Assembly (NCBI GenBank): GCA_964346565.1 | Contig: CAYFVS010000224.1 | Span: forward strand, 1-40,932 | Source: an uncultured candidatus Brocadiaceae bacterium | GTDB lineage: Bacteria > Planctomycetota > Brocadiia > SM23-32 | Length of the DNA: 40,932 nucleotides | Direction of reading: 5' to 3' | In this document: one piece after another, positions 1 to 40,932 of the stretch | Position numbering within the stretch: the first letter of the stretch is position 1 | Layout: the number at the start of each line of letters is the position of its first letter | Notes under the pieces: generated by a model | Databases searched by the model: none | Told to the model about the DNA's origin: nothing | What the model saw: only the letters and a program-made list of their open reading frames with translations | Translations under genes and position numbers: made by a program

Positions 1-1218
1 GGCGAGAGTCAGCACCAGGGCAACCGCGCCGACCACCGCCCAGCTCATGCGCTGGCCCACGACGGTGCCCTCCCGGCCGAAGCAGAACGAGCAAAGGAAC
101 CCCAGCGGCACGGCCAGGATGGCCAGGTGGCCGCCGATGGATACGTCGGACAGCAGCAACATGCCAACGGGCACGAGCGCGAACAGAGCCACCGATGCCT
201 CCCTTGAGCAGTCGCGTGGCAGCGCCAGCCAGCCCGCAAGCAGCGCGGACAGGACGCCCACCTTCAGCAGCGCGACCGCACGGCGTACGACGGGCATCGG
301 CAGGTGGGCTAGATTCACGTAGCGAGGGTCCGTGCTGCTACCTGCGTTCCTATCGGTCAAAAACCTGACCGACGCCGCCCACAGGGACTGGTTCGCCGCC
401 CGGTGCGGCCGGCCGATGATGCTGTCAGGTCCCTGCGCGGCGACTGGAAGCAGCACTTGGTCGGCCCAGGACTCGTACCGGGCGCGCGCCCCGTCGACGC
501 CCCACACGGCCACCGGCAGCAGAACGCAGCACAGCAGCCCGGCCACCACCATGCCGCAGAGGGCCTGCCAGCGCCGTCGACACAGCAGGTAGGCTCCGAA
601 CAAGGCCGGGGTGATCTTGAAGGAAGCCGCCACGCCGAGCAGCACTCCCCCCAGCCAGGGCCGCCGGCGCACAAACATGAGTGCCATCGCCCCGGCCACG
701 AGCATGAGAACGAACATATCCGTCTCGCAACGGACCACGGAGTTGAGCATCAGAGGTCCGGCCATCAGCCAGGTCAGCACGGCCAGGCAGCTCAGCCAGT
801 TGTACTCCCGCCCGCAAGCCGCCGCGATGCAGCGCACCGACCAGAAGGTCATGGCTGTCATCAGGGCGAGGCACGCGGCTGCCTCCGCCCCGAGGGCCGC
901 TGCCTGGCCGGGCGTAGATGAGCCGAGAACGTCGTTCTTGTCAGGCAGGTGATCCCAGGGCAGAACGCCGAACGGCGCCCAGGCGATGGCAAAGAAAGGC
1001 GGATAGGCCCGGATGTGCGGGATCGCCTCGTAGTGGTCGCGGTGCTGGACCAGACTGACCTGCACGATCTCGCGGAAGCCGGCGTACTCGCTCGAGCCCC
1101 GCAACGCGCGCTCGGTGCCCGCGATGACAACGAACAGCGTGGCGCCGGCAATCACCACGACAAGCACCCGTCGGACGGCCTTCCGCTGCCAGACCCGGCA
1201 GGTACCCCGCAGGTTCAT
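1..1218 (-). CDS. Polytopic membrane glycosyltransferase, DUF2029/GT87-like (GT-C type); the C-terminal end runs off the left edge of the window
   Basis: Absent from the ORF track because it has no in-window stop. My own minus-strand translation from the ATG at 1218..1216 gives 406 uninterrupted codons (MNLRGTCRVWQRKAVRRVLVVVIAGATLF...RAYPPFFAIAWAPFG...AASFKITPALFGAYLL...). It has many hydrophobic helices and GC-rich third positions. The start lies 14 nt downstream of the preceding gene's stop. Confidence 0.55.
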   Translation of the reverse strand, partial: MNLRGTCRVWQRKAVRRVLVVVIAGATLFVVIAGTERALRGSSEYAGFREIVQVSLVQHRDHYEAIPHIRAYPPFFAIAWAPFGVLPWDHLPDKNDVLGSSTPGQAAALGAEAAACLALMTAMTFWSVRCIAAACGREYNWLSCLAVLTWLMAGPLMLNSVVRCETDMFVLMLVAGAMALMFVRRRPWLGGVLLGVAASFKITPALFGAYLLCRRRWQALCGMVVAGLLCCVLLPVAVWGVDGARARYESWADQVLLPVAAQGPDSIIGRPHRAANQSLWAASVRFLTDRNAGSSTDPRYVNLAHLPMPVVRRAVALLKVGVLSALLAGWLALPRDCSREASVALFALVPVGMLLLSDVSIGGHLAILAVPLGFLCSFCFGREGTVVGQRMSWAVVGAVALVLTLA

Positions 1219-1232
1219 GCTCCGCTGCTCCG

Positions 1233-2645
1233 TCAACGTTCGGCGTAGCCCGGTTCGCGCCCTATCATGCTCAGGTCATGTCGGTGGCCCAGCACGTTCT
1301 CTGCGGCCTTCAGGCCCATGTCCATGTAATGGTCGGAACTCGTATAGAGAAATGCCGCATTGCGGCCGACTCGGTGCAGGTTCGCAAAGCCGTCCAGGTA
1401 GTCGTTGACGGTGTCCAGACGCCTCCTGTAGCCAAGCCTGTACACCGGGTATGCCTTCCGCAGGCGTACAGTCCAGTGACCGCTCACCTCGTCGACGGCA
1501 ATCAAATCCATCTTCTCCAGGTCTCCGGCGGCCGCAGCGGCGAGTTGGCTGGCGGGGGCTTCCCACACTCGGTCGCCGGCCTGGCAGAAGTACTCGACGA
1601 CCAGCGAGGTGCGGCCCGGGGGCGCCATCTCCGGGCTCCAGTTCCTTGGCTCGTGCAGGCGGCAGAACTCGACCTCCTGGGACGGCACGTAGATCCAGTG
1701 ATCCTTGCTGACCTGCTTCCTGTCGAGGAGAAGGAGCAAGATGACCATGTCGCGGTAGCAGAGCCCAGCAGCCGCCCGGGTCACCTCGGGCGGCGCCGGC
1801 GGGGAGAGGATGTGGACGGTCTCGTCCAGCGGGATGGAGCTGATCAGCTCGCCGCAGGGCCAGCGCTGCTCCCGGCCCTCGGGGGTGACCGTGCGTACGG
1901 CACTGACCTGGCCGTTGCGGTGCTCGATGGCTACCACCCGGCGCCGGCAGGCGAGGCTGTTGGGCGGCTCCACGGAGCGTGCCATGGCCTCGGGTATCTG
2001 CCCGAAACCGTGGCGGGGGTACAGGAAGCGGCGCACCAGTGAGTCGTCCTCTCCCGTCTTGAATATGGCGTCCTTGACAGCCTCGCGAAACGAAAGCCCC
2101 TTTATGCGCTGCTCGGCGAAGTCGGCCGAAAGCTCCGAGCAGGGCACCCCCCACGTCTTCTCGGTATAGACTTTGAAGTAAACGCGGTAGAGGTACTCCC
2201 CGAAGCGATGGAGCGCCCACTGTTCGAACGTCTGCTCACTGCCGTGCGAGTCCACAAGCCGCTGCAGCTTCATGGCGGCGTAGTCGCGCAGCGCACATGC
2301 CGCTCCGATAGGCCCAAGGGCGTGCAGTGTGCTGAGCGGACGCAGAGGGTAGTCCACGAATCTGTCGTTGAACCGTATGTGGCTCATGCGGTCCACCGTC
2401 AACAGGTCGTCGCCCACCAGGTCACGCACGAACCGCTCAATCTCCGGTTTCCGGCTGTAGAACCGGTGTCCCCCCAGGTCAAACCGGAATCCGTCTCGCT
2501 CCAGCGTCCGACTGCATCCGCCCACCTGCTCGTTCCTCTCAAGGACCAGGAACGGGACATGGGCGTTGCCTTGCAGGCGGCAGGCCGCCGCCAGTCCGGC
2601 GACGCCGGCGCCTGCGATGACGATGGGATCGTCCTCAGTCATAGC
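1233..2645 (-). CDS. FAD-dependent oxidoreductase, UDP-galactopyranose-mutase-like / amine-oxidase fold
   Basis: Rossmann dinucleotide motif IVIAGAGVAGLAAA...VLERNEQVGG, then FDLGGHRF and YTEKTWG, which resemble Glf-type motifs. The real start is taken as the internal MTEDDPIV (2645) rather than the Arg-rich extension to 2723. It overlaps the upstream deacetylase stop by 11 nt. Confidence 0.75.
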   Translation of the reverse strand, partial: AMTEDDPIVIAGAGVAGLAAACRLQGNAHVPFLVLERNEQVGGCSRTLERDGFRFDLGGHRFYSRKPEIERFVRDLVGDDLLTVDRMSHIRFNDRFVDYPLRPLSTLHALGPIGAACALRDYAAMKLQRLVDSHGSEQTFEQWALHRFGEYLYRVYFKVYTEKTWGVPCSELSADFAEQRIKGLSFREAVKDAIFKTGEDDSLVRRFLYPRHGFGQIPEAMARSVEPPNSLACRRRVVAIEHRNGQVSAVRTVTPEGREQRWPCGELISSIPLDETVHILSPPAPPEVTRAAAGLCYRDMVILLLLLDRKQVSKDHWIYVPSQEVEFCRLHEPRNWSPEMAPPGRTSLVVEYFCQAGDRVWEAPASQLAAAAAGDLEKMDLIAVDEVSGHWTVRLRKAYPVYRLGYRRRLDTVNDYLDGFANLHRVGRNAAFLYTSSDHYMDMGLKAAENVLGHRHDLSMIGREPGYAER

Positions 2646-3453
2646 GGCCCTCCTCGCCTTCCCTTCTCGTGGCAAGCACCTCCCCGCAGGTAGCGAACTC
2701 AGCGCCAAGGCCGTCGAGCGCATCCTCCAGCACTTCCCACGCCTTCTCGCCGCAGTTGCGCGTCAGCACCGCCCGCAACGGCGGGGGCAGGCACGAAGCC
2801 GTCTCCGGCGGCAGAAACTCGTGCAGGTGCAGGTACATCAGTCCCGCGGTTCGGGGCAACTGCCGCAGCGACAGGGGCGCCATCACGCGCAGCCACGTGA
2901 GCGACAGCGGGAACAGCCCTCCCAGCATTGCCGACGTTGGGAACTCGGCGACCCCGTCGGACCGACACGGGCAGCCCAGCCTGTGCAGGCGCCCGTTGGC
3001 CGGCCCGGGCAGAATGCTCCCGAGCGAGGCGTCATAGCCGTAGCCCGCTGCCCGCATGAGCCCCATGAGGCGGCGCGTCCGGCGGAAGTACGGCGCCCGG
3101 AAGCCGCGGACGGGGAAACCCAGACCCCGCAGGCGCTGGCGAGACTGCACCAGCTCCGCCCGCGCCTCGTCCTTCGGGAGCGCGCTCAGCAGACGATGGC
3201 TGCGGCCATGGGAGGCCACCTCGTTACGCCTTCCGATGGCGATAACCGGCTCCTCGGTGACGTCCAGCAGGTCGCTGACCACGAAGAAGGTCGCCCCTAT
3301 CCCTCGCGCCTGAAGGAAGTCCAGGAACCGTGGGGTGATCTCCCGATACGCACGTGTGCCGTGCACACCCCAGTCGGGCTCCAGATCCACAGTCAGGACC
3401 ATGCGCCTGCCCATCGCAGCCCGCCCACAAGCAGACAGCAGAACAGCAAGCAC
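2635..3453 (-). CDS. Polysaccharide deacetylase (NodB homology / CE4 family)
   Basis: LTVDLEPDWG...GIGATFFVVSDLL...EVASHGRSH...GFRAPY is the typical NodB-domain motif order. The start is ambiguous (3453, or internal Met codons at 3414/3402). Confidence 0.75.
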   Translation of the reverse strand: MLAVLLSACGRAAMGRRMVLTVDLEPDWGVHGTRAYREITPRFLDFLQARGIGATFFVVSDLLDVTEEPVIAIGRRNEVASHGRSHRLLSALPKDEARAELVQSRQRLRGLGFPVRGFRAPYFRRTRRLMGLMRAAGYGYDASLGSILPGPANGRLHRLGCPCRSDGVAEFPTSAMLGGLFPLSLTWLRVMAPLSLRQLPRTAGLMYLHLHEFLPPETASCLPPPLRAVLTRNCGEKAWEVLEDALDGLGAEFATCGEVLATRREGEEGRYD

Positions 3454-3499
3454 GTGCCATTATCGGCCAGCCCGACCCCCAATGCAAAGACGCAGGCGG

Positions 3500-3529
3500 T
3501 TGCGCAGACGTCCCAACCGGCCCTATAAT
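3500..3529 (+). promoter_or_regulatory. Candidate sigma70 promoter for aroA (TTGCGC - 18 nt - TATAAT)
   Basis: The -35 TTGCGC is at 3500..3505 and a perfect -10 TATAAT at 3524..3529. They lie in the divergent intergenic region, about 40 nt upstream of the GAAGGAG RBS and the GTG start at 3572. Confidence 0.45.
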
Positions 3530-3571
3530 CTTGCCCCGCCGCCTCGGCCCATTGCCTGAAGGAGTCCACCT

Positions 3572-4852
3572 GTGAAGCTCGAAGTCACCCCTGGCCCACT
3601 GCGCGGCAGCGTCCTGGTCCCGGCCAGCAAGTCGCATACGATACGCGCGTTGCTCATCGGCAGCCTGGCCGCTGGCAAGTCCCGTCTGCTGCGCCCGTTA
3701 CGGTCTGCTGACACCAGGAGCTGCGCGCACGTCTGCCGTGCCCTGGGCGCCGACGTCCGCACGGGCAGCGACGGCGCCTGGGAGGTCGTCGGCACCGGCG
3801 GGAGGCCCCGGCCCGCCGCCGAGGTCGTTGACGTGGGCAACTCCGGCACCACGCTGTCGCTGGCGATGACGGTGGCGGCCCTGGCCGACGGGCAGACCGA
3901 GTTCACCGGAGACGAGCAGATCCGGCGCCGGCCGGTCGGGCCCCTGCTGGGTGCACTGCGCCAGCTCGGCGCCACGGCCCGTTCCCTGCGGCATAACGGC
4001 TGCGCACCCCTGGTGGTGGGCGGGCCCCTGCACGGCGGGCACGTCACCGTCGAATGCCACAGCAGCCAGTACCTCTCCAGCCTGCTGCTCGGGTGTCCGC
4101 TCGCACAGGAGGACACCGTGATCGAAGTGCCCCTGCTCAACGAGAGCCCTTACGTGCGGATGACGATGGACTGGCTGCAGCGGGAAGGTATCGCTTTCCG
4201 TGCGGCCGACGATCTGTCCCACTTTGAGTTGCCCGGGGGGCAGAGCTACCCTCCGTTCGAGCGCGCGACACCGGCCGACTTCTCAAGCGCGACGTTCTTT
4301 CTCGTTGCGGCCGCTGTCACCGGGTCCACCGTCCTGCTGAAGGGATTGGACATGGGCGACGTGCAGGGCGACAAGGCCGTGGTCGGCATGATGGCGCAGA
4401 TGGGTTGCCAGGTTTCGGAGACCGACGACGGGCTGGAAGTGGCGGGCCCCGGGGCTCTGAAGGGGGCGAGGTTCGACCTGAACGCCACGCCCGACGCCCT
4501 CCCTTCCCTGGCTGTGGCCGGCTGCTTCGCGGAGGGGAAGACCGAGCTGCTCAACGTCCCGCAGGCGAGGGAGAAGGAGACAGACCGCCTGGCCGTCATG
4601 ACGCGGGAGCTGTGCAAGATGGGCGGTCAGGTCGAGGAGCTGGACGATGGACTCGTCGTTCGCCACAGCCCACTGCGGGGGGCGCAGGTGGACGGGCACG
4701 GTGACCACCGGGTGGTCATGGCCCTGGCGGTGGCCGGTCTGGCGGCCGAAGGCCGAACCGTGGTGGCGGGCGCGGAAGCAGCCGCCGTCACGTTCCCCAA
4801 CTTCGTGGACTTGATGCAGTCCGTGGGCGCCCAGATGCGCCGCGTTCGGTAA
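3572..4852 (+). CDS. aroA: 3-phosphoshikimate 1-carboxyvinyltransferase (EPSP synthase)
   Basis: 426 aa with a GTG start. N-terminal LRGSVLVPASKSHTIRALLIGSLAAG, plus DVGNSGTTLSL and REKETDRL motifs characteristic of EPSP synthase. Confidence 0.93.
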   Translation: MKLEVTPGPLRGSVLVPASKSHTIRALLIGSLAAGKSRLLRPLRSADTRSCAHVCRALGADVRTGSDGAWEVVGTGGRPRPAAEVVDVGNSGTTLSLAMTVAALADGQTEFTGDEQIRRRPVGPLLGALRQLGATARSLRHNGCAPLVVGGPLHGGHVTVECHSSQYLSSLLLGCPLAQEDTVIEVPLLNESPYVRMTMDWLQREGIAFRAADDLSHFELPGGQSYPPFERATPADFSSATFFLVAAAVTGSTVLLKGLDMGDVQGDKAVVGMMAQMGCQVSETDDGLEVAGPGALKGARFDLNATPDALPSLAVAGCFAEGKTELLNVPQAREKETDRLAVMTRELCKMGGQVEELDDGLVVRHSPLRGAQVDGHGDHRVVMALAVAGLAAEGRTVVAGAEAAAVTFPNFVDLMQSVGAQMRRVR

Positions 4853-4910
4853 GCGCCCGCTGGGGCCCGGGTCGGGCCGGTCCACCCGTTTCGATTCTAC
4901 GGAGCTTACC

Positions 4911-6170
4911 GTGTCGGCTTCCCATTCAAGGCGCAACATCGTCTGCCACTTCCTGGACGGGGTGTTCTTCTTCGCGGCGCTGATCATGTTCAGCCGGGAA
5001 GTGATCATCCCGGCGATGATCAAGGAGCTGACGGACTCGGCGCTGCTGGTCGGTCTGGTGCCCTCGATCATATGGGTCGGCATTATCGCGCCGCAACTCC
5101 TCTACGCCAAGCGCATCGAGGGTCTTGCCTACAAGAAGCGCACGGTGCTGCTGTGGGTGTTCGTGCAGCGCGTTGGCTGGCTGGTGCTGCTTGCGTCCCT
5201 GTTCATGCGGTGGGGGCCCGTCTTCACCCTCACGGTCTTCTTCGTCACCCAGACCACCAACAGCCTGGGCAGCGGGTTCCTGATTCCCGTCTGGACGGAT
5301 TGGTACGCGAAGACGGTGCCGGAGGACATGTGGGGCCGGCTGCTGGGCTACCGGCGGGCGGTTCCCGGCGTGGTGGGGCTGGGGCTGGGATTTGCCATAG
5401 ACCACGTGATGGCCGCTTACCTCCCACCGGCGCGTTACCAGGTGCTGGCGGGCTGCGCGGTGCTGTTCTACGCCCTGTCCGCCCTCTGCGTGGCGCTGGT
5501 GCACGAGGAGCCGGAGGAGGACCTGCCGGATCAGCGAGGCGTCAGTCTGCGGGACTACCTGGGGGACGTCTCGAACATCCTCGTTCGCCGGCTCGACTTC
5601 CGCCGGTTCATGGTGGCCGCGCTGCTGACGTGCGTCCCGCTCACCATCACCATCACGTTCCTGATGCGCTACGGGTTGGAGTACCCGGGCGTGCCGGATG
5701 CCATCACGGGCACGTGTACGAAGGTGATGTTTGTCGCCGGCGCGGCGGGCGCCTTGCTCGGAGGCATCGTCAGCGACCGATGGAACGCGCTGGCGCCGTT
5801 CCGCGTCTTCCCCCTGTTCGGACTCGGGGCGGCCGCATTTGCCTTCGCGACGGCGCACCCGGCGGCCCTGACAACTGCCTTCGGGCTCTACGGCTTCGCC
5901 TTCGGGGTGCGGATGGTCGTCATGCTGCCGGCGGTGTTCCGCTACGCAGGGCCGGAGCGCAGGCCGACCTACACGGCGGTCTCCTTCACGGTCCTCAGCC
6001 TGCCCAGTGCCGTTCTGCCGCCGCTGCTCGGGGCGATGTTGGACGCCGACCTGCTGGCCTTTCCGCTGGTATTTCTTCTATGCGCCATAATGTCGCTGAT
6101 CGGGTGGGTGCTGTTCCTGGGCATGCCGGCTCCGGAGCTCAGTGAGGCGACTGGCGGCGCGGAGAGGTGA
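4911..6170 (+). CDS. MFS-type transporter, substrate unknown
   Basis: 419 aa, about 12 hydrophobic segments, GTG start 7 nt after a GGAG. The N-terminal architecture (R-N-x-x-x-H-F-L-D-G...) is paralogous to the MFS at 28454..29782. Confidence 0.8.
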   Translation: MSASHSRRNIVCHFLDGVFFFAALIMFSREVIIPAMIKELTDSALLVGLVPSIIWVGIIAPQLLYAKRIEGLAYKKRTVLLWVFVQRVGWLVLLASLFMRWGPVFTLTVFFVTQTTNSLGSGFLIPVWTDWYAKTVPEDMWGRLLGYRRAVPGVVGLGLGFAIDHVMAAYLPPARYQVLAGCAVLFYALSALCVALVHEEPEEDLPDQRGVSLRDYLGDVSNILVRRLDFRRFMVAALLTCVPLTITITFLMRYGLEYPGVPDAITGTCTKVMFVAGAAGALLGGIVSDRWNALAPFRVFPLFGLGAAAFAFATAHPAALTTAFGLYGFAFGVRMVVMLPAVFRYAGPERRPTYTAVSFTVLSLPSAVLPPLLGAMLDADLLAFPLVFLLCAIMSLIGWVLFLGMPAPELSEATGGAER

Positions 6171-6186
6171 GTGGTTGCCGCCTCTG

Positions 6187-6789
6187 TCACCGGCTGGTGA
6201 GCCACCGCTGGAAGCGCCTGCGGAACTCGCGCAGCGCCCTGCCCCGGTGGCTGACGGCGTTCTTCTGCTCCGGCGTCATCTGGGCGAAGCTCCTGCCCGC
6301 CGGCCCGTAGTAGAAGACCGGATCGTAGCCGAATCCGCCTTCGCCGACCATGTGCGTGAGGATGCGCCCGCCCACCCGGCCGCGGGCGGTCAGGGCGACC
6401 TCGCCTTCCGGACTCCCGAGCGCGATGCAGCACAGGAAGTGGGCAGTGCGCTCGGGCGCGGGCACGCCGTCCAGCTCTCTCAGCAACTTCCGGCACAGCT
6501 TCTGCGGCGTCGGGTCGGGGCCGGCGTAGCGGGCGCTGTGCACGCCCGGCCGGCCGTCCAGCGCGTCCACGAATAGCCCCGAGTCGTCGGCCACGGCGTA
6601 CATGCCGCAGGCGACTGCCGTCTGGCACGCCTTCCTGGCCGCGTTCTCGGCGGGGGTGTCGCCATCCTCAACGACCTCCGGCACGCCCGCCACACGGTCC
6701 GGGGTCAGGACTTCAACGGGCAGGTCCGCCAGCAGGGCACGCATCTCGCGGCACTTGCCCGGGTTCCCAGTTGCGATCAGCAAACGCAC
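6187..6789 (-). CDS. rdgB: Non-canonical purine NTP pyrophosphatase (dITP/XTP pyrophosphatase, RdgB/HAM1 family)
   Basis: MRLLIATGNPGKCREMRALL...DDSGLFVDALDGRPGVHSARYAG...GEGGFGYDPVF...KNAVSHRGRAL are the hallmark RdgB motifs. Confidence 0.9.
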   Translation of the reverse strand: MRLLIATGNPGKCREMRALLADLPVEVLTPDRVAGVPEVVEDGDTPAENAARKACQTAVACGMYAVADDSGLFVDALDGRPGVHSARYAGPDPTPQKLCRKLLRELDGVPAPERTAHFLCCIALGSPEGEVALTARGRVGGRILTHMVGEGGFGYDPVFYYGPAGRSFAQMTPEQKNAVSHRGRALREFRRRFQRWLTSR

Positions 6790-6859
6790 GCTCTTCCCTT
6801 CGCCTGAAGGTCCGGCGAGCCCATTCCGCCGAGGCTTCGAAGCCCACTGGACGCCGGAC

Positions 6860-9205
6860 CTACCCGTTCCTCTGCTGAACGGTCGCCCCGCGAGGTTGCA
6901 TCTGCGGGAACAGGTCCTGGACGGCCTCGGCGATCCGCTTCACGTAGCGCAGTTCGAGGCCCTCAAGCGAGGTCTCCCTGGCGATGTGCTCGACTGCGCG
7001 CCGGCTCTGCCCCGGCAGCATCGCCCTGCCGGTTCCGGCGCGCCGGGCGGCGGCCAGGCGCTCGCGGAGGTGCGGCACGTCGCGTATGCGGCCGTGCAAG
7101 GTGACCTCCCCCACGGCGGCGACGCCCTCCGGGATCGGCGCGTCGCACAAGACCGAGGCGAAACCCAGCGCGATGGCCAGGCCGAAGGCCGTGCCCTCCT
7201 TGGGCACTGCGCCGCCCGGCAAGTGCACGTGGAAGTCGGACTGCCGCAGCACGTCAGGGCTGACGCCGAACTCCGCCGCCCGGTTGCGCCAGAACTGATG
7301 CGCCAGCATAGCGCTCTCCCGCAGGGCCTCGCCAGCGCGCCCGGTCACTGTCAGCTTGCCCTCGCCCTCGGTGCGGCTCACCTCGACCCACATCAACTGG
7401 CCGCCGGCCGGAGACATGGCCAGTGTGGCACAGACACCGGGTCGGCCGACGCGCACGTGTCGTTCCGGCCTGTACTGCGCCGGCCCGAGAAGGTCGTGCA
7501 CGCGCGCAGCGTCCATGTGTTCGTAGCAGAACCGGCCGCCGACGTGCCGGCGGGCTACCTTGCGGCAGAGCGCCGCGATCCGCCTCTCCAGGTCTCGCAC
7601 CCCCGCCTCCTGGGTGTAGCCCTCGATAAGAAGCTCCAGGGCGTCCTCTGCGATCTCGACCCGCTTCGGGTCCAGCCCCGCCTCGGCGACCTGGGCGGGG
7701 ACCAGATACTGCCGGGCGATGCAGACCTTCTCCTCCGGGGAGTAGCCGGACAGCTCCATCACCTCGAGCCGGTCCAGCAGCGCCGGCGGGATTGTGTCCG
7801 ACGTGTTGGCCGTGCCGATAAACATCACGTGGGACAGGTCGAACGGGACGGCCAGGTAGTTGTCCACGAACGTGGCGTTCTGCTGCGGGTCCAGCACCTC
7901 CAGCAGGGCCGAGACGGGATCGCCTGTGAGCCCGCTGCGCAGCTTGTCCAGCTCGTCCAGCATCAGCACGGGGTTGCGTACGCCGACGTCGTGCAGCACG
8001 CGGATGATGCGTCCGGGCATGGCGCCGATGTAGGTGCGGCGGTGTCCGCGTATCTGCGCTTCGTCCCCCACCCCGCCCAGGGACACGCGCCGGAAGCGGC
8101 GACCGGTGGCCTCCGCGATGCTACGGCCGAGGGACGTCTTGCCGACGCCCGGAGCGCCGACGAAGCACAGCAGCGCCCCCTCCTGCTGCGGGTTGAGCTG
8201 CCGTACGCTCAGGTACTCCAGTATGCGCTCTTTGACCTCTTCCCGGTCGTAGTGGTCACGATCCAGGATCTCCCGCGCGGTCGCCAGGTCCACGAACGCA
8301 TCCGTCCGCTTCTGCCAGGGGAGCTGAGCCAGCCAGTCCAGATAGTCGCGCGCGATAGGGAACTCCGGCGATCCCGGAGGCATGTTGGCGAGCCGCGCCA
8401 GTTCCCGGTCGGCCTCCCGCCGTGCCTCCGGCGGAAGCTCGGCTTCGTCCAGCCTCTGGCGGGCGTCGCCCAGCTCGTCTTGCTCGCCGCTCAGCTCAGC
8501 CAGTCGGCTCTCCAGCTCGCGCTTGCGATCCTCCAGGTACTGCCGCCTGCCCTGCTCGCTGACTGAGCGCCTGGCGTCCTCCTGGATGCGCCGTTCGGCC
8601 GCTGCGATCTGCTCCTCGGTGCGCAGCACGGGGATCAACATGCGGTATCGGTTCACCGGATCGAGCTCCTCCAGGATCCGCTGTTTGTCTTCGACCTCCA
8701 GGGACAGGCCGAACGCCACTGCGTATCCCAGATCAGAAGAGCCCAGCAGCGACTCCATCTGAACCAGCGCCCGGACGGTCTCCGGCCCCGCCGAGACCAG
8801 CCTCTCCACCTCCCGGCGCAGCTCGGGGGGCGGTTCCTGGTCCGGTTCCGGCAGTGCCGCCACACGGACGGCCATGTACGGCTCGTCCGATTCGAGGGCT
8901 TCGATGCGGCACCGTGCCACGCCCTCGAGCAACACGTTCAGCACTTCCAGATCCAGCACTTCCCCCACCTGGCGGACGTTTGCCGTGACGCCGACCACGT
9001 AGAGATCGTCGAGAGTAGGTCGCTCGACGGTGGCATCACGCTGGGCCACCAGGACCAGTGTGTTGTCCCGTTGTTGGGCGGCGCGCAAGGCGGCGACCGA
9101 GCGTGGCCGGCCCACGCGCACGGCGGTGATCACGCCCGGGAACATGACCAGGTCCCGGAGGGGTATCAGGGGAAGGGTTCTGCTTCGCTGTTGGTCCCGG
9201 ACCAT
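6860..9205 (-). CDS. Lon-family AAA+ protein with a degenerate protease active site (Ser-Lys dyad replaced by Ala/Arg)
   Basis: 781 aa. It has a Lon N-domain (LPLIPLRDLVMFPGV), Walker A GAPGVGKTS, Walker B VLMLDELDK and PPALLDRLEV. The C-terminal domain aligns without gaps to E. coli Lon as I recall it, but reads PKEGTAFG where Lon has PKDGPSAG, and HLRERL where Lon has GLKEKL. Confidence 0.9.
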   Translation of the reverse strand: MVRDQQRSRTLPLIPLRDLVMFPGVITAVRVGRPRSVAALRAAQQRDNTLVLVAQRDATVERPTLDDLYVVGVTANVRQVGEVLDLEVLNVLLEGVARCRIEALESDEPYMAVRVAALPEPDQEPPPELRREVERLVSAGPETVRALVQMESLLGSSDLGYAVAFGLSLEVEDKQRILEELDPVNRYRMLIPVLRTEEQIAAAERRIQEDARRSVSEQGRRQYLEDRKRELESRLAELSGEQDELGDARQRLDEAELPPEARREADRELARLANMPPGSPEFPIARDYLDWLAQLPWQKRTDAFVDLATAREILDRDHYDREEVKERILEYLSVRQLNPQQEGALLCFVGAPGVGKTSLGRSIAEATGRRFRRVSLGGVGDEAQIRGHRRTYIGAMPGRIIRVLHDVGVRNPVLMLDELDKLRSGLTGDPVSALLEVLDPQQNATFVDNYLAVPFDLSHVMFIGTANTSDTIPPALLDRLEVMELSGYSPEEKVCIARQYLVPAQVAEAGLDPKRVEIAEDALELLIEGYTQEAGVRDLERRIAALCRKVARRHVGGRFCYEHMDAARVHDLLGPAQYRPERHVRVGRPGVCATLAMSPAGGQLMWVEVSRTEGEGKLTVTGRAGEALRESAMLAHQFWRNRAAEFGVSPDVLRQSDFHVHLPGGAVPKEGTAFGLAIALGFASVLCDAPIPEGVAAVGEVTLHGRIRDVPHLRERLAAARRAGTGRAMLPGQSRRAVEHIARETSLEGLELRYVKRIAEAVQDLFPQMQPRGATVQQRNG

Positions 9206-9286
9206 TGCCGGTGTCCGTTGCGCATCACAGAATGAGCCGGAGCAGCGACGAGGAGCAATACTCCGGCCCTTCCATTGTCGGCCAAC

Positions 9287-10717
9287 TCACTGTCCTTTTC
9301 CAGCGTGCACCGGCGCGGCCACCCGGAGATGGATGGGGACCTCTTCGTCGGGAGGATAGGGATACAGTGGCAGCTGCTCCCCTGCGGACCACTTCCGGCC
9401 GGCAAGCGCCGCCCATGCCCTGGCGCGCTCATCGAGCCCGTCGGCCAGTTGACCGGTAAGCGTCTCTGCGCCCGGATGGGTCGGCTTCGCGCCGTGTTTC
9501 CGTGCGTGGGCCCTGAACACCCACGGCCTGTCTATCAACATGCAGGGACGCAGCAGATTGCCGTCGTAAGGTATGCCCCGCCGGATGGCTTCGAACAGGG
9601 GGTGCTTCAACGCCTCGGTCAGGGTGGTGTCTTTCACGTTGTCCACGGCGAAGTGGCAGAAGACGCACGGCTCGATGTCGCCGTTGTTATTCACGTGGAA
9701 GTAGCGCTTCCCCCCCGCCATGCAGCCGTTGACCTCCGCCCCGTCGTTCCAGAAATCCGACAGGAAGATGGGATACTTGTTGCGCAGCTCGTAAACCCGC
9801 ACCCGCATGTGCTCGCGCTGCTCCGGGGTGACCATCAAGTCCAGGTTCGGGTTACGGCCGATGGGTATGTACTGGAAGTACCATCCGTAGAGACATCCGT
9901 GCTCGATCATGAGTTCGACGAACTCGTCCCTCATGATGGCCTCGGCGTTCCTCCGGGTGGCGGTGGCGCTGAAGCCGAACAGCACGCCCTCGCCCCGCAG
10001 GTTCTCCATCGCCTGGAGGACGAGCCGGTGGGTGCCCTTGCCCCGGCGGTCGTCGGTCAGCAGACGGTCGCCCTCGATGCTGAGCATGGGCATCACGTTG
10101 CCGCATTCGGCAAAGCGGGCGGCCACTTGCTGGTCAATGAGCGTGCCGTTGGTGTAGATCTGGAACTGGGAGTCCTGGTGCTCTCCGTAGAAGCGGTAAA
10201 GGTCCTTGCGCAGCGTGGGTTCGCCGCCGGAGAAGACGAAGAAGTGGATGCCCATCTTCTCCTCGGCCTCGGTCACCGCCCTGTCCAGCACATCGTAGGG
10301 CAGGTCTTCGCCCCTGCCGTACATCGCCGCCCAGCACCCTTCGCACGCCAGGTTGCACCGCGCCGTAACGTCGAACACGATGATGTACGGTGGGTCGTAG
10401 CCGTGCTGCTGGCGGAAGCGGCGTCGCCTGGAGCGGCTCAGGAACCAGGCGTAACCGTACAGATTCCGGATCAGGCAGGTCCTGGCCTTCGGATTCATCT
10501 CGGTGGAGATGCGCTTCAGCCACTGTCCGAAGGGATGCCCCTGCTCGACCAGCCACCTGAACCGGCGTGCCTGGCGCTTGTCCTCGGGATCGGTTGTCAC
10601 CTTCCCAAACAGCGACCAGATCCGGCCCAGAGAGTCCGGAGAGGAGTTCGCAATCAACTTGCTCAGCTGCCCGGCAACTGCCGACTTCGCTGCGTCTGTC
10701 GCCTTCTCAAAGACCAT
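9287..10717 (-). CDS. Radical SAM enzyme with a twitch/SPASM-like C-terminal Cys cluster, function unknown
   Basis: CNLACEGC (CxxxCxxC) follows an approximately 110-aa helical N-terminal region. It also has the FSGGEPTL glycine motif and a downstream NGCMAGG...PCVFCHF...RPCML Cys set. The start is taken at MVFEKATD (10717), preceded by GGGGGGTGG; the 507-aa listing adds an Arg-rich extension. Confidence 0.85.
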   Translation of the reverse strand: MVFEKATDAAKSAVAGQLSKLIANSSPDSLGRIWSLFGKVTTDPEDKRQARRFRWLVEQGHPFGQWLKRISTEMNPKARTCLIRNLYGYAWFLSRSRRRRFRQQHGYDPPYIIVFDVTARCNLACEGCWAAMYGRGEDLPYDVLDRAVTEAEEKMGIHFFVFSGGEPTLRKDLYRFYGEHQDSQFQIYTNGTLIDQQVAARFAECGNVMPMLSIEGDRLLTDDRRGKGTHRLVLQAMENLRGEGVLFGFSATATRRNAEAIMRDEFVELMIEHGCLYGWYFQYIPIGRNPNLDLMVTPEQREHMRVRVYELRNKYPIFLSDFWNDGAEVNGCMAGGKRYFHVNNNGDIEPCVFCHFAVDNVKDTTLTEALKHPLFEAIRRGIPYDGNLLRPCMLIDRPWVFRAHARKHGAKPTHPGAETLTGQLADGLDERARAWAALAGRKWSAGEQLPLYPYPPDEEVPIHLRVAAPVHAGKGQ

Positions 10718-10840
10718 AGTGCCACCCCCCCACGACCGAATGACTCGCGTTGCCCCGGTGCTTGACGCGCGTCGGTGCCCGTTCCCCGTCCTCCTTGCGG
10801 AGGCGAACACTTTCGGACGTACGCCACCGACAGAATACCC

Positions 10841-10869
10841 AGTCTACATGCCGCGCCGTGAGTGGTCAA
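10841..10869 (-). promoter_or_regulatory. Candidate sigma70 promoter for the radical SAM gene (TTGACC - 17 nt - TAGACT)
   Basis: On the minus strand, TTGACC is at 10869..10864 and TAGACT at 10846..10841 with a 17-nt spacer. It sits just downstream of the btuC stop and an A/T run, leaving a 5' UTR of about 115 nt. Confidence 0.45.
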
Positions 10870-10896
10870 GACAAAAAATGGGTGGCCGGCTCTGCT

Positions 10897-11928
10897 TCAC
10901 ATCTGTCGGCCCAGGCGCAGCAGAACTAGCAAGAAGAAAGGACCACCCAGCATCGCCGTGAGTACCCCCACCGGGAGTTCGGAGGGAGGAAACGCCGACC
11001 GCGCGACCGTGTCCGCCCCCGCCAGGAACGCGCCCCCCACAAACACCGACACGCACAGCAGTCGGCGATGGTCCGGCCCCAGGATGCCGCGTACCGCGTG
11101 GGGAATGATCAGGCCGACGAAGCCGATGGGACCGGCGATCGAAACCACCGACGCCGTCAGCAGGGAGCCCGCCAGGAATGCCTCCCGCTGCACGGCGCCC
11201 ACGGCCACCCCCCGGCCACCCGCCATCTCCTCCCCCAGGGCGAGCTGGTTCAGGGCGTTGGCCTCGGTGAACATCAGCACCACCGCGGGCAGGAAGAACG
11301 GCACCATGCTGCCCAGGCTGCGGTAGCCGTGCACATCCAGCCCCCCCATCAGCCAGCGGTCAACGATGACCAGCTTCTGTGGGTCACTGATGAAACGCAC
11401 GAACATGATGAGCGCGGAGCAGATCAGCCCCAACGTGACCCCGGCCAGCAGCAGAGTCAGCGGGGAGACGGTCCGCGAGCGCCGCGCGAGTGCGTATATG
11501 ATCGCGACGTTCACCAGCGCACCGGCCAGCGCGAAGAACTGCACCGAGGTCAGCGCGCCGAAAGCGGGCGCCCGCAGACCGAGCGAAATAGCTGCCACGG
11601 CCCATAGGGCGCCGCCTGCGCTCACACCCAGAGTGTGAGGCGTGGCCAGCGGATTGCGCAGGAGCGCCTGGAAGACGGCCCCGGCCACCGCCAGGCCGCC
11701 TCCGGCCAGCAGGCCAAGCAGCACGCGGGGCAGGCGCTGCATCAGCACGATGTTGGCCTGCCCCGGGTCCTCCGCCGTGCCCACCAGCACCCGCAGCACC
11801 TGCCCCGGCGGCACGTGCACCTGGCCGAACATCAGACAAACCGTCCCCACCACGACCCATAGCAGCAGGCCGCCGGCCAATGCCGTCCAGAAGCGGCCCG
11901 GCGTCAGATGTAAGTCAGCGCGTCTCAT
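10897..11928 (-). CDS. btuC: FecCD-family ABC permease (cobalamin/siderophore type, BtuC-like)
   Basis: QRLPRVLLGLLAGGGLAVAGAVFQALLRNPLATPHTLGVSAGG and the C-terminal LTAMLGGPFFLLVLLR are FecCD signatures. The start is taken at MRRADLHL (11928), overlapping the ATPase stop by 14 nt. It is the last gene of the riboswitch-led operon. Confidence 0.85.
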   Translation of the reverse strand: MRRADLHLTPGRFWTALAGGLLLWVVVGTVCLMFGQVHVPPGQVLRVLVGTAEDPGQANIVLMQRLPRVLLGLLAGGGLAVAGAVFQALLRNPLATPHTLGVSAGGALWAVAAISLGLRAPAFGALTSVQFFALAGALVNVAIIYALARRSRTVSPLTLLLAGVTLGLICSALIMFVRFISDPQKLVIVDRWLMGGLDVHGYRSLGSMVPFFLPAVVLMFTEANALNQLALGEEMAGGRGVAVGAVQREAFLAGSLLTASVVSIAGPIGFVGLIIPHAVRGILGPDHRRLLCVSVFVGGAFLAGADTVARSAFPPSELPVGVLTAMLGGPFFLLVLLRLGRQM

Positions 11929-12718
11929 GGGCTGCCTCTCCGAGGACAAGCACCAGGGGGGCGTGGGTGAACGGGTTCTCAATGATCCGCACGGGCGCCC
12001 CGTACACGCCGCCCAGCAGCGCCTCCTCCAGCACCTCCGAGGGCGCGCCCAGCCGCACAAGCTCCCCGCAGGACAGCAGCGCCAGCCGGTCGCAGAACTG
12101 CGCCGCTGCGTTCAGGTCGTGCGTTACCAGCGCGACGGCGATCCCCTGCCGCGAAAGGCGCCACAGCAGGTCCAGCACCTCCGTCTGGTGGTGGATGTCC
12201 AGGGCGGCGGTGGGTTCGTCCAGCAGCATGACGGACGGTTCCTGCGCCAGGATGCCGGCGATCAGCGCCCGCTGCTTCTCGCCGCCGGACAGGGTGGAGA
12301 AGACGCGCCCGGCCAGCTCTGTGGTATCCGTCTCCCGCATCGCCCGCTCCGTGGCGCGCGCGTCCTCGTCGGACAGGAACCCGAAGGCGCCCTGGTAGGG
12401 ATAGCGGCCCATGGCCACCACCTCCCCCACGCGGAACCGGAACGCCGTCTCCGGGCTCTGAGGCAGGAACGCGAGCTGGCGGGCCAGCTCGCGCCGGGCG
12501 ATGCCGCGAAGGTCGCGCCCGTCCAGGCTGGCCCGACCGGCTCCCGGCCGGAGGAACCCCGCCATCAGGCGCAGCAGCGTGCTCTTGCCCGAACCGTTCG
12601 GGCCCACGATGCCCAACACCTCCCCGGCGTGGACGCAAAGTGACACGTCGTGAAGCTCGAACTCTCCCGCCCCGTAGGAGAAGGAGCATTCCTGCAGTTG
12701 GAGCCCGTCCGCGTTCAC
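11915..12718 (-). CDS. btuD: ABC transporter ATP-binding protein (FepC/BtuD type)
   Basis: Walker A GPNGSGKST, signature LSGGEKQR and Walker B VMLLDEPT. The GTG start at 12718 forms a GTGA overlap with the stop of the upstream binding-protein gene. The listed 361-aa ORF is an antisense-run extension. Confidence 0.85.
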   Translation of the reverse strand: MNADGLQLQECSFSYGAGEFELHDVSLCVHAGEVLGIVGPNGSGKSTLLRLMAGFLRPGAGRASLDGRDLRGIARRELARQLAFLPQSPETAFRFRVGEVVAMGRYPYQGAFGFLSDEDARATERAMRETDTTELAGRVFSTLSGGEKQRALIAGILAQEPSVMLLDEPTAALDIHHQTEVLDLLWRLSRQGIAVALVTHDLNAAAQFCDRLALLSCGELVRLGAPSEVLEEALLGGVYGAPVRIIENPFTHAPLVLVLGEAAHETR

Positions 12719-13650
12719 GACGTGTCGTCCCCGTGCAGAAGGTCCGCCAGGGCTTCGGCGAGTTGGACGACCCGCGGCCCGGGGATCATCGCGTAGGTGG
12801 CGGTGACCACGTACACCCTCCCCTGCTGCACGGCGGGCAGCACGGGCAGCCCCCTCCACAGTCTGCGGACTTCTCGGCGAGCGGCTTGCGGGTCGCCGCC
12901 CTCCCCGTGCAGCTCCACTATCACCTCCGGCCGGCGCCGGATGACTGCTTCTTTGTTCACCGCGGCGTAGTTCCTCGGCAGGTCCGCGAACACGTTGCAT
13001 CCGCCGGCGGCCTGCAGCAGGTCGTGCAGGAACGTCCGCGGCCCAATCGTGTAGACGTTACTCAAGGAGCCCGGCTCGCGCCCTGTCACCAGCAGCACGT
13101 CTACGCGCGGTTCGTCGCTGACCCGCGCGCGCACCTTCGCCAGCCGGTAGCGCATCTCCGCGGCAACCAGCTCAGCCTGCGCCGGCCGTTCCAGCAGCTC
13201 GCCGACGCGCTCAATCGCCGCGAAGATGGATTCCAGATCCCTCAACTCCAGCAAGCGGAGCGCTATCCCATTGGCGCCGGCGAACTCACCCAGATCGGCC
13301 GCTTCTCCCTGGGAGATAATCAGGTCCGGCGACAGGCTCAGAATGCGTTCGAGGCTCGGGTTGAAGAAACCCCCGCAGGACTGCTTCGTGAGCGCCTCGG
13401 GAGGCCACTTCGCGTGCTGGCTCACGCCCACCACACGGTCGCCCCCGCTCACGGCGAACACGATCTCAGTAACCGCAGGTGACATGCACACGATGCGGCG
13501 GAACCGGTGGCGGCCACGGCCGGGCTCCGACCTCTGGCCCGCCGCAGTCACCGACGATGGTCTCACCGAAGCAAGCCACCAGGACAGGCAGAGGCCCACC
13601 ACTGCCGCCACGGCAACGAGCGCCGCTTTGCTCCAGCTTCTCTGCACCAC
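12715..13650 (-). CDS. btuF: Periplasmic/anchored substrate-binding protein, cluster A-II (BtuF/FhuD-like)
   Basis: N-terminal hydrophobic anchor, then RIVCMSPAVTEIVFAVSGGDRVVGVS...SLERILSLSPDLII, typical of BtuF-type binding proteins. It sits between cobS and the ABC ATPase. Confidence 0.75.
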   Translation of the reverse strand: MVQRSWSKAALVAVAAVVGLCLSWWLASVRPSSVTAAGQRSEPGRGRHRFRRIVCMSPAVTEIVFAVSGGDRVVGVSQHAKWPPEALTKQSCGGFFNPSLERILSLSPDLIISQGEAADLGEFAGANGIALRLLELRDLESIFAAIERVGELLERPAQAELVAAEMRYRLAKVRARVSDEPRVDVLLVTGREPGSLSNVYTIGPRTFLHDLLQAAGGCNVFADLPRNYAAVNKEAVIRRRPEVIVELHGEGGDPQAARREVRRLWRGLPVLPAVQQGRVYVVTATYAMIPGPRVVQLAEALADLLHGDDTS

Positions 13651-13678
13651 TGTCTCCTCCGGCGCTCGGCAAGGCGGC

Positions 13679-14461
13679 TCAGGGAAGGAGGCCGCCCCCG
13701 GACCACAGATGCGTTGCGTCCGGCCCGAGCAAAGCTACAGTTACGAGGACGACCGACTCGACGATCTCGCTCGACGCTCCGAGCAAGTCCCCCGTGACCC
13801 CGCCCACGCGACGGCGACACCACAGCCCAAACGACCTGGCGATCGCCCACCCGACGGCCAGCGCGGCCAGGCCGGCCACTCCCCACCCGATCAGCAGCAG
13901 AAATGCTGCCGACAGCAGCGCGGCAGCCAGGTGCCAGGGCCGCGCCTCGCGGACGAAGGCCGCCCCGGTGCCGCCCTCCGGGCGGGCGTAGGGCAACCAG
14001 AACGCCACGTCCACAATCAGCGCTCTGGAGGCGATGTACGCCGCCACGACCCAGGCCGAAAGGCCGAGTGCCGCCAGCCGCGCAAGGGCGGCCCACTTGA
14101 GCAGCAGGACGCACAGAACCGCGAGCACCCCGAACGTCCCGGTGTGCGGGTCCTTCATGATCCGGAGCGTCTCCTCTCTGTCGAGACCCCCGCCGAAGCC
14201 GTCGGCCCAGTCCGCCAGCCCGTCCAGGTGCAAGCCCCTGGTCAGCACCACTCCGCCTACCACCACGAACGCCGCCACGCCGCCCGGCCATTCATGTCCC
14301 GTGATCGCGTCCACGCCGAGCGCCAACGCGTAGAGCACCAGTCCCATCAGGCCGCCGACAACGCCGAACCAGGACAGCCCTGCCGACGGGCGCTGTGCAC
14401 CTCGGCCCGGCAAAGGCACGATGGACAACGTCCTGACAGCCGCTGCCAATCCGCTCAACAT
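13679..14461 (-). CDS. cobS: Adenosylcobinamide-GDP ribazoletransferase (cobalamin synthase)
   Basis: A polytopic 260-aa protein with the motifs LTRGLHLDGLADWADG and MKDPHTGTFGV. Confidence 0.9.
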   Translation of the reverse strand: MLSGLAAAVRTLSIVPLPGRGAQRPSAGLSWFGVVGGLMGLVLYALALGVDAITGHEWPGGVAAFVVVGGVVLTRGLHLDGLADWADGFGGGLDREETLRIMKDPHTGTFGVLAVLCVLLLKWAALARLAALGLSAWVVAAYIASRALIVDVAFWLPYARPEGGTGAAFVREARPWHLAAALLSAAFLLLIGWGVAGLAALAVGWAIARSFGLWCRRRVGGVTGDLLGASSEIVESVVLVTVALLGPDATHLWSGGGLLP

Positions 14462-14535
14462 CCGGCCTCCTTGCTGACCCTCTGACCGGGTAGGCGCGGC
14501 GTCTCGCCGCTCCTTGTCCGGCGGGGACGCCGGAC

Positions 14536-15609
14536 CTACCCCTTCCTTAAGAGGCTTCCGGCGTCGGAGACGCCTGCGGAACCGAAGGTCGCCATCTCGC
14601 TGTAGAGCTTGACGGCAGCTTCGATGACCGACATGGCAAGGGCAGCGCCCGTGCCCTCTCCCAGGCGCATCCTCAGGTCGAGCAAGGGCTCGACGCCCAT
14701 CACGTCAAGGACATGCCTGTGCCCAGTCTCATCGGAGCAGTGGCTGAAGAACAGATAGTCCGAGATGCGTTCGCAGAGACGCATCGCCACCAGTGCACCG
14801 GCCGTCGAGATGAACCCGTCAATGACGACGGGCATCTGAGAGGACGCCGCTCCCAGGACCAGCCCGCAGATGCCGGCGATCTCGAGACCCCCCAGGGCCG
14901 CAAGAGTGCCGAGGGGGTCCGCCAGGTGGTCTGCGTTGACGCTCAAAGCGCCCTCGACGACCTGCCTCTTCCTGGCAAGCGAGGCATCGTCCACGCCGGT
15001 TCCCCGGCCGGTTACCTGCTCGACCGGGCAGTCGAGTATGGCCGCGAACAGGGCGGCCGACGGGGTGGTGTTCCCGATGCCCATCTCCCCGGCGCCCAGC
15101 AGCGTGACGCCCTCCTCGGCGGCCTGGCGGGCCAGCTCGACGCCTACCAGCACGGCTGCCCTGGCTTCCTCCCCGGTCATCGCGGGGCCTTCGGCGATGT
15201 TGCGCGTGCCGGATGCCACCTTCCTGCGGCACAGACGCGGGGCGGCCTCAAGCGGGTCGTCCACCCCGATGTCCACCACCTGCACCTCCGCACCGATGTG
15301 GCGGGCCAGCACGTTGACGGCGGCTCCGCCGGCGAGCATGTTGCGCACCATCTGCGCGGTCACCTGCTTCGGGTAGGCGGAGACGCCCTCCTCGGACACT
15401 CCGTGGTCGCCGGCGAACGTGACAATCCTCTTCTTCCCCACGCGCGGGCGGTCCGTTCCGGTTATCAGGCAGTAGCGCAGGGCGATCTGCTCCAGCCTGC
15501 CCAGGCTGCCCGGCGGCTTGGTCAAGCTGTCCAGGTGGCGGCGCACTCGCTCCGCCAGGAGCAGCTCAACCGAGCCGATCGCCTCAATCGTCGCCTGCAG
15601 GGAGTCCAT
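14536..15609 (-). CDS. cobT: Nicotinate-nucleotide--dimethylbenzimidazole phosphoribosyltransferase
   Basis: LDSLTKPPGSLGRLEQIA, GEMGIGNTTPSAAL and RMRLGEGTGAALA are hallmark CobT motifs. Confidence 0.93.
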   Translation of the reverse strand: MDSLQATIEAIGSVELLLAERVRRHLDSLTKPPGSLGRLEQIALRYCLITGTDRPRVGKKRIVTFAGDHGVSEEGVSAYPKQVTAQMVRNMLAGGAAVNVLARHIGAEVQVVDIGVDDPLEAAPRLCRRKVASGTRNIAEGPAMTGEEARAAVLVGVELARQAAEEGVTLLGAGEMGIGNTTPSAALFAAILDCPVEQVTGRGTGVDDASLARKRQVVEGALSVNADHLADPLGTLAALGGLEIAGICGLVLGAASSQMPVVIDGFISTAGALVAMRLCERISDYLFFSHCSDETGHRHVLDVMGVEPLLDLRMRLGEGTGAALAMSVIEAAVKLYSEMATFGSAGVSDAGSLLRKG

Positions 15610-16132
15610 CCGCCCTCTCCTTCAAGGCCACCGGGACACCGCTGACCATCAGAATCACCTCATCCGCCAGGGCAGCGACTTCCTGATTCAGCCGCCCCAG
15701 CACGTCGCGGAACTTCCGAGCCGCTTCATTGGCCGGGACGATGCCCATGCCCACTTCGTTCGTTACAAGGATCAGATCACAGGGAGGTCCGGTGAGGACA
15801 CCGAGCAGCGCGACCAGTTCGGGCAGCTCGTCGGAGCAGGCGCCATGATAGTGTGCCAGGTTGCCCAGCCACACTGTCAGGCAGTCAACGACCGCAATGG
15901 CGACATCTGCGGGCAGTGACCGGATGGCCCCTGCCAGGTCCAGGGACTCCTCGACCGTGAGGAACCCGTCCCCCCGCTCCGTACGGTGGCGCGCGATACG
16001 GCGACGCATCTCATCATCCAGGGGCTCCGCTGTGGCGATGAACGCCCTTCGGGCGTACGGCTCGGCCAGTTGCAGGGCGTGGTTGCTCTTGCCACTCCTG
16101 CCGCCGCCGGTGACCAGTGTCACTTGCGCCAT
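15584..16132 (-). CDS. cobU: Bifunctional adenosylcobinamide kinase / adenosylcobinamide-phosphate guanylyltransferase
   Basis: It has the P-loop VTGGGRSGKSNHA plus RIARHRTER and VVDCLTVWL. The start is taken at MAQVTLVTGG (16132). Its 3' end overlaps the cobT start by 26 nt. Confidence 0.88.
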   Translation of the reverse strand: MAQVTLVTGGGRSGKSNHALQLAEPYARRAFIATAEPLDDEMRRRIARHRTERGDGFLTVEESLDLAGAIRSLPADVAIAVVDCLTVWLGNLAHYHGACSDELPELVALLGVLTGPPCDLILVTNEVGMGIVPANEAARKFRDVLGRLNQEVAALADEVILMVSGVPVALKERADGLPAGDD

Positions 16133-16145
16133 CGCAGGCGCTCCT

Positions 16146-16559
16146 CTACTGCCCCGCTCCTGTGAGGACCAGGTCGCCGCCCTCCCTGCGGAACATGAGG
16201 GTGGCCCGGCCTGCACGCTCGTCTGCGGCAGCGTGAGCGACGGTCACTCGCAGGTAGTCGCCGAACCAGACAGCTTCCTCGAGGCTGATGGCGGTGGCGC
16301 CCTTCAGGTCCGCCACCGCCGACAGCGCCGCTGCCCGCCCACGCCTGGAGGCATCCGTCGCGAGGAACTGCCCCGCCTGTCCGGGATCCTTCGCTGCCGA
16401 GCGGAGTATCTGCAGCGCCTCCCGCACCTCCGGGTCGGCCGCTGTGGCCTCGGAGCGGCCATACTCCGGGCCCGCGGTCGCGACCACCAGGGCGACCGCC
16501 AGCACGGCAACCGCGCCGGCCGCTGCCACGGCGATCTTCGCTGTGGCGTTCCACTCCAC
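16146..16559 (-). CDS. Hypothetical small membrane-anchored protein (137 aa)
   Basis: It has an N-terminal hydrophobic anchor (AKIAVAAAGAVAVLAVALVVATAG) and then a soluble domain of about 100 aa with no motif I recognise. The gene lies 25 nt after the pseudopilin-like gene and 13 nt before cobU. The overlapping 150-aa frame is Arg/Gly-rich and looks spurious. Confidence 0.5.
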   Translation of the reverse strand: MEWNATAKIAVAAAGAVAVLAVALVVATAGPEYGRSEATAADPEVREALQILRSAAKDPGQAGQFLATDASRRGRAAALSAVADLKGATAISLEEAVWFGDYLRVTVAHAAADERAGRATLMFRREGGDLVLTGAGQ

Positions 16560-16584
16560 GCCTGCTCCTCATCAGGCTAAGGGT

Positions 16585-17343
16585 CTACTTGGCCGGGTCG
16601 AAGTACATGTCCTCGGTGTCGCAGACCACGCCGAGGTAATCCTCGTCGGGCTCCATGGCGGGATCGGGCTCAAGGGAACTCACGTGACCGTCCGCCCACA
16701 GTACGTTCGCGCGACCGCCGTGGCGGAAGTGGGCGTAGCCCAGGTCCCACGGAATCGCTTGAGAGGGAGGTGTCCAGTACCAGTTCTCCTGGAGCGGCCC
16801 CATCCAGTTGCGCGCGGAGTCGCCGAACAGCAGCGTGCTGGTGCTTCTGCGCACCACGGACTCGTGCCTGCCCACGTAAGTTGCCTTGTAGTCGGGCTCC
16901 CACCAGTTGCCTTCCTCCACCAGCGTCGTCAGGTAGTGGTAGTTGTAGGCGTAGCCGGTGCACGGCCCCCCGGCGCGTGGCACGTAATGGCGCCACTTCA
17001 GGGCCGGGCACTGCCAGACCTCCCGGCTGTCACCCAGGAAGGGGGACAGATAGCCGCACGAGAAGTCCACCTCCTCGTAGAGCCCGCCGTAGAGGCCGAA
17101 GAACTGCCTGCCGCCCCCTGTATCCGCCCGGTACTCCCCGCAGGACGGCAGGTGGCCCCCATGGTTGGCGATGTACATCACAGTAGCCGCGCCGAGGTTG
17201 TGCAGGTGGTCCTGGCAGGAGGTGGACTCCGCTCGCGCGCGGACGGTTGCCAGGGCGGGCATGAGCATGCCCGCCAGGATGGCCATGATGGCTATGACGA
17301 CCAGCAGTTCGATCAGAGTGAACGCGCGCCCGAGCATGTCCAT
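16585..17343 (-). CDS. Prepilin-type N-terminal cleavage/methylation-domain protein of the DUF1559 / H-X9-DG family (pseudopilin-like)
   Basis: MDMLGRAFTLIELLVVIAIMAILAGMLMP is a class III signal peptide / pilin N-terminus. The C-terminal HGGRANVLWADGHV matches the H-X9-DG motif. The start is at 17343 (or 17337), preceded by the GGGGAGG SD. It is the first gene downstream of the cobalamin riboswitch. Confidence 0.85.
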   Translation of the reverse strand: MDMLGRAFTLIELLVVIAIMAILAGMLMPALATVRARAESTSCQDHLHNLGAATVMYIANHGGHLPSCGEYRADTGGGRQFFGLYGGLYEEVDFSCGYLSPFLGDSREVWQCPALKWRHYVPRAGGPCTGYAYNYHYLTTLVEEGNWWEPDYKATYVGRHESVVRRSTSTLLFGDSARNWMGPLQENWYWTPPSQAIPWDLGYAHFRHGGRANVLWADGHVSSLEPDPAMEPDEDYLGVVCDTEDMYFDPAK

Positions 17344-17346
17344 GCA

Positions 17347-17381
17347 CCTCCCCGAGTGCAGGGGTTGGGGCGCCGGGGAGG
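17347..17381 (-). promoter_or_regulatory. Candidate SD-sequestering hairpin (expression platform of the riboswitch)
   Basis: On the minus-strand RNA, CCUCCCCG (17381..17374) is perfectly complementary to CGGGGAGG (17354..17347). The latter contains the Shine-Dalgarno of the pseudopilin-like gene. The stem is 8 bp with a 19-nt loop. Confidence 0.35.
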
Positions 17382-17504
17382 AGACAACGGCTGCGCGCCC
17401 GGCGAGCCGACTATCGCGGGGCCAAGAAGAAACGGCCCACGCCGCCGGCACCGGGGGCGGAGGCCATTGCAGGGGCATGCGTACCGCCTGTCCTGGCGCC
17501 TCCC

Positions 17505-17695
17505 TCAACACCCGAAGGTCAACGGCACCGCGTCGGCGGGCAGGTCTCCTGACTTCCGGGTCGTCGCTACCAGCCCGGCCTTCCCATCCCCGCGTGGGGG
17601 ACAGTGGCTCATCGTGGGCCTTCGCTACCGGTCACAGTGGCGGGTCCGTAACGGATTCGCACCGTTTTCCCTGGGCCCTCGCGGGGCCTCGGCCT
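17505..17695 (-). promoter_or_regulatory. Cobalamin (AdoCbl/B12) riboswitch aptamer
   Basis: The minus strand reads GGGAAAACGGUGCGAAUCCGUUACGGACCCGCCACUGU...GAGCCACUGUCCCC...GGGAAGGCCGG...GAAGUCAGGAGACCUGCCC. This covers the conserved GGGAA and GGUG-GAAUCC elements, GCCACUG...GGGAAGGC, and a perfect B12 box AGUCAGGAGACCUGCC (17554..17539). The boundaries are approximate. Confidence 0.9.
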
Positions 17696-17709
17696 CGCCG
17701 ACGCAAACT

Positions 17710-17738
17710 ACTATACTCCTCACTGCGGCATCAGTCAA
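17710..17738 (-). promoter_or_regulatory. Sigma70-type promoter of the riboswitch-led operon (TTGACT - 17 nt - TATAGT)
   Basis: On the minus strand, TTGACT is at 17738..17733 and TATAGT at 17715..17710 with a 17-nt spacer. It lies immediately after the stop of the upstream gene and about 15-20 nt before the aptamer. Confidence 0.55.
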
Positions 17739-17744
17739 GCGCGC

Positions 17745-18578
17745 TCAGACGGCCAGTATTCGGTCCATCGCTTCGCTCAACTCGGCCAGGGCGTCGTGGT
17801 CCAGCCCGAAGAACTCCGCAACGCACGGCCCGTCGTAGCCCACCTGACGGAGGGACTCCATGACTGCCGGCCAGGCCACATCCCCCTCCGTCAGGGGGCA
17901 GAAGCCCTCCAGCGTCCCCACGGACCGCTTGAAGTCCTTGAAGTGCACGCAGCTCACTCGCGGCCCGAGGATACGGATCCAGTCCTCCGGGTAGCCGAAC
18001 GCGATCACGTTCCCCACGTCGAAGTAGGAGCCGACGCGCACCGAACCGAATCCGTCAATGAAGTCGCGCATCTCCAGCGGGCTGAGCAGCAAGCGGTTCC
18101 ATACGTTCTCGATGCCCAGGGTGACGCCGGCTTCCTCGGCCGTGGGCACTATCCGGGCAATGCCCTCCCTCATGCGCTGCATGGCAACGTCGTAGGGCAC
18201 GTGTTCGTTCCCGTCCGCGCCGGGCGGCGCCAACATGCCCGGCACGACCAGCAGCGTGTCGAGGCCCAGCCACGCGGCCAGGTGCACGCTCCTCAGGATC
18301 ACTTCGACCCCCCTTTGCCGGATGCTCTCGTCATCGGCGGTCAAAGGGTACTGCCAGCCCAGGCCGCTGGCCAGGCTCGTCAGCCGCACACCCGCCCGTT
18401 CAGCCGCTTCCAGCAGCTCGGCGCAGTCTTCCTCACTGCTGCGCGGAGTGAGCAGCCCTTCCTCGCCGACGGCCGGCTCGACCCCGTCGAACCCATGCCT
18501 GTGCGCCTCTTCGAAGAGGGATGCTGCCGGGCGCTCTGTGTTGCCCTTCAGAGCCCAGATGCTGATTCCCTTCAACAT
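17745..18578 (-). CDS. Sugar phosphate isomerase/epimerase (xylose-isomerase-like TIM barrel, AP endonuclease 2 family)
   Basis: 277 aa. GFDGVE..., GIENVWN, YFDVGN and HFKD form a pattern typical of this TIM-barrel family. Confidence 0.8.
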   Translation of the reverse strand: MLKGISIWALKGNTERPAASLFEEAHRHGFDGVEPAVGEEGLLTPRSSEEDCAELLEAAERAGVRLTSLASGLGWQYPLTADDESIRQRGVEVILRSVHLAAWLGLDTLLVVPGMLAPPGADGNEHVPYDVAMQRMREGIARIVPTAEEAGVTLGIENVWNRLLLSPLEMRDFIDGFGSVRVGSYFDVGNVIAFGYPEDWIRILGPRVSCVHFKDFKRSVGTLEGFCPLTEGDVAWPAVMESLRQVGYDGPCVAEFFGLDHDALAELSEAMDRILAV

Positions 18579-18764
18579 GACGATGACCCCTTCGGATCAG
18601 CGATCTACACTCCGCGGAGTCTAAGCGCGGCTCCGGGCAGCGCCATCGCGGGTTGGTGTGGACACCGGGCCTGGCTCAGGCAACTCGCTGGTCATACCAC
18701 ACCGTCCCGCGGGGCGCAACACGATCCGGGACGCACAAAGCGGGTCCCACGGGAGGAGTTGGCC

Positions 18765-21002
18765 TCAGTCCAGCCGGAGCGCTTCGGCCCCTATGAGCAG
18801 AACGCGCTCCCCCGGCTCTATGCCGGCAACGCTCACGGCCTCGGCGGCGGCCTCGCGCAGGGCCTGCTGGTCGCTCGCCAGTGTTTCGGTCAGGGCGGAG
18901 CGCAACTGGTCCGGCGCGCCTTCGCCGGTGCGTTTCATCACTGCCGCCGCTGCATAGCAGGCCGTCGCCTTTATCTCGGTCGTACTGCCCTGCCGAACGA
19001 CCCGCGCCAGGGGCAGCAGGCACTGCTGCGAGCCGATCGCTGCCAGCGCGTCCATGGCCGCTACGGTTACCTCGTCCCGGTAGCCGCGCAGGGCCTTGAT
19101 GAGAGCGGGCTCGAGCTGGCCAAGCGGGTACTGCGTCCGCGCGGGGTCCACAACGTTGACCGCCTGTACAGCCTTCAGGACCAGGGCCTCTTCCTCCTCG
19201 GTGAAGGCGGAGCGGCTCCTCGCCAGCACCTGTTGCACGATGGGCTCCAGCTTCGCCGCACGGACATCGTCAGCGGTCAGGATCTGCGTCACTGCCTCGT
19301 AGCCGGCCACGTCCGCCACGGGCCCTTCCGGACCGACGATGGCGTAGATGGGCAGCCCGGTGGTGCGCGGGTCGGACTGGAGGAGGTCCAGCACCCGCCC
19401 GAACAGCACCTCGGGCGCCCCGGCGGAGATGAACGCCACGTCCACGGAGGGCTGCATCGCAAGAGCGGCCTGGATGCTGCCCTCGTGCACCCTGGTCTCG
19501 ATGGTCGCCAGGCCCTGCGCGCGCAGGATGCTGGTCAGGGTGTTGCGCGTCTGGAAGTCGTTCACCAGTACCAGCGCGTGCCGACTGGCGGCGGCATGCA
19601 GCGCGGCGGACATGACGTCGGTGATCGTCTGCGGCTGTCCGCACTCACCGCTCGGGCAAGAACGCACGAGCGTGATGGCCGCGTTGTAGCGCACGTCCTT
19701 CATCCCGGACTGCAAGCCCTTCAGCAATGCCGCCACGGTCCCCTCAGCGGCCATGCCCGTGCTGGCGCTCAGCTTGTCGCGCACTGCCTTGACAAGGTAG
19801 AGGGAAGCCGGAGCGTCCTCAGCGTCGAGCGTCATAGACAACGCATGGGCCACGACCGGCGTTTCCAGCAGGCTCACCAGCACCGGCGCCTGCACGGCCA
19901 AGACCTCCGCCCTCTGGGCGGCGTCCGTGCGCCGCTCTTCGGGAACGGGCTCTCCCCCGAACAAGACCTCCTCGGATCTGTAGATCTCGCACAGGGCTAA
20001 CTGCCGCACGGTTGCGGCTGCCAGCAGCGCCTGGAGGTCGGTGTTGCCGGGCGCCAGCTCCAGCCCGTCCAGGGCTGTCTCAGCGGCCATTCGCTGGTAG
20101 TAGAGGTAGTTCGGAATGGTCTCGTAGACGATCCTCAGGGGCATGGTTTCGCCATCAGAGTCCCACGACCACACGTCGGCGCTGACGCCGAAGGTGTAGC
20201 CGATTCGCGGCGCGTCCTCGCGGAAGTAAGCCTTGCCCAGCGCCACGTACTGGGACACGGCGGAGCCGAGTTCCTCCAGCGTCTTGTCCGTTATGTTGTC
20301 CAGTGCCTCGGCGGCGGCCTCGACCACCGGCGCGGCGCTGTCGGGATCCTCCCATGCGGCCATGAGGGCGGGCACTGCCCGTACGTCCCCGATGTGCCCG
20401 AGCACGGCAGCGACCCGGGTGCGTAGCAGCGAGTCGTCCGACTCCCGCAGGACCTCGATCAGCGGCAGGCAGGCGTCCCGCTGCAGGTCGGCCAGCAGTG
20501 AGAAAGCCCTCCCGACGACCTCCTGCTGGTCTGGCTCCGCCATCTCCAGCAGTGGCATCAGATAGGGCACGGCGTACGGCCCGTATCCCCTGAGGTGGAC
20601 ACGCGCCTTGCCATAGACCGCCGCCTTGTCCGAGGTGAAGTTGGCGATCAGTTCGTCGGCATTGCGCACGGGCTTGCGCTGCTCACGGACCGCCCGCATC
20701 ATCATCTCCATGATGCGCTCGACCTGGTCGGCGAGTTCCTCCCGCTCCTTCATCTTGAAGAAGATGCCCAGTTCGGCGCGGTCGCGCATCTGGAGTGCGG
20801 CCCGCATGCTGGGCTCCAGGCTGAGCAGCTCGTCGAATGCCTCACGCGCCTGCCCGTACTCGCCCGTCTGGTAGTAGGTAATCGCCTGCTCAAAGAGCTC
20901 GACCGCCCTCTGGTCCTCCGCCTCCCCGGCGCGGGCAACGCCCGCCGAAAGCAGCGTCGCCACGGCCAATACCACTACCCACCGCTTCAGATGAATGCAC
21001 AT
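18765..21002 (-). CDS. Secreted HEAT-repeat / TPR-like protein (745 aa)
   Basis: The signal peptide is MCIHLKRWVVVLAVATLLSAGVARA, from the ATG at 21002 with an AGGGAG RBS. A TPR-like helix pair (AITYYQTGEYGQAREAF) is followed by repeated HEAT/PBS-lyase-like units (RTRVAAVLGHIGDVRAVPALM; VRYNAAITLV...). Confidence 0.7.
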   Translation of the reverse strand: MCIHLKRWVVVLAVATLLSAGVARAGEAEDQRAVELFEQAITYYQTGEYGQAREAFDELLSLEPSMRAALQMRDRAELGIFFKMKEREELADQVERIMEMMMRAVREQRKPVRNADELIANFTSDKAAVYGKARVHLRGYGPYAVPYLMPLLEMAEPDQQEVVGRAFSLLADLQRDACLPLIEVLRESDDSLLRTRVAAVLGHIGDVRAVPALMAAWEDPDSAAPVVEAAAEALDNITDKTLEELGSAVSQYVALGKAYFREDAPRIGYTFGVSADVWSWDSDGETMPLRIVYETIPNYLYYQRMAAETALDGLELAPGNTDLQALLAAATVRQLALCEIYRSEEVLFGGEPVPEERRTDAAQRAEVLAVQAPVLVSLLETPVVAHALSMTLDAEDAPASLYLVKAVRDKLSASTGMAAEGTVAALLKGLQSGMKDVRYNAAITLVRSCPSGECGQPQTITDVMSAALHAAASRHALVLVNDFQTRNTLTSILRAQGLATIETRVHEGSIQAALAMQPSVDVAFISAGAPEVLFGRVLDLLQSDPRTTGLPIYAIVGPEGPVADVAGYEAVTQILTADDVRAAKLEPIVQQVLARSRSAFTEEEEALVLKAVQAVNVVDPARTQYPLGQLEPALIKALRGYRDEVTVAAMDALAAIGSQQCLLPLARVVRQGSTTEIKATACYAAAAVMKRTGEGAPDQLRSALTETLASDQQALREAAAEAVSVAGIEPGERVLLIGAEALRLD

Positions 21003-21086
21003 GTGTCGCTCCCTATCGAATGCGAGGTGAGACTGAGTTTTGACCAACGCCCGCCCCGGTGCTCTCGGGCGGCGCTGTATCTTGGT

Positions 21087-22397
21087 TCATAGAAAGGGCT
21101 TCTCGGGCTCGATCAGGTCCGCGTAGGTCTCCCGCCGCCGAATCAGCCGGCAGCGCTCGCCGTCTACCAGGACCTCCGGGGCCCGTGGACGGCCGTTGTA
21201 GTTCGAACTCATGCTGAACCCATACGCGCCGGCGCTGAACACGGCCAGCAGCTCGCCCTGCTCCGTCGGCGGCAACGGCCGGTCCTTCGCCAGAAAATCG
21301 CCCGTCTCGCAGACGGGACCCACCACGTCCACGATCTCTGTGGCGAAGCCTTCGTGGGCTCTCTGCCCGGGGCGCACGACCCCGGGCATCCCGTCCGCAC
21401 TCCGCACCGGCCAGATGCGATGGAACGCGCCGTACAGAGTCGGCCGAATCAGGTCGTTCATCGCGGCGTCGCAGACGAGGAACCGCTTGCCGTACTGAGT
21501 GTCCTTCCGGTAGAGGACCCGTGACAGCAAAACGGCGCTGTTACCAGCAATGTACCGGCCGGGCTCAATGATAACCCGGCAGGCCGATTTTTCAAGATAA
21601 CACTGCACTGCGGAGGCGTAATCAACCGGCCCTACGGCCTCCTCGCCGGTCTCCGAGATGCAGTAGCCGCCGCCGATGTTCAGATGATCCAGCCGGCAGC
21701 CGACCTCCCGCAGCCTTTCAACCAGCGGCAGCACCAAGGCAAGCGCCCGCTGGTAGGGTTCGGTCGCGGGGATCGGAGAGCCAAGGTGCATGTGGACTCC
21801 GACCACCTGAACGCCTTCCCAGTCGGACGCCTCCCGTATCAGCTTCTCAGCTTCAGAGGTACCTATACCAAACTTCGTGCCCCCTTTGCCAGTGGTCGTC
21901 TTCTCGTGGGTGCCTGCGTCAACGTCGGGGTTGATCCGTATCGCCGCCCTGGCGGTCACGCCCATCCGCCCGGCGATGCGCTCGATCTGGCGCAGTTCGG
22001 ACCGCGACTCCACGTCGAACATGTATATCCCCTCGCCGAGGGCATACTCGATCTCCTCGGCCGTCTTGCCCACGCCGGCGAAGACCACTTTGGCCGGGTC
22101 GCCGCCTGCCGCCAGGACGCGGTGAAGCTCCCCGCCGCTGACGATGTCGAATCCGCTGCCTTCAGCCGCCAGAAGCCGCAGAATGGAGATGTTGCCACAG
22201 GCCTTCACCGAGAAGCAGACCATCGGGTCCCACCGGCCGAACGCGTCCCGGATGTGGCGGAACCGCTGCCTGAGGGAGGAAGCGCTGTAAACGTAGCACG
22301 GCGTGCCCCACTCCTCGGCGATGCGGGAGGCCCGGACTTCCTCGCAGTGGAGTTCGCCCTGCCGGTATTGGAACGTCTCTTCAATCGGCACGACCAT
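21087..22397 (-). CDS. lysA: Diaminopimelate decarboxylase
   Basis: GTPCYVYS, CFSVKAC (PLP lysine), HMHLGS, LNIGGGY and CETGD are class III PLP decarboxylase / LysA motifs. The true start may be the GTG two codons in (22391), because GGAGG abuts the ATG. Confidence 0.93.
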   Translation of the reverse strand: MVVPIEETFQYRQGELHCEEVRASRIAEEWGTPCYVYSASSLRQRFRHIRDAFGRWDPMVCFSVKACGNISILRLLAAEGSGFDIVSGGELHRVLAAGGDPAKVVFAGVGKTAEEIEYALGEGIYMFDVESRSELRQIERIAGRMGVTARAAIRINPDVDAGTHEKTTTGKGGTKFGIGTSEAEKLIREASDWEGVQVVGVHMHLGSPIPATEPYQRALALVLPLVERLREVGCRLDHLNIGGGYCISETGEEAVGPVDYASAVQCYLEKSACRVIIEPGRYIAGNSAVLLSRVLYRKDTQYGKRFLVCDAAMNDLIRPTLYGAFHRIWPVRSADGMPGVVRPGQRAHEGFATEIVDVVGPVCETGDFLAKDRPLPPTEQGELLAVFSAGAYGFSMSSNYNGRPRAPEVLVDGERCRLIRRRETYADLIEPEKPFL

Positions 22398-22776
22398 CCT
22401 CCGGTCCTAACAGGGAACGAACTGACCCAGGAGGATACACGAAAAGCGGCGGGGATGAAAGCTCTGCGCGCCCATCGGCGGTCCCGTCGGTAGGCGAGAG
22501 TTGGGAAGCCGGCGGACCGCCGTGCCCTCCCGGGATCGGGCCCCCACGGAGCTTCGGTGGTCACGGCGCAGCATTGCGCGCGCGTTGCTTACGCAAAGAC
22601 AATACCACACACGCCTGCTCGCGCGCGATTATGACTCTCACTATTCCATCCCATTGTCTCCAAGGGACTTACGTCTACGAGCCCTGAAGCCGGGCAGCGT
22701 CGCACGCCCCCGGAGGGTGTGTGGGGAACTCGACACCGGGCGGCCCGCCCATCGCCCGATCTCCACAGTCGGATTA

Positions 22777-24144
22777 CTACCCCCGCGCGTTCTCTGGCTC
22801 CCCCAGCAGGCGCGCCGCTGCGCGCAGGTGCCGCACGGGGGAGACGTCCAGCCCCAGCCGGCCGGCCTCGTCAGCGTCACTCTCCGGCACCACGGCGTGC
22901 CCGAACCCCAGCTTCCGGGCCTCCTTCAGCCGTTCGGCCAGTCGGCCCACGGCTCGCACTTCTCCACCCAGGCCCACCTCTCCGACCGCGACCGTAGCCG
23001 GCGGGAACCCGCGGTCGGTGAACGAGGACGCCAAAGCCATCGCCAGCGGCAGGTCGGCCGCGGGCTCCGGGACGCGGATGCCGCCGGCCACGTTCACGAA
23101 GGCGTCGCATTTGCCCAGCTCCAGCCCGGCCCTGCGCTCCAGCACGGACAGCATCATGCTGAAACGCCGGTAGTCCACCCCGGTCACCTTCCGCTCGGGC
23201 GTCCCGTAGGCGGGTGGCCCGACCAGCGCCTGGATCTCCACCAGCAGGGCCCGCCTTCCCTCCAGCGCGGCGGTGACCACCGCACCCGTCGCCGATTCGT
23301 CCCTCTCGGCCAGGAACAGCTCGCTGGGGTTGGCGACCTCCCGGAGGCCGTCGCCGGTCATCTCAAAGACGCCGACCTCGTTGATCGCGCCGAAGCGATT
23401 CTTGGCGGCGCGCAGGATGCGCAGCGACTGGGAACCCTCGCTCTCGAAATACAGCACCGTGTCCACCAGGTGCTCCAGCGCCCGCGGCCCGGCGATGATT
23501 CCGCGCTTGGTGACGTGGCCGGTCAGGAACAGCGCCGCTCCGTTGCGCTTGCAGTGCTCCACCAGCGCGGTCCCGCAGATGGAGACCTGCTTCAGGCTCC
23601 CGGGCATCGAGTCCAGCGCCCCGGCACCGACGCGCTGGACGCTGTCAACGATGACGACCTGCGGCTTCTGCGCCGCCAACATGCCAAGGATGGCCTCCAG
23701 CTCCGTCTCCGCACAGACCGCAAGGTCGCTTTCCTCCAGCCCGAGCCGCTCTGCGCGCATCTTGACCTGTTCGAGCGACTCCTCGCAGCTTACGTAGGCG
23801 CATGCCACGTCAGCGGCTGCCATGCGCCCGGCCGCCTGGAGCAGTATGGTTGATTTGCCGACGCCCGGCGCCCCGCCCAACAGAACGGCGCTGCCCAGCA
23901 GCAGCCCTCCCCCCAGGACGCGGTCCAGCTCCGCGATGCCCGTGCAAAGGCAATGCTGATAGTCCACGCCGAGGTCCGCCAGGCGGACCGATACCGCCGC
24001 TTCGGCCGCCTCAGGCGCGCCACCCGCGCCCGGACCGGTTTCCTGGAGCGTGTCCCACTCCAGGCAGTTTGGGCAGCGGCCGCTCCAGCGGTAGAAAGTG
24101 GCCCCGCACTCGCTGCAGACGTATTCCGTTCCCTTCCTGGCCAT
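22777..24144 (-). CDS. radA: DNA repair protein RadA/Sms
   Basis: It has the Zn-finger CSECGATFYRWSGRCPNC, Walker A GGAPGVGKST, the KNRFG motif and a Lon-like C-terminal domain. The start is at MARKGTEY (24144). The listed 637-aa ORF is an extension that overlaps the upstream kinase gene. Confidence 0.93.
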   Translation of the reverse strand: MARKGTEYVCSECGATFYRWSGRCPNCLEWDTLQETGPGAGGAPEAAEAAVSVRLADLGVDYQHCLCTGIAELDRVLGGGLLLGSAVLLGGAPGVGKSTILLQAAGRMAAADVACAYVSCEESLEQVKMRAERLGLEESDLAVCAETELEAILGMLAAQKPQVVIVDSVQRVGAGALDSMPGSLKQVSICGTALVEHCKRNGAALFLTGHVTKRGIIAGPRALEHLVDTVLYFESEGSQSLRILRAAKNRFGAINEVGVFEMTGDGLREVANPSELFLAERDESATGAVVTAALEGRRALLVEIQALVGPPAYGTPERKVTGVDYRRFSMMLSVLERRAGLELGKCDAFVNVAGGIRVPEPAADLPLAMALASSFTDRGFPPATVAVGEVGLGGEVRAVGRLAERLKEARKLGFGHAVVPESDADEAGRLGLDVSPVRHLRAAARLLGEPENARG

Positions 24145-24166
24145 CCCACTCCCCTCAATGCATCGC

Positions 24167-25102
24167 CTAAGCGTCCCCGATGGGCTCCGCCGACTCGAGG
24201 AAGTCCTCCACCTCTTCGAGGGACGGTATCCCCCGCCGGCCGCCCAGCGCGCGGCACTTGAGGGCGGCCGTGGCCGAGGCGACTCGCATGATCCGCTCCA
24301 GCTCCCAGCCGCGGGCAACACCCAGCGAGAAAGCGCCGTGGTAAACGTCGCCGCAGCCCGTCGTGTCCGCCACCGACACGAAGTAGGCAGGCTGGCGGAT
24401 GGTGCCCTCCGCGTGCACCGCGACCGACCCTCGAGGGCCGGCCGTGACCACTGCCGCCCGCCCGCCGCAGGCGGCAATCTCTTCGTAGAGGGCTGCCGCC
24501 GCCCGTTGCGGCTCCTGCTCGCCGTAGCGGTCGCGGGCGAACCCCAGCGGCACCACCGCGTAGTCGCAGTTGGCAAGCAGGTCGTCAGCGCGGCCGCCCT
24601 GCCCCTCCAGGTCCAGCGTGACCGGAATGCCCGCCGAGCGGGCCAGGCGCGCGGCGCGCAACGCCGGCTCCGGCTGGAAGTTGTCCACATGCACCACCGC
24701 CGCCCGGCTCACGACGCCCTCCGTGATGCTCTCGGGCGGCAGGACCGGCCAGTTGTCCGTAGAACAGAAGATCGTCCGCGTGCCTGCCGAGCTGTCGGCA
24801 AGGATCACGGCCACGACCACCGAACCGCCAGGGACCCGTGCGATGAAGCGGGTGTCCACGCCCTCGCGCTCGAAATCCCGCACGCAGAACTCCCCGAAGG
24901 CATCGTCGCCGAGAGCGCCCAGGTACGCCGCCCGTCCGCCCAGCCGCGCGACGGCCACCAGGGCCGTCCCGACCAGGCCGCCCCCCTGCGGCAGTATGCG
25001 GGTCTCACGGGTCTTCTGATCCTCCTCCGGCAGGCCTTCCACCTCGACCACGATGTCGAAGGCGCAGACACCGACTCCGATGACGTCGTAGTCCCGGCTC
25101 AT
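24167..25102 (-). CDS. PfkB-family carbohydrate kinase (ribokinase fold)
   Basis: VIGVGVCAFDIV..., GGGLVGTALVAVARLGG and DTTGCGDVYHGAF (the PfkB anion-hole/DTxGAGD motif). The start is at MSRDYDVIG (25102). It is paralogous to 36161..37111. Confidence 0.8.
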   Translation of the reverse strand: MSRDYDVIGVGVCAFDIVVEVEGLPEEDQKTRETRILPQGGGLVGTALVAVARLGGRAAYLGALGDDAFGEFCVRDFEREGVDTRFIARVPGGSVVVAVILADSSAGTRTIFCSTDNWPVLPPESITEGVVSRAAVVHVDNFQPEPALRAARLARSAGIPVTLDLEGQGGRADDLLANCDYAVVPLGFARDRYGEQEPQRAAAALYEEIAACGGRAAVVTAGPRGSVAVHAEGTIRQPAYFVSVADTTGCGDVYHGAFSLGVARGWELERIMRVASATAALKCRALGGRRGIPSLEEVEDFLESAEPIGDA

Positions 25103-25176
25103 GGTTCTCCCGTCCAGGGGCGAAGTTGAGGGCAGGTATGATAACGGGGCCGGACGCTCGTGCCAATCCGCGCACC

Positions 25177-26235
25177 TCAGCCGACACTTGCGAGCAGTTC
25201 GTCCCGCCACAGCTCCACGACGGCCGTGCTCGTGTCCGCCGCCCCGTAATAGACAAGGAACGTCTCCTCCAGCGGCACAATGCCCGTCGGGAAGACCACC
25301 GATGAGACGAAACCGCCCCGCTCGAAGTCCGTCTCGGGCCTCAGCACCGGTTCAGCCGATTGCCCCAGCACGCGCCCGGGATCGTCGCGGTCCAACAGGA
25401 GCGCACCGGCGGAATAGACCCCTACGCCGCCCACCTCGGTGGCGGCCGAAGCTCCGTGGTATATCTCCAGCCAGCCGCGTTCCGTCTCGATGGGCGGCGC
25501 GCCGGCGCCGATGCGGCCCGTCTCCCACTCGGCCCGGCCGGCGTGCAGCGGACGATGCCCGCCCCAGTGCAGGCCGTCCCCGGACTCAGCCAACCATATG
25601 CCCGGGGGGCTGAAGTGCAGGCTGGGGTTCGGCCGGTGCAATGCCATGAGCCGGCCGCTAATCCGGCGCGGGAACAGGACCACGTCCTTGTTTTCGGGGC
25701 AGAGGATGACCCCGTGTCGGCGGAACGTCCGGAAATCCGTGGTCGTTGCCAGGGCCGTGGCAGCGCCGTGCTGCGAGACGGCGACGTACGTCACGTAGAA
25801 CTCGTCTGCCTTCGGGACGATGCGGGCGTCTTCCAGACCGTATGCTTCCAGCTCGGTGTGGGGCTCGAGACGGGCCAGCTCGATCGGCTCGAGAGTCCGT
25901 CCGTCCGGACTTGCGTAGACGCGGATGTGGGAGGCGGAAGTCAGCCGGAGCATACCCGAGTCCAACACCCTGACCATGCGCGCGTCTTGCAGCGCGAGGG
26001 CTTCGTCCGGCAGCCAGTCCACCGTCAGGCCTCGCTCCAGGTCCCACCTGGGCAGGCCTGTCATGCCCTCGCGCTTTTCGGCAGGCGCCTCGGCGACGCG
26101 CACCATCAGCACCACCCGGTCGCCCCATCGGACGGCCCCGGGATTGAACGCCCCGACGACCCGGAAGCCCTCCCGCGAGGGCTCCAGGTCCTCCGGTCGC
26201 AGCAAGCACTTGTTGAGCAGCCTCTGCGCGCTCAT
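25177..26235 (-). CDS. GH130-family glycoside phosphorylase/hydrolase (five-bladed beta-propeller, DUF377-type)
   Basis: FNPGAVRWGDRVVLMVRV, EDARI, YVTYVAVS, KDVVLFPR and WLEIYHG...YSAGALLLD...YYGAADT are typical GH130 blocks. Its ATGA start/stop overlaps the upstream oxidoreductase. Confidence 0.8.
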   Translation of the reverse strand: MSAQRLLNKCLLRPEDLEPSREGFRVVGAFNPGAVRWGDRVVLMVRVAEAPAEKREGMTGLPRWDLERGLTVDWLPDEALALQDARMVRVLDSGMLRLTSASHIRVYASPDGRTLEPIELARLEPHTELEAYGLEDARIVPKADEFYVTYVAVSQHGAATALATTTDFRTFRRHGVILCPENKDVVLFPRRISGRLMALHRPNPSLHFSPPGIWLAESGDGLHWGGHRPLHAGRAEWETGRIGAGAPPIETERGWLEIYHGASAATEVGGVGVYSAGALLLDRDDPGRVLGQSAEPVLRPETDFERGGFVSSVVFPTGIVPLEETFLVYYGAADTSTAVVELWRDELLASVG

Positions 26236-27362
26236 CGTTCGTCGGCCTTCCCGGCGTGCGCCAGGTGGTCGGCCTGGAGGGCCACTTCCAGGGAGCGGCG
26301 TCCGTTCCGTTCGGTGATCCGTCTCTCGTGGCCTCCGTCCTTCAGGTAGGCGAGCTGATCCCGCACCAGCTCGCGCAGCAGCCGGCCGTAGCGGTGCGTC
26401 TTCTCCACGTCAGCGTCCTGGATCATCTCTATCATCTGGTAAACGTCCAGTTCCTTGTGCCTGGCCCGGCAGTGCCGCTCGCTGCCGCTCCAGTTAGTGG
26501 TCACGTCCAGGGTCGCCCGGGGGAAGATGTCACACAGCGCCCGGGTGTCGGCCTCGTCGGCTATGGCGTGGATGCGGACGGTCGTGGGTATCCAGCCCTC
26601 CAGCAGGATGTCCCCTCGCTCGAAGACGACGCGCAGTTGCTGGCGGTCCATGCGGTTGGGCTGGTGGAAGCCGTGGTAGAAGCTGACCAGCACGCCGTCC
26701 GGGTAGCGAACGGCGCACTGCGCCTGTTCCTCTATGTCCGTGCCTGGCCGCCGGCTCACCTGGGCGGCCTCCACCGTGCCCGGGCCGAACCAGCCCTCAA
26801 ACAGGTCGAAGAAGTGCACGCCGTGCTCGACCAGGATGCCGCCGCTCTTTGACCGGTCCCAGAACCAGTGGTCGGCAGGCAGCGATTCGTCCGACGCGTA
26901 GTTCTCGAAGTACCCGTGGAGGGGCTCGCCCAGCGGCGCGCGCTCCAGCAGCCCCCGCACGGCGTCGAACACGGGGCTGTAGCGCTGCATCAGGTCGCAG
27001 GCCAGCAGAAGGTCCGCCCGACGGGCCGTCTCCACCATCTGGTCGGCCTGCTCGAGTGTCAGCGCCATGGGCTTCTCCACGATGACGTGCTTGCCGGCCC
27101 GGAGGGCCATCATCGCCTGTTCGTAGTGCAGGAACGGCGGCGTGCTGATGTAAACCAGGTCAATGTCCGGCCGCGCGACCATCGCCTCGACCTCGACGAC
27201 ATCGGGGATCCCGAAGCGCTGCGCCGCACGGTAGGCCGCGTCCCGATGCGTGCCGGACATGCCGGCCAGTTCGACGCCGGGCACCTGGGCGAACTGCTGG
27301 AGCGCGAACAGCCCGAACCCGCCGCATCCCACGACGCCCACCCGAACGCTGTTTTCCGCCAT
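26232..27362 (-). CDS. Gfo/Idh/MocA-family NAD(P)-dependent oxidoreductase
   Basis: It has the N-terminal Rossmann VGVVGCGGFG and the EKP motif (HVIVEKPMAL) characteristic of the family. Confidence 0.85.
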   Translation of the reverse strand: MAENSVRVGVVGCGGFGLFALQQFAQVPGVELAGMSGTHRDAAYRAAQRFGIPDVVEVEAMVARPDIDLVYISTPPFLHYEQAMMALRAGKHVIVEKPMALTLEQADQMVETARRADLLLACDLMQRYSPVFDAVRGLLERAPLGEPLHGYFENYASDESLPADHWFWDRSKSGGILVEHGVHFFDLFEGWFGPGTVEAAQVSRRPGTDIEEQAQCAVRYPDGVLVSFYHGFHQPNRMDRQQLRVVFERGDILLEGWIPTTVRIHAIADEADTRALCDIFPRATLDVTTNWSGSERHCRARHKELDVYQMIEMIQDADVEKTHRYGRLLRELVRDQLAYLKDGGHERRITERNGRRSLEVALQADHLAHAGKADER

Positions 27363-27464
27363 GTGCTGTCTCCTGCTATGCCGTCCAGGGGTTCAGGGAA
27401 GCTCAACCTACCATCGGCGGAATGGCGCCGCAAACACACCGGCCTGCGACCGACCGATGCGCCC

Positions 27465-27493
27465 TTGCAGCGGCCGGGCTGCTCCGTTAGCCT
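27465..27493 (+). promoter_or_regulatory. Candidate promoter for the aldolase-MFS pair (TTGCAG - 17 nt - TAGCCT)
   Basis: The hexamers are at 27465..27470 and 27488..27493, in the divergent intergenic region. The -10 lies inside the 10-mer GTTAGCCTCC, which recurs at 35232..35241. Confidence 0.35.
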
Positions 27494-27545
27494 CCCCGGC
27501 TCGAAGGATGCCTCGACAAGTGCTGACGAACCCGGAGGACCCACC

Positions 27546-28457
27546 ATGGGTCTGTCATCTGCCGTCCCCTCAGTGGCCTCTGCACGGGAGGAGGGCCGCG
27601 CGATACCCCTGTTCGTGTGCGTGGACATGGTCGCCACCGAGGCGGTGATCGAGGCGACCGAGGAGGCCGGTCGCACGGCCATAATCGGCCTGTACAGCGG
27701 CCAGCTGGAGCGCCCCCGGGGCGAGCATTTCGCCCGGTGGGCACGCGCCGTGGCCGGGGGCTCCTCTGCGCCGCTGTCGCTCATGCTGGACCACGGCCGC
27801 TCGGTGGACATCTGCCGCCGCGCCCTGTCGCTGGGATTCACCGACGTCATGTACGACGGCTCGGAGCTGGAGGTGCAGGAGAACCTGGAGAACTGCCGGC
27901 ACGTTGTGGAGGCGGCGCGCGCGGTGGGCGTGGGCGTCGAGGCCGAACTCGGCATCGTGGGCTCCGGTTCGAGGTACTCTACGTTCGGCGCGAGAGGCAA
28001 AGGCTTCACCGATCCGGAGACTGCCGCCACGTTCGCCGCCCAAAGCGGCTGCGACATCCTGGCGGTGGCGGTGGGCTCGGCGCACGGCCAGTACAACGCA
28101 GAGCCGGACATCAACCTGGAGCTGCTCGCGGAGATCCGGCGCCGGGTGCAGGTCCCCCTGTCCATGCACGGGGGATCGGGCCTATCGGAGCGGCAGTTCC
28201 GCGATGCCATCCGCGGTGGGATGGCCAAGGTCAACATCGGCACCGACCTGATGCGCACGGCGGGCCGGCGAGTGGCAGAGGCCGCCCGTGGCGAGGAAGA
28301 CAGCTACTTCGCGCTGAAGAAGAGCGCCGCCGAGGCGTTCCGCGAGCGCGCCGCCTACTACCTTGAGCTGTTTGCACGGACGCCTTCGGAAAGCAACACC
28401 GGCGAACAGGCAGACGGACCGGCCGGCCGTGCAAACACGAACCGAGCGCCCACATGA
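27546..28457 (+). CDS. Class II ketose-bisphosphate aldolase family protein (FBA/GatY/KbaY-like)
   Basis: MLDHG, MYDGS, VEAELG, LAVAVGSAHG, LSMHGGSG and KVNIGTD align block-for-block with class II aldolase motifs, including the Zn-ligand histidines. The start is at MGLSS (27546) after GGAGGA. The 529-aa listing is an antisense-run extension. Confidence 0.8.
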   Translation: MGLSSAVPSVASAREEGRAIPLFVCVDMVATEAVIEATEEAGRTAIIGLYSGQLERPRGEHFARWARAVAGGSSAPLSLMLDHGRSVDICRRALSLGFTDVMYDGSELEVQENLENCRHVVEAARAVGVGVEAELGIVGSGSRYSTFGARGKGFTDPETAATFAAQSGCDILAVAVGSAHGQYNAEPDINLELLAEIRRRVQVPLSMHGGSGLSERQFRDAIRGGMAKVNIGTDLMRTAGRRVAEAARGEEDSYFALKKSAAEAFRERAAYYLELFARTPSESNTGEQADGPAGRANTNRAPT

Positions 28458-29782
28458 GTGCCACACACAGCCAACCGGCACGTCCGGTGGAGGCCGACGG
28501 CGAACCGGAACTCCCGCCCCACTTCCGTCGCAACTACCTGGCCCACATGGCGGACGGCTGGCTGATCCGCGGAGGCATGGCGTTCATAAGTACCAGCACG
28601 GTTCTGCCCACCATCGTGAAGAGCCTCGGCGGCACGGTGTGGCTGATATCCCTGGTTCCCGTCGTGGCAGGCGCAGGTGGGCTGCTCAGTCCCCTGCTGA
28701 CGGCCCATCACTTCGACGTGCGCAGGCGCTACAAGCCGGTGGTCAATGTGGCAGGTGTGCTGCTGAGGCTGCCCTACGCGCTGCCCGCCGCGGCGCTGTT
28801 GTTGCTGGCTGCGCGTTGGCCTCGGGTAGCCCTTGCAGCCGTGCTGCTGGCGCCGCTGCTGTCCGGGACGGCCTGGGGCCTGGCCCGCAACGCCTGGTGG
28901 CAGTTGGTGGCGCACACCGTTCCGGGCCGGCGCCGGGCCTCGCTCATGGCGGGACGGGCACTGGGAGGCGGCGTAATTGCGCTCGGCGCCGGCTGGTCCG
29001 TCAGGCGCATACTCGAGGCGTACCCGGGGACAAACGGATACGGGCTGCTCTACCTGCTGGGCTCCGTGATGATGTTCCTCTCCTATGGAGCGTATCTTCT
29101 GGTGCGCGAGCGACCCCACGAGGTCCCGCCGGAGCAGGAGCACAGGACACTGCTGGGCAACCTGCGCTCGCTGCCCGGCATGGTCGCCCGGGATAGGATG
29201 CTCGTGTTCTTCCTGGCGCCCATTCTCCTCATGAACGCGATGATCCTTCTGTTGCCTTTCCTGCCCCTCCACGCGGTGCATGTGCTGGACGCGCGGGAAA
29301 GCTACGTGGGGGAGCTGCTGATCTTCCAAACGCTGGGGATGCTCGGCGGGAACCTGCTGCTGGGGTATCTCGGGGATCGCTTCGGCGGCAAGCTGCTTAT
29401 GGTCCTTGCCGGGGGAGTCTTCCTGGCGGTTTGCGGTGCGGCCGCTCTGGCCCGCAGTACGGCGGCCTTTCGGGCAGTCTTCGTTCTGTTGGGGGTCTCC
29501 AGCTACGGCTGGCTGCTCGGCACGCAGGTGCTTTCCCTCGAGTTGGCGCCGCGTGGGCGGCGTTCCTCTTTCCTGGCCGCCACCGCGGGTGTGCGCTTCC
29601 TGGGTGTGCTTGCCGCCTACGCGGTCAGCGCGTCCCTGCCGTCGCACGAGACCGGCATGGGCCTCCGGGGGGTCCTGGCCGGTGCGGCGACCCTCGTCTC
29701 GGTCATCCTGCTGCTCGGGGTGGAGGAGCCCCGGAACGCGCTGCGGCGGGTGGCCGCGCAGCGCGACTTGCCCGGCGCTTGA
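28454..29782 (+). CDS. MFS-type transporter, substrate unknown
   Basis: 442 aa, polytopic, with an ATGA overlap with the aldolase stop suggesting translational coupling. It is a paralogue of 4911..6170. Confidence 0.8.
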   Translation: MSATHSQPARPVEADGEPELPPHFRRNYLAHMADGWLIRGGMAFISTSTVLPTIVKSLGGTVWLISLVPVVAGAGGLLSPLLTAHHFDVRRRYKPVVNVAGVLLRLPYALPAAALLLLAARWPRVALAAVLLAPLLSGTAWGLARNAWWQLVAHTVPGRRRASLMAGRALGGGVIALGAGWSVRRILEAYPGTNGYGLLYLLGSVMMFLSYGAYLLVRERPHEVPPEQEHRTLLGNLRSLPGMVARDRMLVFFLAPILLMNAMILLLPFLPLHAVHVLDARESYVGELLIFQTLGMLGGNLLLGYLGDRFGGKLLMVLAGGVFLAVCGAAALARSTAAFRAVFVLLGVSSYGWLLGTQVLSLELAPRGRRSSFLAATAGVRFLGVLAAYAVSASLPSHETGMGLRGVLAGAATLVSVILLLGVEEPRNALRRVAAQRDLPGA

Positions 29783-29807
29783 CATCGCGTCTCGGCTCGC
29801 GTAGAAT
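29779..29807 (+). promoter_or_regulatory. Sigma70 promoter for the ilvBN leader (TTGACA - 17 nt - TAGAAT)
   Basis: A perfect -35 TTGACA is at 29779..29784 and TAGAAT at 29802..29807 with a 17-nt spacer. It overlaps the last codons of the MFS gene. Confidence 0.6.
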
Positions 29808-29817
29808 GGTCAGCACA

Positions 29818-29862
29818 ATGAGACGAGCAGTGACCCAACTAAGCGTTGTGGTTGTAGCATAA
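29818..29862 (+). CDS. ilv leader peptide, 14 aa, Val-rich (MRRAVTQLSVVVVA)
   Basis: The ATG lies 11 nt after the -10 hexamer, so the transcript is essentially leaderless. Five of 14 codons are Val, with four consecutive Val codons just before the final Ala codon and the stop, plus one Leu. GC hairpins and a terminator follow, upstream of ilvB. Confidence 0.6.
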   Translation: MRRAVTQLSVVVVA

Positions 29863-29935
29863 TCCTCTCTGCCCGGCGCCGGCCGGGCTGTGAGGTGAGG
29901 GTCGTTGTTCGCCTTTCGTTTGTACGGAACAGTCA

Positions 29936-29973
29936 GGCCCTTCAGCCTCGCGCGGTTGGAGGGCCTTTTCTTT
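29936..29973 (+). terminator. Attenuator: intrinsic terminator in the ilvB leader
   Basis: GGCCCUUCAGCC-UCGCGC-GGUUGGAGGGCC forms a 12-bp stem (two G-U pairs) with a 6-nt loop. It is followed directly by UUUUCUUU and lies 33 nt before the ilvB GTG. Confidence 0.65.
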
Positions 29974-30006
29974 GCGAAAGAGAAGCCCTGTGCGGAGGTC
30001 TGAACC

Positions 30007-31692
30007 GTGTCGAGAACCGGCGCAGACATACTGATTGACGCGTTGCGGGAGCAGGGCGTCGAATACATGTTCGGCATTCCGGGGGGCGCGGTCATAGCAC
30101 TCTATGACGCGCTCTACGACGCGCCCTTGAACACCATCCTGACCCGTCATGAGCAGGGGGCCGGGCACATGGCCGACGGTTACGCCCGCGCGACCGGCAA
30201 AGTGGGCGTCTGCATCGCTACCAGCGGGCCCGGCGCCACCAACCTGGTCACCGCCCTGGCGACCGCCTACATGGACAGCGTGCCCGTGGTGGCCATCACA
30301 GGCCAGGTCAAGACCCACCTCATCGGCAACGATGCCTTCCAGGAGGCGGATGTAACCGGCATCACCCGTCCCGCCACCAAGCACAACTTCCTGGTCGAGG
30401 ACGCGCTGGAGCTGGGCCGGGTGGTGAGGGAGGCGTTTCACATCGCCTCAACCGGCCGGCCGGGGCCGGTGCTGATTGACCTGCCCTCGGACGTGACCGG
30501 GGCCGAGGTCGAAGGCGAAGTGGACAGCCGCATGAGGCTGCCGGGTTACAAGCCCATCGGCGGGGAGGGCCACAGCCGACAGATCGAGAAGGTGGCTCAG
30601 GCCATCAACCAGTCCGAGCGGCCGGTGCTCTACGTCGGCGGCGGCATCATCATCAGCGGCGCCAGCGAGGAGCTTCGCGCGCTCGCCATGAGTGCCTCCA
30701 TACCGGTCACCACCACCCTGATGGGGTTGGGCGCGTTCCCGGAGGACGACGAGGCGCTGTCCCTGGGCATGTTGGGTATGCATGGGACGGTCTATGCGAA
30801 CTACGCCGTCACACACTGCGACCTGCTGGTGGCGGTGGGCGCGCGCTTCGACGACCGGATCACCGGGAAGCTGGACGAGTTCGCCCCGGGCGCACAGATA
30901 GTCCACGTCGACGTGGACCCCTCCTCGATCGGCAAGAACGTGCCGGTGGACATCCCCGTCGTTGGCGACGCCCGCAAGGTGCTCCAGGAACTCACCCCCC
31001 TGGTCCAGCAGCGGGAGCGCAGCGAGTGGCTGGCGCAGATCGCGAAGTGGAAGGCCGAGAACCCCCTCACCTACGACCACAGCGGCCCGGTCGTCCGGCC
31101 CCAGGCCGTGGTCGAGGGCGTCTGCGAGGTGACCGACGGGAAGGCCATCGTGGTGACCGACGTGGGCCAGCACCAGATGTGGGCGGCCCAGTACTACTGC
31201 TACACCGAGCCCAGGAGCTTCATCAGCTCCGGCGGCCTGGGCACGATGGGCTTCGGGCTGCCGGCGTCAATCGGCGCACGCTTCGGACGGCCGGACAAGA
31301 CGGTTTTCCTGGTCACCAGCGACGGTTCGCTGCAGATGAACATCCAGGAGATGGCCACCGCCGTGGTGAATCGCCTGCCGATCAAGATCGCGCTGCTGAA
31401 CAACGGCTACCTGGGCATGGTGCGCCAGTGGCAGGAGCTGTTCTTCGACCGCCGCTACTCGCACACGCACCTTGCGGAAGGCAACCCGGACTTCGTCCGG
31501 CTGGCCGAAGCGTATGGAGCGAAGGGCATCATGGTGGAGCGTTCCGATCAGGTGGTCCCCGCCCTGCGGCAGGCCATGGAGGTGGACGACGGCCCCGTGC
31601 TGATAGACTTCCACACGGCGCCGGAGGAGAACGTCTTCCCCATGGTGCCGGCCGGGCAGGCGATAGACCGCATGATAAGCGGCATGGCCTGA
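30007..31692 (+). CDS. ilvB: Acetolactate synthase (acetohydroxyacid synthase) large subunit
   Basis: GADILIDALREQGVEYMFGIPGG, the ThDP motif GLGTMGFGLPASIGA...SDGSLQMNIQE, 561 aa, GTG start. Confidence 0.93.
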   Translation: MSRTGADILIDALREQGVEYMFGIPGGAVIALYDALYDAPLNTILTRHEQGAGHMADGYARATGKVGVCIATSGPGATNLVTALATAYMDSVPVVAITGQVKTHLIGNDAFQEADVTGITRPATKHNFLVEDALELGRVVREAFHIASTGRPGPVLIDLPSDVTGAEVEGEVDSRMRLPGYKPIGGEGHSRQIEKVAQAINQSERPVLYVGGGIIISGASEELRALAMSASIPVTTTLMGLGAFPEDDEALSLGMLGMHGTVYANYAVTHCDLLVAVGARFDDRITGKLDEFAPGAQIVHVDVDPSSIGKNVPVDIPVVGDARKVLQELTPLVQQRERSEWLAQIAKWKAENPLTYDHSGPVVRPQAVVEGVCEVTDGKAIVVTDVGQHQMWAAQYYCYTEPRSFISSGGLGTMGFGLPASIGARFGRPDKTVFLVTSDGSLQMNIQEMATAVVNRLPIKIALLNNGYLGMVRQWQELFFDRRYSHTHLAEGNPDFVRLAEAYGAKGIMVERSDQVVPALRQAMEVDDGPVLIDFHTAPEENVFPMVPAGQAIDRMISGMA

Positions 31693-31730
31693 GCGGCCTG
31701 CCGGCACCCTCATTGCCAGAGGTAACACCC

Positions 31731-32219
31731 ATGCAGAAGCACGTCATCAGCGCCCTGGTTGCCAATCGGCCGGGTGTCCTGGCCCGCGTCTCGGGCCTGT
31801 TCAGCGCCCGGGGTTTCAACATAGACTCCCTGGCCGTCGGCGAGACCGAGAAGCCCGACCTGAGCCGGATGACCATCGTGGTGGCCGGCGACGAGGCCAT
31901 CCTCGAGCAGGTGCGCAAGCAGCTCGACAAGCTCATAGACGTGGTCAAGGTGCGCGACTTCAGGGGCGTGCCCCACGTCGAACGCGACCTGGCGCTGGTC
32001 AGAATCCACTCACCGGTCAGCCGGCGCAGCGAGATCCTGGAACTGGTGAGCATCTTCCGCGCCCGTACAGTGGACGTGGGTCACAACGAAGTGATGGTCG
32101 AACTGTGCGGCACCGAGGAGAAGATCGAAGCGTTCCTTGACCTTGTCCGCCCCTATGGAATCCGGGAAATGGCGCGCACCGGCCGCATAGCGATGGCTCG
32201 ATCCGCCGCCGGCCGGTGA
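31731..32219 (+). CDS. ilvN: Acetolactate synthase small (regulatory) subunit
   Basis: It has the ACT domain HVISALVANRPGVLARVSGLFSARGFNIDSLAVG and lies immediately downstream of ilvB. Confidence 0.9.
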   Translation: MQKHVISALVANRPGVLARVSGLFSARGFNIDSLAVGETEKPDLSRMTIVVAGDEAILEQVRKQLDKLIDVVKVRDFRGVPHVERDLALVRIHSPVSRRSEILELVSIFRARTVDVGHNEVMVELCGTEEKIEAFLDLVRPYGIREMARTGRIAMARSAAGR

Positions 32220-32228
32220 ATCGTCTGT

Positions 32229-32257
32229 TTGACGCCTCCGTCACAGGGCAGTATCGT
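32229..32257 (+). promoter_or_regulatory. Candidate promoter for kdgK-eda (TTGACG - 17 nt - TATCGT)
   Basis: The hexamers are at 32229..32234 and 32252..32257, followed by a GAAGGAGAG RBS and the GTG at 32290. Confidence 0.4.
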
Positions 32258-32289
32258 CACCGGCCGGAGAACGTCGAAGGAGAGACCCC

Positions 32290-33336
32290 GTGGATTGCGA
32301 CCTCGTGACGTTCGGTGAGGCGATGGTCCGCCTCACTCCGCCGGACCACATGCGGCTGGAGCAGGCCACGGCGCTGCAGATGACCGTCGGCGGGGCGGAG
32401 TGGAACGTGGCGGTCAACGTGAGCCGTTTGGGGCTGAAGACCGCCTGGGTCAGTCGCCTTGTGGACAACTGGTCCGGCCGGTTCATCGTCCAGCAGGCCC
32501 AGACCCACGGCGTTGGGACCGGCCACGTGGTGTGGACGGAGTTCGACGGCGTGGGCCGGGTGCGCAACGGATTCTACCACCTGGAGCTGGGCGCCGGCCC
32601 GCGGGCCAGTTCGGTCACCTACGACCGGGGGCATTCCGCCATTAGCCTGATGACCCCCGACATGGTGGACTGGAGCGCACTGCTTGAGGGCTGCCGGTGG
32701 TTCCACTCGACGGGCATCACCCCCGCCCTGTCACCTGCCCTGCGGGAGACGACGCTGGCTGCCTTCCGGACAGCGGGTGAGGCGGGTGTGCCCACAAGCT
32801 ATGACCTGAATTACCGGGGCAAGCTCTGGAGCGCCCGAGAGGCCCAGGAGATCAACGCGCAGATAGTGCCCTATGTCGAGGTCGTGATTGGCAACGAGGA
32901 GGACTTCGAGAAGTGCCTGGGCATCAAGGCGGCCGGCACAACCCAGGCGTACTCCGAGCTGGACCCGGAGAGCTACAAGGACGTGGCGCGGGAGGCCACG
33001 GAGCGCTTCCCGAACGTGAAGATGGTCGGCACCACCCTGCGGCAGGTCAAGAGCGGCCTGCTGAACGACTGGCGAACGCTGCTGTTCGACGGGCAGGAGT
33101 TCCACCTGAGCCGCATCTACGAGAACCTGGAGATCGTGGACCGCGTGGGCGGCGGGGACAGCTTCGCCTCTGCGGTCATCTACGGCTCTCTCAGCGGGTG
33201 GGAGCCGGAGCGCATCTGCCGGTTCGGCGCCGCCTACAGCGCCCTGGCACATACCTTCCCGGGCGACGTCAACTGGGCCACGCGGGAGGAAGCACTCAAG
33301 CTGATGGCCGGTGGCAGCGCGCGGATATCACGCTGA
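32290..33336 (+). CDS. kdgK: 2-dehydro-3-deoxygluconokinase-type PfkB kinase
   Basis: DLVTFGEAMVRLTP is the typical KdgK N-terminus. It also has DRVGGGDSFASAVIYG (the PfkB catalytic motif) and is adjacent to eda. Confidence 0.85.
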   Translation: MDCDLVTFGEAMVRLTPPDHMRLEQATALQMTVGGAEWNVAVNVSRLGLKTAWVSRLVDNWSGRFIVQQAQTHGVGTGHVVWTEFDGVGRVRNGFYHLELGAGPRASSVTYDRGHSAISLMTPDMVDWSALLEGCRWFHSTGITPALSPALRETTLAAFRTAGEAGVPTSYDLNYRGKLWSAREAQEINAQIVPYVEVVIGNEEDFEKCLGIKAAGTTQAYSELDPESYKDVAREATERFPNVKMVGTTLRQVKSGLLNDWRTLLFDGQEFHLSRIYENLEIVDRVGGGDSFASAVIYGSLSGWEPERICRFGAAYSALAHTFPGDVNWATREEALKLMAGGSARISR

Positions 33337-33364
33337 CCGATGAGCTTCTGCGAAGGGAGTTCCG

Positions 33365-34003
33365 GTGATTGACGCCCTGCACACCATCCTGGAGTCCGGT
33401 GTTGTAGCCATCATCCGGGCTGACAGCCCGACCGGCCTGGTGGAAGCGGGCCGGGCCCTCGCTCGCGGCGGCGTGCGCGCCATCGAAGTCACCATGACCA
33501 CGCCCGGTGCCCTTGACGCCGTCACGCGCCTGGCCGAGGAAGCGGGCGACGACTTCGTGGCGGGGGCGGGGAGCGTGCTCGATCCGGAAACGGCGCGGGC
33601 CGCCATCCTGGCCGGCGCCGAGTTCCTGGTCATGCCCACTACTGACCTGGCGACGATCGAGCTGGCCCGTCGCTACGGGAAGGTAGTCTGCCCCGGCGCG
33701 CTGACGCCGACGGAAGTCCTGAGCGCCTGGGAAGCAGGAGCGGACCTGGTGAAGGTCTTTCCCGCTTCGCTCGGCGGCCCGGCCTACATCAAGGCCCTGC
33801 GCGGGCCACTGCCCCAGGTGCGCCTGATGCCGGTGGGCGGGGTATCGGCCGAGAACTGCGCCGACTACATCCGGGCCGGGGCATGCGCCGTTGCCCTCGG
33901 CAGCGGGCTGGTCAAGCGCGACCTGCTGGCGGCGGCCGACTGGGAGGGCATCACGAACGTCGCCCGCCAGGTGGTTTCCGCTGTGCGGGGCGCACGGGGG
34001 TGA
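33365..34003 (+). CDS. eda: 2-dehydro-3-deoxyphosphogluconate / 4-hydroxy-2-oxoglutarate aldolase
   Basis: VVAIIRADS, IEVTMTTPGAL, GAGSVLD and VKVFPAS (Schiff-base Lys), MPVGGVS; 212 aa. Confidence 0.88.
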   Translation: MIDALHTILESGVVAIIRADSPTGLVEAGRALARGGVRAIEVTMTTPGALDAVTRLAEEAGDDFVAGAGSVLDPETARAAILAGAEFLVMPTTDLATIELARRYGKVVCPGALTPTEVLSAWEAGADLVKVFPASLGGPAYIKALRGPLPQVRLMPVGGVSAENCADYIRAGACAVALGSGLVKRDLLAAADWEGITNVARQVVSAVRGARG

Positions 34004-34013
34004 ATCCCCTCCC

Positions 34014-35129
34014 CTACCAGTCGGCCACCGAGCCGTCGCCGTGCCACAGGCGCGGCGTCTCCCATGAGCCGTCGCAGGCGTTCTCGGCGACGGCCTGCTC
34101 GTCTACCTCGATTCCCAGGCCCGGACCGTCGGGGATGGGGATATGGCCGTCCTCGACCACGAACGGTTCCTTGAGGTACGTCTCGCCAAGGGTGACCTGC
34201 TCCTGGCACAGGAAGTTGGGTATGCAGGCGTCCAACTGCAGCCCGGCGGCAAGCGAGACCGGCCCCAGCGGGCAGTGAGGGGCCACGGCAGCGTAGTGCG
34301 CTTCCGCCATGGCGGCGATCTTGCGCACCTCCAGGATGCCGCCCGCGTGCGAGAGGTCCGGCTGCAGGATGACCGCCGCCTCCTTCCGGAGCACCTCCCG
34401 AAAGGCCCACTTGGTGAACAGCCGCTCCCCGGTGGCGATGGGCACGGATGTGCTGCGGGCGATACGCGCCATGGCGTCCACGTTCTCCGGCAGGCAGGGC
34501 TCCTCGACGAACATCGGCCCGAACGGCTCCAGCTCGCGGATGAGCCGGATGGCCAGTGCCGGGCTGATGCGCCCGTGGAAGTCGAGGGCGATGTCCACGC
34601 CCTCCCCCACCCGCTCCCGCAGGTTAGCCATGCGTTCGACCGCCTGGCGGATGAACTGCGGCCCCTCCAGGAACCGTGCCGCGCCGCACGGAGCGGTCTT
34701 GATAGTCGTGAATCCCTCCGCAACGCGCGCAGCGGCGGAGGCCACGTATTCCTCCACCGACTCGCCGCCGAAGTGCGCATACACTCGGATGCGTTCCCGC
34801 ACGGGGCCGCCCAGCAGCTCGTAAACCGGCACGCCGAGGGCCTTGCCCTTGATGTCCCACATGGCCTGTTCGATGCCGGACAGCGCGCTCACCAGGATGG
34901 GCCCGCCGCGGTAGAAACCCCCGCGGTAAAGCGCCTGCCAGTGGTGCTCGATACGTCGCGGGTCCTTGCCTACCAGGTACTCGCCCATCTGCCGGACGGC
35001 AGCGGCCACTGTGCGCGCCCACCCCTCGACTATGGGTTCCCCCCATCCGGTGATGCCCTCGTCGGTATGCATCTCCAGCAGCAGCCAGCGCGGGCGGACG
35101 AAGAACGTCTCAAGCTGCGTGATCCTCAT
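34014..35129 (-). CDS. dgoD: D-galactonate dehydratase (enolase superfamily)
   Basis: It aligns almost end to end with E. coli DgoD as I recall it: TDEGITGWGEPIVEGWARTV, YRGGFYRGGPIL, WDIKGKALGVPVYELLGG, LDFHGR, FVEEP, ATGERLF, LQPDLSHAGGI, APHCPLGP, and the C-terminal VADW. Confidence 0.88.
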   Translation of the reverse strand: MRITQLETFFVRPRWLLLEMHTDEGITGWGEPIVEGWARTVAAAVRQMGEYLVGKDPRRIEHHWQALYRGGFYRGGPILVSALSGIEQAMWDIKGKALGVPVYELLGGPVRERIRVYAHFGGESVEEYVASAAARVAEGFTTIKTAPCGAARFLEGPQFIRQAVERMANLRERVGEGVDIALDFHGRISPALAIRLIRELEPFGPMFVEEPCLPENVDAMARIARSTSVPIATGERLFTKWAFREVLRKEAAVILQPDLSHAGGILEVRKIAAMAEAHYAAVAPHCPLGPVSLAAGLQLDACIPNFLCQEQVTLGETYLKEPFVVEDGHIPIPDGPGLGIEVDEQAVAENACDGSWETPRLWHGDGSVADW

Positions 35130-35210
35130 GGCTTGTCTCTCCCTTGGTCGCGGCCCCCCTTATATCGCCTCCTGTCCTCTGCCACAAACGCGCGACGCTG
35201 ACCGATACTC

Positions 35211-35239
35211 TTGAACGAGCGATTGGGAGCGGTTAGCCT
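35211..35239 (+). promoter_or_regulatory. Candidate promoter for the lactonase-to-DHDPS operon (TTGAAC - 17 nt - TAGCCT)
   Basis: The hexamers are at 35211..35216 and 35234..35239. The -10 is embedded in the same 10-mer GTTAGCCTCC seen at 27486..27495. Confidence 0.35.
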
Positions 35240-35276
35240 CCGCGACCGTCCCCTGACGGAGGGAGCAAAGCGAGTC

Positions 35277-36134
35277 ATGCAGCCCGAGTTGATAGCCGAC
35301 TACGAGTGCGTCACCGGGGAGGGCCCTCTGTGGCACCCGGACGAGAAGCAGCTCTACTGGGTGGACATCCCGACCGGGCGGATGTTCAGGTACTGCCCTG
35401 CCGCGGGCCGGCACGAGCAGTGCTACGAGGGCCGGCCGGTGGGCGGGTTCATCATCCAGCAGGACGGCGACCTGCTGCTGTTCATGGACCGGGGGACGGT
35501 CGCCGCATGGGGGGACGGCGACCTGGAGGTGCTCATCGAAGAAGTGCCCGAGGAGCGGGAGACCCGGTTCAACGACATCATCGCCGATCCCGAGGGGCGC
35601 GTCTTCTGCGGCACGATGCCCACGAAGGACCGCCTGGGCCGGCTGTACCGCCTGGATGCCGACGGCACGTTGACTGTCGTGCTTGAGGGTATCGGCTGCA
35701 GCAACGGCATGGGCTTCACGCCGGACGGGGCCGGCATGTACTACACGGATTCCCGCAAGCGGGAGATCTACCTGTTCGACTACGACCGGTCCACCGGCGG
35801 GCTGAGCAACCGCCGCGTGTTCGTGCGCACCCCGGCCGGCGAGGGCGTGCCGGACGGGATGACCGTGGACGCGGAGGGCTGCGTATGGTCCGCCAGATGG
35901 GACGGCGGCTGCGCGCTGCGCTACTCGCCGCGGGGTGACGAGCTCGAGCGCATCGAGTTCCCGGCCCGCAAGGTCTCCTGCGTCACGTTCGGCGGACAGG
36001 GCTGCCGGGACATGTACGTCACCACGGCGGGCGGAACCGACAAGGAGGCCAACGGACCGGGAGCCGGGGCGTTGTTCCGGGTGGATGCCGGCGTGACCGG
36101 CGTGCCGGAGTTCCGCTCGCGGCTCCTGCTCTGA
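35277..36134 (+). CDS. SMP-30/gluconolactonase/LRE-family sugar lactonase
   Basis: GEGPLWHPDEKQLYWVDI, RFNDIIADPEGR, SNGMGFTPDG and PDGMTVDAEGCVWSA are the six-bladed propeller lactonase blocks. The ATG start at 35277 follows GGAGGGA; the TTG-extended listing is unlikely. Confidence 0.8.
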   Translation: MQPELIADYECVTGEGPLWHPDEKQLYWVDIPTGRMFRYCPAAGRHEQCYEGRPVGGFIIQQDGDLLLFMDRGTVAAWGDGDLEVLIEEVPEERETRFNDIIADPEGRVFCGTMPTKDRLGRLYRLDADGTLTVVLEGIGCSNGMGFTPDGAGMYYTDSRKREIYLFDYDRSTGGLSNRRVFVRTPAGEGVPDGMTVDAEGCVWSARWDGGCALRYSPRGDELERIEFPARKVSCVTFGGQGCRDMYVTTAGGTDKEANGPGAGALFRVDAGVTGVPEFRSRLLL

Positions 36135-36160
36135 CCGTCGGATTCGGGGGTGGAACCCGG

Positions 36161-37111
36161 ATGATCCGGCAGAACGACCCGGGAAACCTGGACGTGGTTG
36201 GGCTGGGCTTGGCCACGCTGGACGTTCTCTTCCGCTGCCGCGAACCGGCAGACGGGCCGCGGCCGAGCTTCGAGGATTTCCGCCTGGAGGGTGGCGGACC
36301 GGTCGGCACTGCGCTTGTCGCCGCCTCTCGGCTCGGCGCCCGGACCGCCTACGTTGGCACAGCCGGCACCGACTACGCCGGGGAGTGCAAACTGCTATCC
36401 CTGAGCCGGCACGGCGTGGACGTGAGCCGCGTGGTAAGGCGCGAGGGACCCGAGACGCAGGTGATCCTGGTCTGGGTGGACGCCGAGACGGGCGAGCGCA
36501 GCTTCACTTGCCCGTTCCCCTGGCGGCAGGACCCCCTGAGAGCCGAGGAACTGGACCGCAGTTTCATCACCGCCGCCCCCTGCCTGCACCTGGACGGGAA
36601 CCACGCGGAGGCTGCTCTTGCCGTGGCCCGCTGGACACGCGAGGCCGGCGGGACGGTCGTCATGGACTGCGGCACTACCTCCAGGCGGCCGGGCGAGGGA
36701 AGGCGGGAGCTTCTCAAGTGGACCGACGTCCTGATATGTGGAAGCGGCTTCGCCCAGGCGCTGACCGGCCAGCCGGACGTTGAGTCGGCCTGTCGGGCGG
36801 CGCTTCAGTGCGGCCCCCGGCTCGTCGTGCAGACCGAGGGCGAGCGCGGCAGCTACACCGCGACCCCGGCCGAGCAGTTCCACACGCCGGCCTTCCGGGT
36901 GGACGTTGTGGACACCACCGGGGCGGGAGATGTCTTCCACGGCGCTTACATCGTGGGGCTGCTGCGGGGCTGGGACCTTCGGAGGACCGCCGTCTTCGCC
37001 AGCGCGGTTTCGGCCATGTGCTGCATGCGCTTGGGCGGGCGCAGCGGCGTGGGCACCTTCGAGGAGACTCTCGGTTTCTGCCGCGAGCGAGGGATCGAAC
37101 TGGGACCATAG
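36161..37111 (+). CDS. PfkB-family carbohydrate kinase
   Basis: VVGLGLATLDVLF, GGGPVGTALVAASRLGA and VDTTGAGDVFHGAYIVG. It is a paralogue of 24167..25102. From memory, both resemble the YihV-type branch of PfkB kinases. Confidence 0.8.
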   Translation: MIRQNDPGNLDVVGLGLATLDVLFRCREPADGPRPSFEDFRLEGGGPVGTALVAASRLGARTAYVGTAGTDYAGECKLLSLSRHGVDVSRVVRREGPETQVILVWVDAETGERSFTCPFPWRQDPLRAEELDRSFITAAPCLHLDGNHAEAALAVARWTREAGGTVVMDCGTTSRRPGEGRRELLKWTDVLICGSGFAQALTGQPDVESACRAALQCGPRLVVQTEGERGSYTATPAEQFHTPAFRVDVVDTTGAGDVFHGAYIVGLLRGWDLRRTAVFASAVSAMCCMRLGGRSGVGTFEETLGFCRERGIELGP

Positions 37112-37121
37112 GGAGAGGACG

Positions 37122-38435
37122 ATGGCGCGCGCAGTCAACGTAAGTGTCATAGGTGCCGGCAGCGCGCAGTTCTCGCTGGGGCTTGTGAAGGACCTGTGCC
37201 TGACCGAGGGCCTGGCCGGCAGCCGAGTCTGCCTGATGGACATAGACGCGGAGCGGGTCCAGATGATCGAAACGCTCGCCAGGCGCTATGCCGACGAGCT
37301 GGACGTCGAGGTGACCTTCACGGCAACCACCGAGCGCGAGGAGGCCCTGCGAGGAGCAGACTTCGTGCTGAACACGGCCTCGGTCGGCGCCCACGGCGGG
37401 GGCGGGTTCGGCCGCGTGCACAACCTGCGGTTCTTCCTGAGCGTGGCCCGAGACGTGGAGCGTATCTGCCCCGACGCCTGGCTCATCCAGTCGGGCAACC
37501 CGGTCTTCGAGGGATGCACGCTGATGAGCCGGGAAACATCGGTGAAGGTCGTGGGCTTGTGCCACGGGCACTACGGCGTCTATGAGATGGCGGACGTTCT
37601 GGGCCTGGAGGACGCCCGCGAGCACCTGTCCTGGCAGGCTGCGGGCTTCAACCATGTCATCTACCTGACCCACTGCCACTACAAGGGCGAAGATGTCTAT
37701 CCGATGCTCGACGAGTGGATCGAGAAGGAATCCGAGCAGTACTGGGCCACCTACGAGCCCGGCTTCGGGGAGAACCAGATGTCGCGGGCGGCCATCACGC
37801 AGTACCGGATGCTGGGCTACATGCCCATCGGCGACACGCCGCGCGCCGGCGGCTGGTGGTTCCACACCAGCCAGGAGACCAAGCGGCAGTGGTTCGGCCC
37901 GCTCGGCGGCTTCGACTCAGAGGAAGGCTGGGGCCAGTACATCTACTGGCTGGAGAGAGAGCGGGAGCGCATGTTCGAGGCGGCCCGCAACCCGGACGTG
38001 TCCGTGACGGACGAGTTCCCCCCGGAGAGGACCAGCGAGCAGATCGTGCCCATCATTGACGCGCTGACCAACGACAACGCCGGCTACTTCCAGGTCAACA
38101 TACCCAACAGCGGCCTGGTTGACCGCATCCCGGATGACGTGGTCGCGGAGGTGCCGGCCTACGTCAGCAAGCGGGGCATCCAGGGGATCCGAGTGGGAGA
38201 GATGCCCCGCAGCGTCATGGTGCAGGTCCTTCTGCCGCGGCTGGCCCAGGCGGAGCAACGCATCGAGTTCGCCCGCAACCCGAACGAGGGCCTGATGCTG
38301 CACATTATTCTCCACCAGCACACGCGGTTCTCCAACCGCTACGCGCCCCCGGTGGAATCCTACGAGGAGGCCGAACGGCGCATGGCGGAGATTCTGGAGG
38401 AGGATCAGCAACTTGCCCAACTGCTGGAGGGCTGA
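37122..38435 (+). CDS. Glycoside hydrolase family 4 (NAD+/Mn2+-dependent glycosidase)
   Basis: It has the N-terminal NAD fold VSVIGAGSAQF, the Cys-His metal motif VVGLCHG and AAGFNHV, and is 437 aa. The start at MARAVNV (37122) follows GGGAGAGGA; the 551-aa listing is an extension through the upstream kinase. Confidence 0.85.
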   Translation: MARAVNVSVIGAGSAQFSLGLVKDLCLTEGLAGSRVCLMDIDAERVQMIETLARRYADELDVEVTFTATTEREEALRGADFVLNTASVGAHGGGGFGRVHNLRFFLSVARDVERICPDAWLIQSGNPVFEGCTLMSRETSVKVVGLCHGHYGVYEMADVLGLEDAREHLSWQAAGFNHVIYLTHCHYKGEDVYPMLDEWIEKESEQYWATYEPGFGENQMSRAAITQYRMLGYMPIGDTPRAGGWWFHTSQETKRQWFGPLGGFDSEEGWGQYIYWLERERERMFEAARNPDVSVTDEFPPERTSEQIVPIIDALTNDNAGYFQVNIPNSGLVDRIPDDVVAEVPAYVSKRGIQGIRVGEMPRSVMVQVLLPRLAQAEQRIEFARNPNEGLMLHIILHQHTRFSNRYAPPVESYEEAERRMAEILEEDQQLAQLLEG

Positions 38436-38437
38436 CC

Positions 38438-39187
38438 GTGTCTCAGGGGCTCAACGTGTTCCTGACCGGCGCCACGGGGCGGGTGGGCAGCGTGCTGCTC
38501 GAGCCGTTCCGGGAGCGCTATGCGCTGCGGGCGCTCTACCGTGGGGAGTCTGACGACCCGGCCGCCGTCTTCGGGGACCTGCACGATCTGGACGCCCTGG
38601 CTGCCGGGATGGACGGGGCGGACGTCGTCGTGCACCTGGCCGCGCACGCGCACGAGGCCGGTTTCATGGACGTCATCCTGCCCAACAACATCGTCGGCAC
38701 CTACAACGTCTTCGAGACGGCCTTCGAGCAGGGCGTCCGGCGCGTGGTGTTCGCCAGCACGTGCCACGTGGTGCAGTGGCGGAAAGCGGAGCGGACGATA
38801 CGGGTCGCCGACCCGGTCCGACCTACCGGGTTTTACGGCGTCTCCAAGGTCTTCGGCGAGGCGCTCGGGCGGCACTACCACGAGCAACACGGCATGGAGG
38901 TGGTCTGCATCCGCATCGGCTGGCTGCTGCCCTACGATGAGCCCGGCCTGAAGGACGATCCATACAAGCGCGGCATCTGGCTGAGCCCCGGGGACGCCGT
39001 TCGCCTGTTCCGCCTGGCGGTGGAGAGGCCGGATGTCGGCTACGCGTGCGTCTTCGGCACGTCCGTGACCGCGCCGCGGATTGTCAGCATGGAGGAAGCG
39101 CGGGACCTGCTCGGCTACGAGCCGGAAGACGACGTGGCTCGGCTCTACGGCCGGCGCGCCGAAGACGACCGCTGCCAACCCACGTGA
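38438..39187 (+). CDS. NAD-dependent SDR-fold dehydrogenase, uronate-dehydrogenase-like
   Basis: VFLTGATGRVG, VVHLAA, NIVGTYNVFE, RVVFASTCH, YGVSKVFGE (YxxxK) and CIRIG have the same block order as Agrobacterium Udh as I recall it. The GTG start lies 2 nt after the GH4 stop. Confidence 0.7.
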   Translation: MSQGLNVFLTGATGRVGSVLLEPFRERYALRALYRGESDDPAAVFGDLHDLDALAAGMDGADVVVHLAAHAHEAGFMDVILPNNIVGTYNVFETAFEQGVRRVVFASTCHVVQWRKAERTIRVADPVRPTGFYGVSKVFGEALGRHYHEQHGMEVVCIRIGWLLPYDEPGLKDDPYKRGIWLSPGDAVRLFRLAVERPDVGYACVFGTSVTAPRIVSMEEARDLLGYEPEDDVARLYGRRAEDDRCQPT

Positions 39188-39207
39188 CTCCCGCAGGAGA
39201 GTGAACG

Positions 39208-40116
39208 GTGGCCGAACCGTATCGAGGCATCTTCACCATACCATCCACGCCCTTCCAGGAGGACGGGGCGATTGATGGGCCGGGCTTTCGGCGGGTTGTG
39301 GACTTCTGCATCGAGTGCGGCGCCCACGGGCTTGTCTGGCCGGTGAACGCCAGCGAGTTCGCCTGGCTCAGCGACGCAGAGCGCTTCGAGCTGGCGGAAG
39401 TGCTGGTGGAGCAAACCGACGGGCGCCTGCCGGTCGTGGTCGGCGTGGCCGGCCTCAGCAGGGAGGTGGCAAGCCGGTTCGCCGCGCACGCCCGCCGCGC
39501 TGGAGCGGACGCCGTCATCGCCATGCCGCCCTACGCGCGCTACCGCCGACTGCCCGAAGAGGTCATCCTGGGCTACTACGAGGGCATCTCAGAGGCCGCC
39601 CGGATACCGGTCTTCATCCAGAACTACGTGCCGCCCATCGGCACCGACATGTCGCCGCAGTTCATGCTGCGTCTCTGCCGGGAGGTGGAGCGCGTGGTTT
39701 ACATCAAGGAGGAGACCGTGCCGAGCACCATCAAGCTGACCGAGATCCTGAGGGCTAATCAGGGGGAATGCGTGGGCGTCTTCGGCGGCTCCGGCGGGCG
39801 ATACCTCATCGAAGAGCACCGTCGCGGCTCCGCCGGCAACATGCCCGGCTGCCACGTGACGGACGTGGTGGTCGCTCTGTGGGAGGCGCTGGAGGTCGGC
39901 GAGCACGAACTTGCCATGCACATCTACAAGGAGATGGCTCCGCTGTTCTTCTTCGAGAAGCAACTGCCCGGCTGCTACAAGGAAGTCCTCCGCCGGCGGG
40001 GCGTCATCGAGTGTGCCCTCAAACGGAACGGCGAGATGCCGTTCGATGAGACGGCTTCCGAGTACCTTGACGAGATACTGGCTGCCCTGAGACCCTTGAT
40101 GACCTGGGGCGTATAG
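39208..40116 (+). CDS. DHDPS/N-acetylneuraminate-lyase-family class I aldolase or dehydratase
   Basis: GIFTIPSTPFQEDGAID, VVVGVAG and the Schiff-base Lys context VVYIKEET; 302 aa. The family includes KDG aldolases and 5-dehydro-4-deoxyglucarate dehydratase, and I cannot distinguish between them from the sequence. Confidence 0.8.
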   Translation: MAEPYRGIFTIPSTPFQEDGAIDGPGFRRVVDFCIECGAHGLVWPVNASEFAWLSDAERFELAEVLVEQTDGRLPVVVGVAGLSREVASRFAAHARRAGADAVIAMPPYARYRRLPEEVILGYYEGISEAARIPVFIQNYVPPIGTDMSPQFMLRLCREVERVVYIKEETVPSTIKLTEILRANQGECVGVFGGSGGRYLIEEHRRGSAGNMPGCHVTDVVVALWEALEVGEHELAMHIYKEMAPLFFFEKQLPGCYKEVLRRRGVIECALKRNGEMPFDETASEYLDEILAALRPLMTWGV

Positions 40117-40141
40117 GCCACCAATCGGAAGGAGCCCGAGG

Positions 40142-40932
40142 ATGCGACGTTTCTTCTCCGCCGACAGCTTCTGGAACACGCCGATAGCCGCCGACGCCGA
40201 GAGCGACCCCCGCAGCGAACGTTGCGTGGAGCTGCTCCGGCGGGAGCCCACCGGCGGGCTGCACATCAACATCGTCCACTACACCGTCCCTGTCTACGAA
40301 GTTGACGCCGACACGCCCTTGCGCATCGTGCACCAGCGCGTTGCTGCCGACCGGCAGGGCCGGCCGCGTACGTGGGGTCCGGCCGGGCACACCTTCAGGC
40401 ACGGGCCCGGCTTCGGACCGGAGGTGCCGATCCCGGACCACGCCGTCTCCGACCCCGCCAGCGACAAGCACATGGCTCTGGTTGACCCCGAGCTGGCCCT
40501 GTGCTGGGACATGTGGGCCGCCCGCCGTCGCGAGGACGACGAGTGGGAGAGCTACACCGGGATGCACTACTCCCTGGACGGCGACGGTGTGTGGCGCGTC
40601 TCGGACTTCTCGGTCCAGGACGGCGAAAGCATCCACTTCCACGGGCCGGGCCGGGCGGCCGGCGTGCCCGTCATCGCCGGCCTTATCATGCGCGAGGAGG
40701 TCCTCGCCGGTCGCATCGAGCACAAGCTGGCATTCGCCACGCGCTACAGCGCCTACAAGGAGTTTGTCTCCCCGGCCGCCTGGACGGACGGGAACCTGGT
40801 GGGCGGCGTGCCCGAAGGCGCCGTCTTACAGCTCGACCCGGATCTCGATCTGGACGCGCTCGACATCTCCCCCGGCGGACGCACGGTGGCCAGAGCCCTG
40901 CAGGAGTACGGCATGGTCAACGTGGACTGCGC
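40142..40932 (+). CDS. Conserved-looking hypothetical protein, N-terminal 263 codons only (truncated by the window end)
   Basis: Not in the ORF track because it has no in-window stop. My own translation from the ATG at 40142 (RBS GGAAGGAG) is open to the end of the window: MRRFFSADSFWNTPIAADAESDP...DKHMALVDPE...CWDMWAA...GRAAGVPVIAGLIMREEVLAGRIEHKLAFAT...LQLDPDLDLDAL...ARALQEYGMVNVD. I recognise no family for it. Confidence 0.6.
   Translation, partial: MRRFFSADSFWNTPIAADAESDPRSERCVELLRREPTGGLHINIVHYTVPVYEVDADTPLRIVHQRVAADRQGRPRTWGPAGHTFRHGPGFGPEVPIPDHAVSDPASDKHMALVDPELALCWDMWAARRREDDEWESYTGMHYSLDGDGVWRVSDFSVQDGESIHFHGPGRAAGVPVIAGLIMREEVLAGRIEHKLAFATRYSAYKEFVSPAAWTDGNLVGGVPEGAVLQLDPDLDLDALDISPGGRTVARALQEYGMVNVDC

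Follow-up and report, generated by a model that had tools for sequence, protein, structure and literature searches.

The window analysed here is 40,932 nucleotides of a contig from an uncultured candidatus Brocadiaceae bacterium, and the locus of interest lies on its minus strand, where a LonA-type gene, lon2, is flanked by rdgB and a radical SAM/SPASM gene.

6187 to 6789, minus strand: rdgB (XTP/dITP diphosphatase), 70 nt downstream of lon2; TIGR00042 score 158.9 against a cut-off of 145.35
6860 to 9205, minus strand: lon2 (P0001), encoding a 781-aa LonA paralogue with a predicted dead protease site; from the ORF list and translation, TIGR00763 and Pfam
9287 to 10810, minus strand: radical SAM/SPASM gene, 81 nt upstream of lon2; scores below every equivalog cut-off
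10841 to 10869, minus strand: sigma-70-like promoter match upstream of the radical SAM gene; the sole match in positions 6000 to 11000 in a consensus scan

Throughout the inner clade of lon2 relatives described below, rdgB lies directly downstream of the paralogue; a Ham1p_like gene was found at this position in loci L054 to L056, and tblastn adds the loci of 11 further relatives. The radical SAM/SPASM gene is a conserved upstream neighbour in 7 relatives. According to the consensus scan, nothing resembling a terminator separates the radical SAM gene, lon2 and rdgB on the minus strand, and lon2 is probably co-transcribed with rdgB, perhaps together with the radical SAM/SPASM gene upstream. The operon is a prediction only, because it is drawn from the consensus scan, and as synteny is broad across the family the adjacency of these genes may be inherited from a common ancestor and need not signify a functional link.

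The lon2 product scores 709.4 bits against the TIGR00763 LonA equivalog model, above the curated cut-off of 608, and 600.6 bits against the stricter NF008053, below its cut-off of 891. Its single chain has the LonA architecture, i.e. an N-domain, one AAA+ module with its lid and a C-terminal Lon_C domain, with Pfam matches to PF02190 LON_substr_bdg (residues 10-194), PF00004 AAA (346-483), PF22667 Lon_lid (508-556) and PF05362 Lon_C (565-765).

8624 to 9178, minus strand: N-terminal Lon substrate-binding domain, residues 10-194; PF02190, 121.6 bits; AF2 pLDDT mostly above 90
7526 to 8290, minus strand: AAA+ module, residues 306-560; PF00004 and PF22667; ATPase and pore-loop residues intact
8132 to 8158, minus strand: Walker A GAPGVGKTS (canonical GPPGVGKTS; Pro-Pro lost)
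7943 to 7963, minus strand: Walker B MLDELDK, placed by translated coordinates
6908 to 7513, minus strand: Lon_C fold, residues 565-766; PF05362, 149.8 bits; pLDDT about 85-94

An AF2 model of the protein has a mean pLDDT of 81 with a confidently predicted protease domain, and a Foldseek search with it matched full-length LonA structures, confirming the LonA fold. Lon_C is a folded domain that has been retained and catalytically remodelled. The PF02190 match bears out the N-domain recognised in a preliminary description of this DNA, which had also reported Walker A, Walker B and the sensor-2 region to be intact; all of the quoted motifs were found in place. Among 35 clade sequences there is no variation at Walker A K356, Walker B D417/E418, sensor-1 N467, the arginine finger R479 or sensor-2 R537, and conservation of pore-loop Y392 in the paralogue clade is 90% or higher. 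The AAA+ module keeps 100 of the 116 columns that are at least 95% conserved in canonical LonA (n=85) and, as judged by alignment, the ATPase residues of LonA are all present in the lon2 product.

The protease active site is altered at the following positions (E. coli numbering for the canonical residues).

7415 to 7432, minus strand: beta-1 strand of the substrate groove, remodelled to C592-A-T594-L-A-M597; Met597 replaces W603
7181 to 7204, minus strand: serine loop PKEGTAFG (canonical PKDGPSAG); D676E, P678T, S679A, A680F
7187 to 7189, minus strand: catalytic Ser679 column occupied by Ala673 (codon GCC), from alignment and translation
7112 to 7114, minus strand: Val698 at the Thr704 column; Thr in 100% of canonical LonA, lost across the whole paralogue clade
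7070 to 7075, minus strand: Pro711-His712 in place of Gly717-Gly718, the turn before the Lys helix; each Gly is invariant (100%) in canonical LonA
7058 to 7060, minus strand: catalytic Lys722 column occupied by Arg716 (codon CGC); all 34 inner-clade clusters have Arg here

In E. coli Lon the catalytic dyad is S679 and K722, and the loop bearing D676 regulates the dyad (PMC7239648). A phmmer search against PDB 6u5z (E. coli LonA, S679A) aligned lon2 residues 9-776 (E = 5.7e-176), without gaps over 613-714, and paired A673 with residue 679 and R716 with Lys722 at a spacing of 43 residues in both proteins; lon2 therefore has Ala673 in place of the nucleophile and Arg716 in place of the general base of the Ser-Lys dyad. 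This formal alignment, together with the PF05362 match, upholds the preliminary reading, which was that the domain fits the E. coli protease domain without gaps, that PKDGPSAG has become PKEGTAFG with the Ala codon at 7189..7187 and that, exactly 43 residues downstream, LKEK has become LRER with the Arg codon at 7060..7058. In a BLASTP alignment with the canonical Lon of the same genome, the same columns pair PKEGTAFG with PKDGPSAG and HLRERL with GGIKEK. A misalignment concealing a nearby Ser or Lys is ruled out, as both motifs are ungapped against E. coli Lon and against the genome's own Lon.

The substitutions extend well beyond these two residues. The equivalents of W603, D676, P678, A680, T704, G717, G718 and D743 are all replaced in the lon2 product, and the losses recorded for the clade comprise these together with S679, M703 and K722. 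Ten columns that are at least 95% conserved in canonical LonA are substituted in the peptidase centre, which no longer forms an A-type environment, and the protease domain keeps only 32 of the 58 columns conserved to that degree (n=85). On the alignments, the whole catalytic neighbourhood of lon2 is remodelled.

The canonical Lon (Lon1), with PKDGPSAG and GGIKEK motifs, is encoded on another contig (G000:C3), unlinked to lon2. This rules out lon2 as the genome's sole Lon and substantiates the earlier proposal that it is not the housekeeping enzyme. An active-type Lon also coexists with the paralogue in 11 relatives; the only genomes with the paralogue alone are G015 and G020, which are 64% and 70% complete, and every sufficiently complete paralogue-bearing relative also has a canonical Lon.

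Of the 25 genomes of one uncultured Planctomycetota family, 16 carry the paralogue and the other nine have Lon1 alone. The paralogue was not found in an even sample of 400 genomes of the phylum, nor in the other families of the class, so that a phylum-wide spread of the clade is unsupported. The clade is monophyletic (SH-aLRT 99-100), with support of 98-99 for an inner clade bearing Arg. A duplication within a single family of the class to which the anammox bacteria belong (Candidatus Brocadiia, NCBI) gave rise to the paralogue, whose active site has been dismantled stepwise. The Thr704 column was lost first, being changed in every member of the clade, as are the turn glycines (Gly717/Gly718); replacement of Lys by Arg came next and is fixed in the inner clade (34/34 clusters), while the basal P0035 and P0036 retain Lys; repeated losses of Ser came last. 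At the Ser column there have been about 10 changes, to A, M, F, G or W, and Ser is still present in 23 of 34 clade members, P0004 among them, which may have residual or conditional peptidase activity. P0133 and P0172, two metagenomic Lons with a Ser/Arg pair that are themselves divergent, join the clade on the unrooted tree with long branches and have unrelated neighbours; because of their placement, the number of Lys-to-Arg events is given as one to three.

The Ala/Arg state recurs in an independently assembled genome of the same genus, G001 (KEGTASGLA / NLRERLAAA), which, with Arg in the 34 clusters, rules out a sequencing or assembly error and answers in favour of conserved loss the question of whether orthologues share the state. 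Between G001 and this genome (G000), the dN/dS of the paralogue amounts to 0.18 over the entire gene, with 0.14 in the AAA+ module and 0.19 in the protease domain, against 0.13 to 0.17 for canonical Lon (0.17 in the protease-domain comparison). That lon2 has no function, whether as a duplicate in decay or as an artefact of assembly, is scarcely credible. The paralogue does evolve faster than Lon1 (1.3 to 2.9 times, in all domains), it is missing from the nine genomes noted above and the G009 copy is frameshifted, but the lon2 frame is intact over 781 aa, its dN/dS is low, mean identity across the family is 78% for the AAA+ module, whose catalytic ATPase residues are invariant, and the same substitutions occur in an independent assembly. 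Decay confined to the protease domain is likewise ruled out, since the rate increase in the other domains is similar or larger; the N-domain and long-helix region in particular have diverged strongly from canonical LonA. The G009 frameshift was set aside as a sign of pseudogenisation, as that genome also has a truncated canonical Lon, a pattern that points to assembly indels and not to decay. The hallmarks of a pseudo-protease are therefore found together: substitutions common to orthologues (Arg in all inner-clade clusters, Thr704 lost in all members, Ala also in G001), an active paralogue in the same genome and purifying selection on the dead domain.

From its sequence, lon2 quite likely encodes a natural protease-dead LonA paralogue (a pseudo-Lon) that serves as an ATP-driven unfoldase or sequestering chaperone. 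The protein would assemble as a Lon-type hexamer and bind substrates via its diverged N-domain, and the motor would spend ATP to unfold and thread, or hold, these substrates without cutting them, thereby remodelling or silencing specific client proteins. Its retention under selection across the family would make it a natural case of Lon acting without proteolysis.

The main rival explanation holds that Lon2 is a non-catalytic subunit of mixed Lon1/Lon2 hexamers, in which it would tune substrate choice or processivity, in the manner of ClpR in ClpP/R rings or of FtsHi in FtsH12/FtsHi complexes. The co-occurrence of Lon1 with the paralogue in each reasonably complete genome is consistent with this, as are the 49% identity of Lon1 and Lon2 over the AAA+ and protease domains, purifying selection on the ring-forming protease domain and the precedent of inactive paralogues inside active protease rings (PMC7966870; PMC8197885). 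Mixed rings are nonetheless rather unlikely, given that lon1 and lon2 are unlinked and lie on different contigs, that the AAA+/helical regions making ring contacts evolve two to three times faster in Lon2 than in Lon1 and that 9/25 family genomes live with Lon1 alone.

The remodelled groove raises the further alternative that Lon2 is a hydrolase with a rebuilt centre, made up of Cys592/Thr594 with His659/His661 or Arg716, or of a Ser/Arg pair in the Ser-retaining relatives. Arginine can occasionally serve as a base in other enzymes. The clade has acquired novel invariant residues, namely Cys592, Thr594, Arg716, Arg321 and Arg402; none of the 36 clade sequences analysed departs from Cys592 and Thr594, at columns that are Ala (88%) and Gly (100%) in canonical LonA, and Arg716 is found throughout the Arg-bearing inner clade (34/34). 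The beta-1 strand and helix that carry Cys592, Thr594 and Arg716 line the substrate groove, as the groove elements of Lon have been described (PMC9569914), and the protease-domain dN/dS of 0.19 also fits a centre in use. An alternative nucleophile in the lon2 product might be Thr672, Cys592 or Thr594. Set against this, about ten replacements of the Ser column by residues as different as A and W fit a site unused in catalysis, and the oxyanion/turn glycines and Thr704 are absent from all members, making a rebuilt hydrolase highly improbable. The broader proposition, that the pocket formed by Cys592, Thr594, Arg716 and the retained His659/His661 is a new functional centre and not a dead remnant, is very doubtful. 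If true, Lon2 would be a new AAA+ machine whose chamber binds or chemically processes threaded clients without Ser-Lys cleavage; it could unfold substrates and hand them to the radical SAM/SPASM enzyme encoded nearby, or the pocket could be put to thiol- or Thr-based chemistry.

A protease-dead unfoldase or chaperone, the favoured reading, can be set beside several known systems. LonA itself (MEROPS S16A, TIGR00763; e.g. E. coli Lon 6u5z and Meiothermus taiwanensis Lon) resembles lon2 in its three-part architecture, at about 40-44% identity, in its ATPase and pore-loop residues and in the Lon_C fold, but has the Ser-Lys dyad that lon2 is without; its PKDGPSAG and GG(I/L)KEK motifs become PKEGTAFG and PHLRER, and T704, W603, D743 and the Walker A Pro-Pro are replaced or lost. 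Engineered Lon S679A/K722A carries the same kind of lesion, whereas that of lon2 is natural, multi-residue and fixed in a clade, with new invariant residues and the wild-type enzyme alongside. Dyad-mutant Lon reportedly sequesters substrates or keeps a chaperone-like function, in work attributed to Van Melderen and Gottesman in 1999 and to Rep et al. in 1996. The K722A mutant has been used as a proteolytically inactive Lon and still binds substrate (PMC11986505).

FtsHi and ClpR, from plastids and cyanobacteria, are inactive paralogues that are essential or under selection (PMC8197885; PMC7966870), and like lon2 they are AAA+ protease paralogues without catalytic residues that have an active paralogue alongside. 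They belong to the M41 and S14 families and act in hetero-complexes, whereas lon2 is a bacterial Lon of one Planctomycetota family. RadA/Sms, BrxL and ComM/YifB share with lon2 a Lon_C-like fold without the dyad, and the lon2 product matches the BrxL, RadA and YifB models weakly. LonC, which has lost its ATPase residues (PMC9569914), resembles lon2 as a Lon with one dead half. These proteins differ from lon2 in architecture and represent separate families of ancient origin, whereas lon2 qualifies as a true LonA on its full-length score and is nested beside canonical LonA in the tree. A literature search for a natural dead LonA found none specifically described, the sole relevant item being the general remark that MEROPS S16 includes non-peptidase homologues (PMC9569914).

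Possible proteolysis-independent roles of Lon, such as chaperone, sequestration and DNA-linked functions, have so far been probed almost only with engineered S679A/K722A proteins. The clade offers a natural experiment, in which a complete LonA motor has long been kept under selection with its peptidase centre dismantled and a normal Lon alongside, and it records an ordered decay of the active site, from Thr704 through Lys to Ser. It also extends to Lon the pseudo-protease theme of FtsH (FtsHi) and ClpP (ClpR), and lon2 provides a defined target for cryo-EM and biochemical work on a Lon that does not degrade. Annotation of such genes calls for caution, as members of the clade are named 'endopeptidase La' or 'ATP-dependent Lon protease' and the TIGR00763 cut-off is passed.

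The lon2 gene encodes a LonA paralogue, P0001 or Lon2, with the full LonA set of four Pfam domains:

6860..9205 (-), lon2 ORF, product P0001, 781 aa (ORF list and translation)
Residues 10-194 of P0001, LON_substr_bdg (Pfam)
Residues 346-483 of P0001, AAA (Pfam)
Residues 508-556 of P0001, Lon_lid (Pfam)
Residues 565-765 of P0001, Lon_C (Pfam, 149.8 bits)

The protein scores 709 bits against TIGR00763, the NCBIfam LonA equivalog (cut-off 608), and in a phmmer search of PDB chains its residues 9-776 match E. coli LonA with E = 5.7e-176 (6u5z, whose chain is the S679A mutant). By architecture and score, Lon2 is a LonA homologue. There are no gaps at the active site (PKEGTAFG over PKDGPaAG, HLRERL over GLKEKL), so Ala673 falls on the Ser679 column and Arg716 on the Lys722 column, with a spacing of 43 residues in both proteins. 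A BLASTP alignment with the canonical Lon of this genome placed the columns identically, and translation of the exact coordinates put an Ala codon, GCC, at 7189..7187 and an Arg codon, CGC, at 7060..7058, and also verified both Walker motifs, A and B. Every detail of the preliminary description's observation, a gap-free C-terminal alignment with Ser to Ala and Lys to Arg substitutions at the dyad and an intact N-domain, was therefore borne out by the phmmer, BLASTP, Pfam and translation results.

The view that Lon2 is not the housekeeping Lon is upheld by a search of the genome's contigs (495 contigs, 92% complete), which found, on contig C3, another Lon_C match, at 295 bits. This canonical lon (G000:C3:2-1417) carries GPPGTGKTS, PKDGPSAG and GGIKEK; it runs off the start of a contig of 2.5 kb, so that its N-domain and neighbours, such as clpX, are not visible in this assembly. 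A survey of 40 relatives, with motifs taken from 50 loci, found the paralogue in 16/25 genomes of the family at 47-81% identity to P0001, and all of these also have a canonical Lon with intact dyad (~40-43% identity) except the two most incomplete. No copy of the paralogue was detected in the other 9/25, eight of which have canonical Lon; G007 (82% complete) gave no Lon match of any kind at the threshold used. Only canonical Lons occur in the remaining families of the class, closed ~4 Mb genomes among them, and an even sample of 400 phylum genomes yielded no member of the paralogue. In a library of 1.8 billion proteins, 143 of the 150 best 50%-identity representatives are Ser/Lys, and among those 150 the sole exceptions with data fall in the paralogue lineage. 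The closest proteins are titled 'endopeptidase La [Candidatus Brocadiia bacterium]' in NCBI; judged by its sequence, Lon2 lies outside that family on the defining feature, the Ser-Lys A-type centre, and annotation as a protease is unwarranted. Elsewhere in the window, a 637-aa open frame at 22777-24690 (-) has a weak Lon_C match (22.9 bits, 22867-23079). If it is a radA gene, 637 aa is long for the product, and translation probably begins further inside the frame.

P0001 was aligned with its 120 best database relatives, and columns with 95% or higher conservation among 85 canonical LonA sequences were scored in its 34 closest relatives. The AAA+ module kept 100/116 such columns and the protease domain just 32/58, the losses concentrating at the catalytic neighbourhood. 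By this measure, the damage to Lon2 extends past the Ser-Lys dyad.

Protease-domain columns (query numbering), E. coli equivalent and residue in P0001
G594T; G600; T
W597V/M; W603; M
D670E; D676; E
P672T/A; P678; T
S673 variable; S679; A
A674 (lost column); A680; F
M697A; M703; A
T698L/V/I; T704; V
G711D; G717; P
G712R; G718; H
K716R; K722; R
D737 variable; D743; A

Botos and Rotanova in 2004 reportedly assigned a catalytic role to Thr704. In active Lon, access to the dyad is governed by D676 and the serine loop (PMC7239648), and the substrate groove is formed by the beta-1 strand and the loop preceding the Ser helix (PMC9569914).

The AAA+ module, described as intact from the outset, proved so across the clade: K356, D417, E418, N467, R479 and R537 show no variation across 35 clade sequences, with Y392 kept in at least 90% (E. 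coli K362, D423, E424, N473, R484, R542 and Y398), and judged by these residues the ATPase motor is untouched. At Walker A (8132-8158) the canonical GPPG(V/T)GKT is GAPGVGKT in 31/34 clade members, with conserved Pro344 replaced by Ala in 33/34. A 2024 study (PMC11388002) connects the polyproline motif of the Lon Walker A both with EF-P dependence and with the loss of Lon from Planctomycetes that carry a transferred EF-P; dependence on EF-P may no longer apply to the paralogue. Modelled with AF2 from the clade alignment, the protein (mean pLDDT 81; protease domain confident except the serine loop) matches full-length LonA structures.

Two maximum-likelihood trees (LG+G4, 93 rows; PMSF mixture model, 83 rows; quick search with SH-aLRT support only) recover the paralogue as a single clade (99-100). 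In the basal members (P0035, P0036, P0125 and the G021/G002 copies), where Ser and Lys persist, the Thr704 column and the Gly-Gly turn are already gone. Arg replaces Lys throughout the inner clade (support 98-99), save for a partial G016 copy with Lys at that column and Gly in place of Ser. The Ser column changed about 10 times within the inner clade, to A, M, F, G and W, and 11 times over the whole tree; Ala is common to the window's genome and the independently assembled same-genus G001. P0133 and P0172 (L059 5001-7349) are very divergent long-branch metagenomic LonA placed on the same side as the clade in the unrooted tree, with Ser/Arg and the Thr704 column lost (P0172 and P0133: PKDGPSLGLA/LRERL and RDTTSCGLP/LRERL) and unrelated neighbours (Pirin and GST at one, an ABC transporter at the other). 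The pair may belong to the lon2 lineage as distant members or represent independent Lys-to-Arg events, and on their placement depends whether Lys to Arg occurred once or up to three times.

Pairwise identities in the same nine genomes show that every lon2 domain evolves faster than its canonical Lon counterpart, by a factor of 1.3 to 2.9 (AAA+ 78% vs 91%, protease domain 54% vs 77%, long helix 49% vs 82%), the protease domain not being singled out. For the single pair G000 and G001, Nei-Gojobori dN/dS was 0.18 for the whole lon2 gene, 0.14 for its AAA+ module and 0.19 for its protease domain, against 0.13 for canonical Lon and 0.17 for its protease part; lon2 is under purifying selection. The clade also has new invariant residues without counterpart in canonical LonA, namely D287 (canonical Thr), R321 (Leu, 100%), R402 (Gln, 99%), C592 (Ala, 88%), T594 (Gly, 100%), L676 and R716. 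Taken together, the rates, dN/dS and new residues read as the signature of a changed job and not of decay, and a dead gene or artefact is effectively excluded. That Cys592 and Thr594, with His and Arg, form a rebuilt catalytic centre is unlikely. In G009 the lon2 orthologue (L027, G009:C14:63414-68468) is split into three frames by several frameshifts and the canonical Lon (L047, G009:C4) is likewise truncated; with few contigs and only 78% completeness, this suggests an indel-rich assembly and not pseudogenes.

With motor and fold intact and the canonical peptidase centre absent, Lon2 is probably a hexameric, ATP-driven threader of clients. It would assemble as a Lon-type hexamer, recognise clients by means of the diverged N-domain and long-helix region, and thread them to be held, remodelled or released uncut. 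Lon dyad mutants are said, from work by Van Melderen and Gottesman in 1999 and Rep et al. in 1996, to sequester substrates in vivo or serve as assembly chaperones. Engineered dyad mutants retain substrate binding (PMC11986505). The main rival, that Lon2 is a non-catalytic subunit in mixed rings with the canonical Lon1, draws on analogy with ClpR and FtsHi and appears rather unlikely. RadA, BrxL and ComM offer known cases of a Lon-fold domain lacking the dyad. For a protein known here from sequence, the nearest likenesses in working mode would be the FtsHi and ClpR pseudo-proteases and the engineered S679A/K722A Lon. LonC is a known Lon with a dead ATPase (PMC9569914). In full-text literature searches, no account turned up of a full-length LonA whose peptidase centre is dismantled naturally and in a conserved way.

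On the minus strand, lon2 lies between two genes:

9287-10810 (-), radical SAM/SPASM gene, 81 nt before lon2
6187-6789 (-), rdgB, 70 nt after lon2

The RdgB product clears TIGR00042. The radical SAM/SPASM protein (476-507 aa), placed between a B12 import/salvage operon and lon2, matches NirJ/NirJ2, AhbD and SPASM/mycofactocin maturase models weakly and no equivalog. A Ham1/RdgB gene is directly 3' of lon2 in three long metagenomic contigs (gaps 5-24 nt) and in 11 further relatives' loci, and the radical SAM gene is upstream in 7 relatives; neither is beside the basal Lys-keeping copies, P0036, P0133, P0172 or canonical Lon genes. Co-transcription of the three genes is plausible, since the sole sigma-70-like site within 6000-11000 is upstream of the radical SAM gene and no terminator-like hairpin lies between them on their strand. 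Synteny in the family extends to the surrounding genes as well (B12 import/cob genes, EPSP synthase, a CE4-UGM-GT87 module), so that proximity by itself argues only weakly for a functional link. Convergent with rdgB, a gene at 4911-6170 (+) encodes a 419-aa polytopic membrane protein with no NCBIfam hit at 1e-5; in a relative, a comparable position is taken by MFS_1 genes.

Follow-up and report, generated by a model that had tools for sequence, protein, structure and literature searches.

A cobalamin riboswitch operon headed by genes for a pilin-type protein and a membrane-anchored partner, with relatives in other phyla

The Riboswitch and Its Operon

The stretch of DNA analysed here (the window, 40,932 nucleotides) holds a cobalamin riboswitch as its sole Rfam match across 40.9 kb, covering the full RF00174 model (1-189) at 102.6 bits (E 9.8e-25; gathering score 31.5). 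Downstream of it lie eight closely spaced genes, which encode a pilin-type protein (hereafter PIL), a 137-aa partner, CobU, CobT, CobS, BtuF, BtuD and BtuC (Table 1), with intergenic distances in operon order of +25, +13, -26, +74, +28, -4 and -14 nt. A preliminary description made from the letters alone had named the riboswitch with its B12 box, the near-consensus promoter and eight co-directional genes in this order with gaps of -26 to +74 nt; the covariance model placed the riboswitch where it had been described, and the promoter and the genes are all present. Promoter sites of such quality were seen three times in 7.5 kb, where 0.3 would be expected, and the aligned orthologous leaders share a TATA-type element at this place. 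In aptamer, expression platform and genes for salvage and import, the operon is ordinary.

Table 1. Features of the riboswitch-controlled operon in the window, in the order of transcription
Feature	Position	Strand	Basis and remarks
Sigma-70-type promoter TTGACT-17-TATAGT	17738..17710	(-)	10/12 positions match
Cobalamin riboswitch aptamer (RF00174)	17522..17713	(-)	Rfam covariance model
B12 box AGTCAGGAGACCTGCC	17554..17539	(-)	read from sequence, inside riboswitch
Leader hairpin where the orthologues have their conserved intrinsic terminator	17422..17462	(-)	degenerate: weak stem, interrupted U tract
Hairpin in which CCUCCCCG pairs with the Shine-Dalgarno region CGGGGAGG just before the start codon	17347..17382	(-)	candidate translational off-switch
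PIL, prepilin-type H-X9-DG protein	16585..17343	(-)	252 aa from ATG 17343 or 250 aa from ATG 17337; DUF1559-like
Partner, 137-aa protein, N-terminal TM helix and NTF2-like alpha+beta cone	16146..16559	(-)	no Pfam or NCBIfam family
cobU (adenosylcobinamide kinase / guanylyltransferase)	15584..16132	(-)	PF02283 178.8 bits; NF004469 170.8 vs cut-off 161
cobT (NaMN:DMB phosphoribosyltransferase)	14536..15609	(-)	TIGR03160 462.7 bits vs cut-off 319.3
cobS (cobalamin 5′-phosphate synthase)	13679..14461	(-)	PF02654 164.7 bits; TIGR00317 108.8, just under cut-off 110
btuF-like periplasmic binding protein (Peripla_BP_2)	12715..13650	(-)	PF01497 84.2 bits
btuD-like ABC ATPase	11915..12718	(-)	GTG start, 4-nt overlap with btuF stop
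btuC-like FecCD permease	10897..11928	(-)	PF01032 285.9 bits; BtuC equivalogs ~207, below cut-offs

The substrate of the btuF-like protein is assigned from context, because its BtuF equivalog score (91.5) lies below the cut-off of 234; the btuD-like gene has the same length in the window and in the related locus L001. Terminator-like sites within the operon were found only in the cobS coding sequence, at chance frequency, and none lies in the interval from PIL to cobU. The statement in the preliminary description that the operon contains no TonB-dependent receptor also holds for the window, a contig in which neither such a receptor nor a secretin or pilus-machinery gene was found. Among the orthologous leaders, those of L002, L003 and L037 carry 10-12-bp GC stems followed by U6, that is, an intrinsic terminator, and the terminator stem shows compensatory changes in the alignment. 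The hairpin that overlaps the Shine-Dalgarno region in the window (-23.7 kcal/mol, z = -1.5) is a candidate off-switch with a putative regulatory role, and the leader of L001 contains the same elements.

The Pilin-Like Protein and Its Partner

PIL is built of a class III signal peptide (GRA↓FTLIELLVV), a long alpha-1 helix and an aromatic-rich head with the signature NWMGPLQENWYWTPPSQ; an AF2 model shows a 50-residue N-terminal helix and an alpha/beta head. It scores above the cut-offs of N_methyl (27.4 bits, cut-off 21.2), TIGR02532 (26.3, cut-off 16.3) and the H-X9-DG family TIGR04294 (24.5, cut-off 19), and below that of Pfam DUF1559/PF07596 (20.7, cut-off 23.3), so of the earlier label “DUF1559/H-X9-DG” the second half stands and the first is borderline, formally short of Pfam's own threshold. 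In a profile search, the alignment with solved filament-forming pilins and with GspG starts at their residue 1 and takes in the first ~55 mature residues of PIL (E down to 7e-13). The earlier proposal that Ala at position -1 leaves the protein unprocessed and merely anchored finds no support in this alignment or in the family itself. Ala is the commonest -1 residue there: the tight PIL subfamily has 33 Ala, 10 Gly and 2 Ser, relatives further off have 38 Ala and 12 Gly, and Glu+5 is invariant in the subfamily together with Phe+1, Thr+2 and Leu+3.

This subfamily is a discrete group, with scores of 216-564 bits followed by a sharp fall to 160 and 130, and the signature [EQ]ENW[FY][WLY] occurs in 48/49 of its members vs 2/71 of the more distant relatives. 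Polar residues invariant in the head are D175, S176, E186, N187, R207, H208 and D218. The whole superfamily shares the H-X9-DG motif, which therefore cannot be the B12 determinant; its invariant residues also occur in relatives whose ample upstream DNA contains no B12 riboswitch. Profile and structure searches detected no resemblance of PIL to any enzyme family.

The partner was modelled with a TM helix at residues 5-28 (pLDDT 93) and an ectodomain that matches NTF2 folds in structure comparison. The NTF2-like cone is a fold in which a ligand pocket is usual. Relatives of the partner are rare, with only 32 clusters among 1.84 billion proteins, and matches to its HMM are confined to loci of the tight PIL subfamily, except for one weak match in L101.

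Recurrence in Related Genomes

All genomes compared are MAGs or metagenome contigs. In Planctomycetota, every locus with upstream DNA (10/10: the window, L001, L002, L003, L005, L006, L011, L013, L014 and L037) has an RF00174 riboswitch of 76-112 bits directly 5′ of PIL, and all ten share the order riboswitch, PIL, partner, optional CobUTS, BtuF, BtuD, BtuC; where cobUTS is missing, the PIL-partner pair directly abuts btuF. In marine Verrucomicrobiota, MetH, a B12-dependent enzyme, is followed by PIL, the partner and a DUF6580 membrane protein in 21/21 species, which are all the species found among 185,579 species genomes. The same pair occurs here with another transporter and a B12-dependent enzyme, which argues that it acts independently of, and upstream of, the type of inner-membrane transporter. 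In Armatimonadota (L038, L039) the riboswitch precedes a distant PIL, followed in L039 by BtuF, BtuC and BtuD. The survey that had been suggested for relatives was therefore strongly positive, with three phyla and two different inner-membrane transporters, and since the linkage recurs in this way, context gives good support to the earlier claim of a tie between the first two genes and corrinoid acquisition. We found no prior report.

The linkage also extends to more distant relatives. Two of the three proteins chosen as negative controls (P0055 and P0080, 35-37% identity) proved to have RF00174 immediately upstream as well. Across a set of 80 loci from metagenomes with relatives of P0055, the riboswitch model matched 35 times, in 34 loci, and each match lies upstream of PIL on its strand; of the weak matches nine were confirmed by RF00174 and one was AdoCbl-II, and Rfam alone found one more. 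Riboswitch linkage was seen in 31/55 evaluable loci (20 adjacent, 11 with intervening genes), a figure of 56% which does not extend to the whole of DUF1559, because the sample was picked by similarity to a riboswitch-linked protein. Several loci scored as unlinked share 57-79% identity with ones whose riboswitch is distal, and their contigs offer little upstream DNA. The neighbours of PIL code for B12 functions or for extracytoplasmic proteins. The genes 3′ of PIL encode BtuFCD in L090, L091 and L114, BtuF with CobU, CobS and CobT in L074, and DUF6580 in L088, L093, L098 and L102. Between riboswitch and PIL lie PEP-CTERM secreted proteins in six metagenome loci and a DUF4465 gene in L086 and L121, DUF4465 being a domain for which B12 binding has been shown experimentally (PMC13398666).

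A Possible Role in Corrinoid Capture

On balance we lean, with modest confidence, to reading the locus as a B12-repressed corrinoid salvage and import operon whose two leading genes encode envelope components acting ahead of inner-membrane transport. Because the riboswitch-pilin pairing occurs in three phyla, PIL and its partner are probably part of a previously unrecognised B12-scavenging apparatus. Under corrinoid scarcity, the leader would permit expression of the operon, by way of an intrinsic terminator in most orthologues and, in the window, probably mainly through occlusion of the ribosome-binding site. The class III signal peptide would insert PIL into the inner membrane, with cleavage probably before Phe+1, and the aromatic-rich globular head would be displayed on the long alpha-1 helix. 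PIL may then serve as a membrane-anchored periplasmic stalk or, as we purely infer, as the tip subunit of a short type-IV filament or pseudopilus. Its head would bind corrinoid in the envelope and pass it to BtuF-BtuCD, or in other lineages to the DUF6580 membrane protein; the TM-anchored NTF2-like partner, which co-evolves with the tight PIL subfamily, may be a co-receptor or hand-over factor, and CobU, CobT and CobS would finish imported precursors of the cobinamide type. Several results count against this reading: the window and the flanks examined encode neither pilus or T2SS machinery nor a prepilin peptidase or secretin; no riboswitch was found at the Verrucomicrobiota PIL loci; PIL stands without the partner in Armatimonadota and most distant relatives; a Foldseek comparison of the head with solved structures gave no neighbour at E <= 0.001; and in the window the orthologues' terminator is degenerate, with neither the hairpin at its position (-14.1 kcal/mol) nor the leader fold doing better than shuffles.

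PIL might instead be a B12-regulated minor pseudopilin of a T2SS-like system, which exports or displays corrinoid binders (DUF4465, PEP-CTERM proteins or the partner) and does not itself bind. Its N-terminus is closest to GspG and type IV pilins, and 11 metagenome loci have a gene for a secreted protein (PEP-CTERM, DUF4465 or unknown) between riboswitch and PIL; however, the window and the nine other Planctomycetota loci with upstream DNA have no secreted binder besides the TM-anchored partner, PIL is directly 3′ of the riboswitch in 20 loci, its GspG equivalog score is 31.8 vs a cut-off of 88.85, and such close tracking of inner-membrane importer genes would be unexpected for a secretion adaptor, all of which makes this unlikely. 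We judge it rather improbable that PIL, alone or together with the partner, is a helix-anchored periplasmic enzyme or chaperone of corrinoid processing (decyanation, lower-ligand removal or cobamide remodelling before CobUTS), although the window, L001, L013 and L015 place it on one predicted transcript with cobU, cobT and cobS, its head has invariant polar residues and enzymes are frequent among NTF2-like folds: most loci have no cobUTS and couple PIL to transporters or metH only, the H-X9-DG residues are shared with relatives that have no B12 riboswitch, and no enzyme-family similarity was detected.

B12 riboswitches in other bacteria also govern genes outside uptake, and many riboswitch-linked PILs stand alone with no transporter genes nearby (e.g., L041 and L042), as would suit an envelope protein tuned by B12 for another reason, such as a surface or adhesion structure in B12-poor niches, with its operon position being historical. 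Independent coupling to BtuFCD, DUF6580, MetH, CobUTS and DUF4465 across phyla is hard to explain in that way, and we give this account a low probability. Very improbable is a riboswitch that governs PIL and the partner only, with cobU to btuC transcribed separately: the 9/12 promoter-like site within cobS (14184..14157) and the terminator-like sites at 13919..13904 that would speak for it lie inside coding sequence at chance frequency (2.6 expected), whereas the gaps from PIL to cobT are 25, 13 and -26 nt and the pair abuts btuF where cobUTS is absent.

Comparison with Known Systems

Compared with classical riboswitch-controlled cobUTS and btuFCD operons, the window operon has two extra leading genes of unknown families and encodes no outer-membrane receptor. 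The proposed capture role recalls the B12 capture relay of Bacteroides, which consists of BtuB and the surface lipoproteins BtuG, BtuH and BtuJ/DUF4465 (PMC13398666, PMC13616437). Both systems place extracytoplasmic accessory proteins behind cobalamin riboswitches along with btuFCD-type importers, and DUF4465 genes co-occur with PIL in L086 and L121. Unlike the relay lipoproteins, PIL begins with a class III (prepilin) signal and a pilin alpha-1 helix, no similarity of its head to beta-propeller or beta-jellyroll binders could be detected, and a TonB-dependent transporter is absent from all loci examined, with PIL as the putative B12 binder.

Type IV competence pili and pseudopili import DNA, with ComGC or PilA acting alongside the periplasmic or anchored receptor ComEA. 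Here too, a pilin-type protein and a small membrane-anchored, putative binder adjoin an inner-membrane importer of a large substrate, and as a working analogy the fibre might capture the substrate and the periplasmic partner retain it. The substrate, however, would be a 1.3-kDa cofactor, and the putative PIL filament has no linked gene for an assembly ATPase, secretin or peptidase. With the T2SS pseudopilins GspG-K, PIL shares the N-terminal methylation motif and alpha-1 (TIGR01710, residues 6-61; PDB 5wda), but it falls far under the GspG and GspH equivalog cut-offs and differs in its head of ~190 aa, its C-terminal H-X9-DG motif and its regulation by a B12 riboswitch.

PIL also resembles the DUF1559/H-X9-DG paralogues of Planctomycetes and related bacteria, of which P. 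limnophila has 68 and whose function is unknown (PMC10632474, PMC2754498). PIL shares their prepilin N-terminus and C-terminal H-X9-DG motif, and several members of its subfamily pass PF07596. Unlike these paralogues, the window PIL is shorter (about 245 aa) and under the PF07596 threshold; its discrete subfamily, marked by a Trp-rich signature of its own, falls within a wider clade that B12 riboswitches control. That clade would provide the first ligand-level clue for the DUF1559/H-X9-DG superfamily.

Riboswitch and Operon Organization

In the preliminary description, a cobalamin riboswitch was read as the head of an eight-gene operon on the minus strand, and both held in full: the aptamer is full-length by RF00174, the sole Rfam family found in the whole 40.9-kb window (see Table), and all elements of the operon were borne out. 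The riboswitch is followed by PIL, a prepilin-type H-X9-DG protein, by its 137-aa membrane-anchored partner, and by cobU, cobT, cobS and btuF-, btuD- and btuC-like genes, separated by +25, +13, -26, +74, +28, -4 and -14 nt in this order. CobU and CobT pass their family models (170.8 bits, cut-off 161; 462.7 bits, cut-off 319.3), and CobS passes Pfam (164.7 against 23.2) and falls slightly below TIGR00317 (108.8 against 110). The importer trio is encoded together as Peripla_BP_2 (PF01497, 84.2 bits), FecCD permease (PF01032, 285.9 bits) and ABC ATPase (PF00005, 113.9 bits). The equivalog cut-offs of BtuFCD were missed (BtuF 91.5 against 234, BtuC about 207 against 334-461, BtuD 142 against 281), and heme and siderophore models score similarly; we infer B12 as the substrate because of the riboswitch and the cob genes.

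Coordinates of features in and around the operon
Feature	Position	Strand	Characteristics
Promoter TTGACT-17-TATAGT	17738..17710	(-)	TATA-type element at matching aligned position in orthologous leaders
Cobalamin riboswitch aptamer RF00174	17713..17522	(-)	102.6 bits (gathering 31.5); model positions 1-189
B12 box AGTCAGGAGACCTGCC	17554..17539	(-)	Conserved element of RF00174 aptamer
Shine-Dalgarno hairpin, arm CCUCCCCG	17381..17374		Pairs with CGGGGAGG
Shine-Dalgarno hairpin, arm CGGGGAGG	17354..17347		Pairs with CCUCCCCG
PIL (250/252 aa)	16585..17343	(-)	N-terminus MDMLGRA/FTLIELLVVIAIMAIL, prepilin-type cleavage motif (slash)
Partner (137 aa)	16146..16559	(-)	Second gene, membrane-anchored
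TIM-barrel gene (xylose-isomerase-like, AP_endonuc_2)	17745-18578	(-)	Ends shortly before riboswitch promoter
HEAT/TPR protein (773 aa) and Orn/DAP decarboxylase	18765-22406	(-)	Upstream of TIM-barrel gene
Radical SAM/SPASM gene	9287-10810	(-)	After btuC, 86-nt gap
Promoter-like site	10869-10841		Within btuC-radical SAM gap

The orthologous Planctomycetota leaders conserve a hairpin immediately 3' of the aptamer and, about 75-100 nt further downstream, a second GC-rich hairpin with a U tract; 5 of the 23 predicted leader pairs stay paired despite changes on both sides. Folded alone, the hairpins of three compared loci (L002, L003 and L037) have the stem (10-12 bp) and the U6 of a classical intrinsic terminator, and such predictions lead us to infer transcription attenuation in most of the Planctomycetota lineage. 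The terminator is degenerate in the window and its closest relative L001 (-14.1 kcal/mol, equalled by shuffles, with an interrupted U tract), and another hairpin instead covers the Shine-Dalgarno sequence three nt before the ATG at 17343 (-23.7 kcal/mol, z = -1.5). For the window, a terminator-only model was rejected in favor of sequestration of the ribosome-binding site, the terminator holding in the orthologues; folded as a whole, the window leader does not exceed shuffles in stability (z = -0.15), and its response to ligand is predicted to be mainly translational occlusion.

Outside the operon, the genes of the window are for sugar metabolism, Lon, a HEAT/TPR protein and the like. No TonB-dependent receptor, which the preliminary description had missed in the operon, was found there, and likewise no secretin or pilus machinery; prepilin peptidase and assembly genes were found neither in the window nor in the examined flanks. 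The TIM-barrel gene also lies directly upstream of the riboswitch in L001, L002/L012, L003, L005 and L037. Its assignment as the cobamide-remodelling enzyme CbiR was unsupported, with an insignificant match (18.6 bits, cut-off 105) that is its sole link to B12. The radical SAM/SPASM gene, syntenic after btuC in L001, L002/L012, L010 and L015, has NirJ2/AhbD-type enzymes as its best matches, below threshold. The order of the HEAT/TPR and decarboxylase genes is kept in L002, L003 and L005, and the wider neighborhood therefore reflects lineage synteny, not necessarily a functional tie.

A Pilin-Like Protein with a Dedicated Partner

PIL passes the prepilin models PF07963 (N_methyl, 27.4 bits, cut-off 21.2) and TIGR02532 (26.3 bits, cut-off 16.3) as well as the H-X9-DG model TIGR04294 (24.5 bits against 19, residues 205-223). 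Its homologues form two tiers. Proteins of about 245 aa from Planctomycetota and Verrucomicrobiota make up a tight subfamily (216-564 bits, 44-100% identity), below which scores fall sharply to 160 and 130 bits, and the second tier consists of more distant matches. A Trp-rich signature, [EQ]ENW[FY][WLY], is present in 48 of 49 tight members and in 2 of 71 more distant matches; in the PIL head, the signature elements of the subfamily read NWMGPLEENWFWTPPS and GNWWDPDY. Residues F+1, T+2, L+3, E+5, D175, S176, E186, N187, W188, F206, R207, H208 and D218 are invariant in the tight subfamily. In a profile of the subfamily, the first ~55 mature residues align with the alpha-1 helix of GspG and of filament-forming pilins of solved structure, beginning exactly at residue 1 of these proteins (E down to 7e-13). 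The GspG equivalog TIGR01710 was missed (31.8 bits against 88.85), and the N-terminal helix alone aligns to it.

Glu+5 of pilins serves the packing of filament subunits and not the anchoring in the membrane, and its invariance thus favors PIL as a true pilin-like subunit more than a mere anchor. Prepilin peptidases of classical systems tolerate Ala at -1 poorly to partially. Residue -1 of PIL is Ala, not Gly, which had earlier been taken as a possible sign that the protein escapes processing; this does not stand, because Ala is the majority residue both among tight members (Ala in 33, Gly in 10, Ser in 2) and in the distant matches (38 Ala, 12 Gly). It is therefore a family trait, small residues being usual at -1. 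The earlier DUF1559 label stands in part: the H-X9-DG model is passed, whereas PF07596 reaches 20.7 bits against a cut-off of 23.3 and aligns just the C-terminal 45 residues. Precomputed PF07596 matches are present in some tight-subfamily members, and by these scores the window protein lies at the border or periphery of DUF1559.

An AF2 model of PIL (pLDDT 81) has a 50-residue helix bearing an alpha/beta head. A Foldseek search of this model against PDB returned nothing at E <= 0.001, with connexins and polymerases at TM below 0.15 on top; the head has no structural neighbor there, and no function can therefore be assigned from its fold. When compared with the BtuG beta-propeller and the DUF4465 proteins BtuH/BtuJ, PIL and its partner have no Pfam match, and PIL no PDB fold match.

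The partner belongs to no sequence family in Pfam or NCBIfam. It evolves fast, with 22-54% identity among orthologues, and it is rare: an exhaustive phmmer search found 32 clusters among 1.84 billion representative proteins, and a word-index search returned the query itself alone. Its AF2 model, built with 33 homologues (pLDDT 93), has a TM helix (residues 5-28) and, after it, a curved sheet of four strands on which three helices lie. In Foldseek, its best matches are of the NTF2 fold with probability 1.0, but with E just 3e-3 and TM-scores of 0.4-0.64. Matches to an HMM of the partner are confined to loci of the tight subfamily, always directly after PIL, with a weak match in L101 as the exception.

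Recurrence of the Linkage between B12 and PIL

A survey of related genomes for the synteny of RF00174 and PIL, which the preliminary description had proposed, found that the linkage recurs across Planctomycetota and Armatimonadota. All sequences are from MAGs or metagenome contigs, and the Planctomycetota MAGs of the tight subfamily are labelled Brocadiia or Brocadiaceae. Among 185,579 species genomes scanned, 32 PIL loci were found, all from MAGs and 21 of them from marine Verrucomicrobiota. Every Planctomycetota locus with upstream DNA (the window, L001, L002, L003, L005, L006, L011, L013, L014 and L037) has RF00174 directly before PIL at 76-112 bits, and PIL is followed by the partner, in some loci by CobU/CobT/CobS, and then by BtuF, BtuD and BtuC. 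L010 and L015 have the same gene order and are outside the riboswitch count, as their DNA ends upstream of PIL. In the marine Verrucomicrobiota loci no match to RF00174 was found; the order wherever flanks are present is MetH, PIL, partner and DUF6580, and in many cases the stop codon of one gene overlaps the start codon of the next. The pair is thus coupled either to a riboswitch and BtuFCD or to a B12-dependent enzyme and another small membrane protein. A small pterin-binding-like protein (DUF4346) lies between metH and PIL in one lineage of Verrucomicrobiota (L007:7547-7918).

Outside the tight subfamily, an intermediate relative with 41% identity (P0050 in L008) lies behind tandem RF00174 aptamers (7446-7637 and 7776-7973, 109 and 75 bits), upstream of which is a CobQ/CbiA-type gene. 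Two Armatimonadota loci, L038 and L039, encode PILs of 34-38% identity with RF00174 directly upstream (100-118 bits); in L039, PIL is followed by BtuF, BtuC, BtuD and a second BtuF without the partner. Three distant matches were picked as negative controls of unrelated DUF1559 genes, and two of these, P0055 (L041) and P0080 (L042), turned out to carry RF00174 some 110-180 nt before the gene (108 and 84 bits). Accordingly, we no longer regard the linkage as restricted to the tight subfamily. The third, P0054 (L043), is without riboswitch and divergent from a Peripla_BP_2/FecCD/ABC operon, and from this neighborhood it could be a paralogue for another tetrapyrrole or a siderophore. The divergent operon (406-4612) also carries DUF7676, and an HbpS-like protein is nearby (8324-8761).

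To extend the survey, 80 metagenome loci were retrieved with the head domains of distant matches (reference P0055), a sample biased to kin of a riboswitch-linked protein that says nothing of the whole DUF1559 family. A covariance model built from 16 riboswitches of PIL-linked loci gave 35 matches in 34 of the 80 loci (358 kb, both strands), all of them upstream of PIL and on its strand. Since E-values of a home-built model are rough, we relied on bit scores and on Rfam, by which nine of the weaker matches are RF00174, one is AdoCbl-II and two are unconfirmed; Rfam also added one riboswitch to which the home-built model had given no match. Of the 80 loci, 55 were evaluable, the pilin start being recognizable and preceded by 400 nt or more of DNA: 20 have a riboswitch 125-373 nt before the FTLIEL motif, 11 have one 0.9-2.6 kb upstream with same-strand genes in between, 2 are doubtful and 22 are without riboswitch. 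A filters-off model search of 25 riboswitch-negative loci returned noise alone (12.4 bits or below). The true linked fraction in the sample is probably higher than counted, because several “negative” loci with limited upstream contig DNA are 57-79% identical to loci with a distal riboswitch. In L071, the riboswitch upstream of PIL (191-281) is of the AdoCbl-II class (RF01689, 50.1 bits) instead of RF00174, and the linkage therefore spans riboswitch classes.

Genes beside PIL

In six metagenome loci, PEP-CTERM secreted proteins lie between the riboswitch and PIL; these exosortase substrates come first behind the riboswitch in L079, L088, L100, L102, L111 and L121. Two loci have DUF4465 proteins in the same place (L086:1855-3666 and L121:2758-3516), a domain family for which B12 binding has recently been demonstrated by experiment (PMC13398666); a PEP-CTERM-like tail terminates the one in L121. 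Four loci encode an unnamed secreted family there (L100:1153-2100, L106:2526-3671, L117:509-1486 and L118:1165-2172), which has no Pfam match and, from its position, may be another B12-regulated envelope protein. Its members are ~315-380 aa long, with a conserved W-x-GSGTNRA-x-LVIEWS and a C-terminal FYRI-x-A-x-RP. A second PIL stands in tandem in L049. On the 3' side, PIL is followed by BtuF, BtuC and BtuD in L090 and L114, by BtuF in L091, and by BtuF with CobU, CobS and CobT in L074.

DUF6580 (PF20221) is a multi-TM protein of ~190 aa with an invariant Cys in FSPVYAICFCAG. It comes after PIL and partner behind metH in Verrucomicrobiota (L004, L007 at 9171-9764, and L016-L036) wherever downstream DNA is present, and it lies downstream of PIL in metagenome loci (L088 at 4471-5136, L093, L098 and L102 at 4348-5121), where it also follows a riboswitch, PEP-CTERM protein and PIL. 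These positions make it a candidate inner-membrane corrinoid permease, and its size and context would suit a role analogous to that of BtuM. Searches against PDB with the single sequence and the profile returned no BtuM, ECF S-component or other transporter match, and it has no NCBIfam model.

Possible Roles of PIL

The PIL-partner pair persists while the transporter (BtuFCD or DUF6580) and the regulation (riboswitch or co-transcription with metH) change, and in other phyla PIL without partner still lies behind B12 riboswitches, beside known or likely extracytoplasmic B12 proteins. In the simplest reading, PIL would act on corrinoid in the envelope, ahead of inner-membrane transport, where it may form or tip a fibre through the outer membrane or simply stand in the periplasm. 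Corrinoid might plausibly bind to its aromatic-rich head, and the NTF2-like partner might plausibly serve as co-receptor or in hand-over. We consider it probable that PIL has a functional part in acquiring or handling corrinoid, give even chances to direct binding of corrinoid by its head, and think it rather unlikely that it works within a filament replacing the BtuB step.

PIL might instead be a secretion adaptor or a periplasmic corrinoid-processing enzyme. The downstream genes might be transcribed separately; a terminator separating PIL from cobU, which the preliminary description had named as a test, was looked for, and no terminator-like site lies there. It might also be that B12 tunes PIL expression for reasons other than uptake. 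As a functional label, a riboswitch is unusually direct: it tells which molecule the cell lacks when making the protein. Independent couplings to BtuFCD, DUF6580, MetH, CobUTS and DUF4465 back the linkage. Together, linkage and couplings point to a possible B12 acquisition route outside the BtuB-TonB paradigm, and we rate the operon as one for B12 uptake whose accessory proteins are of an unprecedented class.

A stronger possibility, which we hold to be rather unlikely, is that pilus-type nutrient capture is the general role of the superfamily. A large H-X9-DG/DUF1559 clade would then supply type-IV-filament or pseudopilus machines with capture subunits, each specific for a ligand, the B12-linked members being corrinoid-specific. 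In PVC bacteria and Armatimonadota, such proteins would draw nutrients in through the outer membrane, the riboswitch-linked members standing in for the TonB-dependent BtuB step and the many other paralogues per genome each serving another substrate. This reading is worth testing because pili-like fibres of Planctomycetes that bind dextran (PMC5394234) fit it.

Significance and Comparison with Known Systems

H-X9-DG/DUF1559 is the largest paralogue family in many Planctomycetes, and its function has been described as unknown, with 68 members in P. limnophila, two of them essential (PMC10632474); it has also been called a putative solute-binding family (PMC2754498). The recurrent B12 linkage provides the first concrete, testable ligand hypothesis for this superfamily, within reach of recombinant protein and simple spectroscopy, and it nominates DUF6580, the small NTF2-like family and the unnamed secreted family as further candidate parts. 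In the sea and in soil, B12 is among the key goods traded within microbial communities. A full-text search, with most subscription journals outside its range, found no report of pilin-like proteins linked to B12, and B12, pilins and DUFs are all absent from the text of a 2025 review of the phylum.

There is nothing unusual in the riboswitch, in cobUTS or in the btuFCD-type transporter. What is new is that a pilin-like H-X9-DG protein heads the genes under riboswitch control, together with its dedicated, by model NTF2-like partner and the breadth of the B12 riboswitch-pilin linkage across Planctomycetota and Armatimonadota, with Verrucomicrobiota joined via metH. PIL is a member neither of the Bacteroides BtuB relay nor of the competence pseudopilus, and these are nonetheless its closest likenesses: the surface relay of BtuG, BtuH and BtuJ with BtuB (PMC13616437, PMC13398666) is its nearest functional analogue, and the competence pseudopilus with ComEA its nearest mechanistic one.
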